Part shown: positions 1 to 64,000 of the stretch, in pieces | Layout of the letters: every line of letters begins with the position of its first letter | How positions within the stretch are numbered: the first letter of the stretch is position 1 | Assembly (NCBI GenBank): GCA_964187785.1 | Contig: OZ076409.1 | Span: 42,286,001-42,350,000 of the forward strand | From: Amphiscolops sp. MND2022 | Lineage: Eukaryota | Direction of reading: 5' to 3' | Length of the DNA: 64,000 nucleotides | Notes under the pieces: generated by a model | The model's database searches: none | The model's input: the letters and a program-made list of their open reading frames with translations, nothing else | What the model was told of the DNA's origin: nothing | Translations under genes and position numbers: made by a program

Positions 1-2557
1 ATCAAAAGAAACTTCTATATGGATGACTTTGCCAAATCTGTGGCCACAGTGGAAGAAGCTCTGCATGTCTTTCAAGATGTGAGGACAACTCTTCGAAAGG
101 GAGGGTTTAATTTGCTGAAGTGGATTTGCAACAACGATGTGATCACGAGAAGTATTCCTGAGCAGGATAGATCGGAGGCAAAAAGCAAAACATTTGAAGC
201 AGAGCCTCACACTTCATCGCTTCTGGGCATGCAATGGAATGTGGACAATGACACTCTGGAAGTGTGTCGTGGTGCTGACAAGGAAGTACCCAACAAGATA
301 ACACAGCGGGCAGTGCTTTCCTTCGTGGCATCAGTGTTTGACCCGTTGGGACTCTTTGCACCATTCACAATGAGAATGCGCATCCTACTGAAAACGATTT
401 GGGCCAAGAGTGGACAACAGTGGGATGACAAAATTGAGGAAGAAGACGCACAGCAGTTCCTGGATTGGGTGAAAGAACTAGCGGAGTTGAAAAACATGCC
501 ATTGGAAAGACGATATTTTGACAAACGTTACAAGAAAATGGATTTGCATATTTTCTCAGATGCTTCTCTGGAATCAATGTGTACAGTGGCTGACCTGCGA
601 GCAGAAGATGATGATGGAGTGGAATTGTCATTCGTCATTGGGAAGTGCAGAATAGCCCCAATGAAGCAGCAGACGATCCCGAAGTTGGAGTTGCAGGCAG
701 CGCTCTACTCTGTGAGACTGAGGCAGTTGATCTCAGCAGACCACGACATCCAGATCCAGACAGTTACACACTGGACAGACTCTATGACGGTTCTCCAATG
801 GCTACACTCTGCACATAAAAGACAGCAGGTGTTCGTGGCCAACCGAGTCGGAGAAATATTGGATCAGTCTACTGTGGACGAATGGAGGCATGTGAAGGGC
901 ACAATGAACCCCGCAGACATTGGCAAAAGAGGGGTCACAGTGTCACAGTTGCTTGAAAGCGAATGGCTAAATGGGCCGGCCTGGCTTAGACAGAACCCAG
1001 GAAGCTGGCCAGAGCAAGCGAAGCTGGTGGATGAAAACGACTTTGTTTTGGTGACTAATCCAACGGAGAGCGTCATAGATTGGTCAAGGTTCAGTAAATA
1101 CAAGAGAATGATTAACGCGGTTGCTTACTGTCTTAGACTTAGATCAAAACAACGTGGCGTTGTGACAGCATTGGAGAGACAGAAGGTCGAGTTATTGATC
1201 TTGCAAATGGCTCAACGCGAAAGTTTTGCTGAATTATTAAGTAAACTTCAAGACAACAGTGATGAGAGAGTGAAGCATGACTTGGCAAAACTTTCCCCAT
1301 TTGTTAACAGTGACAACACAATACGGTTGAAGGGTCGATTGAGCAAAGCAACAATTAGTGATGATTTGAAACATCCAATTCTACTTTCAGCCAAGCATCC
1401 CGCAGTGGTTCTAATGTTGATACAAATGCATGAAGACAACCACCATGAGGGAACAGAGTATGTGAGATGCCTGGTTCAACAACGACTTTGGGTTATTGGA
1501 CTACGAAATGCTTTGCGCAGCATCAAATCTAAGTGTGTCAAATGCAGAAAGCAGGCAGTGCGACCGATTCACCCTCACATGGCTGATTTACCAAAGGAAC
1601 AAGTGGAGCGTAATGTATATCCTTTCAAGAACACTGAGGTAGATTACTTTGGCCCATTTGAAGTTACCGTTCTGCGTAGACCAGTGAAACACTGGTGTTG
1701 TTTATTTACATGTTTGGTCACTAGAGCGGCTCACTTAGAAGTGGTCAATGGCGTGGACATTGGTGCATGCATGATGGCGATCACTAGATTCATGGCTAGA
1801 CGTGGCAAACCCCAAACAATCATCAGTGATAATGGAACTAACTTTGTTGGAGCTGCTCGGGAATTTAGAGAGTGCCTCAATGAATGGGATCGTGATGCCC
1901 GGTGTAAGCGCCTGGCCAATTCATGAGTTATTTGGAAGTTCAATCCTCCTGGAGCTTTTTGGTGGAATTTGGGAGAGATTAGTACGTAGCTGCAAGAAAG
2001 CTATGTTCGCGATTCTTGGAAATCGACGACTGACTTTGCCCGTGTTGACAACTACAATGTGTTTGGTTGAGCAAACATTGAATGCCAGACCATTGACGCC
2101 TGTGAGTGACGATCCGGAAGATCTAGAAGCACTGACGCCGAATCACTTTCTGTTGGGACGACCTGTGCTGGCAGAACCGCTGATGCCAGATTCGGTCAGA
2201 TACGTGGACTGTCGCAAAATGTACAAAGTGGCTCAGTCATACAATCAGATGATCTGGAACAGATGGACGAAAGAGTACCTTCCGAAGTGGAATGTGCGAT
2301 CTAAATGGGCTACTGACGACGAACGTGTGCTGAAAGTTGGAGATCTGGTATGGCTGATTGACGACTCAGTTCGACGACATGAGAACAAGATGGCTCGAGT
2401 GACTGAGGTGTTCCCTGGAGCTGATGGCGTCATTCGATCAGCATTGATCAGGACGAGCGATGGAGTCCTTCGAAGACCCGCAGTAAAGTTGGCACCAGTC
2501 TTCTATGAGTGTTTTCGAGATGAAAACACGGCCGGCGATGTTGGCGCCAAACACTGA
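1..2557 (+). pseudogene. pol: BEL/Pao LTR retrotransposon pol, 3' part (end of RT, RNase H, integrase); 5'-truncated by the window edge and disrupted
   Basis: YMDD RT motif at 16-27. Pao-type motifs FDPLG, LHIFSDAS, TIPKLELQAA, WTDS, NPAD. Integrase HH..CxxC zinc finger, VDYFGP, SDNGTNF, GGIWERLV, LTPNHFL. In-frame TGA at 1924-1926 and a frameshift near 1956 split ORFs 19-1926 and 1802-2557. Confidence 0.95.
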
Positions 2558-2834
2558 AAAATCACTAAACTTGAAAAATTTTCACCTTCTTAGTTATTCA
2601 TAAAATTGGTCATTACTGCTATTATTGAGCCATAAGAGACCCCTATCAGTGCTGCTAATAAGATCCATGGGTATGTGTTGAAGACTTGTAATTCTACCTG
2701 TTAAATTACCCATGTGGCCCTTAGACCTATGTAAGCCTTGAAACAGTAATTCTCAAGGTCACGTAGAGATCAGCGATCTAGTTTTGCAGTGTCCCCGAAT
2801 CATTTTGGCTGGACTATCAACCCACCATGTTTCA
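2539..2834 (+). repeat. Probable start of the BEL/Pao 3' LTR (right end uncertain)
   Basis: TGTTGG follows a short purine/GC-rich tract at the end of the integrase ORF, the usual BEL arrangement. No partner LTR lies in the window, so the end coordinate is a guess. Confidence 0.35.
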
Positions 2835-5299
2835 GCCAAATCCCAGACAAAAAATTATTTTTTCTGGCCCTACGGCGCCGCTCCTCAGCTTAAACTCTAA
2901 CACACAGATAATTGTAACTTTTTGGTGGTTTTTGAGATACCTATAATCGATGTTGTTACTAAAGTGCTTTATACATGCTGTATATCTCCTAACGTGTGTT
3001 TTGGAATGTTTTGATTCACAACACAAAATTTGTAGTGTTGCGAAATAATCGTTATTTCGCCACAAAATTAGCATAATTCTCATATTTTAACAATATTTTC
3101 TATATCAAGTGCTGTTTTTTCATCCTCCTTCTTACTTTATTGATAAATTCAGTTCATTACTCTGTAAAGGTTATTCATGGTTCATTCACCTGATAGTTTC
3201 ACTTTGGTTTATATCTGAGCTTGGCAAAAATGTAAAGATTTCATGTGTTTTGTAGTCAAATTTGATGTATTACATCGCCTGATTTGACTTCCGGTGTCTT
3301 ATAAATGTCAAGATCGACTCAACCCACATATTGCGCGTGCTTCAGTTTAAGTTTTCCCAAATTTGGTGCCATATACCCTTCTGAAGCATCTTAATAATAT
3401 TTTTGATAAATACTTAAAGATTTATATTTTGAAACTATGTTCAATTTTGATGATTTTCCATTCATCTGTTGAAAAGTTCAATAATCATAAATTGAACCTC
3501 ACAGTCCTCAAACATAGTTCCCCCATGTGACTGGTGGTCATAAACGCCCTAATCCCACCTTTTATTCACGCTTTATAACTTTAGAAATGCGAATGATGTT
3601 ATTGTTTGTTATGCAAACAATGTGTTCTAATAGTTAGTGAGACGAATTCTGAATTACGCTAGTGAACAGTTGATTAATAACTTGAGATTCAAATCGTTCA
3701 ATTCTTCACAGTCGAGCGCTGAAGACAGAATCCAGTCATAAATGGGACTATTTTCACCAAGATTGTCTTGTTCGAAGAGGATTTGGAGATTGAAATTCTC
3801 AAAGTTAGAATAAGCTAGCTAGTGGAGCTATTTCAGACCAATTGGAATATACAGTCCTTTCAAATTCTAGAATCATGCTTTACTAGTGGAAAGCAGGACG
3901 GACCAAGGACCGGCACAAACTTGAATCCGTTGTTAAGATTTAAGTCAGCCGTTACAACTTGTATAATGACAATACAGCACAATCATTCCTGCTGTGGAAG
4001 CATAGTGACGAGTATGCGTCACTCGTTGAACCGCAGGATGCCGCATAGTAGCAAGACGTGGAATGACGAGTAGTCGTCAGGCATCAAAATGTAGGAGGCC
4101 GCATAGTGATTCCATTAAAGACGAATAATGACGAGTATGCAAGAGTGCTCAAACCTAATTTTACCACATAATGTTTAGCACAATTGGTTGTTAATCAAAA
4201 TTAGACTTGAAGAAAGTCATTGTTACGTAAAATATTAATCATTGGCGTGATTTTCAGCTCAATAGAACTAAGAATTGGGTTACCTAAGGTTTTAACTGCC
4301 ATCGCAAATTAAACTTATTTTAACTCAATTGTACAAAATGTTTACATGACGATATAAAGAAGACAAATAAAACAAACAATATATAGGTGTGTAGTTTCAC
4401 AGTTTGTGATGATGGCTGATCTGTTTGTCTTTAGTTATTGATGCACCACAGGTCCCACGCAACTCCTCGGTTGCGACATATAATGGTAAGAATAAAAAAA
4501 TATTAATTAGCAGGAAGTATATAATTAAGTTGTATGGATAGATGCTATCAAACAAAGGAAAAATGAATAAAAGAAGGATTGTCGAGCTTCATATCTCTTC
4601 TAGATGACAAATTGTCATTTATCTGGTGCCATGTTGGACATCATTAGGGGAGCCAAGTCAAGTAATGAGCCTCCAAGTGACAAAACCGGCACTGAACTAT
4701 GGCAAAAGTCATTGTCTAGAAAAGGAATGGTAATGAACATGCACAAAACGTGTAAGGAATGCCCATTTTTCAAATTATCTACATGGTCTGATTTACAGTG
4801 GTTAAAAATATTCATATATGCTTATATTTTCTGAACAAAATGTCACTGAAGATGATCTTTTCAACGATCGATTCAAAGCCTTCGGGAACTCAAATATACA
4901 ATATCAACTTTATTTCAGTTGTCTGCCACTTTTTCTCTGGTACATTTTTTCTGCCAATTCAGTGAAGTCTTGAGATTTTCCCAATTTTCCTGAAGGCTCA
5001 TTGATGCGGTGTTTTGTATTGCGTAAAGTTCCGATTGTTCCCAAGAGAAATTTTCTTTCTTGTTACTTTTTGACCCCACATTTTCAATGGGGAAGAAAAC
5101 CATGGTTCGTGATGCGTTTTTTCCAAACTTTGCCAAATTTTTTTAATCTCTTGGTGATTATAAAAGCTGCCATTTGGCTGTGTCTGAACTTGCATTCCAA
5201 TTGACGGGTGTCACCCACAGAATTCAACTCACATAAAATTAGCTTCGTGTGATATGTATTTGTAGAGATTTTTAGACTTTTTTGGGAATGACGAAAATG

Positions 5300-6080
5300 A
5301 CCCCGAAAATAACAATAATTCCAAAATTTTCCGATTTTTAACGTTTTTATGCAGTTTGTGTCAATTTTTCGATAGACATCGGGGATTAGAATGTTGAAAA
5401 CGTTCAACAAGGCAAGAGTTCGTTGTCCAATAGGCTTTAAGGAAAAGATAAATGCGTTTTTCGAAAAGAAAATGACCCCAAAATCAAAAAATACGAAATT
5501 TCTTGATTTTTGAAATTTTAATTCGAATTTTTTCAAATTTTCGACAGAGGTCGAGCATTAGGATTTTGAAAACGTTCAACGAGGCGCAAACTCATTGTCC
5601 GGTAGGCTTTTCCGAAGAGCTAATTGCGGTTTTCGCTTTGCAAAATATCTCAAATTGACAACGAAAGTTACAAAAAGACAAAATTTTACAACTTTCATAG
5701 TTTTCATGCAATTTTTGTCCATTTTTCGCCAGAATTTGTGGATTGAAATGTTGAAAAGGGTCAACAAGGAAAGAGGTTGTTGTCCAGTGGGCTTAGTGAA
5801 GAGAGAAATGCTTTTTTTGAAAACGAAAATGTTTCGGATTGACGACGAAGAATTCAAATTTTTCAAAATTGTCCAATTTTCACCATTTCTGTTCACTTTT
5901 TGTCCAATTTTCGCTAGACTTCGTGGATTAGAACGTTGAAAACGTTCAACAGGGCAAGAATTCGTAGTCAAATAGTGTTTAAAGAAGAGAAATTGCGTAT
6001 TTATGAAAAGAAAAAGGCCCAAAAAGCACAAAAAAATCCGGAATTTCTTGATTTTTAAAATTTTATTTCAATTTTTGTCA
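5300..6080. repeat. Diverged tandem repeat, period ~175-185 bp
   Basis: Core TTGAAAA(A)CGTTCAAC..GG.AAGA recurs at ~5394, ~5566, ~5751 and ~5937 with similar A/T-tract flanks. Confidence 0.7.
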
Positions 6081-6109
6081 AACGAAGTAAATTGAAGCTG
6101 CCAAGGTAG

Positions 6110-6500
6110 TAGATCTAAAATTACACGACGGTAATAGGATCTATAGGGAATAAGATAAAATTTTCAGGACCGGAATAAGATCTAAGGGAATAAGATCTAA
6201 ACTTTCAGGCCGGGAATAAAATCTAAAGGGAATAAGATCTGAAGAGAATAAGATCTAAAGGGTATAAGACCTAAAATTTCAGGACAGAAGATCTAAAAGG
6301 AATAAGATCTAAAGGGAATAAGATCTAAATTTTCGGGACCGGAATAAGATCTAAAGGGAATAAGATCTAAATTTTCAGGACCGGAATAAGATCTAAAGGG
6401 AATAAGATCTAATGGGAATAATATCTAAAATTTCAGGACGCGAATAAGATCTAAAGGTAATATTCCTTAATATCTTATTCTTTAGATCCTGTTCCCCCAT
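6110..6500. repeat. Array of GGAATAAGATCTAAA motifs (minisatellite or MITE-like)
   Basis: More than 12 copies of AATAAGATCTAA, often with TTTCAGGACCGG spacers, and two degenerate inverted copies at ~6470-6497. The same motif recurs twice at ~10207-10241. Confidence 0.8.
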
Positions 6501-6694
6501 TACAAATAGCTATGGCTCAGGTGGTGAAGGCGAAGAAGGGTGAAAATATCCCGGTGCTTACCGGGCGTCTTGTTGTTGAGTCAATCTTTGTTCCGAAATG
6601 TTTGTTCCATGTTGCCTAAGTATTGAAAGATACAAAATGTCTTCATGTCCTGCAGAGGAAAGGTGATTAATCTTCGGGGTTTCTATTAGGTGGT

Positions 6695-7715
6695 TGTCGG
6701 AACGGGTCTCATGTCCTATTGAGACCGTATTGAGATTGTTCCCTTCTCTATTGCTAGAGGAAATTTTCTCCGTGAGCGTCAGTACGAGATTTGTTAACTC
6801 TGTTATCTGCCTGTTCATCTCAGAGAACCTTTGATTCACAGACAATTGTTATGGACCATTTCTACTATGTAGTATGTTTCCGTCGTCGAATTCTCTAATC
6901 TGATCTCTGGTCAGTACTTCAGGAATGCTACTTTCGCTTTCAGCGTCGCTATACCTGTCTATTCCGTCCATATTCGTAGGTGTTTTCTTGATCGTCTTGG
7001 ATCTAGTATTGACCATAAATGAAGGTGCAAGAGTTTGAAGTTTTATTGGTTATTGTAGGTAATAAGTTGACAAATGTTGATGTTTAATATCAATATACTG
7101 ATGTAGTAAGCAACTGCACGTTTTAACTATCCAATTTTCTACTGGTGGTACTATATTGTCTGGTGTCAATTATGGCGACGTTGGTCACGTGACCACATCA
7201 ATCAATCATATTATTGCGTTCATTCACACCTGGGTTGGTAATTGCGCAATTTGAGTTTTGGTTTAACACTGCACTGGAATATAATGTACTTTCGTTACTA
7301 TGGTTACATGACTCACTAATTGGTATGTTCGCACAGCACTGCAATGTGGTTATGCTACCTACATCGTATGACTAGATGATTTTTTATATAAACGGTGGTT
7401 ACATGACTAACTGCATTGAATTGAAATCTGATGATGGCGTGTCAACTACATCATATAATGTGTCATGAAGGTGTTCTGGAAGGTACATGTAGCAAGTTTA
7501 TGATTATGGCTGCAGAATAGCAAAACTATTTGAAAAACTAAATATGAATGGTTTATGTGAAAGTTTTGAATTTCAGGTTTGACGATGCTGTTTGGTTAAC
7601 TACATTCTTTTCCTTCATCTATTCTCCCGTATCGTCTGTTGGTTTGTTTCGTTTTCTTGGATGTTGTGTAGTTAACCACATCTTTATTCGGTATTCTCAT
7701 GCATCAGGCATGACA
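6695..7715 (-). mobile_element. Solo LTR (Gypsy clade of elements A-C) carrying a Gag N-terminal ORF
   Basis: TG...CA termini, flanks GTGGT/GTTGT (5-bp TSD with one mismatch). Minus-strand ATG at 7016 gives MVNTRSKTIKK...RQITELTNLVLTLTEKISS...RSD up to the LTR end, with one internal TAA. Confidence 0.7.
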
Positions 7716-7949
7716 GTTGTCAGCTTGTAAGAGTTGCTTGTCGTTTGCTGTACGCGTGGGTTAAACCACGTGTTTATTAGGATGAGATCTTTTCACTGCT
7801 TCTAACCGTTTGCGTTATTTGCTGTCCTAATAATGGCTTCTGGTATTATTTTGCCAGTCGATGACACAGAAATTATGTCACCAGAGACAATGCATCTGAT
7901 GAGACTCTTTCCATTCATTTCAAAAAGAGTTCAATTTTCACTGCACAAC

Positions 7950-9500
7950 AAAAAGTTTCTACTGCCATACGTGATTATCACTTCACTTCTGTATATAGCC
8001 GTAGATGTTGTAGTTGAGGCTCTTAAGATCCGTTAGATTCTTCAACCTCTTTCTAAAGCAAATCTTTTCAAATTTACAGTAGTTTCCTTCATCCAATATC
8101 ATTGAGTTGAAATTTTTTGTCTTTCAAGTTGTATCAGTTCAATTTATGCCAAGGTGGACTGCCATGCAGCCACTGGAAACTTCGTCTTTACTTGTGCTAG
8201 ACCAATGATGTCGAGTAAACTTTGTACTTGATTAAGAAGTCCTTCGAGTTCAATAAGCTCCTCAGTTGTCTACATTGCACGATCAGAGCAGGAATTGTTC
8301 ATGGTTGCCCTTTTTCCGTGAAGGTTGGGATCTTTCTTTTCTACTCTTTGAATTTTGTCTCCTCTGACAAAAAGGAAGAATTTCCGGAAACCTCGACTTT
8401 TGGGTTAATGCTTTTTGCATAAAATCTGCTCTCCTTCTTTTTTCGGTTGATATTCTCAGACTTTCTAATTGATCTTGTTATACTCTAGTCTAGTGAAGTC
8501 GTCATCCTCAATTGTTTTGAATGTTATTCTCAGCTGTATACATGGTTCAATGTTGTCCTTCATCTCCAGTTTTCTGCCAAGTGTAGTGCAACTCTTGTCC
8601 TTTACCGCGTTCGTGTAAATTCTGGTGTAATAAATTCATCGAGCTCAGATCGTTCTCCATGCGGTCAACGGAATATGTAGTTTTACTTAAGTGATGAATT
8701 GTTATCTTATTCCGTACCTCTTCTGCCATTTTTTGTTCAATTGCAGCCTTAGTAATGATCTCCCGAGCAGTTTTGCAACTTTTGATTGCTGTTTTCAAAC
8801 AGCTGAGTCTTCAGTTGTTGCCGCTTGACTTGTAACTTTTGTGCAATTTATAAGGAGATAGAAATCATTCATGAAAGGTTTGTCCACATCAGTTTTCAAT
8901 TGGTTATTTTCCGACCCTCACAAACTTATTTGCGTAGAGGGAGGAAGACCGCCATGTGTGTTGCGTTTTCAACAAATCCACTTAGTGGTTTATTCCATAG
9001 TGAGTTAATGTAAAGTCATTACATTAACTCACTATGGAATAAACCACTAAGTGGATTTGTTGAAAACGCAACACACATGGCGGTCTTCCTCCCTCTACGC
9101 AAATAAGTTTGTGAGGGTCGGAAAATAACCGGAGGGTCGGAGTAATTACTAAGCTACTCAAGTGAAGTGGATAACTTAGTCATTACTTAGTCACGAGGGC
9201 CCAGTTGGTAAGCTTAGCCCTGGTGCTTAGCGAGAGTCTTGCTAATTCATTTGTCCTTTGGACTTCTTATGATAACTCGTTCACTTCGGAATTGCAGCTG
9301 TTAGATTCCGTGACTTTCTCTAACGGATCACCAAAACTCTTGTTGTATGTGACACGGACTCAAAAGTGAAATCTACAGCGGTAACTTGTGGTCAGAAGTC
9401 AATGCTGAAACCAAGTCCATCACCAAAACACGCGCCGATCACGCGCCTATTTGCATTGCTGTCAATCTAGCTTTAGTTCGTAGTCATGCGAAACATCAAA
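7950..9500 (-). pseudogene. Possible heavily decayed DNA-transposon (hAT-like) transposase remnant
   Basis: Short minus-strand peptides (GLGFSIDF..VTAVDF, HLSKTTYSVDRMENDLSSM, RILRASTTTSTAIYRSE) loosely recall hAT catalytic, RW and dimerisation motifs in the right order. Many stops; weak. Confidence 0.3.
8902..9130. repeat. Long inverted repeat, 112-bp arms with 5-bp spacer
   Basis: 8902-9013 is the reverse complement of 9019-9130; spacer AGTCA. Confidence 0.95.
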
Positions 9501-10407
9501 CGTTTCAACTTCAAAGAGACTGACTGGAAATGTGACTAGGAATTAATGGACTAGAATCTCAAAAAGGTTCTAAATAACAAATCCACAACAATATTTCGGA
9601 GCTGATTGCAATAGCATCCCCACAACCAACAACACACGGCTGTCGGTCCATGAAAACATGAAGTCTGTGAGTCACTTCAAATGTTCTAGTGCTCATATTT
9701 TTGATATGTTCAGTGTAGGTTCTATGTAAATATTGCACTGGCATTGCCTATTTTAATGCCTTTCACAACTCTCTGCTATCGCGGGGATTACACTATAAGG
9801 GGAGAACATCATATTCTAGGTTTCTTCGATTTTTATGCAATCCCTGGTGATTCAGTAGAACATGTGCAATGTAACTCTCGAGTAATTGTTTTTTTTTCAT
9901 TTCACAATGTTTGGAATTGTAACGGCAAGCAGTTATCGGTCGCTTAACGCGTTAACAGAGGTGGAGGAACCTACAGGAATGGGTGATTCGCTCGGGACAG
10001 GCGCCCATCGCCACAGATCCATTTTGCCTCCAGGGGTGAAATACGTCCCGGGGCCGCGGGTGCTTCGACGAATACTGTCCAACCGGTCCTAGTCTTTGAT
10101 TGCTGATAGTAACGGGCATCTTTCTGGCTCTCTAAAGACCACCGCTTAACTAGCATATAAAAACAATGCCAAGAATAAGGTAAATTTCCAGTTCCAGGGT
10201 GACATGTGAATAAGATCTAAAATTGGGGAATAAGATCTAAACTAGCGCTAGCGCTACTGAATACAGCCAAAATCACTGAAAATACATGAAAACAGGCACG
10301 AATATGGCAAACCACACAGCTAAAAAGCTGGGGCGCAGGGGCTCCAAGCACCAAACAAGGATCTTTAGGCGAAAAGACTCATTTTTACGGTTTCCGCTAC
10401 ATAGGGT

Positions 10408-10590
10408 AGCATAATGCTGAAAATCGATAAAACCGGTGTTAGCACCTCAAAAAGAGTCTATTTTCGGATGTTCTTGCCGTCTCTGGCTTCTGTCATGGCG
10501 GCGCGCCCGTGTTTTTGCTCGTTCTCGCTCTTTGTTGTCGAAGTACCTGCCAATTTCGTGGAAACAGCGAAAAGAGCAATCACATGCTCA
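10408..10590 (+). repeat. Dispersed repeat, homologous to 41198-41392 (inverted)
   Basis: Shared blocks TAGCATAATGCTGAA, GTGTTAGCACCT, AAAAAGAGTCT, ATGGCGGC, AAGTACCTG.CA.TTTCGT.GAAACAGCGAA. Confidence 0.8.
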
Positions 10591-11672
10591 GTGCCACGTC
10601 ACACATCGGATTAGAATTTTTGACAAAATTTCTGAACATGTCAAAGTTGCAAAATCGGTTGATATTGCTGTACCAGAGCTTGCCGTTACAAATTCTTCCA
10701 TCTGTTAGTCTCTGTTAGGCCAGATTGTTCGACTCGAAAAAGTTGATACTACATTATTTTCCGACAGTCGGCTGTTTGAGGTCATGATAGGGACTGAATC
10801 CGAATCAGCATTCAACAAAAAACTTATCACCGTTGTTGCTTTCGAAGAATTGTTCGCTGCACATGAAATTTTCAATCGCGTTATTCTTCGTCCAAGAAGT
10901 AATCCGTTCCGAACGACTAAAAAAATCATTTTTTGATTGTTTTACTGTCGAACCGACCTTCCTGTGTCCAACAAGGAAATGGGCAGAGTCGATGTTAGAA
11001 ACAGACGATGATGTTTCCCAAGTAAGTGCCCTATCACCCGTACTGTTTTATTATCCATCAAAAACTATTAAATTCTTTTCTCTTCAGGAGCAACTTCTCG
11101 TCAGACAAACAGCAGAGAAGTATGCGAAAAAACCTACTACACAAGCAATGCTTGGAAACTATCAGGAAGAAAACGACCTCAAACTGAATCCCTTGAAAAC
11201 AGAAAGGCGTTCTTTCCAACGACGTCACCAAAATGCTGCCGATAGTTTGCAAAACAATCGTAAAATAATGAAACAAACGTAACACGAATCCTAGTCACAT
11301 CGATGGTAAACGTGACAGAACTCTTCAATTCAAGACCCTTTGCGAAAACTTCCGCTCGAAAATGTTAGCAATCAAAAACCTTATCGTAGGCCTGCTTTCC
11401 GACAGTTTTTTGGGTGCCGATCCCAAAACACTCAGTACAACAGTTCTGAGTCTATACATGTCAGCTGCCGAGCATGTTATGTCTGGTATTAGTCTTCGCA
11501 TGGTAAACAAGTGGGTGAAGCAGTGAACGAAACAATGCGATACTAGTATAAATTTATAAAAGTGGCTGTTACCAGCCAATCTTTGTATCCAATGGAATTC
11601 GTTCAAATAAAGGTTTAGCTGTATTCTTTGCTGATTGCATGTCTTTCCATAGCTGTCTGACAGTATGAATCA

Positions 11673-11838
11673 GAAGATAAAGTTGCGAAATAGTTACCAG
11701 TGAAGTACCACAGATTGGCCACTAACATTTTAGCGGCAAATATTCACTAGTATCGCGATACTAATAAATATTTGCCGCTAAAATTTTAGTGGCCAATCTG
11801 TGGTACTTCACTGGTAACTATTTCGCAATTTTATCTTC
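11673..11838. repeat. Near-perfect 166-bp palindrome
   Basis: Symmetric about 11755/11756 (centre TAGTATCG|CGATACTA), with only a few mismatches. Confidence 0.93.
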
Positions 11839-13251
11839 ACAACTGTGATCAGGGTTGAATTGTTTGTAACACTTAAGACTCCGTAATTTCAATTCCATTT
11901 AACTTTAAGGTTCGTTTCTTTTGTTCACGAAAGGCTGCCCAAAATATTTTAGCTGTACGTGAAATCATTCTCTGTTGAATTAGACACTAGTAACGTTGCT
12001 AATATTGAAACTTGTATATACTAGTTTCAAGTTCCTAGATGCTGTTATCTGTAAAACACTAGTCACCATATTATGAAAAATGGAACACAATCGTAGTGTC
12101 ATGGTCTGCAAACGAGTGGAAACAATCACTCTAGGACTTTTCGATACTCTAGGAGTGTTTTGGTACTCTAGGACTTCCAAAAAATTACCTCACTTGGGTA
12201 AAGTTTTGCATTTTTGATGCCTTTAGCAGAGCAAAAGCGTACAATTAGCATAAAAAGTTTTCAGAAATAGGCGTTTTTCATAGTCTCATCAGAGCAATTT
12301 CTATTTGTCGGCACAAGGAGATTGATAAGAGTGTTAGGATTCTCCATAATTAAATCCGAGATATTTACCTCTTCCAACTTTGGCCGCTCGCAGTTAGTTT
12401 TTATGATGTTGAGAATACATCGCCCGATATCCTTGGCATTCAGTGTAATTTTTGTGATGAGCTTAGTGAATATCTCAAAAATTTACCTTGATTTCAGACG
12501 ACAGACACCATTTGGCAATATCACTGGCGTTGTTTTATTTTTCTCGCTGCGATTCGGCTGGGTGAACAAACCAAACCATGTGATTTTATTCATTTTTATT
12601 ATTTCTAAATGAAGCAAATTCTAACATTTCACACCGATTGTTTGAAGTGTCCTCAGGAAACGCTGAATCGATATAATGCTCATAATCTGATTAAAAAAGC
12701 GAGTAGGATCCAATTCCTGAGATTCCAAAACCTTTGCATATGCTTGAGATCTCTTAGAATGAAATCTAACGCAGGGGCTTTGAAAAATTATATTGAAAAA
12801 CACCTTAAAACACGCAATGACCTAAAATAGGGCCTTCTTGAGTAGCTTGAGTGGCATATTCGTAGCTGATGATACCCTTAGTTTAAATCGCTCTGCGATC
12901 TTCGTTGCCGCTATGTTTTTTCTGCTACTCGATCTCGTTTAGCCAAACGCTGAGGCTAGAGAAAAGGGAGCGTGAGCTAAAACTCAGAAAGGGTGCTACG
13001 GTGTCTTTTTACGGAAACTCTCGACGAAGCAAATAGCTCTTGGTTTTTGCGTATATTGGTTTTACTATTTTACCTCTCAGGGCAAAAGCCCTGAGTTATC
13101 AAGAGTTGACTGCTATCCAAAGGTAATAAGAACTGAACGCAAAAATCCTAAACTCTGGTACAGAACAACACCTGAAGTGGAAATGAAAAACCATTAAAAT
13201 CATAAAGTTCACTACAATCTTCGAAAGCGCCAAAAACTGTTTCCAATATTT

Positions 13252-16200
13252 TGTTATACGGTGTATATACCGAACCGAGCATTCGGATATATCGATCTGT
13301 CAATCGAAAACACAGACTACTTAGTACCAGCTCCTAGATTAATTGAAATGAAATTAATGTTACGTATTTCTAGACCATGTTGGTAAATACGGTATTTATC
13401 TTTGCAGTGTATTGTTGAATCATTTGATACAAGATTTGCATGCAGTATAGTTTAATCGACAGAATAACAGAGATACTGTCTTTTAGTAAATTCAAAATAC
13501 TTTCATATTTTTTAACCAAGAAATAGAACATGGCGCAGTCAGCAATCTCAATTACTTACTAATTTTACCGAAGCAAAGATGACACAAGAAGCTAACAACT
13601 TGAAGTACCGAACTTCGGTTAGGCCGGAATTTTAAACACAAAAAGACTCCTTTTGGGGCATCGGTCCAGAGGCATTATACCAGATGACAAGAGCGGAGTA
13701 CAAAACAGAGCCCGACAAAATCCGACTATCAAACGAATATATCCTACCAAAAAAACACCTATCACAACTGAAGAGAATACTTTTGGACAAAACGAACGGG
13801 AACGGAAACACCAGAAGATTTCTGGCGGAGACTTATAGAAATTGAAAAAAGAATGCTCATTTGGAAGAATAACAGCTGAAGAAATTTTTATCTCAAAATT
13901 CATGACAGCAATTACGGACCCGACGTTCCGAGACAAAATGATGGAAGAAAAGAAACTAGAGAAAAAAAACAATCAAAATGTTGAAACAAAACACATACGA
14001 AAAGAAACACCGAACAAACTCAAAACCCGAAGCACTCATTACAAACCAAACCGAGAAAAAGGTAAAAGAAGAATCAATCCAGAAAATGAAAGATTTGATA
14101 CCAGACAGAAAAAAAAGAACAAAAAATGACAAGCTATGCAAATTCTGGAATGCAACAAACTGGAACCCGACACATAAACGACCGGCAATGGATAAAACAA
14201 CTGCGGGAAGAAAAGACATTTCCCACGGTCATGCAGACAAAGAGGCAATTACAAACGCAAAGTACGAAATGTAACCGAAAAACAAAAAACAGCAATTGGA
14301 GGAGAATTCGACGAAACTGATTCAAGCATATACAGTATTGAGAAGATAAACAGCGACTCGATAGCAATAGTGAATGACAGCAACAGTGAAAGTGAATGGC
14401 ATTGAACAAGAACTCATAGTGGTAACGGGATCACCAATTCAATAATGCCGGTAGATGAAAGTATACTAATGCAAACTGAAAAACAAAACAAGAAACACCG
14501 ATACCAAGATGTAAACAAAAAAAGAGTGCATATCCGGCAAAAGTTACCAACAAACATTGAATTAAAAAACAAAAGATACAAATTCTGAGTGCAGAGAGAA
14601 ATGACATCCGATGAAGCATCTGATTGGAGGAGAACAGAGAAACAAAAAAGAGACAAATAATTGAGAAGTTTCCGTATCTATTCAAAGATAACATCATCGT
14701 AAATGATACCGAACTATTATCCAATTGAAAACAGGACATTATTCGGTAAAACAGAAAGCAAGACCAGTTCCACTAAAACTACAAGAAGAACTTGGTAGAG
14801 AATTTGAAAAATTTATAAAAGAGGAGTCGCCAGTTGCAATAACAGTAACAAATGACAAATCGGTGAATTTCGCATTAGGTTCGGAAAAACTAAATGACAG
14901 CTGTATGAAAATAATACCACGCATGCCAAATATGGAAGAAATGCAGAACCAAACTTCGGTGGAGGTCACAAGAGACCGAAGTTGATGAAATCGAAAATCG
15001 ACTTAAACTACGCATATGGCATGAGGCGATTGTCAAAAGAAACTAGCCGACAATGTGTATTTGCCCTAATCGGAGAAAAATTCAGCGGACATTACTGATT
15101 TGAAAAGGAGTTTTACGGTCTTGCCGATATTTCAAGAAAAAATTATCCGAACTCTAGAAAACTCCACTCCGTTCTGGTTAGACGATATAATAGTTGTAAC
15201 CAGAGCGGACCGCGTCGACCACGATGAAAATATTAGACGTAATAAAGAGACTGGAAGATGCCGGATATCGAAAATCCGAATTCTTTCCAAACAAGATCAA
15301 ATGGCTGGGACTGGATATTGACGAAACGCGAATCAAATCGCACTAGGAAAAGTTAAAACCCTTCTTGGACTTGAAACACCCGGAGAACCAAAAACAATCA
15401 AAATCATTCCTCGGTGCAATACAATACCTCCCTGAAGTTAAACCGAGAGTATGGGAAAAAACCCAAAGACTTCGAGAACTTTTGAGGAAAAGCTAAAAGT
15501 GGAAACGGGGAAAGAACAAGATGAAGACTTTAACAGCATTACGAAAATGCTGACCGAAGAATATTGTTTAGCCCAATACGATAAGGACAGAGATGATATC
15601 GTATCAATCGATGCGAGTAAATCCGGACTCGGAATGACATTGTGGCAGAAACAAACTGACGGAGAAATAAAACTGATAGCCTTCTGATGTGGATAATTGA
15701 ACGAAACTGAAACAGTGACTCAATTGGGAACTGGATTTTACTGGCAGTTTTGTGGGGCTTAGACAAATTCTTATTTTGCTTATACGTGAAGAACCTCGTT
15801 ACACAGACCACACCACCAGGCGCTTGAACTATTGAATAAAAGAAACGGATGTAATAGACAATACGGCGCAAGATTAGCAATTTGGCTAGGTCGGCTTGCA
15901 CACTTTGATAGTTTACCAATTTTTTTGATTGGAAATCCGGTAGAAACCGTGGCAATCGAGGACGTATACGATAAGCAATACGTAATTCAAATCTTTTCAG
16001 AACAAGCCGAACCAAACATTATTCGTTGACTGTTCACAAAAAGAGTCGGAAAGAAGTAAAATGTCCGACACAGAATCTAACAACCAATAAAATTGGAAAA
16101 GAAGAGTCGAGAGTTACCGGGAAGTGAACAAAAATTGCGAAGATGCTAAGTTTGCATCGACCAAACATCGAGAAAAAATTGCATGGGAAAGTTCAGTTCG

Positions 16201-18813
16201 AAACTTGAAATCAAATTCAAATTGCTTCAAAAAAATACCTCTATTTGAGCGAGAAATGGACCGCGACTACTTCCACTGGGGCAACACCGACGAAATCATG
16301 GAAATCGTAAGAAAGAGAAGGAAAAGTCCATAAACCCTGAAACTCGTTGAAAGAAGGCAGGAAATCTTCCGACCAGGGACAATGCGCCAAGAAACTGACA
16401 TGAATGCACAAAGACAAGGTTGAGTCCCTTCAAGACTGGAAAAAAGAAGCCGGGAGAAGATCGCAGAAATTGATGGGAAATTATTAAAACGGGAATATAA
16501 ATTCGGAGATGGATACCAACCCCTGGAAGATCGAAGAGAGGAAGAAGAAAACCAACAACAACCGGAGACATTCGAGGACAATGAACAGGAAAGTGAAGGC
16601 GAAACACAGTTAATTCGGGCGACAACTTTCCCATTGTAGTTGTAGAAGCATACGACACGGAAGGAAAAGAGGATCAATTCATTCGAACAAACCAAGTCAT
16701 TGATAAAACTACCGGAGACAAATGGGCCACAGAAGACGCGAGCAAAAAGACTGAGTTTAAGTTTATGCGCGACCTGAAAACGTTGAATGCAAAATGAACT
16801 AAATCGGGTCAGAGACGCAATGAGACAGGACGAGAAGAACATAGCTCGAGAAGCATAGAGACCGGCAATAGAGAAACTGACAAACAAATGGGGTCTGACA
16901 TTTAACGATGACCGAAAAACTTTACCAACCGAATAGATAAAAAGCTGGTTACGTTATGTTTCGGTCACACCGGAGCTACAAAAATGGCAGCGTAAACCCA
17001 ATTTTTCTGATGGCCGAACACATCAGAGGAATTAGAAGACCAAAAACTGTGCAGTCTGTATGGCATCGGGTAAGAATTTAAGAAACCATCTAGAGAAACA
17101 TGTAACGGGAAAACTAAAAGCAGCAATGAAACCGGGACAAGAAACTTAAATCAATTTCCCGGAAAATTATCAACAAAAAGTTGAACGGTGAATACCAAAG
17201 TTAATTCGCTATTGACAGATGCAGCAAATGGCTAACTGTAAAACTTTGCAAGTCATCAGAATCAAAGGAAATAACAAACTTCCTAACAAAAAATATAACT
17301 TGTACGGACTACCGGAGAGATTAGAAACGGATAAAGGCGCGGCTTTTTTTCGAGAAAAGATAAAGAATTCCACATGTCGGAGAACATCGAGATCGAATAT
17401 AGTACACGGAGACTACATACTGGTACAGGAGCAGCAAAACGCGCAATACAGACATTGAAGAATGTAAGTATCACTAATCTGGAAACTAATTCGTGTTTGA
17501 CCGCGGGCGTAAACAGCACTGAACGTAATGCGATTCACAGTACATACGGAACTTAAACTTACACCGTTTGAATTACACCACGGGCGTAAGCCGAGAATCG
17601 AATCAACAATTGTAGTCAAGGAAGAAATCTTTATTTTCTAATTGGTCGGTAATATCTACTTTAGCGGAAAACCGACCGAAGATACCTATCGATGTATCCC
17701 GAGACGGAGAAGGAGAGGTATCTAACTATATCATCATGGCCCGGACAAAAGCCGAAGAGAAAGTCATTACCGAAAAGTCATCGAAGAAGAAAAATTTGGT
17801 TAGTAATTATCTTTTTCAATTCTTCGAGAAGAACCACATTAAGAAATCATTCGAAGATAGAGCTCAGAAACAATTACAAACCACAATGAACGAACCAGGA
17901 AATACGTACTTTTCGTACCTCGACACCGGAAAAGTAATTCACAAAAAATATTTCTTGGGTTCTGATTATATCTCAAATAGAGAGAAAGGCTGCATCAAAA
18001 ATCGGGGACACAATAACCCCGAAAAACTAACACTGCCTGAGGGGTTGATAGCAAGAAATAAAATGGAACAAAATCCTGACAGATGTACTCACCGGACAGT
18101 TGAAAATTATCCTAATAAAAGCACAGAATGAGACTCTCTAAGCGAGGAGGGAGAAATACGGAATGAATTTGAAAATCACGATACCTCTGATCGAGACGGC
18201 TACAGGCCGATCACAACATCTCCCGAGTATGAACTCAACATACAGAATGACGGTGAGATGAATACGGTGAGAACAAAATAAAAAATACAATAGCTTAATA
18301 CGTTAGACGGTCTAATCGTGAAACGAAGCAACAGAATGGATACGGGAGAATGAGATATACACGAAACTTTTGAGTGTGAAACAATAAGTCTGAATGTTAC
18401 AGGAAACAATTTGACGAATCGAAAGGGAACTTCGCAATCACTACCAACACCTGCAGGGTGTATTCAGCAAAGGTCACCCCGACACCCGGAAGCTCCAAGA
18501 TATGAGAAGGCGAAGAACCCAGAAGGGGAACTCTTATAGGGTGTATATACCGACCATTTTTTTGAATATTCTGTCAATCAAAAACTGAGACTACTCAGTA
18601 CCAGTTCCTAGATTCATATCAAATGAATATTATGAATTGTGTTACGTAATTTCAGACCATTTTGGTAAACATCGTGTTTATGTTGTGCAGTGTATCAATA
18701 AACCATTTGATACTAGATCTGGATACAGTGTAGTTTAGTCAACAGAATAACAGAAAAGCATTCTTCTAGTAAATTCAAATCATTTTCCTATTTCCTATCC
18801 AAGAAGTAGAACA
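13252..18813 (+). mobile_element. Decayed full-length Gypsy LTR retrotransposon (~5.6 kb, short LTRs)
   Basis: LTRs 13252-13530 and 18532-18813; TSD TATTT (13247-13251 / 18814-18818); PBS TGGCGCAGTC at 13531 (tRNA-Ser-like); PPT AGAAGGGGAA at 18521-18530. Fragmented pol: KQKARPVP, WLDDII (RT), IDASKSGLG (RNase H), ETDKG and TPFELHHGRKPR (integrase). Confidence 0.9.
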
Positions 18814-19545
18814 TATTTCGCTGCACTAACCCATTTTTTCAAGACGAAAAATTTCCTACATTTAACCCGGGTTTCCTGACCAGGCCGATCATAATCCGAC
18901 CATATTATGGCACCATAGAAATCATACAAACGTACTTACTATGATCTTGCCTTGCTCGGCCTGGAATCATATATGGTCCAGAGTATGATCGGCCTGGAAT
19001 CATGATTGGTCCAGAGAATGATCATCCTGGAATCATAAATTTTTGTTCCAATTTTTTGAATATTCTGTCAATCAAAAACTGAGACTACTCAGTACCAGTT
19101 CCTAGATTCATATCAAATGAATATTATGAATTGTGTTACGTAATTTCAGACCACTTTGGTAAACATCGTGTTCATGTTGTGCAGTGTATCAATAAACCAT
19201 TTGATACTAGATCTGGATACAGTGTAGTTTAGTCAACAGAATAACAGAAAAGCATTCTTCTAGTAAATTCAAATCATTTTCCTATTTCCTATCCAAGAAG
19301 TAGAACATATTTCGCTGCACTAACCCATTTTTTCAAGATGAAAAATTTCCCACATTTAACCCGGGTTTCCTGACCAGGCCGATCATAATCCGACCATATT
19401 ATGGCACCATAGAAATCATACAAACGTACTTACTATGATCTTGCCTTGCTCGGCCTGGAATCATATATGGTCCAGAGTATGATCGGCCTGGAATCATGAT
19501 TGGTCCAGAGAATGATCAGCCTGGAATCATAAATTTTTGTTCCAA
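18558..19545. repeat. 494-bp direct tandem duplication spanning the 3' LTR end, flank and left end of a MITE
   Basis: Units 18558-19051 and 19052-19545 differ by only a few substitutions. Confidence 0.92.
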
Positions 19546-20195
19546 ACGCGGGTTGACGTGACATGCAACACAAAAAACTTTCAAATATTGAGATCAGCCG
19601 GCTTTATAGGTTGAGAGCAATAGACTAAATTCGACCTTTTGTATTTGCAAACGATACATTGCAGGTCAGAACTCTGTTAATCTCTAAGCGGAGTTAAAGA
19701 CAAACTTTGGTCACTCAGTTTGTTCTCAGTCACTCCTTAGTTAATAACTAACTCTTTTCTTATAGCAGTACCCACTTTGCAGTGTGAGTTTCGATTATTG
19801 CGAGAAAAATGACCAATAATTCAGCAAAAGCTGCCAAAAATTGATGATCTCTACCTTGTTTTCAATTCGGTGATTGTATTGGACCTTTGGTTGAGGAATT
19901 TTTTGTTTTTCATCAGTGTATGCGTTACTTGACTACATTATACTAATTTTCCTTTTATGGATCCAGGCTGACCATACTCTTGGCCATAAAGGTTTATGGT
20001 TTCAGGCTGATCATAGACTGAACCATTTATGGCCCAGAATATGGTCAGGCTGGAACCATAAACTTAGCTTCTTATGGAACATGGCGTATCATAGACTGGA
20101 CCATATTTGTCCAGAGTATGATCAGCCTGGAATCATACTGTGAGTATGATGGCAGTGTATGATTGACCTGTTTTTGTATGGGAGGGAAACCCGGG
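19360..20195. mobile_element. Non-autonomous TIR element (MITE) with CCCGGG termini and AA 2-bp TSD
   Basis: TIR CCCGGGTTTCC...GGAAACCCGGG; subterminal GATC(A/G)GCCTGGAATCAT motifs in both orientations. A duplicated left end starts at 18866. Confidence 0.75.
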
Positions 20196-21201
20196 AAAAC
20201 ATTGCATATGCCTACAAGGCTGAACGCGAAAAAAATTTAGTTGTCATCGCCGAAAGCAGACAAATCTTGTTTATTTTCCCCATCCTCAGAGCATTCAAGA
20301 TTATCAGTCCGTGACTTGTTTTGATCCCCATCGGAAAGTATTTCAAGTTTTCAAATGATCTCTCCGTTGACCTGTAATTGCGTTCCAGATACTCGGAACT
20401 TTTCACTCTATCTATACAGTCATCGCGCCGTCTATAGCAACGTAGGTGAACTTTGTTTTTGTCAGCCCAAAACTTTGAAGCAACAAATCTCGATGGCTTT
20501 CATGTTGGTCTGGCTAAATGGCTCATATCTCAACGCTGATTGGCAAGGCAGTTCTGTTGTGGAACTTTCACCTCCTATAGCCTGCCTTCGTTCCTATCGT
20601 GGCAACTTCACTGGACTGGACGAAAGTGTTTTGTGTTCATTTTTTTGTTCTACCCTTCACTCGTATAGTGACTGGCATGCGTTTTCTATCTTTTTGATTC
20701 TGATTTCCGCTTTTGTTTCACATCGTTTGCAGACCACAGATGTGTACAGATGTGTGAAACCTCGCTCGTAATATGGTGACTAACATGGCACCACTTAATG
20801 AAGTCCATCTATGTCTTCTGAGAGAAGGAAACTATGTCTTTCTCACTTGGGTTTTTCACATGAATCGAGACATCAGACACGTTGTTTACGGACTCCTTTT
20901 TTCACCCTCAATGTTATCATAATTTTGAATCATACCTTAAGAGACAAGAAAATGTTAACTGTTTAAGGTAGTAAAAGATAAAACCGAAAGTTCCCTATTT
21001 TGGAATTTCAGATCATATTTCAGATTCCCGATTTCAGATTCCGTTTTCGAAACTTGAGCTTGTAAATGTGTAAATGTTTCTCAATTTATAATTATCTATT
21101 CTACTCTTTAGCTCTTGTCCCGGCCTTTGAGTGTTGTTCCTGTTTGTTGAAATTGGCACACACGACATTGTTGTATTTTTGCATAAAGTTCTGCATAGTT
21201 T

Positions 21202-21490
21202 CCCTGGTCGAGAAAAAATGCGTTCCTTGCAAGGATCTTGCAAGATCTTTGTAAAAATGCAATTAATTGTACAATCTTGCAAGGAAATTTGTTCCTTGCA
21301 AGATCTTGCAAGGAAATGTTTTCCTTGGAAGATCTTGCAAGGAAATGTTTTCCTTGAAAGATCTTGCAAGGAAATTTTTTTTCTTGCAAGATTCTTGCAA
21401 GATGTCTTGCAGAAAAATGCATAATCTTGCAAGACCTTGAAAGAAAATCTTGCAAGATCCTTGCAAGGAACGCATTTTTTTAAACCAGGG
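21202..21490. mobile_element. 289-bp MITE built from TCTTGCAAG(A/G) motifs
   Basis: TIR CCCTGGT..AAAAAATGCGTTCCTTGCAAGGATCTTGCAAGAT and its reverse complement at the right end; TT flanks on both sides. Confidence 0.88.
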
Positions 21491-21738
21491 TTCCAATCCC
21501 ACTCAATACTAGCTCAACAGATTGGTACTCTGATGACGGAAATCTGTGATTACTAAAAGCGTCGTGAAAATCTTCAGAAAATGTATCGAAGCAGAGTTAA
21601 TTGTAAGACTGGAAATCGAATCCACTAGATCGAACTGTCTTTCCAGTCACGCAGCAGGATAACGCTGGTCCATGATATTGGGTGCTTTCAAGAAAACCTG
21701 TCTCGAAATTGAAACGCTATTGAAGATGAATGTATGAT

Positions 21739-23629
21739 TGTTGGAACTGACGTTCCTATTAGTAATATTATTTCCTGAGATGTCCACGGGATCTGTATCA
21801 AGTTCGTAACGTAAGGCAGAACTACATTGTTCAGAAGCAGGGTTTGACAGACTGTCTATCATAGACGTAAGATTTTCAATTAGCCTTAAAATTTCTCTTT
21901 GTCCGAAATCAGTATCTCTCAGTCGTTTTGACAGACGGTTTTCAACCCTACTAGAAATGTCTTCGAAACCCTGTTCGGGAAGACTAGCATTTTCGTCATT
22001 CGGGTAATTATAATTCTCTATCTCTACCTGACTGGTACTTTGATCACTTCTCAATTTCTTTTTCTGGGTCTTTTCAGGCATTTTTAAGACTGTATTCTGG
22101 CCTGAAATAATCAAATTAGGTATTTTCTGGAGGTTAATAGTTCCAAGTTATTCCCAAGCAAACCAATGGACGAAACAAATAAAATCCAAACTTCGGACGA
22201 TACAAATTAAGCGATTATTAACAAACAATTAAAGTGCGCGACAAGTTTTAGAAAAAGTTATGAAAATAATATTCGAAATTGCACGTGAGCGGTTCGTAGA
22301 ATCACAAACTAAAAACTGGTCCTTTCCTTAACCCGCCTCAGATATATATATACTTTCCGCTAGACACGCGGGATAAATCCCGCGCGTGAATTCACACCTC
22401 GTTCAGCTCGGCGTCAATCCGAGGCAGGAAAGTCCAAATCAGGTCCGCTTCCTCGGGACTCGGCTTTCAGCGTCATCTCGTTTTAAAGGAAAAGTGGGAG
22501 TCAACTTCCTGCCGAAGTCCCGATTCCGCGTCGCTTCCTTCTTCGTTTCCCGCCAATTCAAGACGCCGAGCCAAAGTTGGCACTGGAAATTCATTAATCT
22601 AGCTACTGAAGCGGGAAAGGAAAATGAAATTTACATCCAATATTCCCAACTTTTACTAATAAACAAATCAGGAAAATACTTCGATATTGTAAATTAACAG
22701 CACTGATTTTCTTTTAATTAGACAATTATAGCCGTTAATCGATGTTTTAGGCTGAAACAAACAATTAAAATCCTGGATGAATGCCAGGCAACGCGTTTCA
22801 TTTGGGTCGTCTGGCCTGTTGACCAAGTGGTTGACTCAACTGTATTGAACTAAACGATGCATGTGGGGGTGAATAATAGCACTGAGGGGGTTTATTTCAC
22901 TATAATATTAACAATCGGTACGTCCAAAGAGGACAGCTTCGCAAATGAGATAACTAAAATTTTATATTAATCCAATACTCTTGGTCGCCTACCCAGGTTG
23001 TTGTTTTACTTGGAAAATTTAGCACGCTGCCTGGGAGGTCGACTCAAACACAAGGTTAATCAAATACATCGATAACACTCAATTATTATTAATTAGTGTT
23101 CATTGGATACTCTCTTGGTATTTGACTTCTTTTAAGTCGTGTAATTTCATTTAAAACTTAGCGTCGACTAGTTGCATCAGTATATTCAGGCAGTGCGACT
23201 GAGCGTGCGTCTCAGCTACAGTCGACTAGTATGCTGCCTGGGACGTTGACTCAAATTCACTAGTGGCTTCAACTGCGCTCAATTCTGATTGGTCAATACG
23301 GACTGAATTATTTAAAATCACTACTGCCGCTGAGGCAAGTCCCGAGTTGACGCGTTGATCGAATTAATTTCGGTCAGCGGGCTGGCTGATTGACTGAGCA
23401 AATACTGCGCTTGTTATTATTATATAATTATTTACATATCTATGTATTTCAGGCACGATGGTAGTAAATATACATTTACATGTTATTTAGATAATACTAG
23501 GTTGTTTGTTGGTTTTCCCTTTTTAGGTTTGTTTTGGCATTTCTGACCTACTCTGGTCGGTTTCCTTGCTTTCCTCCTCAGGCGTTCCTCTTACTGTTTG
23601 TATTCCGTGACACCTCTGGGGTCGCGACA
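21739..23629 (-). mobile_element. Solo LTR (1891 bp) of the same Gypsy clade, with Gag N-terminal ORF
   Basis: TG...CA termini; perfect TSD ATGAT (21734-21738 / 23630-23634). TATA-like tract at ~22343-22352. ATG 22081 gives MPEKTQKKK...GQREILRLIENL..IDSL, homologous to element C Gag N-terminus (GQREILKMIENL..IDSL). Confidence 0.9.
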
Positions 23630-23739
23630 ATGATTCTTGGACGACCTCTAGGCACAAAAACCGCAAGCAAAAAAAATCAACGATATCAGTGAATAGTTTC
23701 GATGCACACTGTAATTTATTACGTTTGCTTACATCTACT

Positions 23740-25993
23740 TGTCACGACCCGCTCCCGGTCGGGATTATAGCTGCTGCAGTGGGATACCTGGTTTCGAAAT
23801 TGGCCGGGGACAAGGCCGAGGTAAACTCTATTAAACTAATTTTAAACTGATCTAAATTCTACTTACAGTACAGCGAAATCGATTGCAGATAATTTTCCAA
23901 ATGCAAAACCTAGCGTAAACGTTACGGAACACTTTTCAGAAATGATTTTTAGCTAAAACTTCCGGTCAATTATTCCCCGCGCGTGATAAGATTTTTCACT
24001 TCCGGTATGATCTTCTGATTTTCTGCCATACTAATCTAAACACTAAAATGAACATTTATAATTGGGATCATTCTTTCCACTGGTCCACACTAAAATGAAA
24101 ACATTAAAATAAAATTCAATTCCGAGATCCCAACGGAATTCATACAATCTAAAATGAAAAGGAACAGACAAATAATAGAGCGGAATTGTTTTCCAGAGAT
24201 GAAGTGGTTGTCAATATTCACTTAAAGCACAGCCAAGTGATTTAGGCAAATATTTACAACGCTATGGCAACGCCAATCTACTGAGCTAATATTAGGAATT
24301 TTGCTTCTACGGACCAATAACGTCACTCTATTGATAGAACTATTCTTAGCTAAGCTGAATAAAAGCAATTTTGGTTGCCCCTAGCAACACCAATTGAAAT
24401 AAGAGAGAGGGAATGAATTCACCTACGCACTCCGCTTTCTCTCCGCTTGATCTGATAGCTGAGCTATGAGCAACCTTAATACGTACGGGACAGCTACGGA
24501 GCGGATTGTAAAATTGTATTCCGCCGTTCAGCTATAACCAATCTTAATACGTACGGAACAACTCGTAAAATGATAGCGGTGAAGTATTAGTTTAAACCGA
24601 AATCAAATAAGGATTTTTCTGAATCGACGCACTTAATGAATTTTTGAAAACAAGTCCACATGTAAAAGGTTGTACTGTAAGAAAGGACTAAAATTATGTT
24701 CGAAGAGTAACGGTGCTATTGCAATAGTTTCTCAATTCACGCGTGCCTTACGTTACATTAAGAGTTTATGTATTCAGTGATTAGTTGTTTATCATTAAAA
24801 TGTTTCACAGAACGTAACGTAAGGTCAACGTCAAAACCCAAACCAAATGCTATTGATGCAGAATGCCTGCCCTGCCTATTCATATGCGATGCCCAATCGA
24901 GTGCAGAATAATTATTGCCTGCAAATACATTTCCTTTCCTATCTATTTGTACTTTGCAATTCGTATGTTACGTTATGGCCACGTATAGGTCAAAGTTAGA
25001 ATTTCTGTTGGTGCAGTTGTTTAGTTTACAAAATTAACCGTATAATCATCATTATGTTTTCTCTTAGCGTCGCTTGTTCCTCAATAATATTCAAATATCC
25101 GTAGTCCGAAATTCCTTTTGCCTCGTTTCAATTTCGTTAATTTTTGCGAGTCATTCTTTTACTTCGAATCTCAATCTCCCAAATTGAAAGTTGACTAATT
25201 GTTCATGCCGGCGTACTTACGCTGATGAATATGCAAGCTAGACGTTTATTTTACCGCGATTTTGAGACTTAAACAGGAAATGGGATTGCCTGAACAAAAA
25301 TGATTTCAACAAATTTACGGAACACTGACGCAACTAGGAATTTTGATGCCTGGTTTTTACGACGCGGGACTGAAATGATATGAATCATTAGCGCTTTTTG
25401 TTGAACAAACCCGATTTTTGTGATACCTAGGAATTTTTAGGTGAGGAACAAATGATGCTGGGAAAGTATAAATATGTAGTACATACATGTAAAGTTAGTT
25501 AGTTGTGTTTTGCAAGTTGTAATAAACTTAAACTGTTTTCGTTGTTTCAACGTTGAACAAAATCATCTTCGAAGAATTCATCTATTGCCGAAGAATCATT
25601 TTTTAACATTAAAAATGACCACTAGAAGCCAGAAGAGGAAAGCTGTAGCTGAATTAGTGTCTGGAGATTTTGAAGCTTCTTTAGCTGAAAATAACTCTGC
25701 TGAAAACCTGATACCCAGTTCTAGTAAAAATCCTAGACTTGAGCTTGAAAACCTGGAGGAAATAAAAACAACTCTGAGAAAAGAAATAATGACTGATCTA
25801 ACAAAGATATTAGCCGAAAACCAAAAGGAAATGCTTAAATTAATAGCACCAGCGAACAAGAAACGCTCAGTTAGTTCGAACATACAAGATTCTGATTCTG
25901 ACCAAGAAAACATCTCCGTAACGAGAACGTCCACTCCAGTCAAGACACAAACTGCGACTAGTTCTAAAACAACACCGGTCAATAGTCGTAACA
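23740..25993 (+). repeat. Element A 5' LTR (2254 bp)
   Basis: Direct repeat of 37733-39989. TATAAAT at 25467-25473 and AATAAA at 25521-25526. Confidence 0.97.
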
Positions 25994-27024
25994 TGGTGAC
26001 AGGAGTCCTCAATGATTCCACTAACCAACCCACCAAAAGACCGAAAACGCAACGTATACTCAACGAACAACAAAAAGACCGTCCTTCCACATCAAAGATC
26101 CTGTTCGCCCCACAACCACAGACATTCCCATCAACCGACCTACTTCCGATGCCGAAAGCACTCACTGCTTCGCTCCCAGTTTTCGATGGTAAGTCCGAAA
26201 AGTTTGAACTTTTTGAGGACCTATTCCGAAACAATATCAAAATGTATCCTCACCTAACCGAGATACAAAAGATCAACTACTTCCATTCACTCCTACGAGG
26301 AAACGCACTACAAGCGTTTTGTAATCTCGATGACACCAAAAAAGACAATCTAGAAGAAGTCATAACGGCATTTAAACGCCGCTTTGGTGATTTCCAATCA
26401 TCCGCTAAAGCGAGATGTGAGTGGGACGCCCTGCATTTTGACCCCACTAAACAGAAACTTCATGAGTTCCTTGACACCCTGCAAAAAACTGCGAAGGAAG
26501 CATTCGGCTCAGAAGCACAAAAATTCATTGATAAAGCAATCTACGCCAAAATGCCAGATCACGTCAAAAAGATCCTCAACAGAGCATATTTGGAAGATAA
26601 ACCCTACAATGACATAGTTTTACATCTTGAGAGGGAAATGAGATTAAACGGACTAGGTGCGCCCGATGAAACAACCCTAGTCCCACTCAACACAGTGGAC
26701 GCTGTAGTGACGGACCATCAAAAAGATCAACAACAACGAGGCCATTGCTTTCACTGTGGCAAATATGGCCACTACAAGGCACAGTGTCGCAAACTTCAAC
26801 GAGAACGTTATAATACAGCCAAAACAAACACAAAAGACCTAGCCCAAAACGAAGTACCCAAACCCAAGTGTGATACATGTGGCAAGATGCACAAAACTGA
26901 GAATTGTTGGAACGGAGCCAACGCAGCAAATGACCCCAGAAAGAAAAAACGAGAATTCACCATCCCAACCAACAAAATCAGTGAACAACCTGTACCCACC
27001 ACGTCCTCTCAGCCAAAAAACTAA
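25615..27024 (+). CDS. gag: Gag, starting within the 5' LTR
   Basis: First ATG at 25615 (the ORF track starts at an upstream TTG). Capsid-like LPVFDGKSEKFELFEDLF; zinc knuckles CFHCGKYGHYKAQC and CDTCGKMHKTENC. Confidence 0.93.
   Translation: MTTRSQKRKAVAELVSGDFEASLAENNSAENLIPSSSKNPRLELENLEEIKTTLRKEIMTDLTKILAENQKEMLKLIAPANKKRSVSSNIQDSDSDQENISVTRTSTPVKTQTATSSKTTPVNSRNMVTGVLNDSTNQPTKRPKTQRILNEQQKDRPSTSKILFAPQPQTFPSTDLLPMPKALTASLPVFDGKSEKFELFEDLFRNNIKMYPHLTEIQKINYFHSLLRGNALQAFCNLDDTKKDNLEEVITAFKRRFGDFQSSAKARCEWDALHFDPTKQKLHEFLDTLQKTAKEAFGSEAQKFIDKAIYAKMPDHVKKILNRAYLEDKPYNDIVLHLEREMRLNGLGAPDETTLVPLNTVDAVVTDHQKDQQQRGHCFHCGKYGHYKAQCRKLQRERYNTAKTNTKDLAQNEVPKPKCDTCGKMHKTENCWNGANAANDPRKKKREFTIPTNKISEQPVPTTSSQPKN
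25994..26006 (+). promoter_or_regulatory. Primer-binding site TGGTGACAGGAGT (probably tRNA-Leu)
   Basis: TGG directly after the LTR-terminal CA. One mismatch from the tRNA-Leu-type PBS TGGTGTCAGGAGT. Same 13-mer at 62076 (element C); TGGTGACAGG at 58079-58070 on the minus strand (element B). Confidence 0.8.
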
Positions 27025-27092
27025 AATCGCCGCGCCTACGATTTGGGGAAAAAGTAGACGCGAGGGCGTACACGATAGAGGACCCCCCAAAC
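27015..27092 (+). promoter_or_regulatory. -1 ribosomal frameshift signal (A_AAA_AAC plus candidate pseudoknot)
   Basis: AAAAAAC at 27015-27021, just before the gag TAA. The pol frame is -1 and open from here to ATG 27168. Stem CGCGCCTAC/GTAGACGCG; loop TTTGGGG can pair with downstream CCCCAAA. Confidence 0.8.
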
Positions 27093-30000
27093 AGGTATGA
27101 AGAAGATTTTTTAACTGAATGTAATGAAGAACCAACTCAAGACTGGCAACGCCGCTGGAACGTAGGCATGATACTCAGGCATAACGCCAGACATCCAGAA
27201 GATCCAACACCACTACCCCAGTGGATAACAGAATCGCCCGATAACTACGCGACACTCAAAAGACCGTTACCGGAATCAAAAACAGACCGAATTTATATAT
27301 ATGACAGAGACTACAGATGTGACCCTTGGGACGAACCAACCATCTATGATACAAATAAACTATCCTTCAAAATACAAGTCTCAAACCCTCAAGCTCAAAC
27401 CACGACGACCACAAACCTACCGTCACCGCCGTCACCAATCCTAAAAAGAACAACACCGTCCCCAACAGCACCCGTCACCGTCACGTCCACACCGATCGAT
27501 GCCGAAAACATCATATGCATTGAAGACAAAACAATATGGTCACGACAAGCAAGAGAACAGCGAGAAAACACCGCTTCGCTCTCGTCATCACCACAAACCG
27601 CGCCAGCCACAGCAATAGCCGCTGAAGACGAAGAAATAACGGAATGTCACCCAACACTACCAGAAGATCTAGATGTCATCAAAGAATTCATCCAGCACGA
27701 CAAGGAAGACGACTACATCCCGTTTATGTCTGCAATTGCCCTCAAGAAGAAAAAGAGAATGCTCTTCTTACCAATCGAATTCAACACTGTCAAAATCGAA
27801 GCCTTAGTCGACTCAGGTGCGTACATTAATGCTATTAGCGAAAGGGATGCTGAAAAACTCCACCAAAATGCGAGTCAATGCATTATTAACAAAGCACCTC
27901 CACCCCCTTTCAAAGTGCAATACGCCAATGCCGAACTAGAACAACCACTTGCCACGTACACTCTACGCTTCAAAATAGGAGATTACACTTTTGAAGAAAC
28001 ATTCATTATCATGAATCAAACGTCATTCCCCATAATTGGATTAGCGTTTCTACGAAAGCATGCCGCAATCCTTGACACGGCACAGGGAACCATCAACTTT
28101 CCCAAGATCCAAATCACGATGGCGCTCACAGACGAAAGACAAAAGTGCAATCCAAAACCCATCACGATAAAGACCGAAGCCAAACACACAATTCCAGCAC
28201 ACTCTACCCGAATCATATACGCAACAATCCCTGTGAGTACCGAACACTCAATAACGGGCACAATACAACCCCTACCACAATTCGATGAATGCGCGAAAGT
28301 AATAGTAGCCCCAGCGATTACAACAGCTAGAGATAAAAAGCTCCCAATTAAAATCGCCAACACCACGGATTTTCCATACACAATAGCCAACGACACCAAA
28401 ATGGCCGAACTGCAAATCCTGAAACCCGAAGAAACGAAGATGATCCGCCCAGTTGACATTGCTGCCCTGAATCTCCTCAATGACCATGACGATGTGGTCA
28501 CGTACATCAACGCACTAATGCAAGTAGAACGGCCAGAAGACAACGAAGAAAAATTCTGGTTCCCGACCCCAGATCACCCAGGCAACGAACAAGAACATTC
28601 GCCCATACAAAAGCGAATCCTGAAAGAACTGCGAGACCTTGCCGAATTAGAAAAACTTGACCCAACCGAAAACGAAGACTCTCGCAACAAATTTCTATCA
28701 ATGTTCAAATGGACAGACTCACTAATTACGGGCAAAGACCGTGAAAAACTTGAGGACACCATTGTTGAATTCAATGACATCTTTGCTCGACACCGACTAG
28801 ATATCGGGATGAATACACAGTTCAAAGTCAGCCTAACACCACAGGACGACAAACCAGTCTACACACAGAGCTTACCCGTCCCGATCAACCTCAAAGAATA
28901 CCTAACAGTGGAACTGGCACTGATGCACAAATACGGCATCATCACGACACTCCCCTTCTCCAAGTACGCCAGTCCTATATTTGCACAACGGAAACCCAAC
29001 GGCAAACTGAGACTACTGGTGGATCTGCGCAAAATCAACGCACTCATAGCAGATGACTACATCAACAACAACCACCCTGTCAGCACCCTCTCAGATGCGG
29101 CACAACACCTAGCAGGGAAAAAACTATTCTGCAAACTTGACTGCTCCCAGGCGTACCACTGCCTTCAAATGGCAGACCAAAGGTCAGTAGAGTTACTTGC
29201 TTTTAATTTTGCTAGTAGGACGTTCGCCTACCGTCGCCTGGCACAAGGACTAAGCAGAGCTCTATCAGCCTTTTCGAGCTTCATGCGTGAGTATCTGGAC
29301 TCAGTCATTAAAGCCGATCAATGTGCACAATACGTAGATGACATTGGCATTGCCGCAAACACAACGGAACAGCTCATAAAAAACATCAGAGCAGTCTTCA
29401 AATGCATCCGGAAAGCAGGACTAAAACTAACCATCGAAAAATGCCATTTTGGAGTAACCCAAATCGAATTTCTTGGACGAACCATCACCCCCGACGGAGT
29501 AGCCCCGCAAGATCAAAAAGTCAAAAATTTCCTCTCCAAAGTACGCTTCCCCAAATCCAAAAAACAAGTTCAAAAATACATTGGCTTTGTTAACTATTAC
29601 CGCAACTACATACCGCGCTTATCAGAAAAACTCATCGGCATGTACGAACTTCTTAAAGCAGACTCCAAGATCAGAATTTCAGAAGAACTTGTCGATAACT
29701 TTAAGGAAATCAACGCCAGTTTAGCGGAAGCTTGTGGACTCGCACTAAGACAGCCTATAGCAGGAAAACAGTACGTTCTAATGACGGACGCAAGCTTTCG
29801 TGCGTCAGGCTACGCCCTCATGATTGAGGAGAACGATGAACGCAAAATACTCTCCAAACGGAAAACCTTCGCACCAGTAGCGTTCGGATCACGAGTTTTT
29901 TCACCTGCACAACTGAAAATGTCTATCTACTGCAAGGAATTCTTAGCAATCTACCATGCATTCCTCGAATACAGCCACATACTATGGGAAGCAACAATTC

Positions 30001-32312
30001 CAACCCTGGTCTTAACAGACAACCGCTCAGTAACGAGATTCTTCCAGACCAAAACGACACCCCCTGCACTCTGGAATGCCTGCGACTATGTATTACAGTT
30101 CAAGTTCCGAATTATGCACGTAGCAGGCTCCCAGAACACAGCAGCAGATTTTCTTTCAAGACTTGAACTTACACCGAAAGAAAAGGTCCAACTTAAACTA
30201 CGAGACGACATACTAACGTCCCCAATTGAGGTCAATCTACAATCATCAGATGTAGCTGACGAAGAACAACTTTTCTTCCTACCTGATGACGAAGATGAAT
30301 CTGAACAAGAAATCTTTGCCCGAAAAGCACTCAGCAAACAACGCGCCCTAGACGAACATGAAAGAGAACTATCAACAAAAGTAACCGAAGTCATCAAGAT
30401 ACCACTCAACTCCGCAGTCTACTCCTTCGGCGCAATCAAAGAAAATGCACGGATCAGAAACGAACAAGATGCAGACCCTCTCCTCAAAGCACTGAAGCAA
30501 CGGATCTCACATGAAGAATATGACAAACACCTCCTCAAAACTGAACCACGAGGACGAAACCTATTACGCCACGAAGAAAGAATCATAATGAAGGATGGAG
30601 TTCTGATGCGGAAATACTACGGAGAAGACGGATCAGTCACCCATAATCAAATCATAATTCCGAAACACCTAGTCCCAGAACTCTTGGCCACTCTACATGG
30701 GAAAACAAATAAACATCCAGGAATCGCAAAAATGATACAAGAATGCAGAGCGAAATACTACTTCCCGGGTCTTGCACGTAAAATCAGAGCTTGGGTAACC
30801 AGCTGTCAAGACTGCATTGCCAATAAAAGAATCGACACAAGACAAATACGCCCCAAAATGCTAAGCAACACTGAATTCACAATGGGACCAGAAGACTGCC
30901 TAGAAGTAGACATTCTTCCAAACCTACCTTCCTCAAATGGATACCAACACATCATCACGATGATGGACGTTTTTTCACGTTACCTTTTCGCTTACCCGAC
31001 ACAGGACATGACAGCCAAAACAGTCGCACGATGCATAATAGACGTCATGACACGACACTGCTACCTGCCGACCGTCATTCTAACAGATAAAGGATCACAA
31101 TTCAGATCAGAAGTAGTCAATCAAATAACACAAACATTGGATATACGGATAAGCCACGCATCGACGAAACACGCTCAAACAATTGGCATCCTAGAAAGGA
31201 CTCATGCCTCTTTGAAAACCTCCCTAAAGATATCAACGGGGGAACGACGCTCTATGTGGCATAAATATGTCCAGATCGCAGTCATGAACTACAATACGAG
31301 CTATCATGAAAGCCTAGGTTGCGAACCTACAACAGTATTTCACGGACGCATTCCGTACAACATCCTAGACATAAAACTCGGATTGAAACCTGAATGGAAA
31401 AAAGATAACAACGAAGAACTGACGGATCAACTACAGAAGCAAATATCCGAAATACACCATGCCGCCAAAGAAAATCTAATGCAGTCCTACTTAAAGTACA
31501 AACAGTACTATGACAAGAAAGCAACAGCAACACCGCTCAAAGTCAATGACTACTGTTACGTCCTCAATCCGAAGGCAGACAACCAGTCGATGAAATTCGC
31601 TTTTAAAGATTGCATTTGGACTGGACCCTACATAGTAGTCAAAGTACTCTCGAACAACAACTACATCGTACGCCGCACGGGAACTAGATATACCCAAACC
31701 CTCCATAGAATTCGCCTAAGGCTATATGCGCCCAATCAGCGAGTACCTGACGTAACAGTCAGAAGGGAAGATTATCTTCCAGACCCAGAGGTTAAAACAA
31801 CCCACAATGATTGGTACGCGCAAGCTTGGGAAACCGAATTCGGAGAAGTTCTGTTCGGAAACAATACCGAAAACGCCGCAGAAGAAGCCACAGTTACAGA
31901 AATTGCAGACACAACAGGACGCAACGAAACTACAACGGGAAATGATGTGGTTAAAACAACCACCAATGAAAACACAGTGAAAAATGACGTGGTTCAAACA
32001 ACCACACACGAAGCTACAACGGAAAGCGACGTGGCTCAAACAGCCACAAATGAAAATACTGTAGCAGATAAAACACCTTCCGACAATATAACGTCATTTG
32101 ATCTAGATGTCAGCGATAACCCATATATTTTGACCCCACCACCGATACACAGCCCTCCCAAAACACCCGAATTACCGCCTATAGTCGTTGGATACAATCC
32201 TAGAAAAGTGGGACGATACAATTTGAGACCTAATCCGAGACCCAACGTGGACCCTGACTTCAGAATGCTAAACTCAACTACAGCGGACGATTTACGTCAA
32301 ACTCAAAACTAA
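27021..32312 (+). CDS. pol: Pol polyprotein (protease, RT, RNase H, integrase); first ATG 27168, likely made as Gag-Pol
   Basis: ALVDSGA protease; YVDD RT; TDAS RNase H; H-H-CxxC zinc finger, D-D-E core (LEVDIL, TDKGSQF, ILERTH) and GPY integrase motifs; Thr-rich tail. 1714 aa without stops. Confidence 0.97.
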   Translation, partial: LKSPRLRFGEKVDARAYTIEDPPNRYEEDFLTECNEEPTQDWQRRWNVGMILRHNARHPEDPTPLPQWITESPDNYATLKRPLPESKTDRIYIYDRDYRCDPWDEPTIYDTNKLSFKIQVSNPQAQTTTTTNLPSPPSPILKRTTPSPTAPVTVTSTPIDAENIICIEDKTIWSRQAREQRENTASLSSSPQTAPATAIAAEDEEITECHPTLPEDLDVIKEFIQHDKEDDYIPFMSAIALKKKKRMLFLPIEFNTVKIEALVDSGAYINAISERDAEKLHQNASQCIINKAPPPPFKVQYANAELEQPLATYTLRFKIGDYTFEETFIIMNQTSFPIIGLAFLRKHAAILDTAQGTINFPKIQITMALTDERQKCNPKPITIKTEAKHTIPAHSTRIIYATIPVSTEHSITGTIQPLPQFDECAKVIVAPAITTARDKKLPIKIANTTDFPYTIANDTKMAELQILKPEETKMIRPVDIAALNLLNDHDDVVTYINALMQVERPEDNEEKFWFPTPDHPGNEQEHSPIQKRILKELRDLAELEKLDPTENEDSRNKFLSMFKWTDSLITGKDREKLEDTIVEFNDIFARHRLDIGMNTQFKVSLTPQDDKPVYTQSLPVPINLKEYLTVELALMHKYGIITTLPFSKYASPIFAQRKPNGKLRLLVDLRKINALIADDYINNNHPVSTLSDAAQHLAGKKLFCKLDCSQAYHCLQMADQRSVELLAFNFASRTFAYRRLAQGLSRALSAFSSFMREYLDSVIKADQCAQYVDDIGIAANTTEQLIKNIRAVFKCIRKAGLKLTIEKCHFGVTQIEFLGRTITPDGVAPQDQKVKNFLSKVRFPKSKKQVQKYIGFVNYYRNYIPRLSEKLIGMYELLKADSKIRISEELVDNFKEINASLAEACGLALRQPIAGKQYVLMTDASFRASGYALMIEENDERKILSKRKTFAPVAFGSRVFSPAQLKMSIYCKEFLAIYHAFLEYSHILWEATIPTLVLTDNRSVTRFFQTKTTPPALWNACDYVLQFKFRIMHVAGSQNTAADFLSRLELTPKEKVQLKLRDDILTSPIEVNLQSSDVADEEQLFFLPDDEDESEQEIFARKALSKQRALDEHERELSTKVTEVIKIPLNSAVYSFGAIKENARIRNEQDADPLLKALKQRISHEEYDKHLLKTEPRGRNLLRHEERIIMKDGVLMRKYYGEDGSVTHNQIIIPKHLVPELLATLHGKTNKHPGIAKMIQECRAKYYFPGLARKIRAWVTSCQDCIANKRIDTRQIRPKMLSNTEFTMGPEDCLEVDILPNLPSSNGYQHIITMMDVFSRYLFAYPTQDMTAKTVARCIIDVMTRHCYLPTVILTDKGSQFRSEVVNQITQTLDIRISHASTKHAQTIGILERTHASLKTSLKISTGERRSMWHKYVQIAVMNYNTSYHESLGCEPTTVFHGRIPYNILDIKLGLKPEWKKDNNEELTDQLQKQISEIHHAAKENLMQSYLKYKQYYDKKATATPLKVNDYCYVLNPKADNQSMKFAFKDCIWTGPYIVVKVLSNNNYIVRRTGTRYTQTLHRIRLRLYAPNQRVPDVTVRREDYLPDPEVKTTHNDWYAQAWETEFGEVLFGNNTENAAEEATVTEIADTTGRNETTTGNDVVKTTTNENTVKNDVVQTTTHEATTESDVAQTATNENTVADKTPSDNITSFDLDVSDNPYILTPPPIHSPPKTPELPPIVVGYNPRKVGRYNLRPNPRPNVDPDFRMLNSTTADDLRQTQN

Positions 32313-32458
32313 ATGAAAACAATGAGCAGGCTAAACCGAACCGGAGTAGCTACGTAAAATTATCATCTAAACTAAAAAGAACAGCAACAAAGCCAAAATT
32401 ATAGTTCCTTCAGAATCATCAAAACATAATAAAAGTCTACAAATCATCACAACACAAA

Positions 32459-35400
32459 TCACTTGACATGATGATGTATGGAAGGATCAATGTCTTTCTT
32501 CGACTTCTTCTTCGGAGTCGTTTTACTACCACCAGCTTGCACGTTAGACTTCTTCGTCTTCCCGACCTGCTTCCCATCAGTACTCTTTTCACCAACTTTA
32601 TTTCCACTACTTTTCCCTTTTTCACTAACAGAACTGGAACTACTCTGCACAACGGAACTACTACGAGACCCCTGCTCTGCCCGAGATAAACGATTGACTC
32701 GATTACACTCCGTATAATGCTCATCACTGGATTGACGTCGCTTTGCCAAAAATTCTTTATACAGCTTGCAGAAAGATGCAATAAACGAGTCCACACCGGC
32801 ATCGCACAAATCTTTCCATACGTTAAAATCAGAGCCAATATAAAATAGCCCAGCTTCAGAAACAGCATCTCGCATTAGGCCCATGGATGACTCAGTAAAT
32901 AACGACTGCGGAGAATAACCGTCGCTCAAAACATACGATTGAACAACTCTGCAACACAGAAGAACACTTCCTTCAGCCTGTTTACAACTCGACAGATCAA
33001 GAGTAAACGGAGGACTAACACGGTTGGGCTCACCGACAAGCAGACAACACAACTTGAAGACACGAAGTACATGTCGTCGTGACTGGAACCCAAAATCATC
33101 CAGCAAGTAGCGGCGAATGTCCGTGATAGAACTGGCAGAGCGCTCCAATCGACTATGCTGCCTGCGTTTCTCGATCACGTACGCACTATACTCATCCACA
33201 GCAGCATTGCATTCTTCTCGAGATAAAGCGCCACACCTCACAAGACCATCACACAGCTCAGAAAACAAATCAAACGCACACTTATCGTCACCTTCTAACA
33301 TCAGTTCAGGGCAGAAACTGCACAGACCCTTCGAAACAATGGAACGAGTGCTGGCACTCTCCACTAACAGAGTGACGAGGCGATCGATAAATTCTCTGCA
33401 GCGACCACGAAACTTTGGCATCTCGCTTGCCTTCGACGACAAAAGAGACTTCCCATAATCACAGTGAGCCAAGAACTCATCCATAGGTGCAACAGGGAAA
33501 CTTGCCGCCTTTTCCACGTCCATATATGCATCCCAATCGTGAATAGCTGGAAGACTTGACAACTGGCGCGTCTTCATCAACAAACAGTATACGAAATTGC
33601 ATAATTCACCATAGCCATGGAATGCATAATCGCTGCGGCTCTGTCTCAACTTCGGCAAATGAATATGGAAAGTATCCAGCATCAATTGCAACAGCCCAAA
33701 ACGATACGGCACCAGTCCGTCCGAGATCACAGTTGAATCCATACCTCTCAACTAAACAACAACACAAAATAACTAAGTAGACGGAAAACAACAGATGACC
33801 AACAAGACGACCGTGAAGAACCCCCCGAAAAAAAAAAGAGAAAGAAAAAAAAAATCATGCAACAAACTCACACTGTCGGCCTGATCTTTCACATGAGGCA
33901 ATCCGGTACACCGAATGAACAGGCGAATTGAAGGCCACAGGTCCACCAAATCAGTCAGAACCTCACGAAGATCCTGGAAGGCAACGGAACCTTGACGAAT
34001 GGCCTTGCGCAACAACACCTTGCCATCCGTCCAGTCCTCGTACACAGCGCTCTTTAGCCGTAAAATGACATAGTCCACCAAACTTGTCACCTCTACCATC
34101 CCGAAAACATCCTGATGTGCCTGACGCACACACTGTAGGAACACCTCCTCGGAAAACTGTTGATGCATAACAAGTCGTTTCCCATCAGTACGATTGTCCT
34201 CTATCACTCGAAGAAGCACCGGACTAGCACCGCTGACACAAAAGGGAAGTCGCGCATTTTGCACACTATGGACGAACTGTGCCAAAGGAACCAACTCGGA
34301 TTTGGGCATAGGCTGGTCCAAAACTTCCTGACCAATGCAGATTTTCCGCAGAGCATTGTCCAACCAGCACACAACAAAGCATCGTTCCACATCCGCGTCT
34401 TTCTCATAGAACAATGCATATTCATTGCGCGTCCCGACTGCACTGAGAACCAAACGCAACACCCGAGGAGCAAGGCCACGACACAGCAAGGACTGAAACA
34501 ATATACAAATACCATGACTACAAAACCACACTACTACTGCCCCCCCCCCTCCCGAAAAAGAAAAGGAAAAAGGAAAAAAGGAGAAAAAAAAAGAACAAAA
34601 AAAAAGAAAAAAAAGGAAAAAGAGGGAAAACGACACAGACAAAGCTCATGAACCCAGAGACCACAAAAATATGTAATACCCCTACTTACCACCGTCTCAG
34701 CACGACTCCAATTCAGCTGATATTCGGGCGCCCTCTCACCCAAAGAAGCTCGGAAACACGCCCATAAACGTCGCAGCAACGTGAAATCGCCGCCACTCCG
34801 GAGCCACTCACAGACGGCCGAGATCATGGTCATAAATGGGACCTTTGAATCAACTTGGGCATGTTTGGGCACCAAATCTTCTGGAAAGGGAAACCCCTCT
34901 GCCAAGTCCACAAAAGGTTGAGCTTTGTATTCCGCAATCTGGGCGGCAGTCAGTTCCATAGGCTCCAACCATCTATTGTATACGGGCAACCCTGAATGGA
35001 CTCTGTAGCGCACGTCACGAAACCAGTGCCCATCAGACGCGAAGTGACGTTTAAACTCGCCAGATCCTTGTGCCTTCATCCGCACATCTCGATTGCACAC
35101 TCGACAAAAGAACGACGTAGGCTCCCCGCACTTAGAGCCACTGACAAAGTTGGGATATGCGGGATGCAAAGATAACATGCGTCTCTTCAAATGTTTGCGA
35201 TTCCCATAAGTTCGCACTCGCCGCTGGCAGCGATCTTCAATCTTCTTCGACAACTTCGTGAAACCTGCAAACGATAACACAACCATCTATAAATATGACA
35301 CACGATATTGCGACCCCAAAACCCCAACCACACTTAAACAACCCCCTATCAACTATGAGATACTAACGGACCTGTCTCGATACTTTGTACTGCCCGAGTC

Positions 35401-36367
35401 TCCACCTCAGAAATCAGATGACGACCAAATTGCGCCAAGTCAATCGGACTCAACGGAGTATTGCCGGGGAAAGCTAACACCTCCTCCTCCGCTTCTGGAT
35501 CACCTATAACAAACATCAAAACAATTAGGTGGACACACTATAGAATCCCGAACCACTCTGAGAAACCCAACCAGAAGACTAAAGTGAACAACTCTATACA
35601 AGCATTCTACAAAACAAAGAGAAGAGAAAAGAAAAGGATGGGGGAAAAAGAGAAACAACTAACTGCTCCATCCCTCTGCCATAAGCTCCTGTAAGCTAGG
35701 AGAATGACCACCTTGACGTTGCGGTGGCGGAGTCGAAAACTTCACAGCCCGCTCACGAGAACAACTTGGCTCCATGACATCGACAGTTGCAGTGCCCTCA
35801 TCATTTCTCCCTCCTCCACTTTCTTTTGGGGAGGCCGGAACGGCCTCGCCTCCACGAGGCTCACTAACAACAGCAGCATCCTGAAGCTGAGAACCAAATC
35901 CGGTGGCATCTCGCGAAATTCCAGTACTGACGTCGGGAGCCTCTAACAACGAAGAGGAACCAGGCTGGAAAGAAGCAGTATGTCCAGAACCAGCAAGAAC
36001 AGTCGTCAGCATAGCGTTGACAGAGGCAACCGGAAATGCCTCGGTAATGGAAGGGAGTCCCACGGGAACCAAAGAATGGCTAGCCTCCGTATGGGAGCTA
36101 AGCCCGGGCAGCGCAATGGGTTGAGTTACTGAAAATCAAGATCTGGTTCAGACGCGTCAGAGTTACGGGTAAGACTATAAAAGGCTGATCACCAAAAACA
36201 ATAGTCCTATTGCCCAGGAAGTCAGAAAGATTTTACCAACCCGAAGCAGAACGAGAAATATCGATGTCAGAAGGAACAACATCATCATCGGTGAAATTGA
36301 ATGTTGTCTCGTTTCCACTGACGAACCCTGCACCAGTACCAGCAGGAGGACCAGAATCACCATCCAT
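32459..36367 (-). CDS. Antisense spliced accessory gene, ~1070 aa, BED-like zinc-finger protein. Exons 36367-36241, 36128-35664, 35503-35372, 35264-34690, 34492-33872, 33751-32459
   Basis: Five GT-AG introns (36240-36129, 35663-35504, 35371-35265, 34689-34493, 33871-33752), each ending in a pyrimidine-rich tract and YAG. Phases 1,1,1,0,0 join into one 3213-nt reading frame. Motif FCRVC-x16-H-x5-H. The 3' introns have textbook donors; the start and 5' exons are less certain. Confidence 0.8.
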
Positions 36368-36429
36368 CCAGAATAACAACTCAAGAAATCTAAAACAAAA
36401 GGAAAAATCAAGAAAAACTATGCAAAGCG

Positions 36430-36957
36430 AACGTAAAAGACAAGAAAAGGAACAATAGCATCATTTCTACAGGAAAGAAAACCATCTATGTTCCAATTCC
36501 CATTTTTCCTTTTAAAAGCCTATTATGGCATTGACGGAACAAAACGTTTCCAAAAGTTGGATAAAAATCCACCAAGAAATGCTAAAGAAGAATTAAGAAA
36601 ATCATCAGGAGATCACGGAACATAGGCGTAATACACCAATGAAACTGTGTGACGTCATTACGCCATTAACCGAAAAGAGGACGGCTACTAGAATTAGAAG
36701 TTTTCATCAATTATTTCGACCAATCACAACGCAGTAAGAAAGAACTCGTTTCTTTCATTCCGAGACGCACCGAAACGAAAGCGGAAAAACCGACCAATAG
36801 AATTTCGTTAAAAATTACGAAGGAAAAGAATTTGAAACGTTCATTTGTCGTTCAATTTTCATAAAAGCTTGACCAGCATCTTCTGCCAAACTAATTCTCT
36901 GTGAACTAGTCAAAGAAGACATAAGCCAGAATCCTGCAAAATTTAATCCCTGCAATC
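36430..36957. promoter_or_regulatory. Candidate bidirectional internal promoter
   Basis: Lies between two divergent ORFs; TGACGTCA (CRE) at 36650-36657 and CCAAT boxes at 36636, 36720 and 36794. Confidence 0.5.
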
Positions 36958-37827
36958 ATGAACGGATACTCGTTGGTGATAGATATATCTTCCGACGAAG
37001 ATAATAACCGTTGCAGCACGCCGTTGAAGGCATTACCCCTCAACACGATCAGCACTCTTAGTGATTCGTCCACGGAAGCATTCCGTGGGAGTGAAGCTAG
37101 AACAGATTCAACATCCGAGTCTGACTGTTCTCCGAAAAAGCGCGGCCCTACCCCCAGCAAAAAGAAAAAGCTAGGGAGAGTAAGTTTTAATCTACCGCCA
37201 GCAGTAAACCCCGACTCAGATACCGACTTCTACGAAGAACCGGACACGCCACCGAGCCAGCCCCTAACAAGACCAACACCAGTCCTAAAAGAAAAAGCAA
37301 ACATTCCCCAATTAGGAAATGAAAGGGCTCCAAACACAGTCAAGCTGAATGACTTGAATGAGCCTTCGCTGGCAGATTTGGACGCACTACACGGCTTAGA
37401 TATAGAAGATCGGCAGTTTTTCGCAGCAGTTGGCCGTGGACGCACTCACTACGGCGCAAAAGAGAATGCCCCCCCTCCGACTAAAAGAGAGCAATGCATT
37501 TGTGCGTTAAGCGACCCTACTAAGCCGCCGGAAATATGCCCTATCGATACGATGCGAAGAGAACAGGAGCTTCGAGAAATGGAAGAAGAAGAAAGGTTCA
37601 TAACAAAAATGACTGCAGGAAGAGGACGTAGTCGCGGCACGCGGATTCTCAACGGCCGTCCCCCTGTCATCATCAGGAAAGAAATTCCCCATTGCCGAGC
37701 TATACCCTTGTCTCTTGCTTCAAGAGGGGCCCTGTCACGACCCGCTCCCGGTCGGGATTATAGCTGCTGCAGTGGGATACCTGGTTTCGAAATTGGCCGG
37801 GGACAAGGCCGAGGTAAACTCTATTAA
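36958..37827 (+). CDS. Sense accessory ORF3 (289 aa, mostly low-complexity), ending inside the 3' LTR
   Basis: ATG-initiated intact ORF. VIDISSDED (SIM-like), KKRGPTPSKKKK (NLS-like), repeated GRG. No signal peptide or transmembrane stretch, so not env-like. Confidence 0.7.
   Translation: MNGYSLVIDISSDEDNNRCSTPLKALPLNTISTLSDSSTEAFRGSEARTDSTSESDCSPKKRGPTPSKKKKLGRVSFNLPPAVNPDSDTDFYEEPDTPPSQPLTRPTPVLKEKANIPQLGNERAPNTVKLNDLNEPSLADLDALHGLDIEDRQFFAAVGRGRTHYGAKENAPPPTKREQCICALSDPTKPPEICPIDTMRREQELREMEEEERFITKMTAGRGRSRGTRILNGRPPVIIRKEIPHCRAIPLSLASRGALSRPAPGRDYSCCSGIPGFEIGRGQGRGKLY
37722..37732 (+). other. Polypurine tract of element A
   Basis: AAGAGGGG(CCC) immediately before the 3' LTR TG. Confidence 0.7.
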
Positions 37828-39989
37828 ACTAATTTTAAACTGATCTAAATTCTACTTACAGTACAGCGAAATCGATTGCAGATAATTTTCCAAATGCAAA
37901 ACCTAGCGTAAACGTTACGGAACACTTTTCAGAAATGATTTTTAGCTAAAACTTCCGGTCAATTATTCCCCGCGCGTGATAAGATTTTTCACTTCCGGTA
38001 TGATCTTCTGATTTTCTGCCATACTAATCTAAACACTAAAATGAACATTTATAATTGGGATCATTCTTTCCACTGGTCCACACTAAAATGAAAACATTAA
38101 AATAAAATTCAATTCCGAGATCCCAACGGAATTCATACAATCTAAAATGAAAAGGAACAGACAAATAATAGAGCGGAATTGTTTTCCAGAGATGAAGTGG
38201 TTGTCAATATTCACTTAAAGCACAGCCAAGTGATTTAGGCAAATATTTACAACGCTATGGCAACGCCAATCTACTGAGCTAATATTAGGAATTTTGCTTC
38301 TACGGACCAATAACGTCACTCTATTGATAGAACTATTCTTAGCTAAGCTGAATAAAAGCAATTTTGGTTGCCCCTAGCAACACCAATTGAAATAAGAGAG
38401 AGGGAATGAATTCACCTACGCACTCCGCTTTCTCTCCGCTTGATCTGATAGCTGAGCTATGAGCAACCTTAATACGTACGGGACAGCTACGGAGCGGATT
38501 GTAAAATTGTATTCCGCCGTTCAGCTATAACCAATCTTAATACGTACGGAACAACTCGTAAAATGATAGCGGTGAAGTATTAGTTTAAACCGAAATCAAA
38601 TAAGGATTTTTCTGAATCGACGCACTTAATGAATTTTTGAAAACAAGTCCACATCATGTAAAAGGTTGTACTGTAAGAAAGGACTAAAATTATGTTCGAA
38701 GAGTAACGGTGCTATTGCAATAGTTTCTCAATTCACGCGTGCCTTACGTTACATTAAGAGTTTATGTATTCAGTGATTAGTTGTTTATCATTAAAATGTT
38801 TCACAGAACGTAACGTAAGGTCAACGTCAAAACCCAAACCAAATGCTATTGATGCAGAATGCCTGCCCTGCCTATTCATATGCGATGCCCAATCGAGTGC
38901 AGAATAATTATTGCCTGCAAATACATTTCCTTTCCTATCTATTTGTACTTTGCAATTCGTATGTTACGTTATGGCCACGTATAGGTCAAAGTTAGAATTT
39001 CTGTTGGTGCAGTTGTTTAGTTTACAAAATTAACCGTATAATCATCATTATGTTTTCTCTTAGCGTCGCTTGTTCCTCAATAATATTCAAATATCCGTAG
39101 TCCGAAATTCCTTTTGCCTCGTTTCAATTTCGTTAATTTTTGCGAGTCATTCTTTTACTTCGAATCTCAATCTCCCAAATTGAAAGTTGACTAATTGTTC
39201 ATGCCGGCGTACTTACGCTGATGAATATGCAAGCTAGACTTTTATTTTACCGCGATTTTGAGACTTAAACAGGAAATGGGATTGCCTGAACAAAAATGAT
39301 TTCAACAAATTTACGGAACACTGACGCAACTAGGAATTTTGATGCCTGGTTTTTACGACGCGGGACTGAAATGATATGAATCATTAGCGCTTTTTGTTGA
39401 ACAAACCCGATTTTTGTGATACCTAGGAATTTTTAGGTGAGGAACAAATGATGCTGGGAAAGTATAAATATGTAGTACATACATGTAAAGTTAGTTAGTT
39501 GTGTTTTGCAAGTTGTAATAAACTTAAACTGTTTTCGTTGTTTCAACGTTGAACAAAATCATCTTCGAAGAATTCATCTATTGCCGAAGAATCATTTTTT
39601 AACATTAAAAATGACCACTAGAAGCCAGAAGAGGAAAGCTGTAGCTGAATTAGTGTCTGGAGATTTTGAAGCTTCTTTAGCTGAAAATAACTCTGCTGAA
39701 AACCTGATACCCAGTTCTAGTAAAAATCCTAGACTTGAGCTTGAAAACCTGGAGGAAATAAAAACAACTCTGAGAAAAGAAATAATGACTGATCTAACAA
39801 AGATATTAGCCGAAAACCAAAAGGAAATGCTTAAATTAATAGCACCAGCGAACAAGAAACGCTCAGTTAGTTCGAACATACAAGATTCTGATTCTGACCA
39901 AGAAAACATCTCCGTAACGAGAACGTCCACTCCAGTCAAGACACAAACTGCGACTAGTTCTAAAACAACACCGGTCAATAGTCGTAACA
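37733..39989 (+). repeat. Element A 3' LTR (2257 bp)
   Basis: Differences from the 5' LTR that I could see: a 3-bp CAT indel near 38655 and G/T at 25244/39240. Confidence 0.97.
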
Positions 39990-41197
39990 CTACTCAAGTA
40001 TTAAAAACTTTTAACGAACCATCATCCTTTTTCAATCATCAATGCTCTTGAAAAGCAACCTTTCCAAAGTTTGTGACGCAACTTTCGATAAAATTTCTAG
40101 CGCACAGCTGACTGAAATTTTTGGTGTTTGTGTTCTCTCGACCATCTTTTCGAAATCTTTCGATGAAGTCACGTTCGAAACGAAATTCGCTGAATATCTA
40201 ATTGTAACAACTGAATCAACTCACAAAACTTGAACCAAAAAAATATTCGACCCAACTTCTTCACATCCGAGTTCCAATGAAAGGAGCTCAAGATCGAATG
40301 AAAAGTGACGAAACTCTTCAAACGCTTGTCAATCATAAAAAGTTCGCGTCTCTTTGGCTGAACGTTTCAGGCTCAATTTCTGCAAGAAGCTTGATGATCA
40401 ACAGCTTTGATTTTCTATCAAATTGTTCCTCGGAGAAAACATCGGTATGACTCATCCTTGCCACAGTTGCAAAAGGTCCAACGGATTCTTTTTGAGTCTT
40501 TCTAGTAACAAAAGGTCAAGTCGTCTTGCTGATCCTAACCCTCTAACTAGGCAAAAGCTAAACTTTGAGAGTTGCCCTAAATGATGGAACCTTATGACTG
40601 TATCGAACTGACGGCCTGATTTTCAACTATTAGCGTTACTGTGGCCTTACTTTAGCTAGAAAAAAGGAACATGGTGTCACCAAGGGCAACTAAGTTGATC
40701 AGAAAATGAATATCACACTCGATGACGACGCGATAAATTTTGTTTGGGAAGAATCTAAGAAAAACCACACGGTGTAAGGAACGTGAACAACGATAGAAAA
40801 AGATGATGTCTTTCGGAGCAGTTTTTTGGTTCCTGTGATTGGATTATTGCTTTTCGCTACCAAAGCAACAAAGCAAGCAGTGAACATCGAATTGAACATT
40901 GAATTTTATTGGATTAATATACATGACATACATTAAGAGTATTCATAAATGTATACAAAATTCAATGTGCAACAAAGCAAGCAGTCAAAATAAAGTGAAT
41001 ACAAGGAAGGTAATTTTTAAGCAATCTGCCCCAAGTCAGAAAATGAATTAAATCCCGATTAAAGATAAGTCCTGATGATGAGCAACTAGATCGTTGTTCG
41101 AAACGTTTTCACATTTTTGTAATCTTTTGTATTAAACATGATGTTTGTTCAGTGAGTGTAACGTCACTTTCTAATATACGAGCTGCAGAAATTTGGT

Positions 41198-41392
41198 GAC
41201 ATGTCATTGCTTTCTTCGCTGTTTCTACGAAACTGACAGGTACTTGGAAAACAAAAAAGCATGACCGAACAAGAACATAATAAAAGCCGCCATCAGAGAC
41301 ACACAGAGACTGTGAAAACTTCACTTCTGAAAAGAGACTCTTTTACTACAGGTGCTAACACTTGGTTTTTCTTGACTTCAGCATTATGCTAG
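41198..41392 (-). repeat. Dispersed repeat, homologous to 10408-10590
   Basis: Same shared blocks as 10408-10590, in reverse complement. Confidence 0.8.
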
Positions 41393-43861
41393 CCCATGCT
41401 CTTGCATTATGCTTCAGCATTAAGTACCGAAAACTGATGGTTCTTTTTGATTAATTTACGAATCTGTGCCTGTAGTACAACAGCTTACGAGCTGAATGTG
41501 GATGTTGCCGAATAATTGTTATTGACGTGATTATTGTAGGTTGTTGTGATTTTATGGCTACTTTGGCCATTTCAGACGTTATTCCCAGGTCACCCTGAAA
41601 GGCCAAATTTACACATTTCTTCTTGAGTTTCAACCAGATGGTCTGCGGCGTTTGTTGTTGGGACGATGATGGTAAAATTGGATGAACTGGATTATTCATC
41701 CGTCCTCAATCGCGTGGGCATTATTCGCGATCTTCGTTGTTTCCAAAAGGAGGCAAAAGGCAACGTCATCAGCAAACCTAGCCCCCACTAATTGAGTCAA
41801 CCAAGAACTCACAGGGCAAAGGACATTTCTTCTAATCCTGGATTCGTATACCCAACTGTGTAATGTATTTGTCGTACCCATCATCATCACTTCGGTTAGA
41901 ATCCACTGAATTCTCCCTTTCAGTAATTTGTTCGGTTACTACTCATTGCTACTAATCTGGTCTTTCTGAGCATCCTGAGCCGCTTGGCTAACCTTTTCTG
42001 GATGCAGTCCATTTGACCGAAAGTCCCTCTGAGGACGTACTTTACTAAAATTACTCGGATGCGGTCCATGTGTCCGAAGGTCCAAATTTGTATTTCTAGC
42101 TGAAGTTTGGCTTCCTACAGCATTTTTGATGCTCGGTATCACCTTTTCTTCAATTGCAGAGTTAATTACGTCTAATATGTGTGAATTTAAGTCTGATTTC
42201 ATTTCCTCAAGTTTTCTAGACATTTGTGAAGAAATTTCTGAATTGATTGCTCTACTAGTTTTTTCGGTCAAATCACTGGATTGAATGTTTAAGTAAGACC
42301 GGAATTAACTATCATTCTGATTCAATCTTTTTTCATGTCTTGTTGACCTTAACTCCATTTCGTTTTCACAATTTCTCTCTTGCACTTCACAGTTATCTCT
42401 TTAATAACTTCCAAGAATAACATCAAAATTTTCAATATCTGACATCACGTCAGATAGTCTAGTACGCTTTTCCTTTGCTTTCTGCTTTATAATTGAAGGC
42501 GTATTCGAAAGAAAAGTTTGATTTCAACAGTGAATTGTCAGAAATAACAAATTGAACAGTATCGTGTTTTGAGTGTGGGTACGGTTAATAATCAATGATC
42601 ATTTTAGCAACGAACTCCGCGTATATATAATTTAAACAGCATGACGCGCATAAATTTGTGCAGCAGGTAGCTGAATTCAGGATGAGATCAGTCTAAATTT
42701 TGCTTTAGCCCCGATATTAGGTCAAACGTTCTAAATATAGATCAGGTTACTAGACATTACGTCATTTTGGGTGAGAAGATATAAATAGCATCAAACTAGT
42801 AACGTATTAACTTGCATAATACTAATTCTAGGTTAAATGCCGCATTTCATGTAACGATAGCATCAATATTTAGCAAAACACTAATTCTGACCAAGCGTCA
42901 GCGTGACTGCAGTGCATGGTTCTAACTGCATTCTGATTGGCTGAGAATATGTCTGGACTACGCGTCATCCTGACTGCAGTAGTGAGCAGGTTGAACGCAG
43001 GTTATCCTGTTTTCTTGGTTGTATTACAAGGTATTACAGCACCTTTCAGCTTGTTTTACAACACAATTACGAAACAATTGCACTGAACATACTTAACGCA
43101 ACGTGTATCTAATAGAGTAACTGAGCAAAACTGTACAAAATAGTATCGAAATCAGTACTTGGGACAATTGAAGTTTAAGGTTGCTTTCAAGTTGACCTTC
43201 GGTCAATATTACAAAATTTTGCAAGCTGCTTGAAGTCTTAATTGTGTCAATTTTAACGGTACAAATACGTATCAGTTTGTTGTTTTAATTCTTCGGAGGG
43301 GCTAAACTGTTTCATTTGGAAAAGACTACTGGTCCGGGGTTACTCTGATTGTCGTCTGGCATGATTTTGTAGAATATACCATCACAGGCGGCAGCCTGCG
43401 ACACTCCCCAATGGACTAAAATAAAGACATTACGATACATGTCCCGCAAAAGTAGAAAGTGATCACTTGGTGTAAATAGTATTTTGGGTAAAATAGTCAA
43501 TTACTGTAAATTGGTCAAAGACTGTAGTAATCCACTCGTGTAGTGGTTCAGCACAGTGTAATATGAACGCGGTGAATTCCAGTCAAAATGCGTAGTTAGT
43601 AAATAGTGTAAAACAGTCAAAATTTACAAGCTAATTTAGTAAGGTGTAATTCAGTCAAAGTTTGATTAAATTTCACTTTTAATGAGGTATTCATTTACTA
43701 AACTACCAAAAAGTGTAAAGTAGTCAAAGTTTGACTAGTTTACGGCAATCTAATAATTGCTTCAAACATAAATTTACACTGGATAGTTGCTTGGAGTTTA
43801 ATTACTTTGACTAAATTACGCCTTAACTTTGACTGAATTACGCGATTAAACAATTGACGCA

Positions 43862-44061
43862 NNNNNNNNNNNNNNNNNNNNNNNNNNNNNNNNNNNNNNN
43901 NNNNNNNNNNNNNNNNNNNNNNNNNNNNNNNNNNNNNNNNNNNNNNNNNNNNNNNNNNNNNNNNNNNNNNNNNNNNNNNNNNNNNNNNNNNNNNNNNNNN
44001 NNNNNNNNNNNNNNNNNNNNNNNNNNNNNNNNNNNNNNNNNNNNNNNNNNNNNNNNNNNNN
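43862..44061. other. Assembly gap (200 N)
   Basis: Run of N. Confidence 1.
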
Positions 44062-44526
44062 TGCTTATCTAACACAGCAGATACTAGTTTTGAGTCCCGG
44101 GAAATTTCTGAGTTGAATCCTTGTTGAATTTCTGTTAACTTGGGTTGTTTCTTGATTTTCCCACATTATGTGGGTCCTTGAAGATGAAATATTTGGGTAT
44201 TTCTGGAAGTTTCAGTTTTTCTTGGGAATGAAGTTTTTCCATCTGCATTTTAGACACTTCACTTCAAAGAGTTTCTCGTCAATTTGCTCACTGTCAAACA
44301 AACAAAACATGACTACTTGTTGTCAAAACTTCCAATATTTGTTACTCAAATATTTTGTTATTCAAATATATTCCAAATCTGGGGAACACTTACAAAACAT
44401 GCTTCAACATCAAACCATTAAATCATATTAAATATCAAATCTTCTCCAATTTAACCTAATTTGTCAGAAAAAATTAACCCAAATTCTCTTATGTTCGTTT
44501 TACTGCTTTGTTTGAATTAATTGCTC

Positions 44527-44670
44527 ACTGATCATGACAGTAAGCACAATTTTCAACGGTAACTTATGATTTGAACTAATTTCTTACTGATCATGACAGT
44601 AAGCAAAATTTTCAACGGTAACTTATGATTTGAACTAATTTCTTACTGATCATGACAGTAAGCAATATTT
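44527..44670. repeat. 59-bp tandem repeat, ~2.4 copies
   Basis: ACTGATCATGACAGTAAGCA at 44527, 44586 and 44645. Confidence 0.9.
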
Positions 44671-45222
44671 TTAAACATAAACTTTGAGATTTGAATTCTC
44701 GTGAATAAATTCGAATCACTTAGATCACCAATACAAATCATCATCCAATATTGATGTTTTTTTACATTAAATCCAACATCAATCTTGGGAAGTGAAATTA
44801 ATGCATTTCAATCTTCACAACAAAGTTTATAAAACCATCTTTAATATAGGTAAACCAGTGACTCACAAAACGCGTAAAATAGTCAAGTTCATTACTGTGC
44901 TACACTATTTGACTAATTTTCACCACGTAATTAGTAAGACGGCGTAATTCAGTCAAAATGCGTAGTGGAAAATCGCGTAATTTAGTCAAAGTGCGTAGTA
45001 CTGCATCAGTGCGTAGTTCAGTCAATTAGTGTAAATTTATGGACCGGAAAATAGTGTAAACCAGTCAATTAGTGAATTTTAGTCATTCAGTGTAACTAAT
45101 TATCACTTGGTGTAATAGGAGAAAAGTGTAAAACAGTCAACATCATAATAACTCACTGTGATTGGTTATTAATGCAAGTCGCAAGATCTGGGAACTTGCT
45201 TGCGGGGATATGTATCGTAATG

Positions 45223-45900
45223 GAACCCACCTTCATTCCGGCTCGAAAACCTCGTCTTCTGCCATTAGTTGGTCATAGGTTTCTCCTCTGACATGTGATC
45301 CTTCAAGATAGCTCATAGTGATTTCTTCTCTAATATCGGGGAAGTACTTGCCACAAATCACACATCCTGTGTGGTCCGCGACGTTGGACTACCCGCATGA
45401 TGCGCTCGCTGTGATTGCTAGGCTAGTGATATGCGGGTTATGTACCCATTGATTGTCATTTTGTTCAAGTTGTTGTTGATTTTCGAACTAATAAAACGGC
45501 ATTTGATCAATTAGCGGGGTTGAAGCTGGCAAATTGACCACTGGGTTGAGTAGGCCGCACCATGGGTTTGAATGGTTTCCAATTGCTTGATTGCATTAGG
45601 TAGGGGGTCGATGGCTTCCAGTCAAATCCGTCGTCATGGCTTTTCCAGCTGTAAGTTGTGGGGGGAACGGAGGGTTTTCGTAGTAACAGGACAATACTTG
45701 TATTTTGTCGTCCTCGATTTCTCTGTCCAGTAGATCTTGCACTGACATGACAGAATCCACATCCAGATTCTCTTGTGAAGACGCGCATGGTAAGCTGACA
45801 TGCGATATGGGATGTTCTTCAATGTCAAATTGAAGGGACATATTTTCGTTGTAGCGATTAAGAAAGAGTTTCTTTGCTTTTTTGTTCGTCACAAGTTGGG
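45223..45900 (-). pseudogene. Positional equivalent of ORF3 in element B (frameshifted; tail continues at 43427-43312 into the 3' LTR)
   Basis: Coding-like fragments 45892-45596 and 45788-45507 in element-sense orientation. Across the TIR insertion a frame reads FILVHWG-VSQAAACDG... through the PPT into the LTR. No clear protein similarity to element A ORF3. Confidence 0.5.
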
Positions 45901-47395
45901 ATGTCTGGTTTCTAGAAGGGTTGTGAGGTGAAAGGTGTGATGCGGTCTTTCTGACCTAAGATCTGACATAAATCTATGCGGGAGATCGAAGCGGGAAATT
46001 TTCCTAAACATTTCCTTAATCTTCCAAATTCGGTTGTCGTCCCCTATTAAGAAGTTCGATCATCAGTAAATTTCTATCACAAGAGGCTTGACTCTATGCC
46101 TTTTGAGATCGTTTTCCTTCGTCTTCAAAGCTGTTGTTAGGCTGCTAGAGTTTTTACGATCACTAACTTTCTGTCAACGAACTTCATCAAAGACTCCCGT
46201 TCAGCCTGACTGCAGTCGCTGGACTGACCAATCAAATTGCTTTGATGGGCTCATGATAAAGTTGCATATACTTAAGTGAATTGACTGAATATACGAAAAT
46301 CGCTAATCTACAAAAATGGCTTCTGAATGAGAGAGACTAAATGTCAAAAACTCAACGATTATTTTAGGTTGACGTTGAGGGTCTAAGTCAAGCCATAAAG
46401 TGGCAGACTTAATCAGGTACGTCACTAGCAAGTTTAGTACTTACATGTGACAAAATGTTTAAATAATTAATATGAAAACTAGGAGTGTTTCAATTGTTAA
46501 TACAAGTGGAAACAATTAACAAGCCACGATATCCAAAACTTTTTGATAATTAGGGTCTTGGCTACTTAGAGTAGTAGCAGAGGGTATCTATTAAAGTGTA
46601 GTAAGTATCCGCAATTGATGGTAATTTCGTGTAAGTAAATGAGTGCAGTCAGACGTACTATCGGTCTAACTGTATATGTTTTTGATTACATAATTGTTTG
46701 CAGTCAAGTGGACAATCTGTCAGGTTGAGTAAATAATACATTCTCGTGTGATTACATCCAGCTGCTTGTAGTATTTTTGTGTGCATTAGTGAAATGAGTT
46801 GGTAAATGAGTTCTTTCAAGTAGATAAGTGCGCTTCAAGTCAATTTCGTATTTGTGCCTTGTATTGCAGTATACGTTGTAATTTGAGCTCCAAGCAGCAT
46901 TACTTGAGCTATACTGGCTTACCCTTAAATTTCAGTCTAGTCTCTTCGACCTTGGGTTCTTCTCATAACTTGGTATACTTAATTTTCGATTACAGTCCTT
47001 TAGACATTGCAAATTTGCTATTCTGAAATTGTTTCAATCTTTGAAGTTGTTACAATGAATTGTTCTTACTACCATTTGGTAGAGATTACTGGAGGGCTGG
47101 AACTCCTGGATTGCACTCAATCAACATCGACAGCTGGTCAAAGGAAAGACTCTTTCAGTCTTTTCAGTGACAGGAAACAATGACTATCTTCAATTCCAAA
47201 TCAATAACATACAGACTACCGAAGGCGCGACTTCAGACCTTTCCTCATGGAAGTATCTTCAGGTTGGTTCTTTAAATGTTAAAGTCAAGCTTGATCAGAG
47301 CTTCTATTTAACTAAGCTACTTCCTCCATCGTGAAAACACCATGTGATGTGTGAACTCTTCAAATTACTTTCGAAGTTTTCTTAAATGCGGCAAG

Positions 47396-50300
47396 ATGGA
47401 TAGATTTGCAGGAAGTGAGCCGCGTTTATTCATTTCTTTTCATTTAGATAAGGAATCAATCGGCCAACCAGCCCCAGTGTCAATAGAAGCCGTGGACTCC
47501 ACTCTTTTTGATTTGGGTAATCCTGCACAAACTTTTATTCCCTCCGATGATTCCATTGAAGTAATTGAGGTTTTGCTTTCGAGGCCAGAACGAAGCGAAT
47601 CTGCTCCTGATACTCCGTCCAAAGGACCTATCAAGCCGGAGCCAGAAGAATCAACGTTTTTGTTGCTGTCTGAAATGTATAGACGCGGAGGATTCTCCAT
47701 TAGCAGTAGTGATTCAAACGAGAGAGTTGCGGCATTCTTCACCAGAAAACATTATGAGGCTTTACACACTTTTAAACAGGAGGTCTTAACGACTGATGGC
47801 CCATTAAACAAAGTGAGAGGGAAGAAATTACGAGGTTTCCCAAATACGAGTTCACAATTCCTTCACAGGCGAACATGCAAAATACGTCAGCTGACGGGAC
47901 CCAAGGAACATCTACTGGTATTCCACAACCTAAGCTCCGAGCGGCTTACTGTGGCGACTTGTACAAAGTGTCCCAAGTCACGGTTAGTGAAGATCTGGGG
48001 GCGTTTATCTTTTCTCCTGCAGTAGAGCATACTTCTGTTTGAATTTCTCAATATGCAGTCAGCTTGACCTCCAGTCCACAGATGATAGTCCCTGTCGAAT
48101 GCCCACGGCAACTTCAACTTGTGAAGTTGAGATGAACGTTGATAGTAACCGAGAGTCTGCAGGGTCAACTTTGGCTGAGGCTTTGACTCCCCCTGTTCAT
48201 CGAATCACAACAGATACTATTGGCGACTGAGGCAGTGGCCCTTTGCACGCAATGGCACCAAAGGAAAAAGGCCCTGTACCACTCTCAATTAAGAGTCGTG
48301 AGTTAATTTGTCATTATTTTCCTGAAACGAGGCCAATCAACCTGCCCCAGTGTCATCCTATTAAGAACTTACTCAAAAACAGATTGGTGGCATTTTGCCT
48401 ATCGTCGCAGATGAAAGGGCAAAGCATGGCATGATATACTGAACAGTGTCGTGGTCAGGGCGAGTAGACTTTGTTTGGGTCCCGCACAATCCAATGCCCA
48501 ACCAGCGATGCGTCGACCCAAATCCTTCCAGATTTCTCTTGAATCTGAGATCAATTACAATTCGTCGAGACAAGTTACCCCAGTGAGTCTAACGGAACTA
48601 CGCATAGTGGAGTTTTTTGGGCTTCTGGTCCATCGCGGGAGCATTCACCTCCTAGCAGGTCTTCAACCGTCCACATCGCTAGTCCTCCAATACCTGGGTG
48701 TAGTCGTGGTGACCCTTCAGATCCTTCATCAGTTGCCTTGTTAGAGGCAAGTGTGAACCACGGTGCTCAAACGCTTGCTGACTTGAAGCAGGAAGCCTTC
48801 AGAGACAGTAGGGGCAAAAAGAAAGCAAAATCTAATGCCAAGCCTAAAGTCAAGAACCCACGGAAGGCAGTGAAAATGTTCAGTAGGATCATGAGTAAAG
48901 AAATTTTCGAGAGTATGACGTGGACTTGGACCTTCGTCTCCGGTCCTATGGACTCAAAATGGAATCGCTACAAATTTGATTGCCAAATTTGTAAAGGGAA
49001 CGTTTCCATCTATGGACGTGGGGCCAGAGAGATATTTAGACACTATGCAACCGAACCGCATTTGCGCAAAAATCAAAGATGGCGATATGAGCAGTTGGCT
49101 ACAGAATATTCTGTCACAAAAACCATCCGTCACCACGTGAGAAGTAGCGATGGCAAAATCCTGTCTCCATATGACCTGGAAATGGAATATCGAAAATTCA
49201 ACGACACTGAGCTTGTTGACATTGGGAAAAAATTGCAATTCTACGAAGAATATATGGCCGGCAATGACCACATGACATCCTCCTCGCACAACCGCGTTCG
49301 GGTCCAGACTTCAATCCTTGGGGATTTCCTGCCGTCCTTTGCAACGTCGGAGCACTCAAGAGTTAGGGGCGAGACATTGAAGTGCTAGTCAACCATCAAG
49401 CCTTATTCTCCGACTTCAATTGGAGGAAGGAACGGCTCACGGTAGGTATCTTTTCTGATAAATTACTTGGCTCACAGTTTTGGTTAGTAGCTGCCGAATC
49501 CTAAATTGGGGTTGCACTTAGATGTGGTGAAAGGGATTTTATTTCCTTCATTGATGACCGATCATATTCCGCTGTTTTTTCAAAGGTCCTATTCCACCAT
49601 ATATTCAGATGATGGATGACCTTGGGCAACATGTGGTTGCTAATGGCGACTATGGTGTGTAGTTCAAAGTTCGTCGAGTTTCTCCACTTTTCGATTTCTG
49701 TTTCCTTCACTTGCGTCACTTACGATTTTGGAGTGGCAATCAGCTATGTCGGGTTCTGATCAAATGCACTGGACGAGTAGTCGGTCAGACTGCAGCAGAA
49801 AAGTAACAAATTGGCGAGTTAAATTGCGGCCATCTCCACGTGTACCGGCCTTGTGTGTTGCGGAGGTGGTTCTTTCAGACTGATTCAACTTCTCGACAAT
49901 AGCGCAATTTTTCCTTTTGCAGTCTAGAGCCCAACGCGTTTTGACAACATTTCTCTCCCTAGATTGATGCACAAGAAAAACTATAGTGTTTTTGGTCGGA
50001 TAGACTTTTTTGCCCTGCCGAAGTACCTCAATGTGTCTCTTGGCGGCAGCTTGGACCTCGAGTGCGTGTTATTAGCTCCTGGACTTTCCAAAGTTAGTGT
50101 GTGTGGCTCTTTTATAGGTTTCCATCTTGACGTCAATGCATTAGTCTTTGTGTTCTACAGACAAAACGAAACTGTGAATTGGACATCTCCAGACTTCATG
50201 TGATGTGCCAGGAGTTATTGTCCAACTGAAATTCCATAACCGATTTCTCAACATAGCATTCTTTATTCCAATAAAAGGAAGGAGAATCAAATCAGGTGGG

Positions 50301-51805
50301 ATAGTGCTGTCTTCTAGTATTTAGGTCAAGGTCGTTTTATCCTGTTGTACTATTTATGGTTCGTTTACAGCCTCAAAATTTGGAATGGTCCACCATGGAT
50401 GACTAGCTGTTTACGTGTTGCATTGAATTATTCCAACGACTGGTCCGTGATTGCAAGTATACTCGTCGCAAGAGTTTGAATCCATTCTACCTAAGGTGTC
50501 CTAACCGTCTAGTTGTTTAGATTCTACTACTAGTCAATTACTGTACTATCCAATGGTGTAAACTAGTCAACGTACGTAGCAAAATCAACGAGTGTAACGG
50601 CCTATCAATGCGCGTAATGTGAGAAAAGTGTAAAACTTCCAAAAAAAATATTCGCGCTCTGATTGGACAAAAATCGAACTAGCAGGATCCTGCTAGTTCG
50701 TACCGGCATGTGTATCGTAATGTAGTTTTTCCATCAGCTTGTCTGGACGAAGTGATCGGGGGTTTTGTACCTATCGGCATTTGTGTCAGCACCTTTCAAA
50801 ATTGGTGCGACGCTGTTCCAGTCCAGACGACCTTCCGTCTGACCAAGAATGGCCTGAGCTTCTCAATCTCGATCTTGGTACTACTACTACAGCCCTGAAC
50901 GTGCGTGCTTTCCTTGCCCGAATAAAATTTGATACAAAACTTGACACTGCCTGCAAGGTTCAAGCAGAAAGTGATAAACAGGAAAAGAAAAAGCTGCCTT
51001 GACAATCAAAATTCTGACGAAGGTGAATAAAGATGACTTCGAAGGACTGCTAGTAGTTACGTCACATTTCTGTTCAATTCCGTGCAAAAAATGAAAGGCG
51101 TCACCAGTGACGTCGTCAAGGAAATAGGATGTTTTGATCACGAGACCCTTCTGACTGGACCTAACTCTCACGCAACTTATTGCCACTTACAGCTCTTTAC
51201 CAGTTCCAGGTTGCGGAAATTCTTCACCGTTGATGAAGAGACCACGTGTTGTGAGGAGTACCTGTCTTTTTTTGAGGACTTGAGGCGTAACTACCCTGAG
51301 CTGGTTAAACCGACTGTCTTCAAAGAAGATACTGTGAAATTCCTAATGGAGTTACCGTCCTCTGTTATTCAAACTCTTTCGACTGACCTGCCTATGTTTA
51401 GACGAGCCCTTTCAAAGTTTACTTGCCGTCAAGTTTGGTTCCATTGACTCAGGGGATCCTACTAGTCGTTTCATCGATGTAATTCTGCCAGTGCAGTCTT
51501 ACTTTCGGAACGTACCGCACGGTGTTGAGGCTGTAACTACCAATAAATCAATTGCAGCATTCCTTCAGCTGGAACCCAGCTTCGGTGAACGTCGCTAAAG
51601 TGACGTTTATTGTCCGTGGTAAAGTGATCATTTCCTTGGGCGGGCTAAAATTCTGAAACAATTTGATCCTGCTAGGACGTGTCATTGTGCGCAAGAACGT
51701 GATGTTATTTCTGGAATCTCAACTGCTATTAAGGCTTTAAAACACAAAAACTCCAGTAGGAAAGTGTCGAAGAAGACTAGTGATCAGTTAATCGATGCCG
51801 AGTAA
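47396..51805 (+). pseudogene. Decayed homolog of the antisense spliced zinc-finger gene, in element B
   Basis: FVSG...FDCQICKGNV....GAREIFRHYATEPH matches A FVSG...FFCRVCNRDV....GSGEFKRHFASDGH. SDVVKEIGCFDHETLLTG...EEY...RR matches SIVSKGLCSFCPELMLEG...DEY...RR. Donor GTAGGT at 49442 is at the same codon position as in A. Confidence 0.8.
50500..50722. mobile_element. Partial copy (right end) of the 43428-45222 TIR family, inside the element B antisense gene
   Basis: Ends TGTATCGTAATG at 50722; shares TAGTCAA motifs and GAGAAAAGTGTAAAAC with 45120. Left end not located. Confidence 0.6.
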
Positions 51806-51996
51806 TTTCAGTAAGATGAAAATTTGTTAGTTGCTAGTGGATCTAAATTTTAAATGTACAACTGTTTCTTTAGTATGTAAAGTTGTTTCTTTAGTTTTTT
51901 GTTGCCGGTATTTATTGTCATTTGTATTCAGTCGAGTTAGGTCTGTCTCAATGCACAATCAAGTTAAAGAACAAGGGACAGAACTCATGTATCTGG

Positions 51997-54900
51997 CTAA
52001 TATCTGTATTCATCAGTGAAGTTTGGGGTAGGGTTAGGACGTAAATTATTTTTTCCTCCCCTAGGACTTTCATTTTCTACAACTATTTCATCATTTTCCT
52101 TGTCTAATATATCGGGCACGGTTGTATCATTCCCTCAGAGACTTGAAAAATCAGAATTTATCCCCTGTGAGAGGCTCTGGGAGGTCATTTCGTCATTTGC
52201 GGATTCGGTATTTTTTTGCAGTCTAGTTGACCTAAGGCCTGTGTCAGCCGTATTTTGAGCCGGCTGTTCAGTCTCTCCTGTACTAGTATCCTGCTGTAGT
52301 CGAGCGGACCGACGGTCCGCATTGTCGATTTCGTGCTCACGCTGCTCAGGAGCACCATCATCTGCATTTTTGTCCTGTCGCGTGGACCGGACCTCCAAAT
52401 CTGTAATTTTAGCGTCCTGTTGATCAGAATCAGCAAAATCTTCATCGTGCGTGTTTTTTAGTCGGAGTTTGTAGGAAAGTTCAAAATTTGTTTCCCACGG
52501 AATAATGTATCAATCGTCTTGTGGAATAATAATTTCGTCGTCCGCTTGCAAGTTTCCTTCCGGACCAATACCTTGTAGGGTAGTTTTTACCTTGCATTTT
52601 CGTAATTGAATTCGATGTAAATTCTGTGTTTTGTTAGAATTAAGTTTGCGAAGTATGTAGATTTCATTGGGAATGACTTTTTCGATGACGTAAAGTCCTA
52701 TCCACCGAAATTCTCGGAATGGAATTTTGAAGTTTTGATGATCAGCTAGCGGTTGTAAAATGAAACAGTAATCACCCTTTTCTAACGGGGCTGCTTTAGC
52801 CTTCCTGTCATAGTATTCCTTGTACTTCAAGTAGGATTGCATGATGATTTTTCTTCGTTTCGTCAATAAGTATTTGTGCACGTTGTTGAAAGTCTTTCGC
52901 AAAGTCGGCCGCGGGAAAAGTTTTCAAGTTGGGGTTTAATCCTAACCGTTGGTCTAGGATATTGTAGGGGATACTTTTCCGTGAAAAAGTATGGAAGGTT
53001 CACATCCCAGGCTTGAATGATAAGTCGTATTGTAATTGGGTACGGCCAATAGAGGGTATTTGTGCCATTGACGTCGGTTTTCACCTGATGCCATTTGCAT
53101 GAGTCCGTTCTAATTTATCTATTGTCTGAGCATGCTTCGTCGTTGCACACTTTATCTGAATACGCATGATTTTTGCAATTTCGTCAACTAGACGAGATGT
53201 AAATGATGTTCCTTTGTCAGTAGTCAACGTAGTTGGTAAGTATGTGTGGGTTCTCATGATATCAATAGGTACTTTTGCTCCACTAGTAGCCGAAGCGTCT
53301 GTTACAGGATAGGCAAAGTGGTATCTTGAAAGAACATCTAAGGTGGCAGGTTTTGCAAATTGTTGATTCGTAAAACATCTTCGGGTCCAAGGTCCCAATC
53401 AGGCAACCAGCGTAGTTCGGGCGTTATCGATGTAATTTAGATTTGTTTGCCTTTTATGCAGATTTCACACCCATGTACCCATTTTTTTGGCAATTTTTGA
53501 ATTTCTTGGATATTAACATTTTGGACGGATCTCATGAAGCATTTTGAAAATTCCCGAGTGTTTCTTCGCAGTCCCATGTAGTGATTGAAGTGATTCAGTC
53601 ACAAGATGTTTTGGAAGCAGCGCTTGGAGGTATTGGATGCTGCCGGTTTCTTCATAGTGGTCTCTGATGATGATATCATCTTGGACGGACAGACGGTCAA
53701 GTTGACTGCAGTAATGTCAGTGACAAGGGCCTTCTTGTAAGATGGTTTCTGAGTATTCTTCTTTCTGTAGATTAAGACGTTATTGTTGTAAAAAGATATC
53801 GTTTTGTTGTTCAATAACCATGGTGGTTCTTTTGGCAAGTTTCTGTAAAGTTGGAGTTTGAAAGTGAGTACTATTGTGTGTACTGAGTTTCTCCAACAAA
53901 ATATCAGGAAGTTGGTTTGTCGTGATTGACCTGGTGTCTTTTTTTGCGCTGCCAAATTTGTTCTTTTGTTCCTTCATCATCGACTTTGTAGAAGATCTGG
54001 TCCTCTTCAGTGACTCCAGCCGAGTGCACGTTGAGTTCAATGGGCGTCGTTGATATGTCTTCTCGTGTGCGGAGTATAAAATTTTCTTTAGGACAGAATT
54101 CTAGGCGAGACAGATAGTCTGATGCGGTGTTGTTTTTGCCAGGAATATGGACAATACTGAAATTTAACTGAATAACGTAGTCACACGCGTTCCACAGTGT
54201 TGGTGAAATAATTTTAGTTTGAAAAAGCGAGTGACCAACTTGTTGTCTGTTAAGATTATCACCGGTTTTGGAGTCCCCCAAAAGATAATCCTAAGTTCTT
54301 TAGAGGCAAAGAATATCGCTAAGAGTTTTTAGGCGTATATGGACATTTTCAGTTAAGCGGGACTAAATGACTTGGATCCATAAGCTACAGGTGCGAAGGT
54401 TTTTTGCGTTGAATTATATTTTTCCAGTGGATCGTCCTCGCTGAGAACTGCGTAACCTGTTGCCGAAAAACTAGCATTTGTCATCAAAACTATCTGTTTC
54501 TTGGGCAGGGGTTGTTTGAGTGCAAGTTTGCAAAATCGGTCAAGAGCTTTGTTGATCTCGATTAATTTCTCTAACAGATCCGGTATCACCATGACTTTGG
54601 TACCATTTTTCAAAAATTTGAAGAATGGTGTCAGCTTCTGAAAGCCTTGGGATGTAATTACGATAGTAATTCAGGAAGCCCAAATATCTTCGAAGAGCTT
54701 TTTGTTTACGGAAACTTGGTTTTCTCTTAGAAGTTTTGGACCCTGGGTCCTTGTGGCCGCACTCCTTCTGGAGTGGAGGTTCGCCCCAGGAAGTCAATTT
54801 CTTTGGCTTCGAAGTGGCATTTGTGCATCGTTAATTTGAGACCCGCGGTCCGGATGCACTCGAGGCTCGTAGGTTGTCAATGAGCTGTGTAGCATTCTCG

Positions 54901-57030
54901 GCCGCAATTTCAATATCCTCTACGTATTGAGCGCATTCGTCAGCCTTGATCACTTTATCTAGATATTCACGCACAAAGCTCGGAAAAATTGACAGAGCTC
55001 TACTTAGACCTTGCGCAAGTCTGCGGTAGGCAAATGTTCTGCTGGCAAAATTGAAGGCCAGCATCTCAATTGACCTCTGGTCAGCCATTTGGAGAGAGTG
55101 ATATGCTTGCGAACAGTCTAGTTTACAAAATATTCTATTCGTTTGCCCGCCATAAGCTGCGCAGCGTCTGTTAACGTGCTGACAGGGTGATTTTTATTGA
55201 CATAGTCGTCAGAGATCAGGTTATTAGGAGTCGTAGTTTGCCATTTGATTTTTTCTGGGCAAAAATTGGACTTCCATCTTTGAGAAATGGGAGCGTTATA
55301 ACCCCATACCGATGTAATAGTGCCAGATCGACAAAGATATTCTCTTTGAGGTTAATTGGCGTTGGTAAGCTTTAACTATAGGCAGAGGAATCATCTTTAG
55401 GTGTCAATTTGACCTTGAAATCCTCATTCATGCCTATATCGAAGCGGTGTCGTGCAAAGATGTCGTGGAATTCGACAAGCAATTCTTCAGTTTGGGCAAC
55501 ATCAGCTGGATTCAACGTCAAGTCTGTTCAGTCGAAATTAGCAAGGAATTGTTTCCAGGACTCAAGGTCATACTGAGGGTTGAGTTTTTCAATTTCTAGG
55601 TTGTGTAATTCCTTCAAGATTCGTTGTTGAATAGGTGTATGAAGCTGAGGGTCTCCAGGGATTTCTGGAGTAGGGATTCAATAGTTCTCTTTGTCTGCCT
55701 CAGTCTTCGCGGATTTGAACAAACTGCTAGCATCAAAGGCAGCGTTTTTGGTATTGTCTTGTAAAAATTGCCATGTCACCGGGTCAATGGGTTTGACGTA
55801 TTTCATAGGGTCTGGTGTCAGAAGAGAGAAAATGGCCTTGTGCGAACCCTGTTTGAGGGTATATGGTTGATCAGTGAAATAAGTCACATGAATTGTAACC
55901 TGAGCTTGGGTCAGTGTGACTAGAGCAGCACAAAAGACAATGTCGCCATCCTCTGTGAAGGCGTTGCTCGGTTGAAGAACCCGGTGACGTTAGAGTCCTC
56001 ATACAACTGGGAATGCATGGAGACCATGTGTCTGTCATTTGGAGGAATGGTTATTTCATCCCGTGTGTTAATGGGTTCCACTACGCTATTGTACTTGTGA
56101 TCCACCGTTTTCGATTGCATGGAAAAGAATGGGAAATTTAGGACTCCCTGTCTCATGTCCAGTTAGTATTGTTCCCTTGGAGGAACGAGGTGCCAGTTAA
56201 TGGACTGGTAGAATTTCCATGACAATTAAGATCTCATGGAAATCGATGTCCCCGACCTCAAATTTGAGTTCGACTGTGCTTTGGAGTCTCCAACTGTCAG
56301 TTAGCGACCATTATTAGGAAGTTTGGAGCTGGGACCTTTTTAATTAAGGACTGAGGGACTAATAAGAGGTTTTTCCGTAGATCAGCTTCTGGGATAGCGC
56401 TAGATAGAGCTCCCGTGTCTGCAAGGCCGTCTAATGTTAATTCGGCCAAAATCCATTGGGAAATAGAGCTTGCGTCTCTTATATTTGAGTTTCAAATTTG
56501 TTGTTAGCGGGACATAGTTGCGTAGTTGCGGTCAATGTGACCAGAGGTCCAACTTGTGGAAGTTCTTCATAGGTTGTCGAATGATGGGCAATCCGTGTGC
56601 TTTGCCAAGGGTCAACAAATGCCTTGGATAAGTTGGATAAGATTGTATTCAGATTCTGGTCAATTTCGTGTAAATTAGGTTTTTTTCTGAAACAATTTTG
56701 TTGGAATGGTTGTGTAAATATAGATGGTGTTGGTCGTAGATTTGGATGTCACAATAAGGATCAAAACCGAAGTCTTTGTCAGGATAATAGGGATTGTAGC
56801 TCTCTATAAGAGGGAGAGGACAAATAGTAGTAATATTACAGTGCTGTCCATTGGACTGAATGTCTAAGTCATGTGAGTTAGTAGGAGTATTTTCCACCTG
56901 CTGCTGCCAGTCAGCCGATGAATTTTTCTTAAGTGATGAGTAATAGTCAGTGTAATAGATAGTAGAGTGGTCAGATATTATGTATTGTGTGACACGTAGG
57001 TTTTCATTGAAATGGAGTCGTGGCGATTCT
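51997..57030 (-). pseudogene. pol: Element B pol, many frameshifts and stops
   Basis: MADQRSIEMLAFNFASRTFAYRRLAQGLSRALS, WNACDYV, TDKGTSF, KHAQTI..LERTHA, MQSYLKYKEYYD, NLRPNP: all match element A Pol. Confidence 0.93.
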
Positions 57031-58712
57031 AGTCTTTTGGATTTTTAGGAACGGAGGTTGTAAGTTTGTTGGTGGAGTCTTCTCGACTCATGGTAGTTTC
57101 CTCAGATTTGGGGATATACAATTTGAGATTTTTGGGTTCGAGGTGTGCTCCGGCGCTTTTCCAACACCGTTCGCCGGGTAGTTCGTTTTGTCACAAATCG
57201 GGCACTTTGGGTACTCTTTCGTGGTAGACTGGCTTTCATTGCGTTTTGTTCCTCCTTTCGTTTGAGTTTTGACAGTCATCCTCGACATGTCCAGGTTTTT
57301 TGCAATAATAACATGACGTCCCTGGGTCAACACCCGATGAATGGAGGCCAGTACCCGGTCGTGTTGCTGTCTGTGCTGTTGACATTGTGGGAACGGGAAT
57401 GTCGGCACCTTCCTCAAGTCCGTTCAGTTTAGCGTAAAGCAGACTGTCAATCATCGCTTGTGCGTGTTCGCCAAAAGCTTTTTCAGCGCCCTGGTTAAGT
57501 TCTTTGAGGAAATCAGGCAGTTTCATGGTATTCGGATCAACAACCAATTTATGTCATTGGTGTTTGGCAGTTGCCTGAGACTCCGGTTTTACATATTTCT
57601 TGCGGAAGACTGCTAATATATCTTCCAGGGTTTGTCTATTTGCCGAATTGATATTGCGAAACGTCTGTAGCGCGTTTTTGCGCAGCAGCGAATAGAAATG
57701 GTTGATTTTCATTGTTTCCGTCATGTCCGGTTGAATGTTTATCATCGTGTGAAAAAAATATTCGAACAATTCGAATTTTTCAGCTTTGCCATCAAATGTC
57801 AGTGTGGTCGTACTGACTGGTCGTACCATCAGTGTTTGGTCTGAGTATTTTTTTTCGTTCCCACAATTACATCGGCAAGTTTATTTATGGGGTCTAATGT
57901 TGTTTCGGAGGGCACGTTCCGGTTGTTAGTAGGGACTAATGGCTGTTGCGCAGGGATGGTTGTATCTAGCGTGTCATTATTGATACCTTGTTGATGTGGA
58001 GTTTTATTTCAGGATTGAATGGACCCTCCGGTCGGAAATTCAGGGAACATTTGAGGGGTAAATTTGGCACCTGTCACCAGGACCAATTGCTATTACCCAT
58101 CATCATCACTTTAGTTAGAACCCACTGAATTCTCCCTACAGTGATTTTTTCGGTTACTACTCATTGCTAGTAATCTGGGAAAGTCTTTCTGAGCATCTTG
58201 AGCCGCTTGGCTAGCTTTTTCCAGGATGCAGTCCATTTGACTGAAAGTCCCTCTGAGGAGGTACTTGACTAAAATTATTCAGATGCGCTCCATCTGACCG
58301 AAAGTCCAAATTTGTATAACGGCCTCCTACAGCATTTTTGATGCTTGGTATCACCTTTCCCTCAATTGCAGAGTTAAATACGTCTAATATGTGTGAATTT
58401 AAGTCTTCTGTGATGTGATTTCTTTTCCTCAAACTTTCTAGACAATGATGAAGAATTTTTTGAATTGATTGCTCTACTAGTTTCTTCGGTCAAACCACTA
58501 TTCTCACTGAAATTAGTGTTTAAGTAATTCTGGTTCAATTTTTCTTCCTGTCTAGTTGACCTTCAGTCCATTTCGTTTTCACTATTCCTCTCTTGCACTT
58601 CACAGTTATCTCTTTGATAACTTCCGAGCATATCAAAATTTTCAATATCTGACATCACATCAGATTGTCTAGAACGCTTTTCCTTTGCTTTCTGCTTTCT
58701 AGTTGAAGGCAT
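57030..58712 (-). pseudogene. gag: Element B gag, starting in the 5' LTR (ATG 58712, MPSTRKQKAKEK), disrupted
   Basis: FDGKAEKFELFE, KINHFYSLLRKNALQ, CYYCKKPGHVEDDC, CPICDKTNY. Confidence 0.88.
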
Positions 58713-59910
58713 ATTCGGAAGAGAAATTCGATTTCAACAGTGAATTGTCAGAAATTACAAATTGAACAGTATCGTGTTTTGAGTGTGGGTAGTGTTAATA
58801 ACCAATGATCCTTTTAGCAACGAACTCCGCGTTTATAAAATTTAAACAGCATGACACGCATGAATTTGTGCGGCAGTTAGCTAAATTTAGGGTGAGATCA
58901 GTCTAAATTTAGCTTTAGCCCCGATATTAGGTCATACGTTCCAAAATTAGATCAGGTGACTAGACAAGATATAAATAGCATCAAACTAGTAACGTATTAA
59001 CTTGCATAAAACTAATTCTAGGTTAAAAGCAACATTGCATGTAACGATAGCATCAATATTTAGCAAAACACTAATTCTGAGCAAGCGTCAGCATGACTGA
59101 AGTGAATGGTTCTGACTGCATTCTGATTGGTTGAGAGTATGTTTGGACTACGCGTCATCCTGACTGCAGTAGTGAGCAGGTTGAACGCAGGTTTTTCTGC
59201 TTTCTTGCTTGTATTACAAGGTATTAAAGCACCTTTCAGCTTGTTCTACAACACAATTACGAAACAATTGCACTGAACACAGTTGACGCAACGTGTATTT
59301 GATAGAGTAACTGAGTACGAAATCAGTACGTGGGACAATTGAAATATAAGGTTGCTGTCAAGTAGACTTTCGGTCAATATTACAAAATTTTGCATGTTTG
59401 CCTAAAATCACACTTGTATCAATTTTAACGGTACAAATATGTATCAGTTTGTTGTCTTAATTCTTCGGAGGGGTTAAAGTGTTTGATATTGGTAAGACTC
59501 CCGGTCCAGGGTTACTCTGATTGTCGTCTGGCATGATTTGGTAAAATATGCCTTCACAGGCTGCAGCCTGCGACAGTATTGGAAGGAGTTCGGTGTTGTA
59601 ATGTTTCCTGCCAAACGATGCATTTCAGTATCCATCAATCTATACTTCCTAACTTTACGTATACGTCCTGAAGATCGGTACTTATTGTGATCCGAAAAAC
59701 ACTTTGGAATTTTTCAGAAACTTTTGAAAAATCAGTGCATTCCAATATCAATGCGTTTTGACCTTCATAGGTGCAATCGAATTTGGAAAACCCTGGTTTG
59801 AGTGCAGTATGAATTAGTCGAAACTGAAAGCCGAACTTGAATACAATTTCATATAATCATCTTTCGAAACTGCTTGTTAAATTGAATGATAGAGCTTCTG
59901 ATTTTGATAG

Positions 59911-62900
59911 TGTCACAGCCACTTGAGCTGTGAGTATTGCAGCAGAATCAACCCAGTCTTCGAAGAATAAATTAGGAAATGGAAAAAGGAAAAATGAAAA
60001 CAGAAAACCAGAAAACAATCAGTTCAATCCATACAACCTGAAATAATGGCGCAAAATAATATAATAATTAGAAGAAATTATATATTAATATTTATGTAGT
60101 TATATATACTTACATACAGTGTACTAACCGGTATAAAGCTACTTGTGCAGTTAATAGTATTAATACGGTGCTATATAATTAATAGTAATACAATCACACC
60201 GCTCAGTAAGCGGCCTGAATGAATAATGGCGGAACTGCGGCCTGGCAGCCGGCCTGATATTTGCGCAGTGAAGCGGTGGCCTGGCGAGTGGCCTGAGAAT
60301 GAAAGTGCTACGAATCAATCTCTAACACTAATTATGCTATTTTGTGAATACATGTAAACCTGTTGATGCGTTAAACGAGTATTAGAACAACGTTATACAT
60401 GTAATTGTCCATATAAACAAGTATTGGAGCTAACTTTGAAATACCGATATACTGCGGCCCAGGACATGGCCTGAAATGTAAATCTATAAAATCCATTGTT
60501 GAAATGGAAATTGTTAATGTTAATAGTGATCTTTTCTGCTCCTAATGATCCTACCAATCAATGCCTGCAATCTCAAAAGATGCCTGAAGATAAAGAATGA
60601 AGTATGATGCTATTTTTACAGATAAACCATGTTCAAGTGCTAAATGAAGTAGACCGCGGCCTGAGACACGGCCTGAAATCTATTCTGACCAAATCCATCC
60701 TGGAATTGAAAATATCGATCCCCCTAACCATTTCTCCGCTCTCGCGAGGGAGCAGTGACGTAACACATACAACAGTAAGCGATAATGATTGATTGCATGC
60801 AATGTATGATGATTTTAACCATGTAAATGCAGTATTTAATTTGAGAACGCCAAGCCGCGGCCCAGACCTTGGCCTGGGATTAAATGTTCGATTTAATTTG
60901 TTTATTCTCCATAAATGATTTGTGTTGCCTTGTTTAGAGTCAATTTCCACTCAACTAGATTGGGAAGAGACTCGAACCGTATTTTCGAGTTGATTCTAAT
61001 CACTGAATTGTTTGTTGTTGATATAATTAATCATTATTTTTCGGGAAATGATTTTATTTTGCCTCAACCGTTCCAGACCTCAGCCTGGGACCGAGCTTTC
61101 CCATTTATACTCGAATTTGTGATTTTTAAGCTCTCATGAGTGAACTTTATGAGCTAATTTATATTTCTTATTAAATAATCATCTCGCTGTGCAATATTTG
61201 AACCAAATTAATTCGGGAAATTCTCATTTTCCCAATTTCCAATTTGTTGTTTTGTTCGATCATTTTGCTCTTTGGGCGTCCGCAGTGACTAATTTTTTTC
61301 ACACTTTGTTCAGTTTCGGCGTCTTGAAAAGGCGGGAGTTGGAGGTGAAGGGAAGCGGAGTCGCAACTCAGACAGGAAGTGGACGCGTGCTTTCCTCGGA
61401 AAGCATGAAAAAACTGAGAGTCTGAGTTCGACAAAGCGGAACTGAACTTCCTGTTTCTCCGCCTTGGAGGGACGCCGGGCTGAATGAAGCGTGAAAGTGG
61501 TGCGGATTTTTCCCCGCTTCACGTGGGTGAAAAGTATATATATGCTTGGGAAATTTAAACAATTTCAGATGATAATTTTGATAGTCTCTGAAAATTCAAT
61601 AACCGTTCTTTGTAAAGCAACTTTGTTTTCTCTTGTTACAAAACCCAATTGAAGATTAAAAATCTCAATCTTTCTTTATTTCTTGTCGGAAAGACCGAAC
61701 CTGTAAACTTGAAACCCAAAATGCCTGAAAGATCCTCTAAAAGGAAAGCCAGAAGGGATTCTGTATCCAGTTCATTAGGTGAACCTGAGGCAGCTAGCCA
61801 AAGGACTGAAAATGCACCCAGCATCTCAGATCGTGATTTCTCTGAAATCTCTGAAAAGATCGAAAAATCAGTTGGTAGAAGGATAAAGGACGCTGAGACT
61901 GGGCAAAGAGAAATTCTCAAGATGATCGAGAATCTATCCTCAAAAATAGATTCATTGGCAGGCCATCCGCCTAGGTCCGAAAATCCCGTAGTAGATTTCT
62001 GTGAATCTGAAAATCAAGCCTCAACATCAAGGCCAACCTTGATGAACGAGTTGCACCCATCTCAGGGTCAACACATGGTGACAGGAGTGTTCCCCCAAAC
62101 AGAAGTGCCGCGCCGATCATCAAGCCTACCGCCCCCCAACCAGAAATACCCGGACCACATAGTGGAAAAGCTACTAGAATCGCTAAAGAACGTAACCCAA
62201 CAAAATATCGGGCTCCCTAGACTGCCAAAAGCGATGTCAACAACAATGCCTACTTTCAAAGGTAAAAATGACACGTTTGAACACTTCGAAGACCTTTTTA
62301 TGACTAGCCTCAAAGTGTATCCCAACATATCCGAAGAAGAGAAAATACACTATTTTCATTCCTTACTCAGGGATGACGCCCTGCAGACATACCGCAATAT
62401 GACCGACACAAACCGTGCCAGCCTGGAGGACATCATAACAACCTTCAGACGACGATATGTCCGCCCCCAATCTATCGCAACAGCCCGCTGCAAATGGAAT
62501 CAGCTCTATTTTGACCCATCCCAACAAACTTTTCAAGATTTCTTGGAGCAGTATCAAAAACTGGCCCAAGAAGCATACGGAGATGACGCCCCCAAGTTCA
62601 TTGAGACCTCCTTCTACGCCAAAATGCCAACCCACCTAAAACGAGTGCTAAACCAGGCAAGGTTAGAAACTGAATCGTACGAAATGATGGTCGAACACCT
62701 AGAAAGAGAAATGGAGCTAAACGGACTGTTGGCACCAAACGAGAGCAACATAACAGGAGTGCACCAAATTGACGTGCAAGACCCACAACAAGCTCCGAAC
62801 CCCCCAAACCGTCAGGACCATGCTACGGATGTGGGCAATCCGGCCATGTTGTCAAAAATTGCAGAAAAGTAGCCCGCGAAGCTCGCAATCGGGGTAACAG

Positions 62901-64000
62901 AGTGCCCAACAAAATAGTTGACCCATGCGAAACCTGTGGCAAGAAAAGCTACACAACCGAAGAATGCTACTCAGGCGCCAACTGGGCAAATCGACCACAA
63001 TGGTGGAAAACCCCCAAGGCTACGTCCTCAAACAGCATACCGCTACCACCACAGTCACAAGGTCAGTATGCCAAAACCAATTTACCAGTGACCCAACCGC
63101 CATATCAAAATCAAGCAACCAGCCAATTGGGCTACCTACCTCCTCTTTCAATGACAACCCAACCCCAAACCCAAACTCAGTACCACAACCAGACAACTGG
63201 CCACATGGGATTCATACCTCCCGCGCAAGTGACTACCCAACCTCAAACTCAACCTCAAAACCAAACCCAGTCAAAAAACTAGCTTTGCCACATCTTCAGT
63301 TTAGGGAGATTGTCGAAACCCGACATTTCACAACATCAGAACCCCCAAATACCTACGACCACGAAGAAAATGACGAGCGACATGAAGAACCATCTCTCGA
63401 CTGGCAGCGAAGATGGCAGATTCACAAGCTCAACAAACAAAATAGACAAAACATGACTAAAAAGAACTACCCCCAATGGTACCTTGACAACCCAACCGAC
63501 TACAGTACCCCAAAACGACCACTACCCGAAAGTACTGCCCCTGAAACCTACATACATGACCCTGACTACAACTGTGACCCCTACCACAATCCCAAAATCT
63601 ACGACCAAACGACTCTAACCTTTAAACAACGAGAGTGTACGCCATTTGAGGAATTTATCAGGAAACTGGGATGAATATCTCGACAGAACCACGTCACAGA
63701 CCGAAGACCGTCCAACCAGTCCCAGAATATGACCAGGACGCGGAACAAGTGACAGAAATAATAGTCGACGAGTCGACTAACAAACCCAAATCCATACTCA
63801 AAGATCACGGATCACAAACAACGGCTCCACAATCGCCACCAAAAAACCAACCAGTTAACCCAATCAGAGCCGGAAGAATACGATCCCCAACAATGGACGT
63901 GGCACCCGACTGCCACCAAAATGAAAATCTCACCGGCAGGACCACGACTGAAGCCGTGGACCTGACCCAAACCACAACAAACACGGAGATAACAATCTCC
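59911..64000 (+). mobile_element. Element C: 5' part of a third relative (LTR ~59911-62075, PBS 62076, gag, start of pol); runs off the window
   Basis: TGTCAC start; TATA-like tract at ~61535; PBS TGGTGACAGGAGT; slippery AAAAAAC at 63273-63279; Pol start with DWQRRW and YSTPKRPLPES homologous to A. Confidence 0.9.
61721..63282 (+). pseudogene. gag: Element C gag (starts in LTR; frameshifted near 62800-62840)
   Basis: MPERSSKRK...HMVTGV across the LTR/PBS junction; LPKAMSTTMPTFKGK; HLEREMELNGL; first zinc knuckle broken by indels. Confidence 0.88.

Follow-up and report, generated by a model that had tools for sequence, protein, structure and literature searches.

A Ty3/Gypsy clade of Amphiscolops in which the gag frame begins inside the long terminal repeat and crosses the primer-binding site

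In the yeast retrotransposon Ty1, which uses a +1 frameshift, about 13 codons precede the primer-binding site (PBS). According to the part of PMC4974528 that treats this site, the GAG ORF of Saccharomyces cerevisiae Ty1 includes the PBS, which occupies nt 94-104 of the RNA and can be preceded by fewer than ~30 codons. In Ty3, unlike in the elements described here, the PBS segments are located outside GAG, beside the 5' UTR and in the 3' UTR (same part of PMC4974528). Most Ty3/Gypsy Gags begin with the capsid (CA), as stated in the section of PMC10309623 drawn on here. The same section describes Cer1, a Ty3/Gypsy element of Caenorhabditis elegans, of which the Gag carries a predicted N-terminal coiled coil that was proposed to target particles; since its long terminal repeats (LTRs) measure 492 bp and its 5' UTR has positions at nt 957 and 1175, the Cer1 gag gene begins after the LTR (PMC10309623).

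The elements analysed here resemble Ty1 in that the LTR end and the primer site are part of the gag frame (relevant part of PMC4974528), and Cer1 in that the CA-like domain of an animal Gypsy Gag is preceded by a long N-terminal region that is not matrix (section cited of PMC10309623). They differ from Cer1, which has a tRNA-Pro primer and a multi-helical N-terminal domain shared with a spliced CERV protein (same section of PMC10309623), and from Ty1, where the limit of ~30 codons before the PBS compares with 103-216 codons here (PMC4974528, as above). Moreover, Ty1 belongs to the copia type and uses initiator tRNA-Met as its primer, whereas the present elements are of the Ty3/Gypsy type, with a tRNA-Leu primer and a predicted -1 slip, and an entire structural element under selection is contained in their LTR part. 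The layout is known in short form from Ty1, and what distinguishes the present case is its Ty3/Gypsy setting and a far longer LTR part; it is a layout variant, not a new mechanism. A phrase-matched search of open-access full text retrieved no published Gypsy gag starting >100 codons inside the LTR, while entries in Repbase, Dfam or GyDB may annotate such ORFs. The layout runs counter to the working rule of non-coding LTRs and of a Gypsy gag gene that follows the primer site.

Organization and classification of element A

The window (i.e. the whole stretch of DNA that was analysed, 64,000 nt of contig OZ076409.1 of Amphiscolops sp. MND2022) contains a Ty3/Gypsy retrotransposon at 23740-39989, designated here as element A, whose features described below are all located on the forward strand. 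Its 5' LTR (23740..25993; 2254 bp, TGT...ACA, target-site duplication CTACT) and 3' LTR (37733..39989) were delimited by self-comparison and share 99.8% identity, which ends exactly at 25993. The LTR is directly followed by the PBS (25994..26006), the 13 nt of which (TGGTGACAGGAGT) are complementary to the 3' end of the host tRNA-Leu(CAG); this tRNA was located by pattern search, with an ARAGORN call in one of six loci scanned. A polypurine tract (PPT), CAAGAGGGGCCC, is located before 37733.

The complete gag ORF (25615..27024) encodes 469 aa, comprising a head, a linker, a capsid region (~aa 182-344) and two zinc knuckles. The head is encoded by the LTR (25615..25993), i.e. by 126 codons plus the A of an ATG at the LTR/PBS junction (379 nt in total), and consists of a basic tip (aa 1-10), a helix (aa 44-77) and a disordered linker. 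Across the border, written as CA|TGGTGACAGGAGT, the gag frame reads N-M-V-T-G-V, the last five residues being specified at the primer site. As in Ty1, the gag ATG is located upstream of the LTR end and is in frame through the PBS. The sequence-only reading that preceded this analysis had proposed that gag begins inside the LTR and crosses the PBS, which was borne out for element A by a frame open from 25615 to 27024 and by an LTR identity that stops at 25993. The same 13 bases must serve as tRNA-primed template and as translated sequence, a conflict that has so far been studied mainly in Ty1.

The pol frame (26985..32312) is in the -1 frame relative to gag and shows the order protease (197-303), reverse transcriptase (RT; 608-773), RNase H (840-973) and integrase (1164-1333), with the RT matching that of Ty3 at E 1.5e-24. 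A slippery heptamer, A AAA AAC (27015..27021), precedes the gag stop codon and is predicted to direct a -1 frameshift into pol. Element A is a Ty3/Gypsy (Metaviridae) element, based on TG...CA direct repeats with a target-site duplication, the domain order PR-RT-RH-IN, a tRNA-complementary PBS with a PPT, and a Gag with a zinc knuckle and a retroelement capsid fold, the latter at weak but consistent E-values. Assignment to Ty1/copia (Pseudoviridae; PR-IN-RT-RH) was rejected because the integrase comes last. No env or MA family, as expected for Retroviridae or env-bearing errantiviruses, was detected on the scanned ORFs of element A.

Occurrence and conservation of the LTR-borne frame

Four further LTR-borne gag heads were inspected in the window. 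Element C carries a head of 118 codons (61721..62075, forward strand) in an LTR that starts at 59911 and is followed by the primer site, with the reading H-M-V-T-G-V; since no 3' LTR was found in the 20 kb beyond the window, the LTR end was placed by the primer site. The solo LTR at 21739-23629 (target-site duplication ATCAT) harbours a head on the reverse strand (21739..22081; ATG 22081, 114 codons) that is open past the LTR end into the flank. A second solo LTR, at 6695-7715, contains a reverse-strand head (6695..7016; ATG 7016, 107 codons) with a premature stop after codon 55, and the 5' LTR of element B contains a broken one (58094..58712, reverse strand; ATG 58712) with a stop after codon 49 and an altered LTR/PBS junction. 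The element B head is split over three frames, and its 3' LTR copy begins with ACG. For these two types, read-through was observed only in intact relatives elsewhere in the genome (L060, L075 and L090; L037 and L097). An LTR-borne head had been proposed for all five window cases, and thus stands as an open frame in element A, element C and the solo LTR with ATG 22081, but not in the two interrupted copies. Each of the five heads has intact homologues elsewhere in the genome. Element C and the solo LTR with ATG 22081 represent sister families, which qualifies the claim of five LTR families.

Across the 1.07-Gb genome, 7,527 occurrences of the junction CATGGTGACAGGAG were counted, compared with six of a version with a one-base spacer and a single one of a reversed control. 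Of 100 unselected matches (the first on contig 1), 76 have a gag frame that stays free of stops for at least 90 codons upstream; the other two frames do so in 1 and 0 cases, which is indicative of an upstream frame that is open beyond chance. Sequences open on both sides of the junction (n=55, i.e. 53 loci plus elements A and C) formed 12 clusters, in all of which the gag phase is maintained. Head length ranges from 103 to 216 codons across families, as determined from 52 starts after three sequences with truncated starts were left out and one start was corrected. In 23 full Gags, which are 24-75% identical to that of element A, M-V-T-G is invariant at the junction. The LTR-borne gag frame is therefore supported as characteristic of the entire tRNA-Leu clade of this genome, and to this extent the earlier proposal of a protein-coding U5 as a clade hallmark was upheld; the label U5 is discussed below. 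Among the best 150 relatives from a profile search, an M-V-T-G-like motif is located internally in 31 and forms the start of 12. One of 10 relative clusters that were looked up represents a zinc-knuckle repeat protein.

Codon-level conservation across LTR families had been named beforehand as a check, and its outcome was purifying selection in every family compared. In sets picked for open frames and aligned with protein guidance, codon models returned omega values of 0.047-0.198 for the LTR part in 8/8 families with at least three members, and of 0.011-0.055 for the capsid-containing core of the same families; for the LTR part, omega=1 was rejected with 2dLL values of 81-452. Counting methods applied to sets chosen and aligned in the same manner showed pN/pS ratios of 0.21-0.43 in frame, compared with 0.94-1.77 in shifted frames.

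A control free of such choices, which covers family A only, was based on a nucleotide-only alignment of 70 sequences (the window copy and 69 unselected loci). Heterozygosity at the three codon positions of the head was 0.23/0.16/0.44, compared with values lacking a codon-position pattern in U3 (0.20/0.23/0.24) and in the leader (0.36/0.30/0.33), and none of 20,000 permutations matched the codon-position excess of the head. The strongest signal within the head was displayed by its helix (0.17/0.06/0.42; second position 0.057), which approaches that of the capsid (0.09/0.04/0.39). Periodicity is present from the start of the head (0.10/0.09/0.38 in codons 1-14), which ties the constraint to ATG 25615. 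Net indels were a multiple of three in 25 of 28 head copies and in 1 of 30 U3 copies, to which little weight was given as all 25 in-phase indels are +3 and probably represent mostly one inherited event. Together, codon models, counting methods and the family A control indicate that the LTR-borne part of Gag is under purifying selection.

Alternatively, gag could start at or after the junction, the upstream open frame being an untranslated relic or a by-product of RNA constraint. Moderate structure is indeed predicted for the R-U5 RNA (z = -2.3), but RNA structure yields neither variation specific to third codon positions nor omega values far below 1 in eight families, nor would it produce an ATG-free leader that ends exactly at the start codon (see below), and we regard this explanation as extremely improbable. 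Translation of the LTR-borne stretch as the true N-terminal head of Gag, in a Ty3/Gypsy clade whose gag frame starts 103-216 codons inside the 5' LTR and continues through the PBS into the capsid, is a highly likely reading. With a quarter to a third of Gag residing within the repeat, annotation pipelines that split LTRs from internal regions would truncate Gag, and LTR dating or alignment in this clade involves selected codons.

RNA start, leader and choice of initiation codon

The TATA box of element A (25467..25472, forward strand) is conserved in 58/62 family A copies, and ATG 25615 is retained in 60/62, the set being 71 sequences minus eight poorly aligning loci and one duplicate. The RNA start and U3/R border are predicted at 25491..25505 (forward strand), where the A of TTAGTT at 25497 corresponds to TATA+30; we take TTAGTT to be an initiator-like motif. 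The predicted 5' leader (25497..25614, forward strand) spans 118 nt and contains no ATG. Across all families, three ATGs were counted in the 100 nt preceding the 52 starts, compared with 68.6 expected from base shuffles.

Family A was shown to be a mosaic in which a shared U3 is combined with differing leaders. Among 30 pairs with a common U3 and unlike leaders, 25 switch at 25491-25505 (the window copy and L140 at 25497), although these pairs are non-independent events and stronger promoter constraint contributes to the cluster. Two reciprocal pairs switch at 25486, and in other families an underpowered search revealed two pairs near a TATA. As this is the very point at which U3 becomes joined to R, through first-strand transfer or when the two LTRs of a parent differ, the breakpoints lend support to a U3/R border at 25491-25505. 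Based on the TATA box, the ATG-free leader and the breakpoints, the RNA probably starts near 25497, which would make 25615 its first AUG.

The sequence-only reading had placed both TATA 25467 and AATAAA 25521 upstream of the ORF. The former is well conserved, as noted above, but the latter is present in 9/62 family A copies and was rejected as the poly(A) signal of the family; no other conserved hexamer was detected between 25300 and 26000 (best 16/62 family A copies). Designation of the head-coding stretch as U5 is accordingly no more than plausible, and part of the ORF could lie in R.

The ATG at the junction, 25993 in element A, is the obligatory product of the LTR-terminal CA and the TGG of the PBS without a spacer, and is in frame at 100/100 junctions by construction. 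It always carries a G at +4, and a purine at -3 is present at 38/52 junction ATGs, compared with 26/52 first ATGs. Because its classical Kozak context is the better one, some leaky initiation at the junction ATG is possible, and a two-start scheme may be considered in which 25615 yields full Gag while leaky or internal initiation at 25993 yields a head-less capsid-nucleocapsid form with a role of its own. An internally initiated Gag product is known for Ty1. This scheme is compatible with initiation at 25615, but makes the junction ATG functional. We consider it unlikely, if credible: the junction ATG is forced by its two constituents, the preceding codon is free to vary (GAC 53, AAC 23, CAC 17 and TAC 8 of 102), and in-frame methionines in the head (aa 59 and 73 in element A) would catch leaky ribosomes earlier. 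Judged from the sequence features above, translation very probably starts at 25615 rather than at 25993.

Accepting 25615 as the start, transcription would begin ~30 nt past the TATA box, near 25497, and the ribosome would scan the ATG-free leader of 118 nt to initiate at 25615. The LTR end and the PBS would then be read as ordinary codons, the junction methionine being dictated by CA and TGG, after which the ribosome would stop at 27024 or slip by -1 into pol.

The Gag head and its copies in 3' and solo LTRs

The heads had been described as a basic segment followed by a helical stretch, in agreement with the family representatives, among which the first 15 residues are net basic in 10/11 and an amphipathic 33-mer is present in 11/11 (counted without a shuffled control). 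In element A, the predicted amphipathic helix (25744..25845, forward strand; aa 44-77) is the most constrained long stretch of the head. The AlphaFold model of Gag, based on a 25-sequence alignment (mean pLDDT 56), shows a confident helix at aa 44-77 (pLDDT ~90 in its core) and capsid helices at aa 182-344, with low confidence at aa 1-42 and 81-177. The capsid fold resembles PNMA2 and Arc, whose capsids were its best Foldseek matches at weak E-values of 2.5e-3 to 2e-2, none being at 1e-3 or better. In the 23 full Gags, zf-CCHC was detected in 14 and Retrotrans_gag in eight. The head itself did not match any Pfam family, and its best ESM Atlas value was 0.75. A complex prediction with three copies of aa 36-86 returned a score of 0.15 (mark 0.32). 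By analogy with Cer1 Gag, the head helix most likely forms a coiled coil on the outer side of the particle that would serve oligomerisation or targeting. The head occupies the position where retroviruses have matrix, and is modelled as one helix plus disorder.

The 3' LTR of element A contains a second copy of the head (39611..40051, forward strand; 146 aa), the last 20 codons of which are located in host DNA. Each 3' or solo LTR of this kind carries a promoter, an ATG and >100 stop-free codons aimed at host DNA. In family A, intact head starts number 1,411 and junctions 658. Of the first 30 such starts, 5' LTRs account for 13 (two with a mutated PBS) and 3' or solo LTRs for 16, and one could not be assigned; 15 of the 16 heads in 3' or solo LTRs are open through the LTR end, with products of 127-183 aa. 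The excess of starts over junctions and these open copies would be expected if selection acted on a free protein that is encoded and produced by 3' and solo LTRs, i.e. an accessory or copy-number-control peptide, with the fusion to Gag being incidental. However, no stop codon is present at the LTR end, such that the products end randomly in the host flank, the gag phase is preserved across all 12 clusters, and starts barely exceed twice the number of junctions, implying that most non-5' copies are simply young 3' LTRs. A free protein is thus very unlikely to be what selection acts on.

Owing to its position between the predicted RNA start and the PBS, the head would form part of the minus strong-stop DNA of ~500 nt, would be duplicated into both LTRs in each round, and could recombine at the RNA start with another U3 promoter. 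An exchange between head and body was apparent in 44 non-independent pairs, whose right-hand breakpoints range over 25879-25981. A sharp hotspot of head/body recombination at the PBS was not supported, as breakpoints are scattered and the rank correlation of adjacent windows (0.73-0.76) shows no dip at the PBS; a clean swap of head and body at this site is weakly supported.

A further conserved sense ORF of element A (36958..37827, forward strand; 289 codons) extends across the PPT and terminates 95 nt into the 3' LTR, in U3, such that both LTR junctions of the element are located in conserved frames. A more far-reaching, and quite doubtful, proposal is that the LTR acts as an exchangeable protein-coding module at both ends of the element. 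With each strand transfer, a coiled-coil head carried on strong-stop DNA of ~500-780 nt would be reshuffled relative to promoters and capsids, 3' and solo LTRs in their thousands would express the head with random host tails, as dominant-negative copy-number regulators or as N-terminal exons for host chimeras, and a second, accessory protein would obtain its C terminus from U3. ORFs that overlap the 3' LTR are known from HIV (nef) and MMTV (sag). In a V-clade fish element, pol overlaps the LTR, as described in the part of PMC11117352 that concerns this clade. The 289-codon ORF is analogous to these three, which overlap U3 only, whereas in element A both LTR junctions of a single element are spanned by conserved frames.

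ORF across the polypurine tract of element A

In element A, a Ty3/Gypsy retrotransposon (23740-39989), a conserved sense ORF of 289 codons (36958-37827, + strand) was shown to cross the polypurine tract that precedes the 3' LTR and to stop 95 nt within this LTR. The ORF, to which no Pfam family could be assigned, is free of stop codons in most of the 135 genome matches that were scored, as far as 60% identity. A long ORF is present at 16 of 18 diverged loci, 15 of these 16 ending 29-34 codons within U3 and in identical phase; pN/pS was 0.33 for the internal part and 0.49 for the U3 part.

Leader, gag-pol junction and primer tRNA

The predicted leader of element A contains a 10-base palindrome, TCTTCGAAGA (25567-25576), which recurs, unchanged or with slight variation, in each of the 12 family-A leaders inspected, while the remaining leader sequence was very variable. 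This palindrome is a candidate signal for RNA dimerisation or packaging.

At the gag-pol junction, slippery heptamers differ by family (A AAA AAC, G GGT TTT or T TTA AAC), and their recurrence in different families, at the gag stop codon or shortly upstream of it, points to a conserved -1 frameshift. The pol frame carries a Pro/Thr-rich stretch of about 250 residues (26985-27740) N-terminal to the protease, a length that is unusual for Gypsy elements.

Matches to the tRNA-Leu 3' end number 992 genome-wide, including hundreds within a tandem array at G000:C8:35.59-35.64 Mb, the tRNA-Leu of which is that priming the clade of element A. The identity tRNA-Leu(CAG) was assigned to one dispersed copy.

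Element copies and other repeats

Four to five copies of element A are arranged head-to-tail, with a spacing of about 13.96 kb, at G000:C13:16.508-16.558 Mb (L016-L019, L258-L261), apparently with LTRs in common. Element C, whose LTR, like that of element A, probably encodes the Gag head, is broken by a second gypsy-like element on the opposite strand (L137-L138, window-equivalent 66900-80800, - strand), which carries an extra long ORF of 863 codons 3' of its pol. Two regions were singled out together, namely 32459-36135 (-) and, within element B, 47396-51447 (+).

Elsewhere in the window, near-perfect long inverted repeats at 8902-9130, 11673-11838 and 21202-21490 probably represent MITE-like or fold-back elements, and positions 1-2557 hold a BEL/Pao-type pol fragment, in which motifs of reverse transcriptase, of RNase H and of integrase were recognised by eye.

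Follow-up and report, generated by a model that had tools for sequence, protein, structure and literature searches.

A 16.25-kb Ty3/Gypsy retrotransposon in a metazoan host genome, delineated by domain search and LTR alignment within a 64-kb window (the whole stretch of DNA analysed here), encloses a predicted six-exon gene that runs antisense to gag-pol. Animal LTR retrotransposons are usually viewed as consisting of gag and pol, sometimes accompanied by env. It is conservation across diverged families, not the single copy, that lifts the gene model above chance, and we regard it as very probably a real, selected and spliced gene of the element. Our main reading, which we consider likely, is that of an accessory gene native to a large Ty3/Gypsy clade in an animal genome.

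Structure of the host element

The LTRs (5′ LTR, 23740–25993; 3′ LTR, 37733–39989; both + strand) align over 2257 bp with 99.82% identity, have TG..CA termini and are flanked on either side by the target-site duplication CTACT (23735–23739 and 39990–39994), bearing out the initial annotation, which had placed the gene between near-identical LTRs with a perfect duplication. On the + strand, the gag ORF (25615–27024, in a frame open from 25480 and with its first Met falling within the 5′ LTR) encodes two CCHC knuckles and matches DUF1759. The pol ORF (26985–32312, + strand; 1775 codons) shows the order PR-RT-RNaseH-IN, with Pfam matches to Asp_protease (258–364), RVT_1 (669–834), RT_RNaseH (928–1034), Integrase_H2C2 (1225–1281) and rve (1302–1394). 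LTRs with a target-site duplication, pol domain order and gag zinc knuckles, all present, place the element in Ty3/Gypsy. The antisense gene sits between the end of pol (32312) and the start of the 3′ LTR (37733). An older Gypsy element on the minus strand of the same window (52003–57041) harbors no detectable homologue of it; the pol of this second element is 31–57% identical.

Gene model and introns

Four long minus-strand ORFs (32459–33751, 33773–34645, 34534–35286 and 35659–36135) had been proposed to join with two short exons into one frame of ~1070 aa. Splicing in silico reproduced this: six minus-strand exons (36367–32459) yield 3213 nt, that is 1070 codons plus stop, running uninterrupted through five GT-AG introns with zero internal stops. 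In the proposed junctions, the figures before and after the caret were taken as the final base of one exon and the opening base of the next; if the figure before it is instead read as the opening base of the intron, the frame breaks. All on the minus strand, exon 1 (36241–36367, ATG at 36367) is followed by intron 1 (36129–36240; 112 nt, GTTGGT..TTTCAG), which contains the palindrome GACGCGTC at 36151–36158, by the Ser/Pro/Gly-rich exon 2 (35664–36128), intron 2 (35504–35663; 160 nt, GTTAGT..TTATAG), exon 3 (35372–35503) and intron 3 (35265–35371; 107 nt, GTCCGT..TTGCAG). Exon 4 (34690–35264) encodes a C-x2-C-x16-H-x5-H zinc finger and is separated by intron 4 (34493–34689; 197 nt, GTAAGT..TTTCAG) from exon 5 (33872–34492; 207 codons), the most conserved part. 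Intron 5 (33752–33871; 120 nt, GTGAGT..GTTTAG) precedes exon 6 (32459–33751; 430 codons plus stop), encoding a helical domain, a long helix and a basic Ser/Lys tail. Donor and acceptor hexamers as well as intron sizes (107–197 nt) are exactly those first noted. Within 960 nt 3′ of the stop, the minus strand contains neither AATAAA nor ATTAAA. The sole poly(A)-like hexamer 3′ of the stop on this strand is AATATA at +332.

Of 65 intron copies (five introns at each of 13 loci), 63 retain GT..AG, and both exceptions belong to L014, whose 5′ part is missing. In comparison with the family at 58% exon 6 identity, nucleotide identity amounted to 63–72% in exons 3–6 vs. 40–53% in introns 2–5; judged by this alignment, introns 2–5 diverge nearly to randomness. 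Exon lengths among families change by multiples of three (465/456/384, 132/123, 575/569 and 621/621), a pattern not seen in intron lengths (160/110/167, 197/102–130 and 120/99/128). Database ORFs that run beyond the end of exon 4 continue with a Val codon (GTN) in 20/20 cases and with Val-Ser in 16/20, the latter fitting a GTNAGY donor that is read through. The predicted introns hence display the hallmarks of spliceosomal ones, namely conserved GT-AG positions, constraint confined to exons and frame-keeping exon indels. Two 27-nt probes for the spliced junctions 4 and 5, allowing ≤2 mismatches, returned 0 genome matches, so that no intron-less retrocopies were seen.

Intron 1 is itself conserved (91–99% in 12 of 13 aligned loci). 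Screens of it for RNA structure gave folding z-scores of −0.7 and −1.0 and 0 compensatory pairs in RNAalifold, and Rfam returned for this region a sub-threshold snoRNA match alone (E 0.74), located in exon 1.

Two deeper families harbor an additional intron after “MLD(T/L)”: a phase-1 intron (GTAAGT..TTTCAG) in the 58% family and one of 66 nt (GTAAGT..GTTTAG) in a family with ~36% identity in the last exon. It is precisely missing, with the frame intact, from the window copy and from the 94, 89 and 76–77% families, such that the gene comprises six exons in the window family and seven in the two deeper ones. A tree of exon 5 groups the 36% and 58% families, those with the extra intron, at a support of just 0.145.

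Conservation and selection across copies

At the DNA level, exon 6 matched with 98–100% identity in all 40 scored of 242 first-look candidates; at the protein level, 99 scored of 7671 candidates fell into identity tiers of ~94, 89, 76, 74 and 58%. In the family whose exon 6 is 58% identical, exon 5 still shows 78% amino acid identity. The exon 6 frame was open in 63 of the 66 full-length matches with at least 93% identity. Several older copies are broken: in L009, L011, L012, L014, L017 and L025, one or more of exons 4–6 contain 1–8 stops or are frameshifted, and L013 carries a single stop in exon 6. When the splice columns were transferred, only 3 of 14 copies (window, L022 and L023) yielded a CDS free of interruptions; in the 58% family, the failure is due to a shifted ATG together with the additional intron. 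At 20/20 loci and at 4/4 deep-family loci, hence at 24/24 others, the gene and pol are arranged tail to tail, which upholds the assignment of the gene to a Gypsy clade down to 36% identity in the last exon. Among 25 loci examined, none held a copy outside an element.

Pairwise dN/dS (NG86, window copy as reference), which between genomic copies is a mixture of selection on the active lineage and neutral post-insertion decay, was 0.07, 0.04 and 0.11 for exons 4, 5 and 6, respectively, relative to L022, and 0.05 and 0.06 for exons 4 and 5 relative to L013, as compared to 0.01–0.07 for the pol core of the same copies; exon 3 ranged from 0.10 to 0.35, and exon 2 was weakly constrained (0.3–0.5). 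Between the window copy and L022/L023, dS was of similar size for pol (0.13–0.14) and exons 4–6 (0.16–0.22). With splice sites kept and indels preserving the frame, the low ratios of exons 4–6 (0.04–0.11) agree with the earlier description of the gene as maintained, and the comparisons indicate purifying selection on it of a strength similar to that acting on pol. In the region of the gene, base skews of the + strand (GC about −0.2, AT about +0.25) equal those of pol despite the opposite coding strand.

A second accessory gene and a candidate promoter

A second conserved accessory gene, ORF3 (36958–37827, + strand; 289 codons), overlaps the 3′ LTR by 95 nt. It is divergent (head to head) from the antisense gene in all families, has a dN/dS of 0.13–0.34 and shares with the antisense gene a spacer of 590 bp. 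Between these two accessory genes lies the palindrome TGACGTCA (36650–36657), a candidate promoter element that was found 220–302 nt 5′ of the ATG position used in 14/14 loci and that occurs twice in the 36% family, amid five CGTTATGnTGAC(G/C)TCA-like modules. As the 64-kb window contains two TGACGTCA sites vs. 1.1 expected, the case for this element is one of conserved position only. The motif TTTTAGA (36389–36395, minus strand), conserved and situated 28 nt 5′ of the ATG, might be either a start site of initiator type or an acceptor belonging to a 5′ UTR intron. We give about even chances to the spacer being a bidirectional promoter. Independent transcription of the antisense gene is predicted; it follows from strand and selection and fits the conserved upstream TGACGTCA.

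Predicted protein product

In the zinc finger, conservation across 27 sequences is at least 90% for C53, C56 and H79, and the fourth ligand, H73, is replaced by Q in three. The finger region gave sub-threshold matches to the C2H2 fingers of KIN17, ZN292 and SF3a60. AlphaFold predicted residues 40–240 of exon 6 to be all helical (pLDDT mostly >90, block means 88–98) and residues 319–363 to form a single long helix; the exon 5 model, built from eight sequences, was of too low confidence (pLDDT 36.6) for a fold search.

Pfam returned zero families for any exon (E up to 0.01) or for ORF3, and none under relaxed thresholds for exons 4 and 5 (E up to 10) or for 36 exon 6 homologues (E up to 1). Sequence and profile searches of the PDB gave a best E of 0.073 for exon 6 (a Zur protein) and nothing for exon 5, Foldseek found no match for the exon 6 model (best E 0.37 in the PDB and 0.063 in the viral BFVD), and a protein-language look-up of exon 4 returned nothing above 0.89. 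The 500 database homologues (E up to 0.001) are all unnamed single-exon fragments. Likewise, the exon 6 clusters looked up were unnamed ENA proteins in 10/10 cases, searches with pol and exon 4 returned only unnamed ENA proteins, and longer relatives of exon 6 were sought in vain. The predicted product, a zinc-finger protein without known family, constitutes a new protein family, and its helical domain is folded confidently in the model. A role in regulation or nucleic-acid binding on behalf of the element is proposed because of the single finger, the basic tail and analogy, the protein itself matching nothing of known function; we judge such a role to be roughly as probable as its absence.

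Origin of the antisense gene

The gene might derive from a hAT-type DNA transposase, either as a nested transposon or through takeover of its transposase gene, which would be compatible with an accessory gene native to the clade. In the language look-up of exon 6, Dimer_Tnp_hAT/FAM200-GTF2IRD2-like proteins ranked first (0.90, 140 shared features, rated weak). The hAT transposase Hermes (8edg_A) was first of 48,161 chains in a fold search with the helical domain, but with a Z of 5.3 and an rmsd of 11.6 over 179 aligned residues, and a Z below 8 possibly reflects just a common arrangement. The ranks after Hermes were taken by single long helices. The order of parts is the same, too, leading from the finger via a strand-rich segment (β-β-β-α-β-β-α, in a low-confidence model) to the helical domain. 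However, neither any exon nor the 36 homologues matched a hAT, BED or DUF659 family in Pfam, the exon 6 and exon 5 alignments, compared by hhalign with eight hAT transposases from this genome, reached probabilities of 0.3% and 0.15%, respectively, and no credible terminal inverted repeats bracket the gene (32000–37800; best pairs of low complexity or 70–87% complementary). The likeness to hAT transposases such as Hermes (PDB 8edg) is one of domain order, a weak fold lead and a weak language-model lead; the gene shows no profile similarity, hAT Pfam domains or terminal inverted repeats. We consider this origin unlikely.

Still less probable is a transduced host gene that is carried passively and of no use to the element. 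LTR elements are able to transduce host sequence, according to the accessible parts of two papers (PMC11963269, PMC7264820), and the protein has no retroelement-type domain. Yet, all families examined, even at 36% identity, have kept the gene with its intron positions, always adjoining pol; its constraint is near that of pol, its base skews have become those of the element, and the 25 loci include no copy outside one. The term “cargo” in the initial annotation, if meant as a captured host gene, is not supported, given this lack of outside copies and + strand skews that match pol. That the exons are antisense ORFs without a product, arising by chance or as an annotation artefact, is highly improbable and already contradicted by the 430-codon open frame opposite a non-coding + strand, dN/dS far under 1, constraint and frame-preserving indels restricted to exons, and the 500 homologues.

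A model for persistence and function

Introns that are antisense to the genomic RNA of an element are present there as reverse complements, escape splicing and are copied into each new insertion. Under the main reading, an accessory gene native to the clade, introns would persist through retrotransposition precisely because the gene is antisense to the element's genomic RNA. Expression would be possible only from the integrated DNA copy, via an internal promoter reading against gag-pol, with transcription presumed to start in the 590-bp spacer that holds the conserved CRE-type TGACGTCA. The product would be located in the nucleus and bind nucleic acids, and would combine a single C2H2 finger with a helical domain, a long, possibly pairing helix and a tail of basic character. 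It might act in the life cycle of the element, be it on its own transcription, on RNA fate or in countering host silencing, a role that can be likened to that of the accessory proteins of complex retroviruses.

A bolder and distinctly tentative proposal is that an invertebrate Gypsy clade, independently of retroviruses, evolved a “complex” two-gene module, in which the spliced antisense zinc-finger protein and the small sense ORF3 share one internal CRE-type promoter and are both needed to multiply. If true, the module might control LTR transcription or blunt host silencing, and the precise lack of one intron from the lineage of the window copy might be the trace of recombination with cDNA of a spliced antisense mRNA.

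The clade, with thousands of first-look matches in one genome, has retained two additional genes under selection over deep evolutionary distances. It may serve as a natural case of introns travelling through reverse transcription owing to their orientation, with one exact presence/absence difference among families. Repeat maskers and gene callers would split or hide such an antisense gene.

Relation to known antisense genes

Literature searches found no report of an antisense spliced gene in an animal Gypsy element, consistent with the initial annotation, which had called the layout unfamiliar from animal elements. The precedents it had named in plants are confirmed in the available parts of two papers, and a fungal one can be added. 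Plant Gypsy elements of the Tat/Retand lineage, such as Grande (gene23), RIRE2, Retand and PvRetro13, carry antisense ORFs between pol and the 3′ LTR (aORF-3R), which are found in most copies, are conserved like the element's own proteins and are suspected to encode a nuclear or DNA-binding regulator; Grande gene23 has its own promoter, according to a title cited there (PMC7264820, PMC11963269). The word “intron” is absent from the main text of both papers. Antisense placement between pol and the 3′ LTR, presence in most copies and conservation like that of element proteins are found here as well, as is the long region between pol and the 3′ LTR. Relative to the plant ORFs as described in these parts, the present gene differs in its animal host, in its 1070 codons in six to seven exons, in its head-to-head pairing with another accessory gene in sense orientation, and in having no TRP28/Transposase_28 domain (PF04195) as found in the Retand antisense proteins.

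In Boty-like Gypsy elements of Botrytis and Sclerotinia, the antisense gene brtn likewise lies between pol and the 3′ LTR, as stated in sections of two papers (PMC8365987, PMC7264820). With fungal hosts and the same antisense placement, its likeness to the present gene, going by these sections, is one of layout. The brtn gene of Boty-like elements is reportedly the subject of Zhao et al. 2011 (Virology 417:248). The gene described here offers an animal counterpart to these antisense genes, themselves unexplained, of Gypsy elements in plants and fungi.

HBZ of HTLV-1 is a minus-strand gene that is expressed from the integrated copy only and whose nuclear regulatory product, a small bZIP protein, starts in the 3′ LTR, one isoform being spliced. 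Both genes are coding and on the minus strand, and both would be expressed from the integrated copy (a prediction in the present case); unlike HBZ, the gene studied here encodes a large zinc-finger protein, contains five to six introns and is probably driven by a promoter in the internal spacer, the two sharing no homology. In the accessible part of one source, antisense HBZ is mentioned beside the plant antisense ORFs (PMC11963269).

An antisense six-exon gene within a Ty3/Gypsy element

The LTRs of the element (23740–25993 and 37733–39989) begin and end in TG..CA, are 99.82% identical over a 2257-bp alignment and are flanked on either side by CTACT, confirming the near-identical LTRs and perfect target site duplication proposed to surround the antisense gene. 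The gag frame (25480–27024, plus strand, 514 codons) encodes two CCHC knuckles and matches DUF1759. Its first methionine, at 25615, lies inside the 5′ LTR, ~380 nt before the LTR end (25615–25993), so that the primer-binding site right after the LTR sits within an open frame. The pol frame (26985–32312, plus strand, 1775 codons) carries protease, RT, RNase H, integrase zinc domain and integrase core in Ty3/Gypsy order. As the antisense gene ends 146 nt past the pol stop, the two are arranged tail to tail. The host genome is that of a metazoan, with seven Wnt (PF00110) matches above the cut-off and none to the chlorophyll a/b-binding protein (PF00504).

The four long minus-strand ORFs lie where the initial annotation had placed them. 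If the two numbers of each junction denote the last base of one exon and the first base of the next, the joined translation comprises exons 1 (36367–36241), 2 (36128–35664), 3 (35503–35372), 4 (35264–34690), 5 (34492–33872) and 6 (33751–32459), all on the minus strand, separated by introns of 112, 160, 107, 197 and 120 nt. The joined exons (3213 nt) encode 1070 residues plus a stop, with no internal stop, as expected from the proposed six-exon frame of ~1070 aa, and all ten splice-site hexamers are spelled as previously reported. Taking the first junction number as the first intron base instead breaks the frame, and this reading was rejected.

Plus-strand skews (GC about −0.2, AT about +0.25) remain constant from pol across the antisense gene despite the switch in coding strand, which suggests that the gene has resided in the element for a long time. 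Over the whole internal region (26001–38000) the plus strand is A- and C-rich regardless of coding strand, a pattern suggestive of a mutational bias linked to the element's replication.

Families and selection

A search with exon-6 DNA against the 1.07-Gb genome returned 242 first-look candidates, and the 40 that were scored were all 98–100% identical. At the protein level, 99 of 7671 candidates were scored and fell into identity tiers of ~94, 89, 76, 74 and 58%, after which we name the families; 66 of these matches were full-length and at least 93% identical, and exon 6 was open in 63 of them. Searching with distant database relatives revealed deeper families in the same genome, including one with 36, 41 and 55% identity to the window in exons 6, 5 and 4, respectively, and exon breaks at residues 433|434 and 640|641. 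Twenty loci spread over the identity tiers were retrieved. A convergent pol adjoins the antisense gene in all 20 (52–97% pol aa identity), as well as in four of four loci of the 36% family, bearing out the proposal that the gene belongs to a Gypsy clade.

The antisense gene forms an integral part of the element and is under selection. In pairwise comparisons with the window (NG86), locus L022 gave dN/dS values of 0.10, 0.07, 0.04 and 0.11 for exons 3 to 6 (dS 0.11–0.22), and L013 of 0.05 and 0.06 for exons 4 and 5; the Ser/Pro/Gly-rich exon 2 was less constrained (0.3–0.5). Against the 58% family, dS was saturated and dN was 0.15 in exons 4 and 5. For the pol core (residues 850–1450) of the same copies, dN/dS was 0.01–0.07, with a dS of 0.13–0.14 against L022 and L023. 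Judging from both dN/dS and dS, the antisense gene is thus under almost the same constraint as pol, and the two have been diverging for comparable periods; with 0.04–0.11 in exons 4–6 against 0.01–0.07 in the pol core, the claim of a maintained gene holds across family copies. Six older copies (L009, L011, L012, L014, L017, L025) show decay: in each, one or more of exons 4–6 are broken by 1–8 stops or by a frameshift. L013 has a single stop in exon 6.

Several loci show rearrangements. On sequence C13 of the genome (16.51–16.55 Mb), four exon-6 copies follow one another at intervals of 13.96, 13.96 and 10.1 kb, a spacing near the element's LTR-to-LTR distance of 13.99 kb, which suggests a tandem array with common LTRs. 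In L010 (5150–6660), residues 218–325, 418–433 and 434–633 of the antisense protein are each matched twice by tblastn; this is a ~1.2-kb internal duplication of the exon 3 end and exons 4 and 5.

Introns of the antisense gene

In a MAFFT alignment of 13 loci and the window, GT..AG was retained in 63 of 65 intron copies (13 loci, five introns), both misses belonging to L014, whose 5′ part is absent. Substitutions at splice sites preserve the signal (e.g. GTAAGT/GTGAGT, TTTAG/TTCAG, GTCCGT/GTACGT/GTTTGT). Relative to the 58% family, nucleotide identity is 63–72% in exons 3–6 vs. 40–53% in introns 2–5; exon lengths change by multiples of three (exon 2, 465/456/384 nt; exon 3, 132/123; exon 4, 575/569; exon 5, 621/621), while intron lengths vary without constraint. 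Only three of 14 sequences yielded an intact CDS after crude transfer of splice columns. Database ORFs from other contigs that run past the exon-4 end continue with Val (GTN) in 20 of 20 cases and Val-Ser in 16 of 20, followed by unrelated tails, as expected of read-through across a GTNAGY donor; this pattern is an independent sign that the introns are genuine.

A further phase-1 intron splits the exon-6 equivalent after ‘MLD(T/L)’, creating a seventh exon in both the 58% family (L016, L018, L019 and L020, after ‘LLQLMLDT’; GTAAGT..TTTCAG, ~130–145 nt) and, at the matching place, the 36% family (L050–L053; GTAAGT..GTTTAG, 66 nt). In the window, as in the 94, 89 and 76–77% families, it is exactly absent and the sequence reads through in frame (‘DTFHIHL’). 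Under midpoint rooting, it would have been lost exactly in the window's lineage; in the exon-5 tree, the grouping of the 36% with the 58% family has a support of just 0.145. Lost or gained, it behaves as a spliceosomal intron.

A head-to-head second gene and a conserved first intron

ORF3 (36958–37827, plus strand, 289 codons) extends into the 3′ LTR. As it lies on the strand opposite to the antisense gene, the two accessory genes start head to head, 590 bp apart. ORF3 is kept in every family (e.g. L018 596–1330; L054 917–1681, minus strand), including the 36% family, again opposite to the antisense gene, with 30–93% aa identity and dN/dS of 0.13–0.34. It has no Pfam match; its start looks invariant, ‘Y.L(V/I)IDISS(D/S)EE..STP’, and resembles a SUMO-interaction motif. 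L024 combines an antisense gene of the 94% tier with an ORF3 yet only 47% identical to that of the window, a mosaic that points to between-family recombination upstream of the 3′ LTR.

In 14 of 14 loci, the spacer between both genes contains TGACGTCA, the CRE consensus, 220–302 nt upstream of the position taken as the antisense-gene ATG, in surroundings merely 34–59% identical to the 58% family. In the 36% family, the spacer (L054 1770–2010) holds five CGTTATGnTGAC(G/C)TCA-like modules just upstream of the ATG, two of them exact copies of TGACGTCA. By occurrence alone the motif is too common to count as proof (two in the window vs. 1.1 expected). In 12 of 14 loci, TTTTAGA (TTTCAGA in the 36% family) precedes the ATG by 14–32 nt, both misses being loci with a guessed ATG position; its sequence fits an initiator (YYANWYY) as well as a 3′ splice site.

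Intron 1 (36129–36240, 112 nt) is the most conserved stretch of the whole region, exceeding any exon: conservation is 91–99% across 12 of the 13 loci aligned, with the 58% family at 95%. Its palindrome GACGCGTC (36151–36158) is also kept by the 36% family, where the intron-1 core TCTGACGCGTC recurs as well (L054 ~2264–2274). Searches for an RNA family, a folding signal and covariation gave nothing that would account for the conservation of these 112 nt.

The encoded protein and its possible role

No exon of the antisense gene matches Pfam. A representative library contains 500 relatives of exon 6 at E ≤ 0.001, and a word-indexed search yielded 89 of exon 4; every one that was inspected is a single-exon ORF without a name, originating from an ENA assembly, with no longer gene model found among the exon-6 relatives. 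Exon 4 encodes C-x2-C-x16-H-x5-H, in which, across 27 sequences, C53, C56 and H79 each show conservation of at least 90% and H73 is replaced by Q in three, and has sub-threshold matches to C2H2 fingers of the KIN17, ZN292 and SF3a60 type. Exon 5 is the best-conserved part of the protein (78% of residues identical in the 58% family), but modeled poorly (pLDDT 36.6 from eight sequences). The exon-6 model (36 sequences) predicts an all-helical domain (residues 40–240, mostly pLDDT >90), a long helix (319–363) and a disordered Ser/Lys tail; Foldseek matched it to no PDB entry and to no viral model. Origin from a hAT transposase, toward which language-model neighbors of exon 6 point weakly and whose representative Hermes ranked first of 48161 chains in a fold search (weakly, Z 5.3, rmsd 11.6), is a minor alternative, as hhalign against eight hAT transposases from the same genome gave probabilities of 0.3% and 0.15%, and no inverted repeats were found bracketing the gene.

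Introns in antisense orientation are not recognized in sense genomic RNA, and those of the antisense gene therefore survive reverse transcription. In an integrated copy, an internal promoter in the spacer would transcribe the antisense gene to the left and perhaps ORF3 to the right. Splicing of the antisense transcript would yield an mRNA for a nuclear protein that bears a zinc finger and possibly a dimeric helix. By analogy with accessory proteins of complex retroviruses, this protein might benefit the element through control of its transcription or RNA, or through counteraction of silencing.

Comparison with known elements and the remainder of the window

An antisense ORF downstream of pol and before the 3′ LTR is already known from the plant elements Grande, RIRE2, Retand and PvRetro13, as well as from fungal Boty (brtn) (PMC7264820, PMC11963269, PMC8365987). 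Unlike the plant Gypsy antisense proteins, which carry TRP28, the protein found here lacks it; and while ‘intron’ appears nowhere in the main text of the plant papers PMC7264820 and PMC11963269, the present gene has five. The portions covered of a review of giant transposons and of an annelid LTR survey mention no animal example, nor was an animal report of such a gene found in open full text; an earlier description in subscription journals or in Repbase/Dfam is possible. The suggestion that the architecture has no known precedent in animal elements thus stands as far as open full text goes, although the layout itself is familiar from plants and fungi.

A decayed, more distant Gypsy element (52003–57041, minus strand; pol 31–57% identical) has no detectable homolog of the antisense gene. 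The window further contains a BEL/Pao fragment (1–2554; Peptidase_A17, rve, DUF5641), a run of 200 N (43862–44061) and a third element (61616–63671, plus strand) comprising gag and the start of pol, cut by the window end.

Follow-up and report, generated by a model that had tools for sequence, protein, structure and literature searches.

A spliced antisense gene of likely hAT transposase descent, exchanged as a cassette among Ty3/Gypsy retrotransposons of Amphiscolops

We have analysed a 64,000-nucleotide stretch of DNA from Amphiscolops (the window), in which a Ty3/Gypsy retrotransposon carries, tail to tail with its pol, an antisense accessory gene of six predicted exons. Our results show that this gene is real and under purifying selection, far beyond chance, and that it moves as a cassette between pol/LTR backbones. 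Its product is likely to have a hAT origin, a relationship that stays below statistical significance in every comparison. In our judgement the chances are evenly balanced that a Class I element took over and domesticated a complete Class II (hAT) transposase to serve as its own factor for transcription or anti-silencing, placed the gene in antisense so that its introns survive, and then exchanged divergent versions of it as a cassette among Gypsy copies that number hundreds to thousands. LTR retrotransposons with antisense accessory genes have been described for decades, and the literature consulted gives both the origin and the function of these genes as unknown (PMC7264820). If true, our proposal would be a case of cross-class transposase domestication and the first identified origin for such a gene.

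The antisense gene and its host element

The host element (23740-39989) is young and intact. TG...CA LTRs, a target-site duplication, a primer-binding site, gag and a PR-RT-RH-IN pol together identify it as Ty3/Gypsy. The 5΄ LTR of 2,254 nt (23740..25993, plus strand, as are the following features) was compared with the 3΄ LTR (37733..39989); the pair shows one mismatch in 2,254 aligned bases and one 3-nt indel, and CTACT is duplicated at both element ends, from which we conclude that the insertion is young. A primer-binding site starting with TGG adjoins the 5΄ LTR (25994..26010). The gag open frame, 514 aa from stop to stop (25480..27024), matches DUF1759 and, weakly, Retrotrans_gag and zf-CCHC, and the 1,775-aa pol (26985..32312) has its Pfam domains in the order protease, RT, RNase H and integrase, with no env. 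The gag start (ATG 25612) lies within the 5΄ LTR, and the 3΄ LTR (39608) thus duplicates the first 127 gag codons.

The accessory gene runs on the minus strand from 36367 to 32459 and encodes 1,070 aa, with GT-AG borders, compatible phases and no internal stop across the 1,070 codons of the joined exons. Exon 1 (36241..36367) begins with the ATG at 36367, is acidic and contains an SGNET motif kept across families; exon 2 (35664..36128) is Ser/Pro/Ala/Gly-rich and likely disordered, and exon 3 (35372..35503) is short and acidic. These three exons make up about 240 aa, acidic or Ser/Pro/Ala/Gly-rich, and the same frames were found in other families. Exon 4 (34690..35264) codes for a C2H2 finger (35112-35026) followed by a helical region that would occupy the place of the hAT DNA-binding/dimerisation domain. 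For exon 5 (33872..34492) a helix, three strands, helix-strand-helix-strand and then long helices are predicted, which may represent the RNase H-like core and the beginning of the helical insertion; the putative D1, D2, CxxH and RW sites, all of them replaced, would fall in this exon. Exon 6 (32459..33751, stop TGA at 32459) is all-helical, which may represent insertion plus an hATC-like region, and ends in a tail rich in Ser and Lys that includes a basic, NLS-like stretch.

The original prediction had placed this protein at 32459..35264. The antisense gene is indeed there, but the span covers exons 4-6 only, and three in-phase exons lie further upstream, up to the ATG at 36367. All six motifs it had listed were located on the minus strand in the claimed order, namely the finger, YALFYEKDAD (34420-34391), CVSGASPVL (34240-34214), LTDLVDLWPSIRLFI (33958-33914), GLCSFCPE (33328-33305) and LRVFKLCCLL (33067-33038). 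The antisense orientation, the location in the pol-3΄ LTR interval and the conservation in most copies are those of an antisense accessory ORF (aORF-3R). An env-like third ORF was rejected, the gene being antisense and without a transmembrane segment; no hydrophobic segment was found, the maximum 19-residue hydropathy being 1.32 in exons 2, 4, 5 and 6 and 0.61 in the second extra ORF of the element, which is in sense.

Searches of the 1.07-Gb genome (1,929 contigs), each with 4,170-7,484 first-look candidates, gave at least 114, 112, 130, 147, 150 and 150 matches in overlapping lists, and in 56/56 loci with enough flank a Gypsy integrase lies within 4.5 kb, facing the accessory gene. The homologues fall into three clades, with identities as low as about 22%, and their GT-AG sites are kept. 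Splice sites fall at identical codon positions in the 20 clade-1 elements examined: the exon-4 acceptor AG is present in 19/19 assessed elements, its donor GT in 19/20 (shifted by two bases in the remaining one), both exon-5 borders in 20/20 and the exon-6 acceptor in 12/12 assessed. In clade 2 (18 loci; RT about 80% and accessory protein about 25-33% identical) exons 4-6 form a single open frame of 820-927 aa, which the three exons of the window match end to end; the predicted splicing is therefore independently supported. Clade-3 accessory proteins are about 22-27% identical and are spliced again. The genes also differ in their introns, with an extra one after codon 27 of exon 6 in 18/20 clade-1 elements, precisely missing from the family of the window, and three or more absent from clade 2 (L121-L138), an intron turnover within a retrotransposon gene.

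Selection on the protein is evident from dN/dS values of 0.047-0.155 in the 9 of 22 accessory-gene pairs with computable dS, the other 13 being saturated, and from a pN of 0.12-0.33 between families even though synonymous sites are saturated. An artefact or shadow ORF was rejected, as each frame of the opposite strand is broken by 6-20 stops. Splice sites, the intronless clade-2 frame, dN/dS and the adjacency to integrase together bear out the earlier claim of a spliced antisense gene domesticated by a retrotransposon. Outside this genome, exon 6 matched 719 clusters in a library of 1.84 billion proteins, and the ten cluster entries that were looked up were all ENA proteins without names. No longer relatives of exon 6 were found in the protein database, a finger-only protein search gave one near-identical protein, and none of 597 pattern matches in metagenome contigs was confirmed.

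Origin of the accessory protein

The case for a hAT origin is that two unrelated methods, applied to non-overlapping exons, ranked hAT first; both results were below significance and the sequence-profile tests were all negative. With the exon 5 model Foldseek returned Hermes first (E=0.054, prob 0.21, TM 0.22; a low-confidence model), and in the ESM-Atlas search with exon 6 Dimer_Tnp_hAT appeared in 21/30 matches, with a score of 0.90 and a recognition value of 1914, under the 2300 mark. Both structure models are poor, with pLDDT values of 47.5 and 52.4. Hermes was absent from the wide VIA structure list for exon 5, and a BFVD search with the same model gave unrelated viral proteins at E=0.015-0.05, which we regard as noise. 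The exon 6 model matched generic helical bundles only, with no hAT among them, and ESM-Atlas gave no usable match for exon 5.

Pfam returned no hAT, BED or TRP28 match for the frames of the window, the clade-2 and clade-3 proteins or 42 database relatives, and PDB searches with profiles A1, A2, A3, A4 and A8 gave nothing significant. HMM and hhalign comparisons with the hAT frames of this genome did no better than reversed or shuffled controls, and an unbiased five-landmark chain test stayed at chance level (118/200 shuffles reached the real score). No inverted pair flanks the cassette and no free-standing copies were seen. These negative HMM and profile-profile tests, the low-confidence models and the lack of hAT ends or free-standing copies favour descent from another insertion-type DDE transposase (Mutator, P and Kolobok are such transposases) or from a host protein, with a superficial resemblance to hAT. 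We consider that origin unlikely, because the hAT family, named beforehand, came first in two unrelated searches on different exons, and because the comparison set was mostly Ac-type, with the non-Ac clades barely represented. A hAT ancestry is the origin that we favour. A recent nested hAT insertion was rejected, since there are no ends and the gene is common to three clades.

In the zinc finger, the pattern C-x2-C-x16-H-x5-H is near-invariant in clade 1 (19, 18, 19 and 19 of 19 rows for C, C, H and H, respectively), in clade 2 (45, 44, 44 and 46 of 46 rows) and in clade 3 (20/20). The finger had been described as BED-like, a designation that we abandon: Pfam zf-BED gave no match in 19/19 exon-4 rows but does score the BED fingers of hATs in the same genome, and the finger is a C2H2 of other spacing. 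Its weak, sub-threshold Pfam neighbours are the KIN17, Sgf11 and ZN292 C2H2 fingers. The finger and motif spacing presumably resembles that of some non-Ac hAT clades. A search for a donor hAT with the finger pattern gave 8 matches across the genome vs 5 in the control, and PF14291, also sought in this genome, had no match.

Activity of hAT transposases requires D180, D248, R318, W319 and E572 (PMC6027215). Our catalytic register was aligned by eye, and in it the D1, CxxH and E3 sites rank only 117/734, 56/741 and 82/716. In this register the D1 site is E in 17/17 clade-1 rows, R/Q in clade 2 and V/Q/E in clade 3; the D2 site is L/S/R, with D never among the commonest residues; the RW site reads D-F, A-F or P-F; the E3 site is P in 96, 44 and 19 rows of clades 1, 2 and 3; and CxxH is missing. 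With substitutions at every one of D, D, RW and E, the enzyme would be dead in all clades if the by-eye register is right. The catalytic loss originally predicted therefore stands within this register, and the chain test picked a different one. An active hAT transposase was rejected, with the catalytic residues (by-eye register), a BED finger and flanking inverted repeats with an 8-bp duplication all wanting.

The predicted order of finger, helical domain, RNase H-like sheet, helical insertion and C-terminal helices is that of Hermes (PDB 4d1q/8edg/8sjd), and the length is similar to that of hAT transposases and of their dead domesticated derivatives FAM200 and GTF2IRD2, to which the top-ranked, sub-threshold structure and language-model matches also point. 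In contrast to hAT transposases, the protein has no Pfam Dimer_Tnp_hAT or zf-BED domain, the equivalents of D180/D248/R318/W319/E572 are replaced (by-eye register) and there are no terminal inverted repeats; unlike in FAM200 and GTF2IRD2, the domesticator here would be a retrotransposon and not the host. Should the hAT origin prove right, the domestication of transposases, already familiar from hosts and from Spm TnpA, would extend to capture between transposon classes.

Cassette exchange and proposed function

The integrase tree, which is complete, and the accessory-gene tree, built with FastTree without the long-branch rows L127 and L086, both separate clades 1 and 2 at the deep split and disagree within clades. 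Elements whose integrases are 98-99% identical have accessory proteins that share 49-65%, the integrase of the window is 97% identical to that of L081 with accessory proteins only 50% identical, and conversely accessory proteins 97% identical accompany integrases 91-93% identical. At the DNA level, pol is 97-99% identical between L087 and L090 and the LTR region mostly 79-97%, but identity across the cassette falls to 53-64%, the pattern also seen in L126/L129 and L123/L136. L123 and L126 are 97-99% identical in the cassette, 80-83% in most pol windows and 52-72% downstream. One border of the exchanged segment coincides with the pol end, and the other is located a short way upstream of exon 1.

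Intron 1 (36129..36240, minus strand) is 89-94% identical in five cross-family comparisons, vs 28-61% for introns 4 and 5. It can form a stem, in which only one of 27 pairs is compensatory. We regard intron 1 as a candidate cis-element, acting as DNA or RNA. A search of Rfam gave nothing credible. Intron 1 also contains three 6-bp palindromes (TGATCA, ACGCGT and AGATCT), and a second possible donor four bases in, whose use would lead to an early stop.

What could the role of this protein be? We propose, with about as much to be said for it as against it, that a dead hAT-derived protein acts as a nuclear DNA-binding regulator that aids the element, and our best guess is an activator or anti-silencing factor. 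The spacer of 590 nt between the divergent accessory gene and the sense ORF (36368..36957) is a candidate bidirectional promoter, in which TGACGTCA and CCAAT boxes were recognised by eye; this internal promoter would drive the antisense transcript and, divergently, the 289-aa sense ORF. Because introns on the antisense strand would not be spliced from the sense genomic RNA, they would survive reverse transcription and persist through replication, with occasional precise loss. The protein would enter the nucleus, where the finger and the transposase scaffold may bind element DNA without cutting it, and the acidic, disordered N-terminal 240 aa may recruit host factors, so that the element is kept transcribed by activation or anti-silencing. 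A recent report argues that dead transposases readily serve as sequence-specific regulators, also of their own element (10.64898/2026.08.24.746577).

The swapping of cassettes fits an antagonist of host defence or an RNA binder as well as it fits a DNA-binding regulator. A factor of the same dead-transposase origin could act in Rev-like export, in splicing autoregulation or against small-RNA or chromatin silencing. The KIN17, Sgf11 and ZN292 neighbours of the finger, none of them BED, the conserved and stem-capable intron 1, and the fact that pol and LTR backbones which are themselves nearly identical have exchanged divergent versions of the gene, about 50-65% identical, all agree with such a role. 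We nevertheless think it improbable, since only that one predicted intron 1 pair covaries, the entire transposase-like scaffold is conserved, beyond the finger alone, and selection is purifying with no sign of a dN/dS near 1. Still less probable is a role in targeting or tethering of integration, in which the protein would lead the integrase complex to particular chromatin. The constant position beside pol, the DNA-binding-type finger and the basic NLS-like tail would suit it, but the accessory gene does not co-segregate with integrase in the comparisons given above.

For the DNA-binding regulator that we prefer, the exchange bears on where its target may lie. As the cassette swaps independently of LTR type, a rule of one protein for one LTR, as for VANC, is unlikely, and the target is more likely to be within the cassette (the promoter or intron 1) or a shared LTR motif. 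The targets of VANC (VANDAL) are tandem repeats that co-evolve with the protein (PMC5735166). The accessory protein is like VANC in being encoded by the element and in diversifying between related families, and differs from it in that the gene is decoupled from LTR type and that no target-like tandem arrays were found in the element. The suggested analogy to a VANC-style, family-specific LTR binder is weakened by these two differences.

Antisense ORFs between pol and the 3΄ LTR have been described in the plant Gypsy elements Grande (gene23), RIRE2, Retand (TRP28/Transposase_28) and PvRetro13 and in fungal Boty. Transcription of gene23 in Grande starts from a promoter of its own and its product is nuclear; a regulatory role has been proposed, and the consulted parts of these reports find no likeness of such ORFs to other transposon proteins and call their origin unknown (PMC7264820, PMC11963269). 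The gene described here shares with the plant and fungal ORFs its position, orientation and conservation across copies, but unlike them it codes for about 1,070 aa in multiple exons, has a likely whole-transposase scaffold and undergoes cassette exchange. A Retand/TRP28 accessory protein was rejected, as Pfam found no Transposase_28 domain (PF04195) in the frames of the window or in the relatives. Planarian Burro elements also have antisense ORFs.

Spm TnpA is, as is proposed here, a transposase-derived regulator of its own element; unlike it, with its HTH domains and its place within its own DNA-transposon class, the capture here would cross classes, and the word 'retrotransposon' is absent from the text of that report as available (10.64898/2026.08.24.746577). 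A term search of a study of bdelloid rotifer extra ORFs found no mention of a transposase (PMC5408684), and in the full-text literature searched, mostly open-access journals, there was no report of a retrotransposon accessory gene derived from a transposase. Origin and function become directly testable with this gene, for which an origin can be suggested and the finger is invariant. Nature also supplies intronless versions suited to folding and expression, as well as alleles swapped between backbones that are nearly identical.

The second extra ORF and the surrounding DNA

The second extra ORF (36958..37827, plus strand; 289 aa) is Ser/Pro-rich with a basic cluster, runs into the 3΄ LTR and has relatives in other families. 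Its LVIDISSDE stretch resembles a SUMO-interacting motif, and Pfam gave a weak RBR match only, below the cut-off. In clade-2 elements a different Ser/Pro-rich ORF, of 130-216 aa, lies at this position.

Downstream, a second Gypsy element occupies 41875-59575 on the minus strand (RT 54760-55275, integrase 52600-53626). It is older, its terminal repeats being 86-94% alike, and contains a decayed clade-3 accessory homologue (48549..51595, plus strand). The next Gypsy element lies from 61616 onward, with an RT about 81% identical, and is interrupted by a retroelement on the opposite strand (L199-L200; 66934-71230 in the numbering of the window, minus), in which an 863-aa frame after the integrase is possibly env-like; the 20 kb examined contained no accessory gene. 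Elsewhere in the genome, at G000:C13:16515195-16544194 and C10:2575926-2603866, copies follow each other at intervals of about 13.6-14 kb, the spacing expected if tandem elements in head-to-tail order share an LTR. Outside the element, the window also holds short tandem arrays (5298-6487, 18554-20136 and 21238-21382), two long hairpin-type inverted repeats (8902-9130 and 11673-11838, with arms of 112 and 83 nt) and a DUF5641 frame (1775-2557, plus strand), a domain with which Bel/Pao pol typically ends.

Follow-up and report, generated by a model that had tools for sequence, protein, structure and literature searches.

What lies at the locus?

The window that we analysed, by which we mean the whole stretch of 64,000 nucleotides (Amphiscolops sp. 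MND2022, contig OZ076409.1, positions 42,286,001 to 42,350,000), holds a full-length retrotransposon, element A, and it is an accessory reading frame of this element, ORF3, that concerns us here. Element A is laid out as follows.

23740..39989, plus strand: element A, a full-length Ty3/Gypsy LTR retrotransposon of 16.25 kb with a 5-bp target-site duplication, CTACT
23740..25993, plus strand: 5' LTR, 2254 bp, with the first ~126 gag codons within its 3' end
25994..26011, plus strand: primer binding site, with TGG at its start; gag reads across it
25615..27024, plus strand: gag, with DUF1759 above cut-off, a weak Retrotrans_gag match and Cys/His knuckle-like motifs
26985..32312, plus strand: pol, in the order PR-RT-RH-IN and in frame -1 with respect to gag
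36136..36957, no strand: A-rich spacer separating two head-to-head genes, recognised by layout and composition
36958..37827, plus strand: ORF3 (P0001), a stop-free 289-aa frame for a predicted disordered accessory protein
37722..37729, plus strand: polypurine tract (PPT), within ORF3; the LTR begins three bases later
37733..39989, plus strand: 3' LTR, 2257 bp, opening with the final 31 ORF3 codons

Element A is placed among Ty3/Gypsy elements by its TG...CA LTRs, target-site duplication, primer binding site, PPT and PR-RT-RH-IN order with an RVT_1 match, and the closest solved relatives of its reverse transcriptase are those of foamy virus and Ty3. Its LTRs are one substitution and three gap columns apart (2254 versus 2257 bp), and the element is very young. 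Coding sequence lies over both LTR ends, as a first, sequence-only reading of this DNA had proposed: the gag ATG (25615) sits inside the 5' LTR and its frame reads over the primer binding site at 25994, while ORF3 runs into the 3' LTR. We take the A-rich spacer to be a candidate internal promoter, possibly bidirectional, or a splice-acceptor region. The Gag frames of these Gypsy elements at 25615-27024 and 61616-62872 both match DUF1759, a family known mainly from BEL/Pao elements.

The rest of the window contains the following features.

1775-2557, plus strand: DUF5641 frame, probably the integrase end of another LTR element
5293-6487 and 18554-19545: tandem arrays, whose unit sizes are about 175-185 bp, 16-42 bp and 494 bp
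8902-9130, 11673-11838 and 21237-21382: probably MITE-like sequences, seen as long, hairpin-like inverted repeats, one perfect over 112 nt and the others of 83 nt at 95% and 67 nt at 75%
21739-23629, minus strand: solo LTR of ~1.9 kb, lying 110 bp from element A and carrying an ATCAT duplication
41870-59575, minus strand: element B, one old element with the AATAC duplication at both ends and LTRs 85% identical
59911-64000, plus strand: element C, with an LTR of 2165 bp in which gag starts; it continues beyond the window

Element B contains a 200-base N gap (43862-44061), a decayed pol, 31-70% identical to that of element A depending on the segment, and a decayed antisense gene at 47348-51508 on the plus strand. 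Homology to the Gag N-terminus is found near the 3' end of the solo LTR (22084-21818) and also in the LTR of element C, whose primer binding site has its first 10 bases in common with those of A and B.

Is ORF3 a real gene?

We think that ORF3 is very probably a real protein-coding gene. The intact 289-aa frame in the env position that the sequence-only reading described is indeed free of stops from 36958 to 37827 on the plus strand, and none of 2000 shuffles of 36136-37850 produced a frame as long (the longest was 236). The 3' LTR start at 37733 falls in codon 259, so that the frame passes through the PPT and has its last 31 codons in U3, just as had been noted.

The same reading drew attention to an open phase at the starts of other LTRs, and here we agree with the counts and disagree with the meaning. 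There are indeed 30 open codons at 43403 in element B, 35 at 23629 in the solo LTR and 7 at 59911 in element C, with a further 39 at 59575 in B, but of 9000 arbitrarily chosen LTR start points 15% are followed by at least 30 open codons, a run of that kind is seen in 19-27% of LTR-start shuffles, and the peptides read from the B, C and solo-LTR starts gave no match to the ORF3 profile. The comparison thus carries no weight, and a shared ORF3 in B and the solo LTR was rejected as the explanation of a pattern that chance gives in about 12-27% of cases.

Conservation in relatives, whose lack had been named in advance as grounds for abandoning the idea, proved extensive: a search with ORF3 that weighed 1225 candidates brought up 84 clusters of homologues, with identities of 31-99%. 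An exhaustive phmmer search gave 102 matches and a profile search, for which the best 8000 candidates were scored, gave 131, of which 120 were listed, and several clusters hold 47-82 members each. The matches listed with a source are all ENA proteins, with no named or Pfam-annotated relative among them, and no related loci were found in metagenome or viral contigs. Profile coverage showed 53 of the 124 clusters examined to be full length, and these yielded 25 representatives with pairwise identities of 32-74%; in a tree of ORF3 representatives the clade of our query is supported 100/100. All of these homologues are gene-caller predictions, so the set favours open frames, and related rows are statistically dependent.

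Majority identity along the protein is 0.76-0.83 at residues 1-40 versus 0.39-0.40 in the linkers at 81-90 and 111-130; the short motifs described below are the conservation peaks, and large in-frame indels sit between them, with whole segments gained or lost. It could be argued that such a frame has no protein function and is kept open by cis constraints from the PPT, U3 and promoter together with recent amplification, and both the coincidence of the C-terminal block with the PPT and LTR edge and the bias of the database towards open frames speak for this. We consider it very improbable, however, given that full-length frames with the same start and end are open in 25 subfamilies as far apart as 32-74% identity, and that conservation is centred on motifs 750 bp upstream of the PPT, with the indels in frame.

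What kind of protein does it encode?

The 19-residue hydropathy of ORF3 never exceeds 0.61 and its GRAVY is -0.79, which bears out the earlier claim that it has no hydrophobic segment; with no membrane segment and no Pfam match, an env identity was rejected, and an Env-gp36 match at E 0.12 in one of 37 family members is at chance level. Disorder-promoting residues make up 64% of the protein, and AlphaFold2, run on a 37-row alignment, gave a pLDDT of 53, a pTM of 0.18 and one confident helix (residues 195-219). No Pfam family was matched at E 0.01, searches of PDB sequences and the Atlas returned no usable match, and neither Pfam nor AlphaFold2 revealed a folded catalytic domain of the type found in rotifer elements (GDSL, DEDDy). 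In our view ORF3 belongs to this Gypsy lineage as a true accessory gene, whose product is a predicted disordered string of docking motifs and neither an enzyme nor an envelope, and the reading of it as a non-env, motif-driven regulatory protein is well supported by the predicted disorder and the lack of a membrane segment.

Which motifs are conserved?

The motifs and the one helix of ORF3 are listed here, with counts over the 25 full-length representatives.

36973..37002, plus strand: SIM-like motif (residues 6-15), a hydrophobic core plus Ser/acidic tract; strict form in 23/25
37015..37029, plus strand: S-T-P-hydrophobic-K (residues 20-24), a Polo-box-type docking motif; S-T-P-hydrophobic-basic in 21/25
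37129..37170, plus strand: SPKK and TPSK CDK-type sites and a basic, NLS-like run, chiefly in the query's clade
37177..37188, plus strand: RVSF (residues 74-77), a putative PP1-docking RVxF motif within KKKKLGRVSF; 15/25 overall
37228..37242, plus strand: FYEEP (residues 91-95); [YF][YF]EE[PA] in 18/25
37540..37614, plus strand: the sole confident helix (residues 195-219), missing from the second clade
37618..37824, plus strand: C-terminal conserved block; GRG 24, EIPHC 21, RGALS 24, Cys 21 and G-x-G-x-G 21 of 25

Shuffle rates for the SIM, S-T-P, [YF][YF]EE[PA], GRG, EIPHC, RGALS and G-x-G-x-G patterns, and for a [ND]DLxE pattern that is also present in 21/25, are 0-9%, which excludes composition alone as their cause; the regular expressions and names for Polo-box, CDK, D-box, KEN, NLS and RVxF motifs are, unless a paper is cited, those that we take to be in general use. 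With fragments included, a previous set of 30 representatives had the SIM in 22, RVxF in 20 and GRG in 26. The sequence-only reading mentions neither RVxF nor S-T-P, nor the antisense spliced gene described below.

The motifs which that reading did quote are where it placed them (LVIDISSDED at residue 6, KKRGPTPSKKKK at 60 and GRG at 159, 221, 280 and 284), and as a conserved set they hold in part. The SIM-like motif, whose loss would have told against the idea, is retained in 23 of the 25 divergent representatives and GRG in 24, whereas the four-basic NLS run is not a general feature, being found in just 10/25, mostly in the query's clade (K[KR]x[KR] reaches 16/25 versus 22% in shuffles). The SIM of ORF3 has the V/I/L-rich four-residue core, the acidic/Ser tract, the predicted disordered setting and the conservation that one would look for, and judged by these it probably binds SUMO; SIM definition and phosphorylation by CK2 are treated in parts of PMC12751080.

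RVxF is largely a matter of clade: [RK]V[ST]F is found in 11/12 of the query's clade, amid variable neighbours, and outside it in 4/13 representatives or 15/39 clusters. In all 15 carriers it lies 59-74 residues downstream of the SIM, and it is this position, not its presence, that counts as evidence, since the loose pattern also matches 17/59 control proteins of the antisense family; none of these 59 controls has the strict SIM or the S-T-P pattern. The basic run occurs mostly in the RVxF clade and so may be there for docking PP1 as much as for import into the nucleus. RVxF motifs are reportedly under the control of Aurora B. Viral proteins are known to bring in PP1 through RVxF (PMC10807198, in extract).

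Outside the query's clade a D-box-like pattern (8/25) is common in place of RVxF; the canonical RxxL D-box was rejected (0/30 representatives), and KEN matches (10/25) were not counted as a motif, their positions being variable. One way to read these cell-cycle motifs, and the chief alternative to the role that we propose below, is that ORF3 helps integration: it would sit in the particle or pre-integration complex, where Polo-box, CDK and PP1 docking together with the SIM would time nuclear entry or tether the complex to mitotic or SUMO-rich chromatin. S-T-P in 21/25, with RV[S/T]F in one clade and the D-box-like pattern in the other, would suit this, and according to extracts of PMC5006980 the conserved S-T-P of foamy virus Gag binds PLKs for efficient integration. 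We nevertheless hold it to be rather unlikely, as the Gag of element A has an STPVK of its own (residue 106), so that ORF3 need not supply one, and the canonical D-box is missing throughout.

The C-terminal block invites another thought. Retrotransposon genomic RNA has to exit the nucleus unspliced, and a C-terminus with GRG in 24/25 and a terminal G-x-G-x-G in 21/25 might bind element RNA, for Rev-like export, packaging or as a condensate scaffold. Conservation is strongest in the acidic N-terminal motifs, however, and RG repeats are few, and we rate such RNA handling as improbable. RGALS spans the PPT and the LTR edge, and these can explain its conservation.

What faces ORF3 across the spacer?

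Beyond the A-rich spacer, head-to-head with ORF3, we predict a gene of five exons on the minus strand.

35664..36012, minus strand: exon 1 (predicted), with its ATG at 36012; the frame is open from 36135
35372..35503, minus strand: exon 2 (predicted), donor site uncertain; 18 site combinations are in frame
34690..35264, minus strand: exon 3 (predicted), with a weakly matching C2H2/BED-like zinc finger
33872..34492, minus strand: exon 4 (predicted), an open frame bounded by GT-AG introns with T-rich interiors
32459..33751, minus strand: exon 5 (predicted), a 430-aa open frame with an all-helical model and a weak likeness to the C-terminal half of hAT transposases

The predicted product of ~989 aa (from the ATG at 36012 to 32459) would occupy 3.7 kb between pol and the spacer, with introns at 35663-35504, 35371-35265, 34689-34493 and 33871-33752, all GT-AG and T-rich. 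Keeping the frame is weak evidence on its own (37 of 84 alternative intron-3 pairs do so, as do the 18 combinations for introns 1-2), and the model therefore rests on consensus-like sites and composition. We infer that the introns persist in an element with an RNA stage by virtue of their opposite orientation, in which they would not be spliced from the genome.

Exon 5 has 59 homologue clusters at 30-97% identity, and in exon 3 a CxxC...H...H arrangement is visible, with weak C2H2 matches (E 0.23 in A, E 0.003 in B). A hAT origin is only hinted at: Atlas features of exon 5 resemble Dimer_Tnp_hAT clusters (0.90, 140/256 in common, with low recognition), and its model places Hermes transposase at rank 3 (Z 5.7, rmsd 6.6, 166 residues aligned), tied with unrelated helical proteins. 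No Pfam match to the hAT dimerisation domain was found in 54 members of the antisense family, nor any Foldseek or PDB-profile match. As for a nested autonomous hAT insertion, the best candidate pair of inverted repeats flanking the gene, out of 43 short ones, has 23 nt at 74%.

Element B has a decayed, co-linear homologue of the antisense gene at 50772-51508 (E 0.04, 1.7e-4 and 2e-3). A profile search of B detected no ORF3 homologue (best match within 47300-44100, E 2.8), and with the antisense gene present and ORF3 undetected in this decayed copy, ORF3 does not appear common to every relative. At the position of ORF3 in B, 45200-46100 on the minus strand, there is a decayed coding-like stretch with the word YYENP and a CxxC (profile E 2.8), which perhaps represents another accessory gene or a very distant one.

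Family-wide linkage of ORF3 and the antisense gene is not significant (Mantel rho 0.07, p 0.25, 26 pairs): 22 source-contig sizes are common among 201 and 186, and both the Spearman and the Mantel test were non-significant. Contigs of equal size, 6857 bp, carry P0289, which is a distant ORF3, and P0328, which is an antisense homologue. In one further protein, P0110, the antisense zinc-finger exon (62% over 104 aa) is fused to the C-terminus of a second-clade ORF3 at the shared word LMEP, a chimera that suggests that one copy has a junction left by an inversion or a deletion.

What might ORF3 do?

Our tentative answer, a possible one to which we give somewhat less than even weight, is that ORF3 works in the nucleus as a docking scaffold for SUMO and PP1, under phospho-regulation, and shields the transcription of its own element. 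The protein would be made from a subgenomic RNA that ends in the 3' LTR and is either spliced or initiated within the spacer at 36136-36957. It would then go into the nucleus, where the N-terminal SIM, probably reinforced by Ser phosphorylation, would anchor it to SUMOylated silencing proteins on the chromatin of the element and let it compete there with host SUMO readers. In the query's clade RV[S/T]F would recruit PP1, and the S-T-P and CDK-type sites would switch the protein in step with the cell cycle. The most probable outcome, be it anti-silencing or trans-activation, would be that the element's own copies stay transcribed, and the antisense zinc-finger protein is a candidate supplier of sequence specificity. 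SUMO is required in piRNA-guided silencing in Drosophila (10.1101/533091). The 'counter-defence' role named by the sequence-only reading belongs at this same conditional level.

A SIM could equally recruit silencing, and the motifs of ORF3 suit recruitment as well as competition. On that footing the element would restrain itself, its SIM drawing host SUMO-dependent repression onto its own copies and so keeping their number down, perhaps with antisense RNA of the partner gene playing a part as well; for plant elements, PMC7264820 proposes that antisense transcripts, being complementary to the genomic RNA, act as regulators. We find this quite unlikely all the same, in that the lineage carrying ORF3 is expanding, with near-identical LTRs and many subfamilies that have dozens of members.

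A bolder form of our docking-scaffold proposal, and a doubtful one, would treat the head-to-head genes as a single cassette, an animal protein-based anti-silencing system in which the intron-containing antisense gene, taken over from a hAT DNA transposase, would provide sequence-specific binding to the element and ORF3 would act as a cell-cycle-gated SUMO decoy with a phosphatase-recruiting arm, blocking SUMO-dependent heterochromatin at cognate copies.

Why does it matter?

Explicit cases of transposon counter-defence are very few according to a 2019 review, and the examples described in the part of it at hand are from plants (PMC6719617). The motifs of ORF3 may help the element to dodge or time host silencing, and a protein of an animal LTR retrotransposon with deeply conserved SIM, Polo-box-type and PP1 motifs would offer a direct and cheap way to find out whether elements attack silencing at its SUMO step. 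The many diverged subfamilies, in which an RVxF/basic module is exchanged for a D-box-like one, furnish a natural series on the arms race, and the antisense gene would illustrate how a gene with introns can survive in an element that has an RNA stage.

How does it compare with known systems?

We found no description of the ORF3 protein family among the papers listed by our literature searches, which covered few of the subscription journals. In layout, ORF3 recalls HIV nef and MMTV sag, retroviral genes that overlap the PPT and U3: it too is an accessory frame that continues across the PPT into U3, although it has just 31 codons in U3.

Among LTR retrotransposons, those of bdelloid rotifers have non-env ORF3s encoding a GDSL esterase and a DEDDy exonuclease (PMC5408684, in extract). 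Like these, our ORF3 is a sense frame that takes the place of env in a retrovirus-like element of an invertebrate and is not an envelope; the rotifer proteins are folded enzymes with known domains, however, whereas this one is predicted to be disordered, has no Pfam match and overlaps the PPT and U3. The plant elements Retand, Grande and RIRE2 carry additional antisense ORFs (TRP28, GENE23), gene23 of Grande being driven by its own promoter, as set out in portions of PMC7264820 and PMC11963269. They share with element A a long region between pol and the 3' LTR with a conserved antisense gene, and their products are proposed to be nuclear and regulatory; the antisense gene here differs in its four predicted introns, its zinc finger, the lack of a Pfam match to Transposase_28 (TRP28) and the sense accessory gene that it faces. 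An accessory gene on the opposite strand has also been described in a brown-algal DNA transposon, which is not an LTR element (PMC12477816, in extract).

For function, the VANC proteins of Arabidopsis VANDAL DNA transposons, which are anti-silencing factors (extracts of PMC6719617 and PMC12859917), resemble what we propose in being element-encoded accessory proteins that protect cognate copies. They differ in that VANC belongs to a plant DNA transposon, acts on DNA methylation and has a demonstrated function, whereas the function of ORF3 is put forward from its motifs, and no sequence link was seen. Viral proteins that recruit PP1 or bind PLKs, such as HSV gamma34.5, ASFV DP71L, HIV Tat and the S-T-P of foamy virus Gag (parts of PMC10807198 and PMC5006980), offer a parallel in short linear motif mimicry, through RVxF and S-T-P, without homology; ORF3 differs from them in packing several motifs into one stand-alone, predicted disordered protein of a non-env retrotransposon. 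By sequence ORF3 is a member of none of the families compared, and by analogy we propose that it may act in the manner of a viral motif-mimicry accessory protein. With non-env ORF3s, antisense accessory ORFs and VANDAL anti-silencing already known, the ORF3 family is a variant among the accessory genes of retrotransposons.
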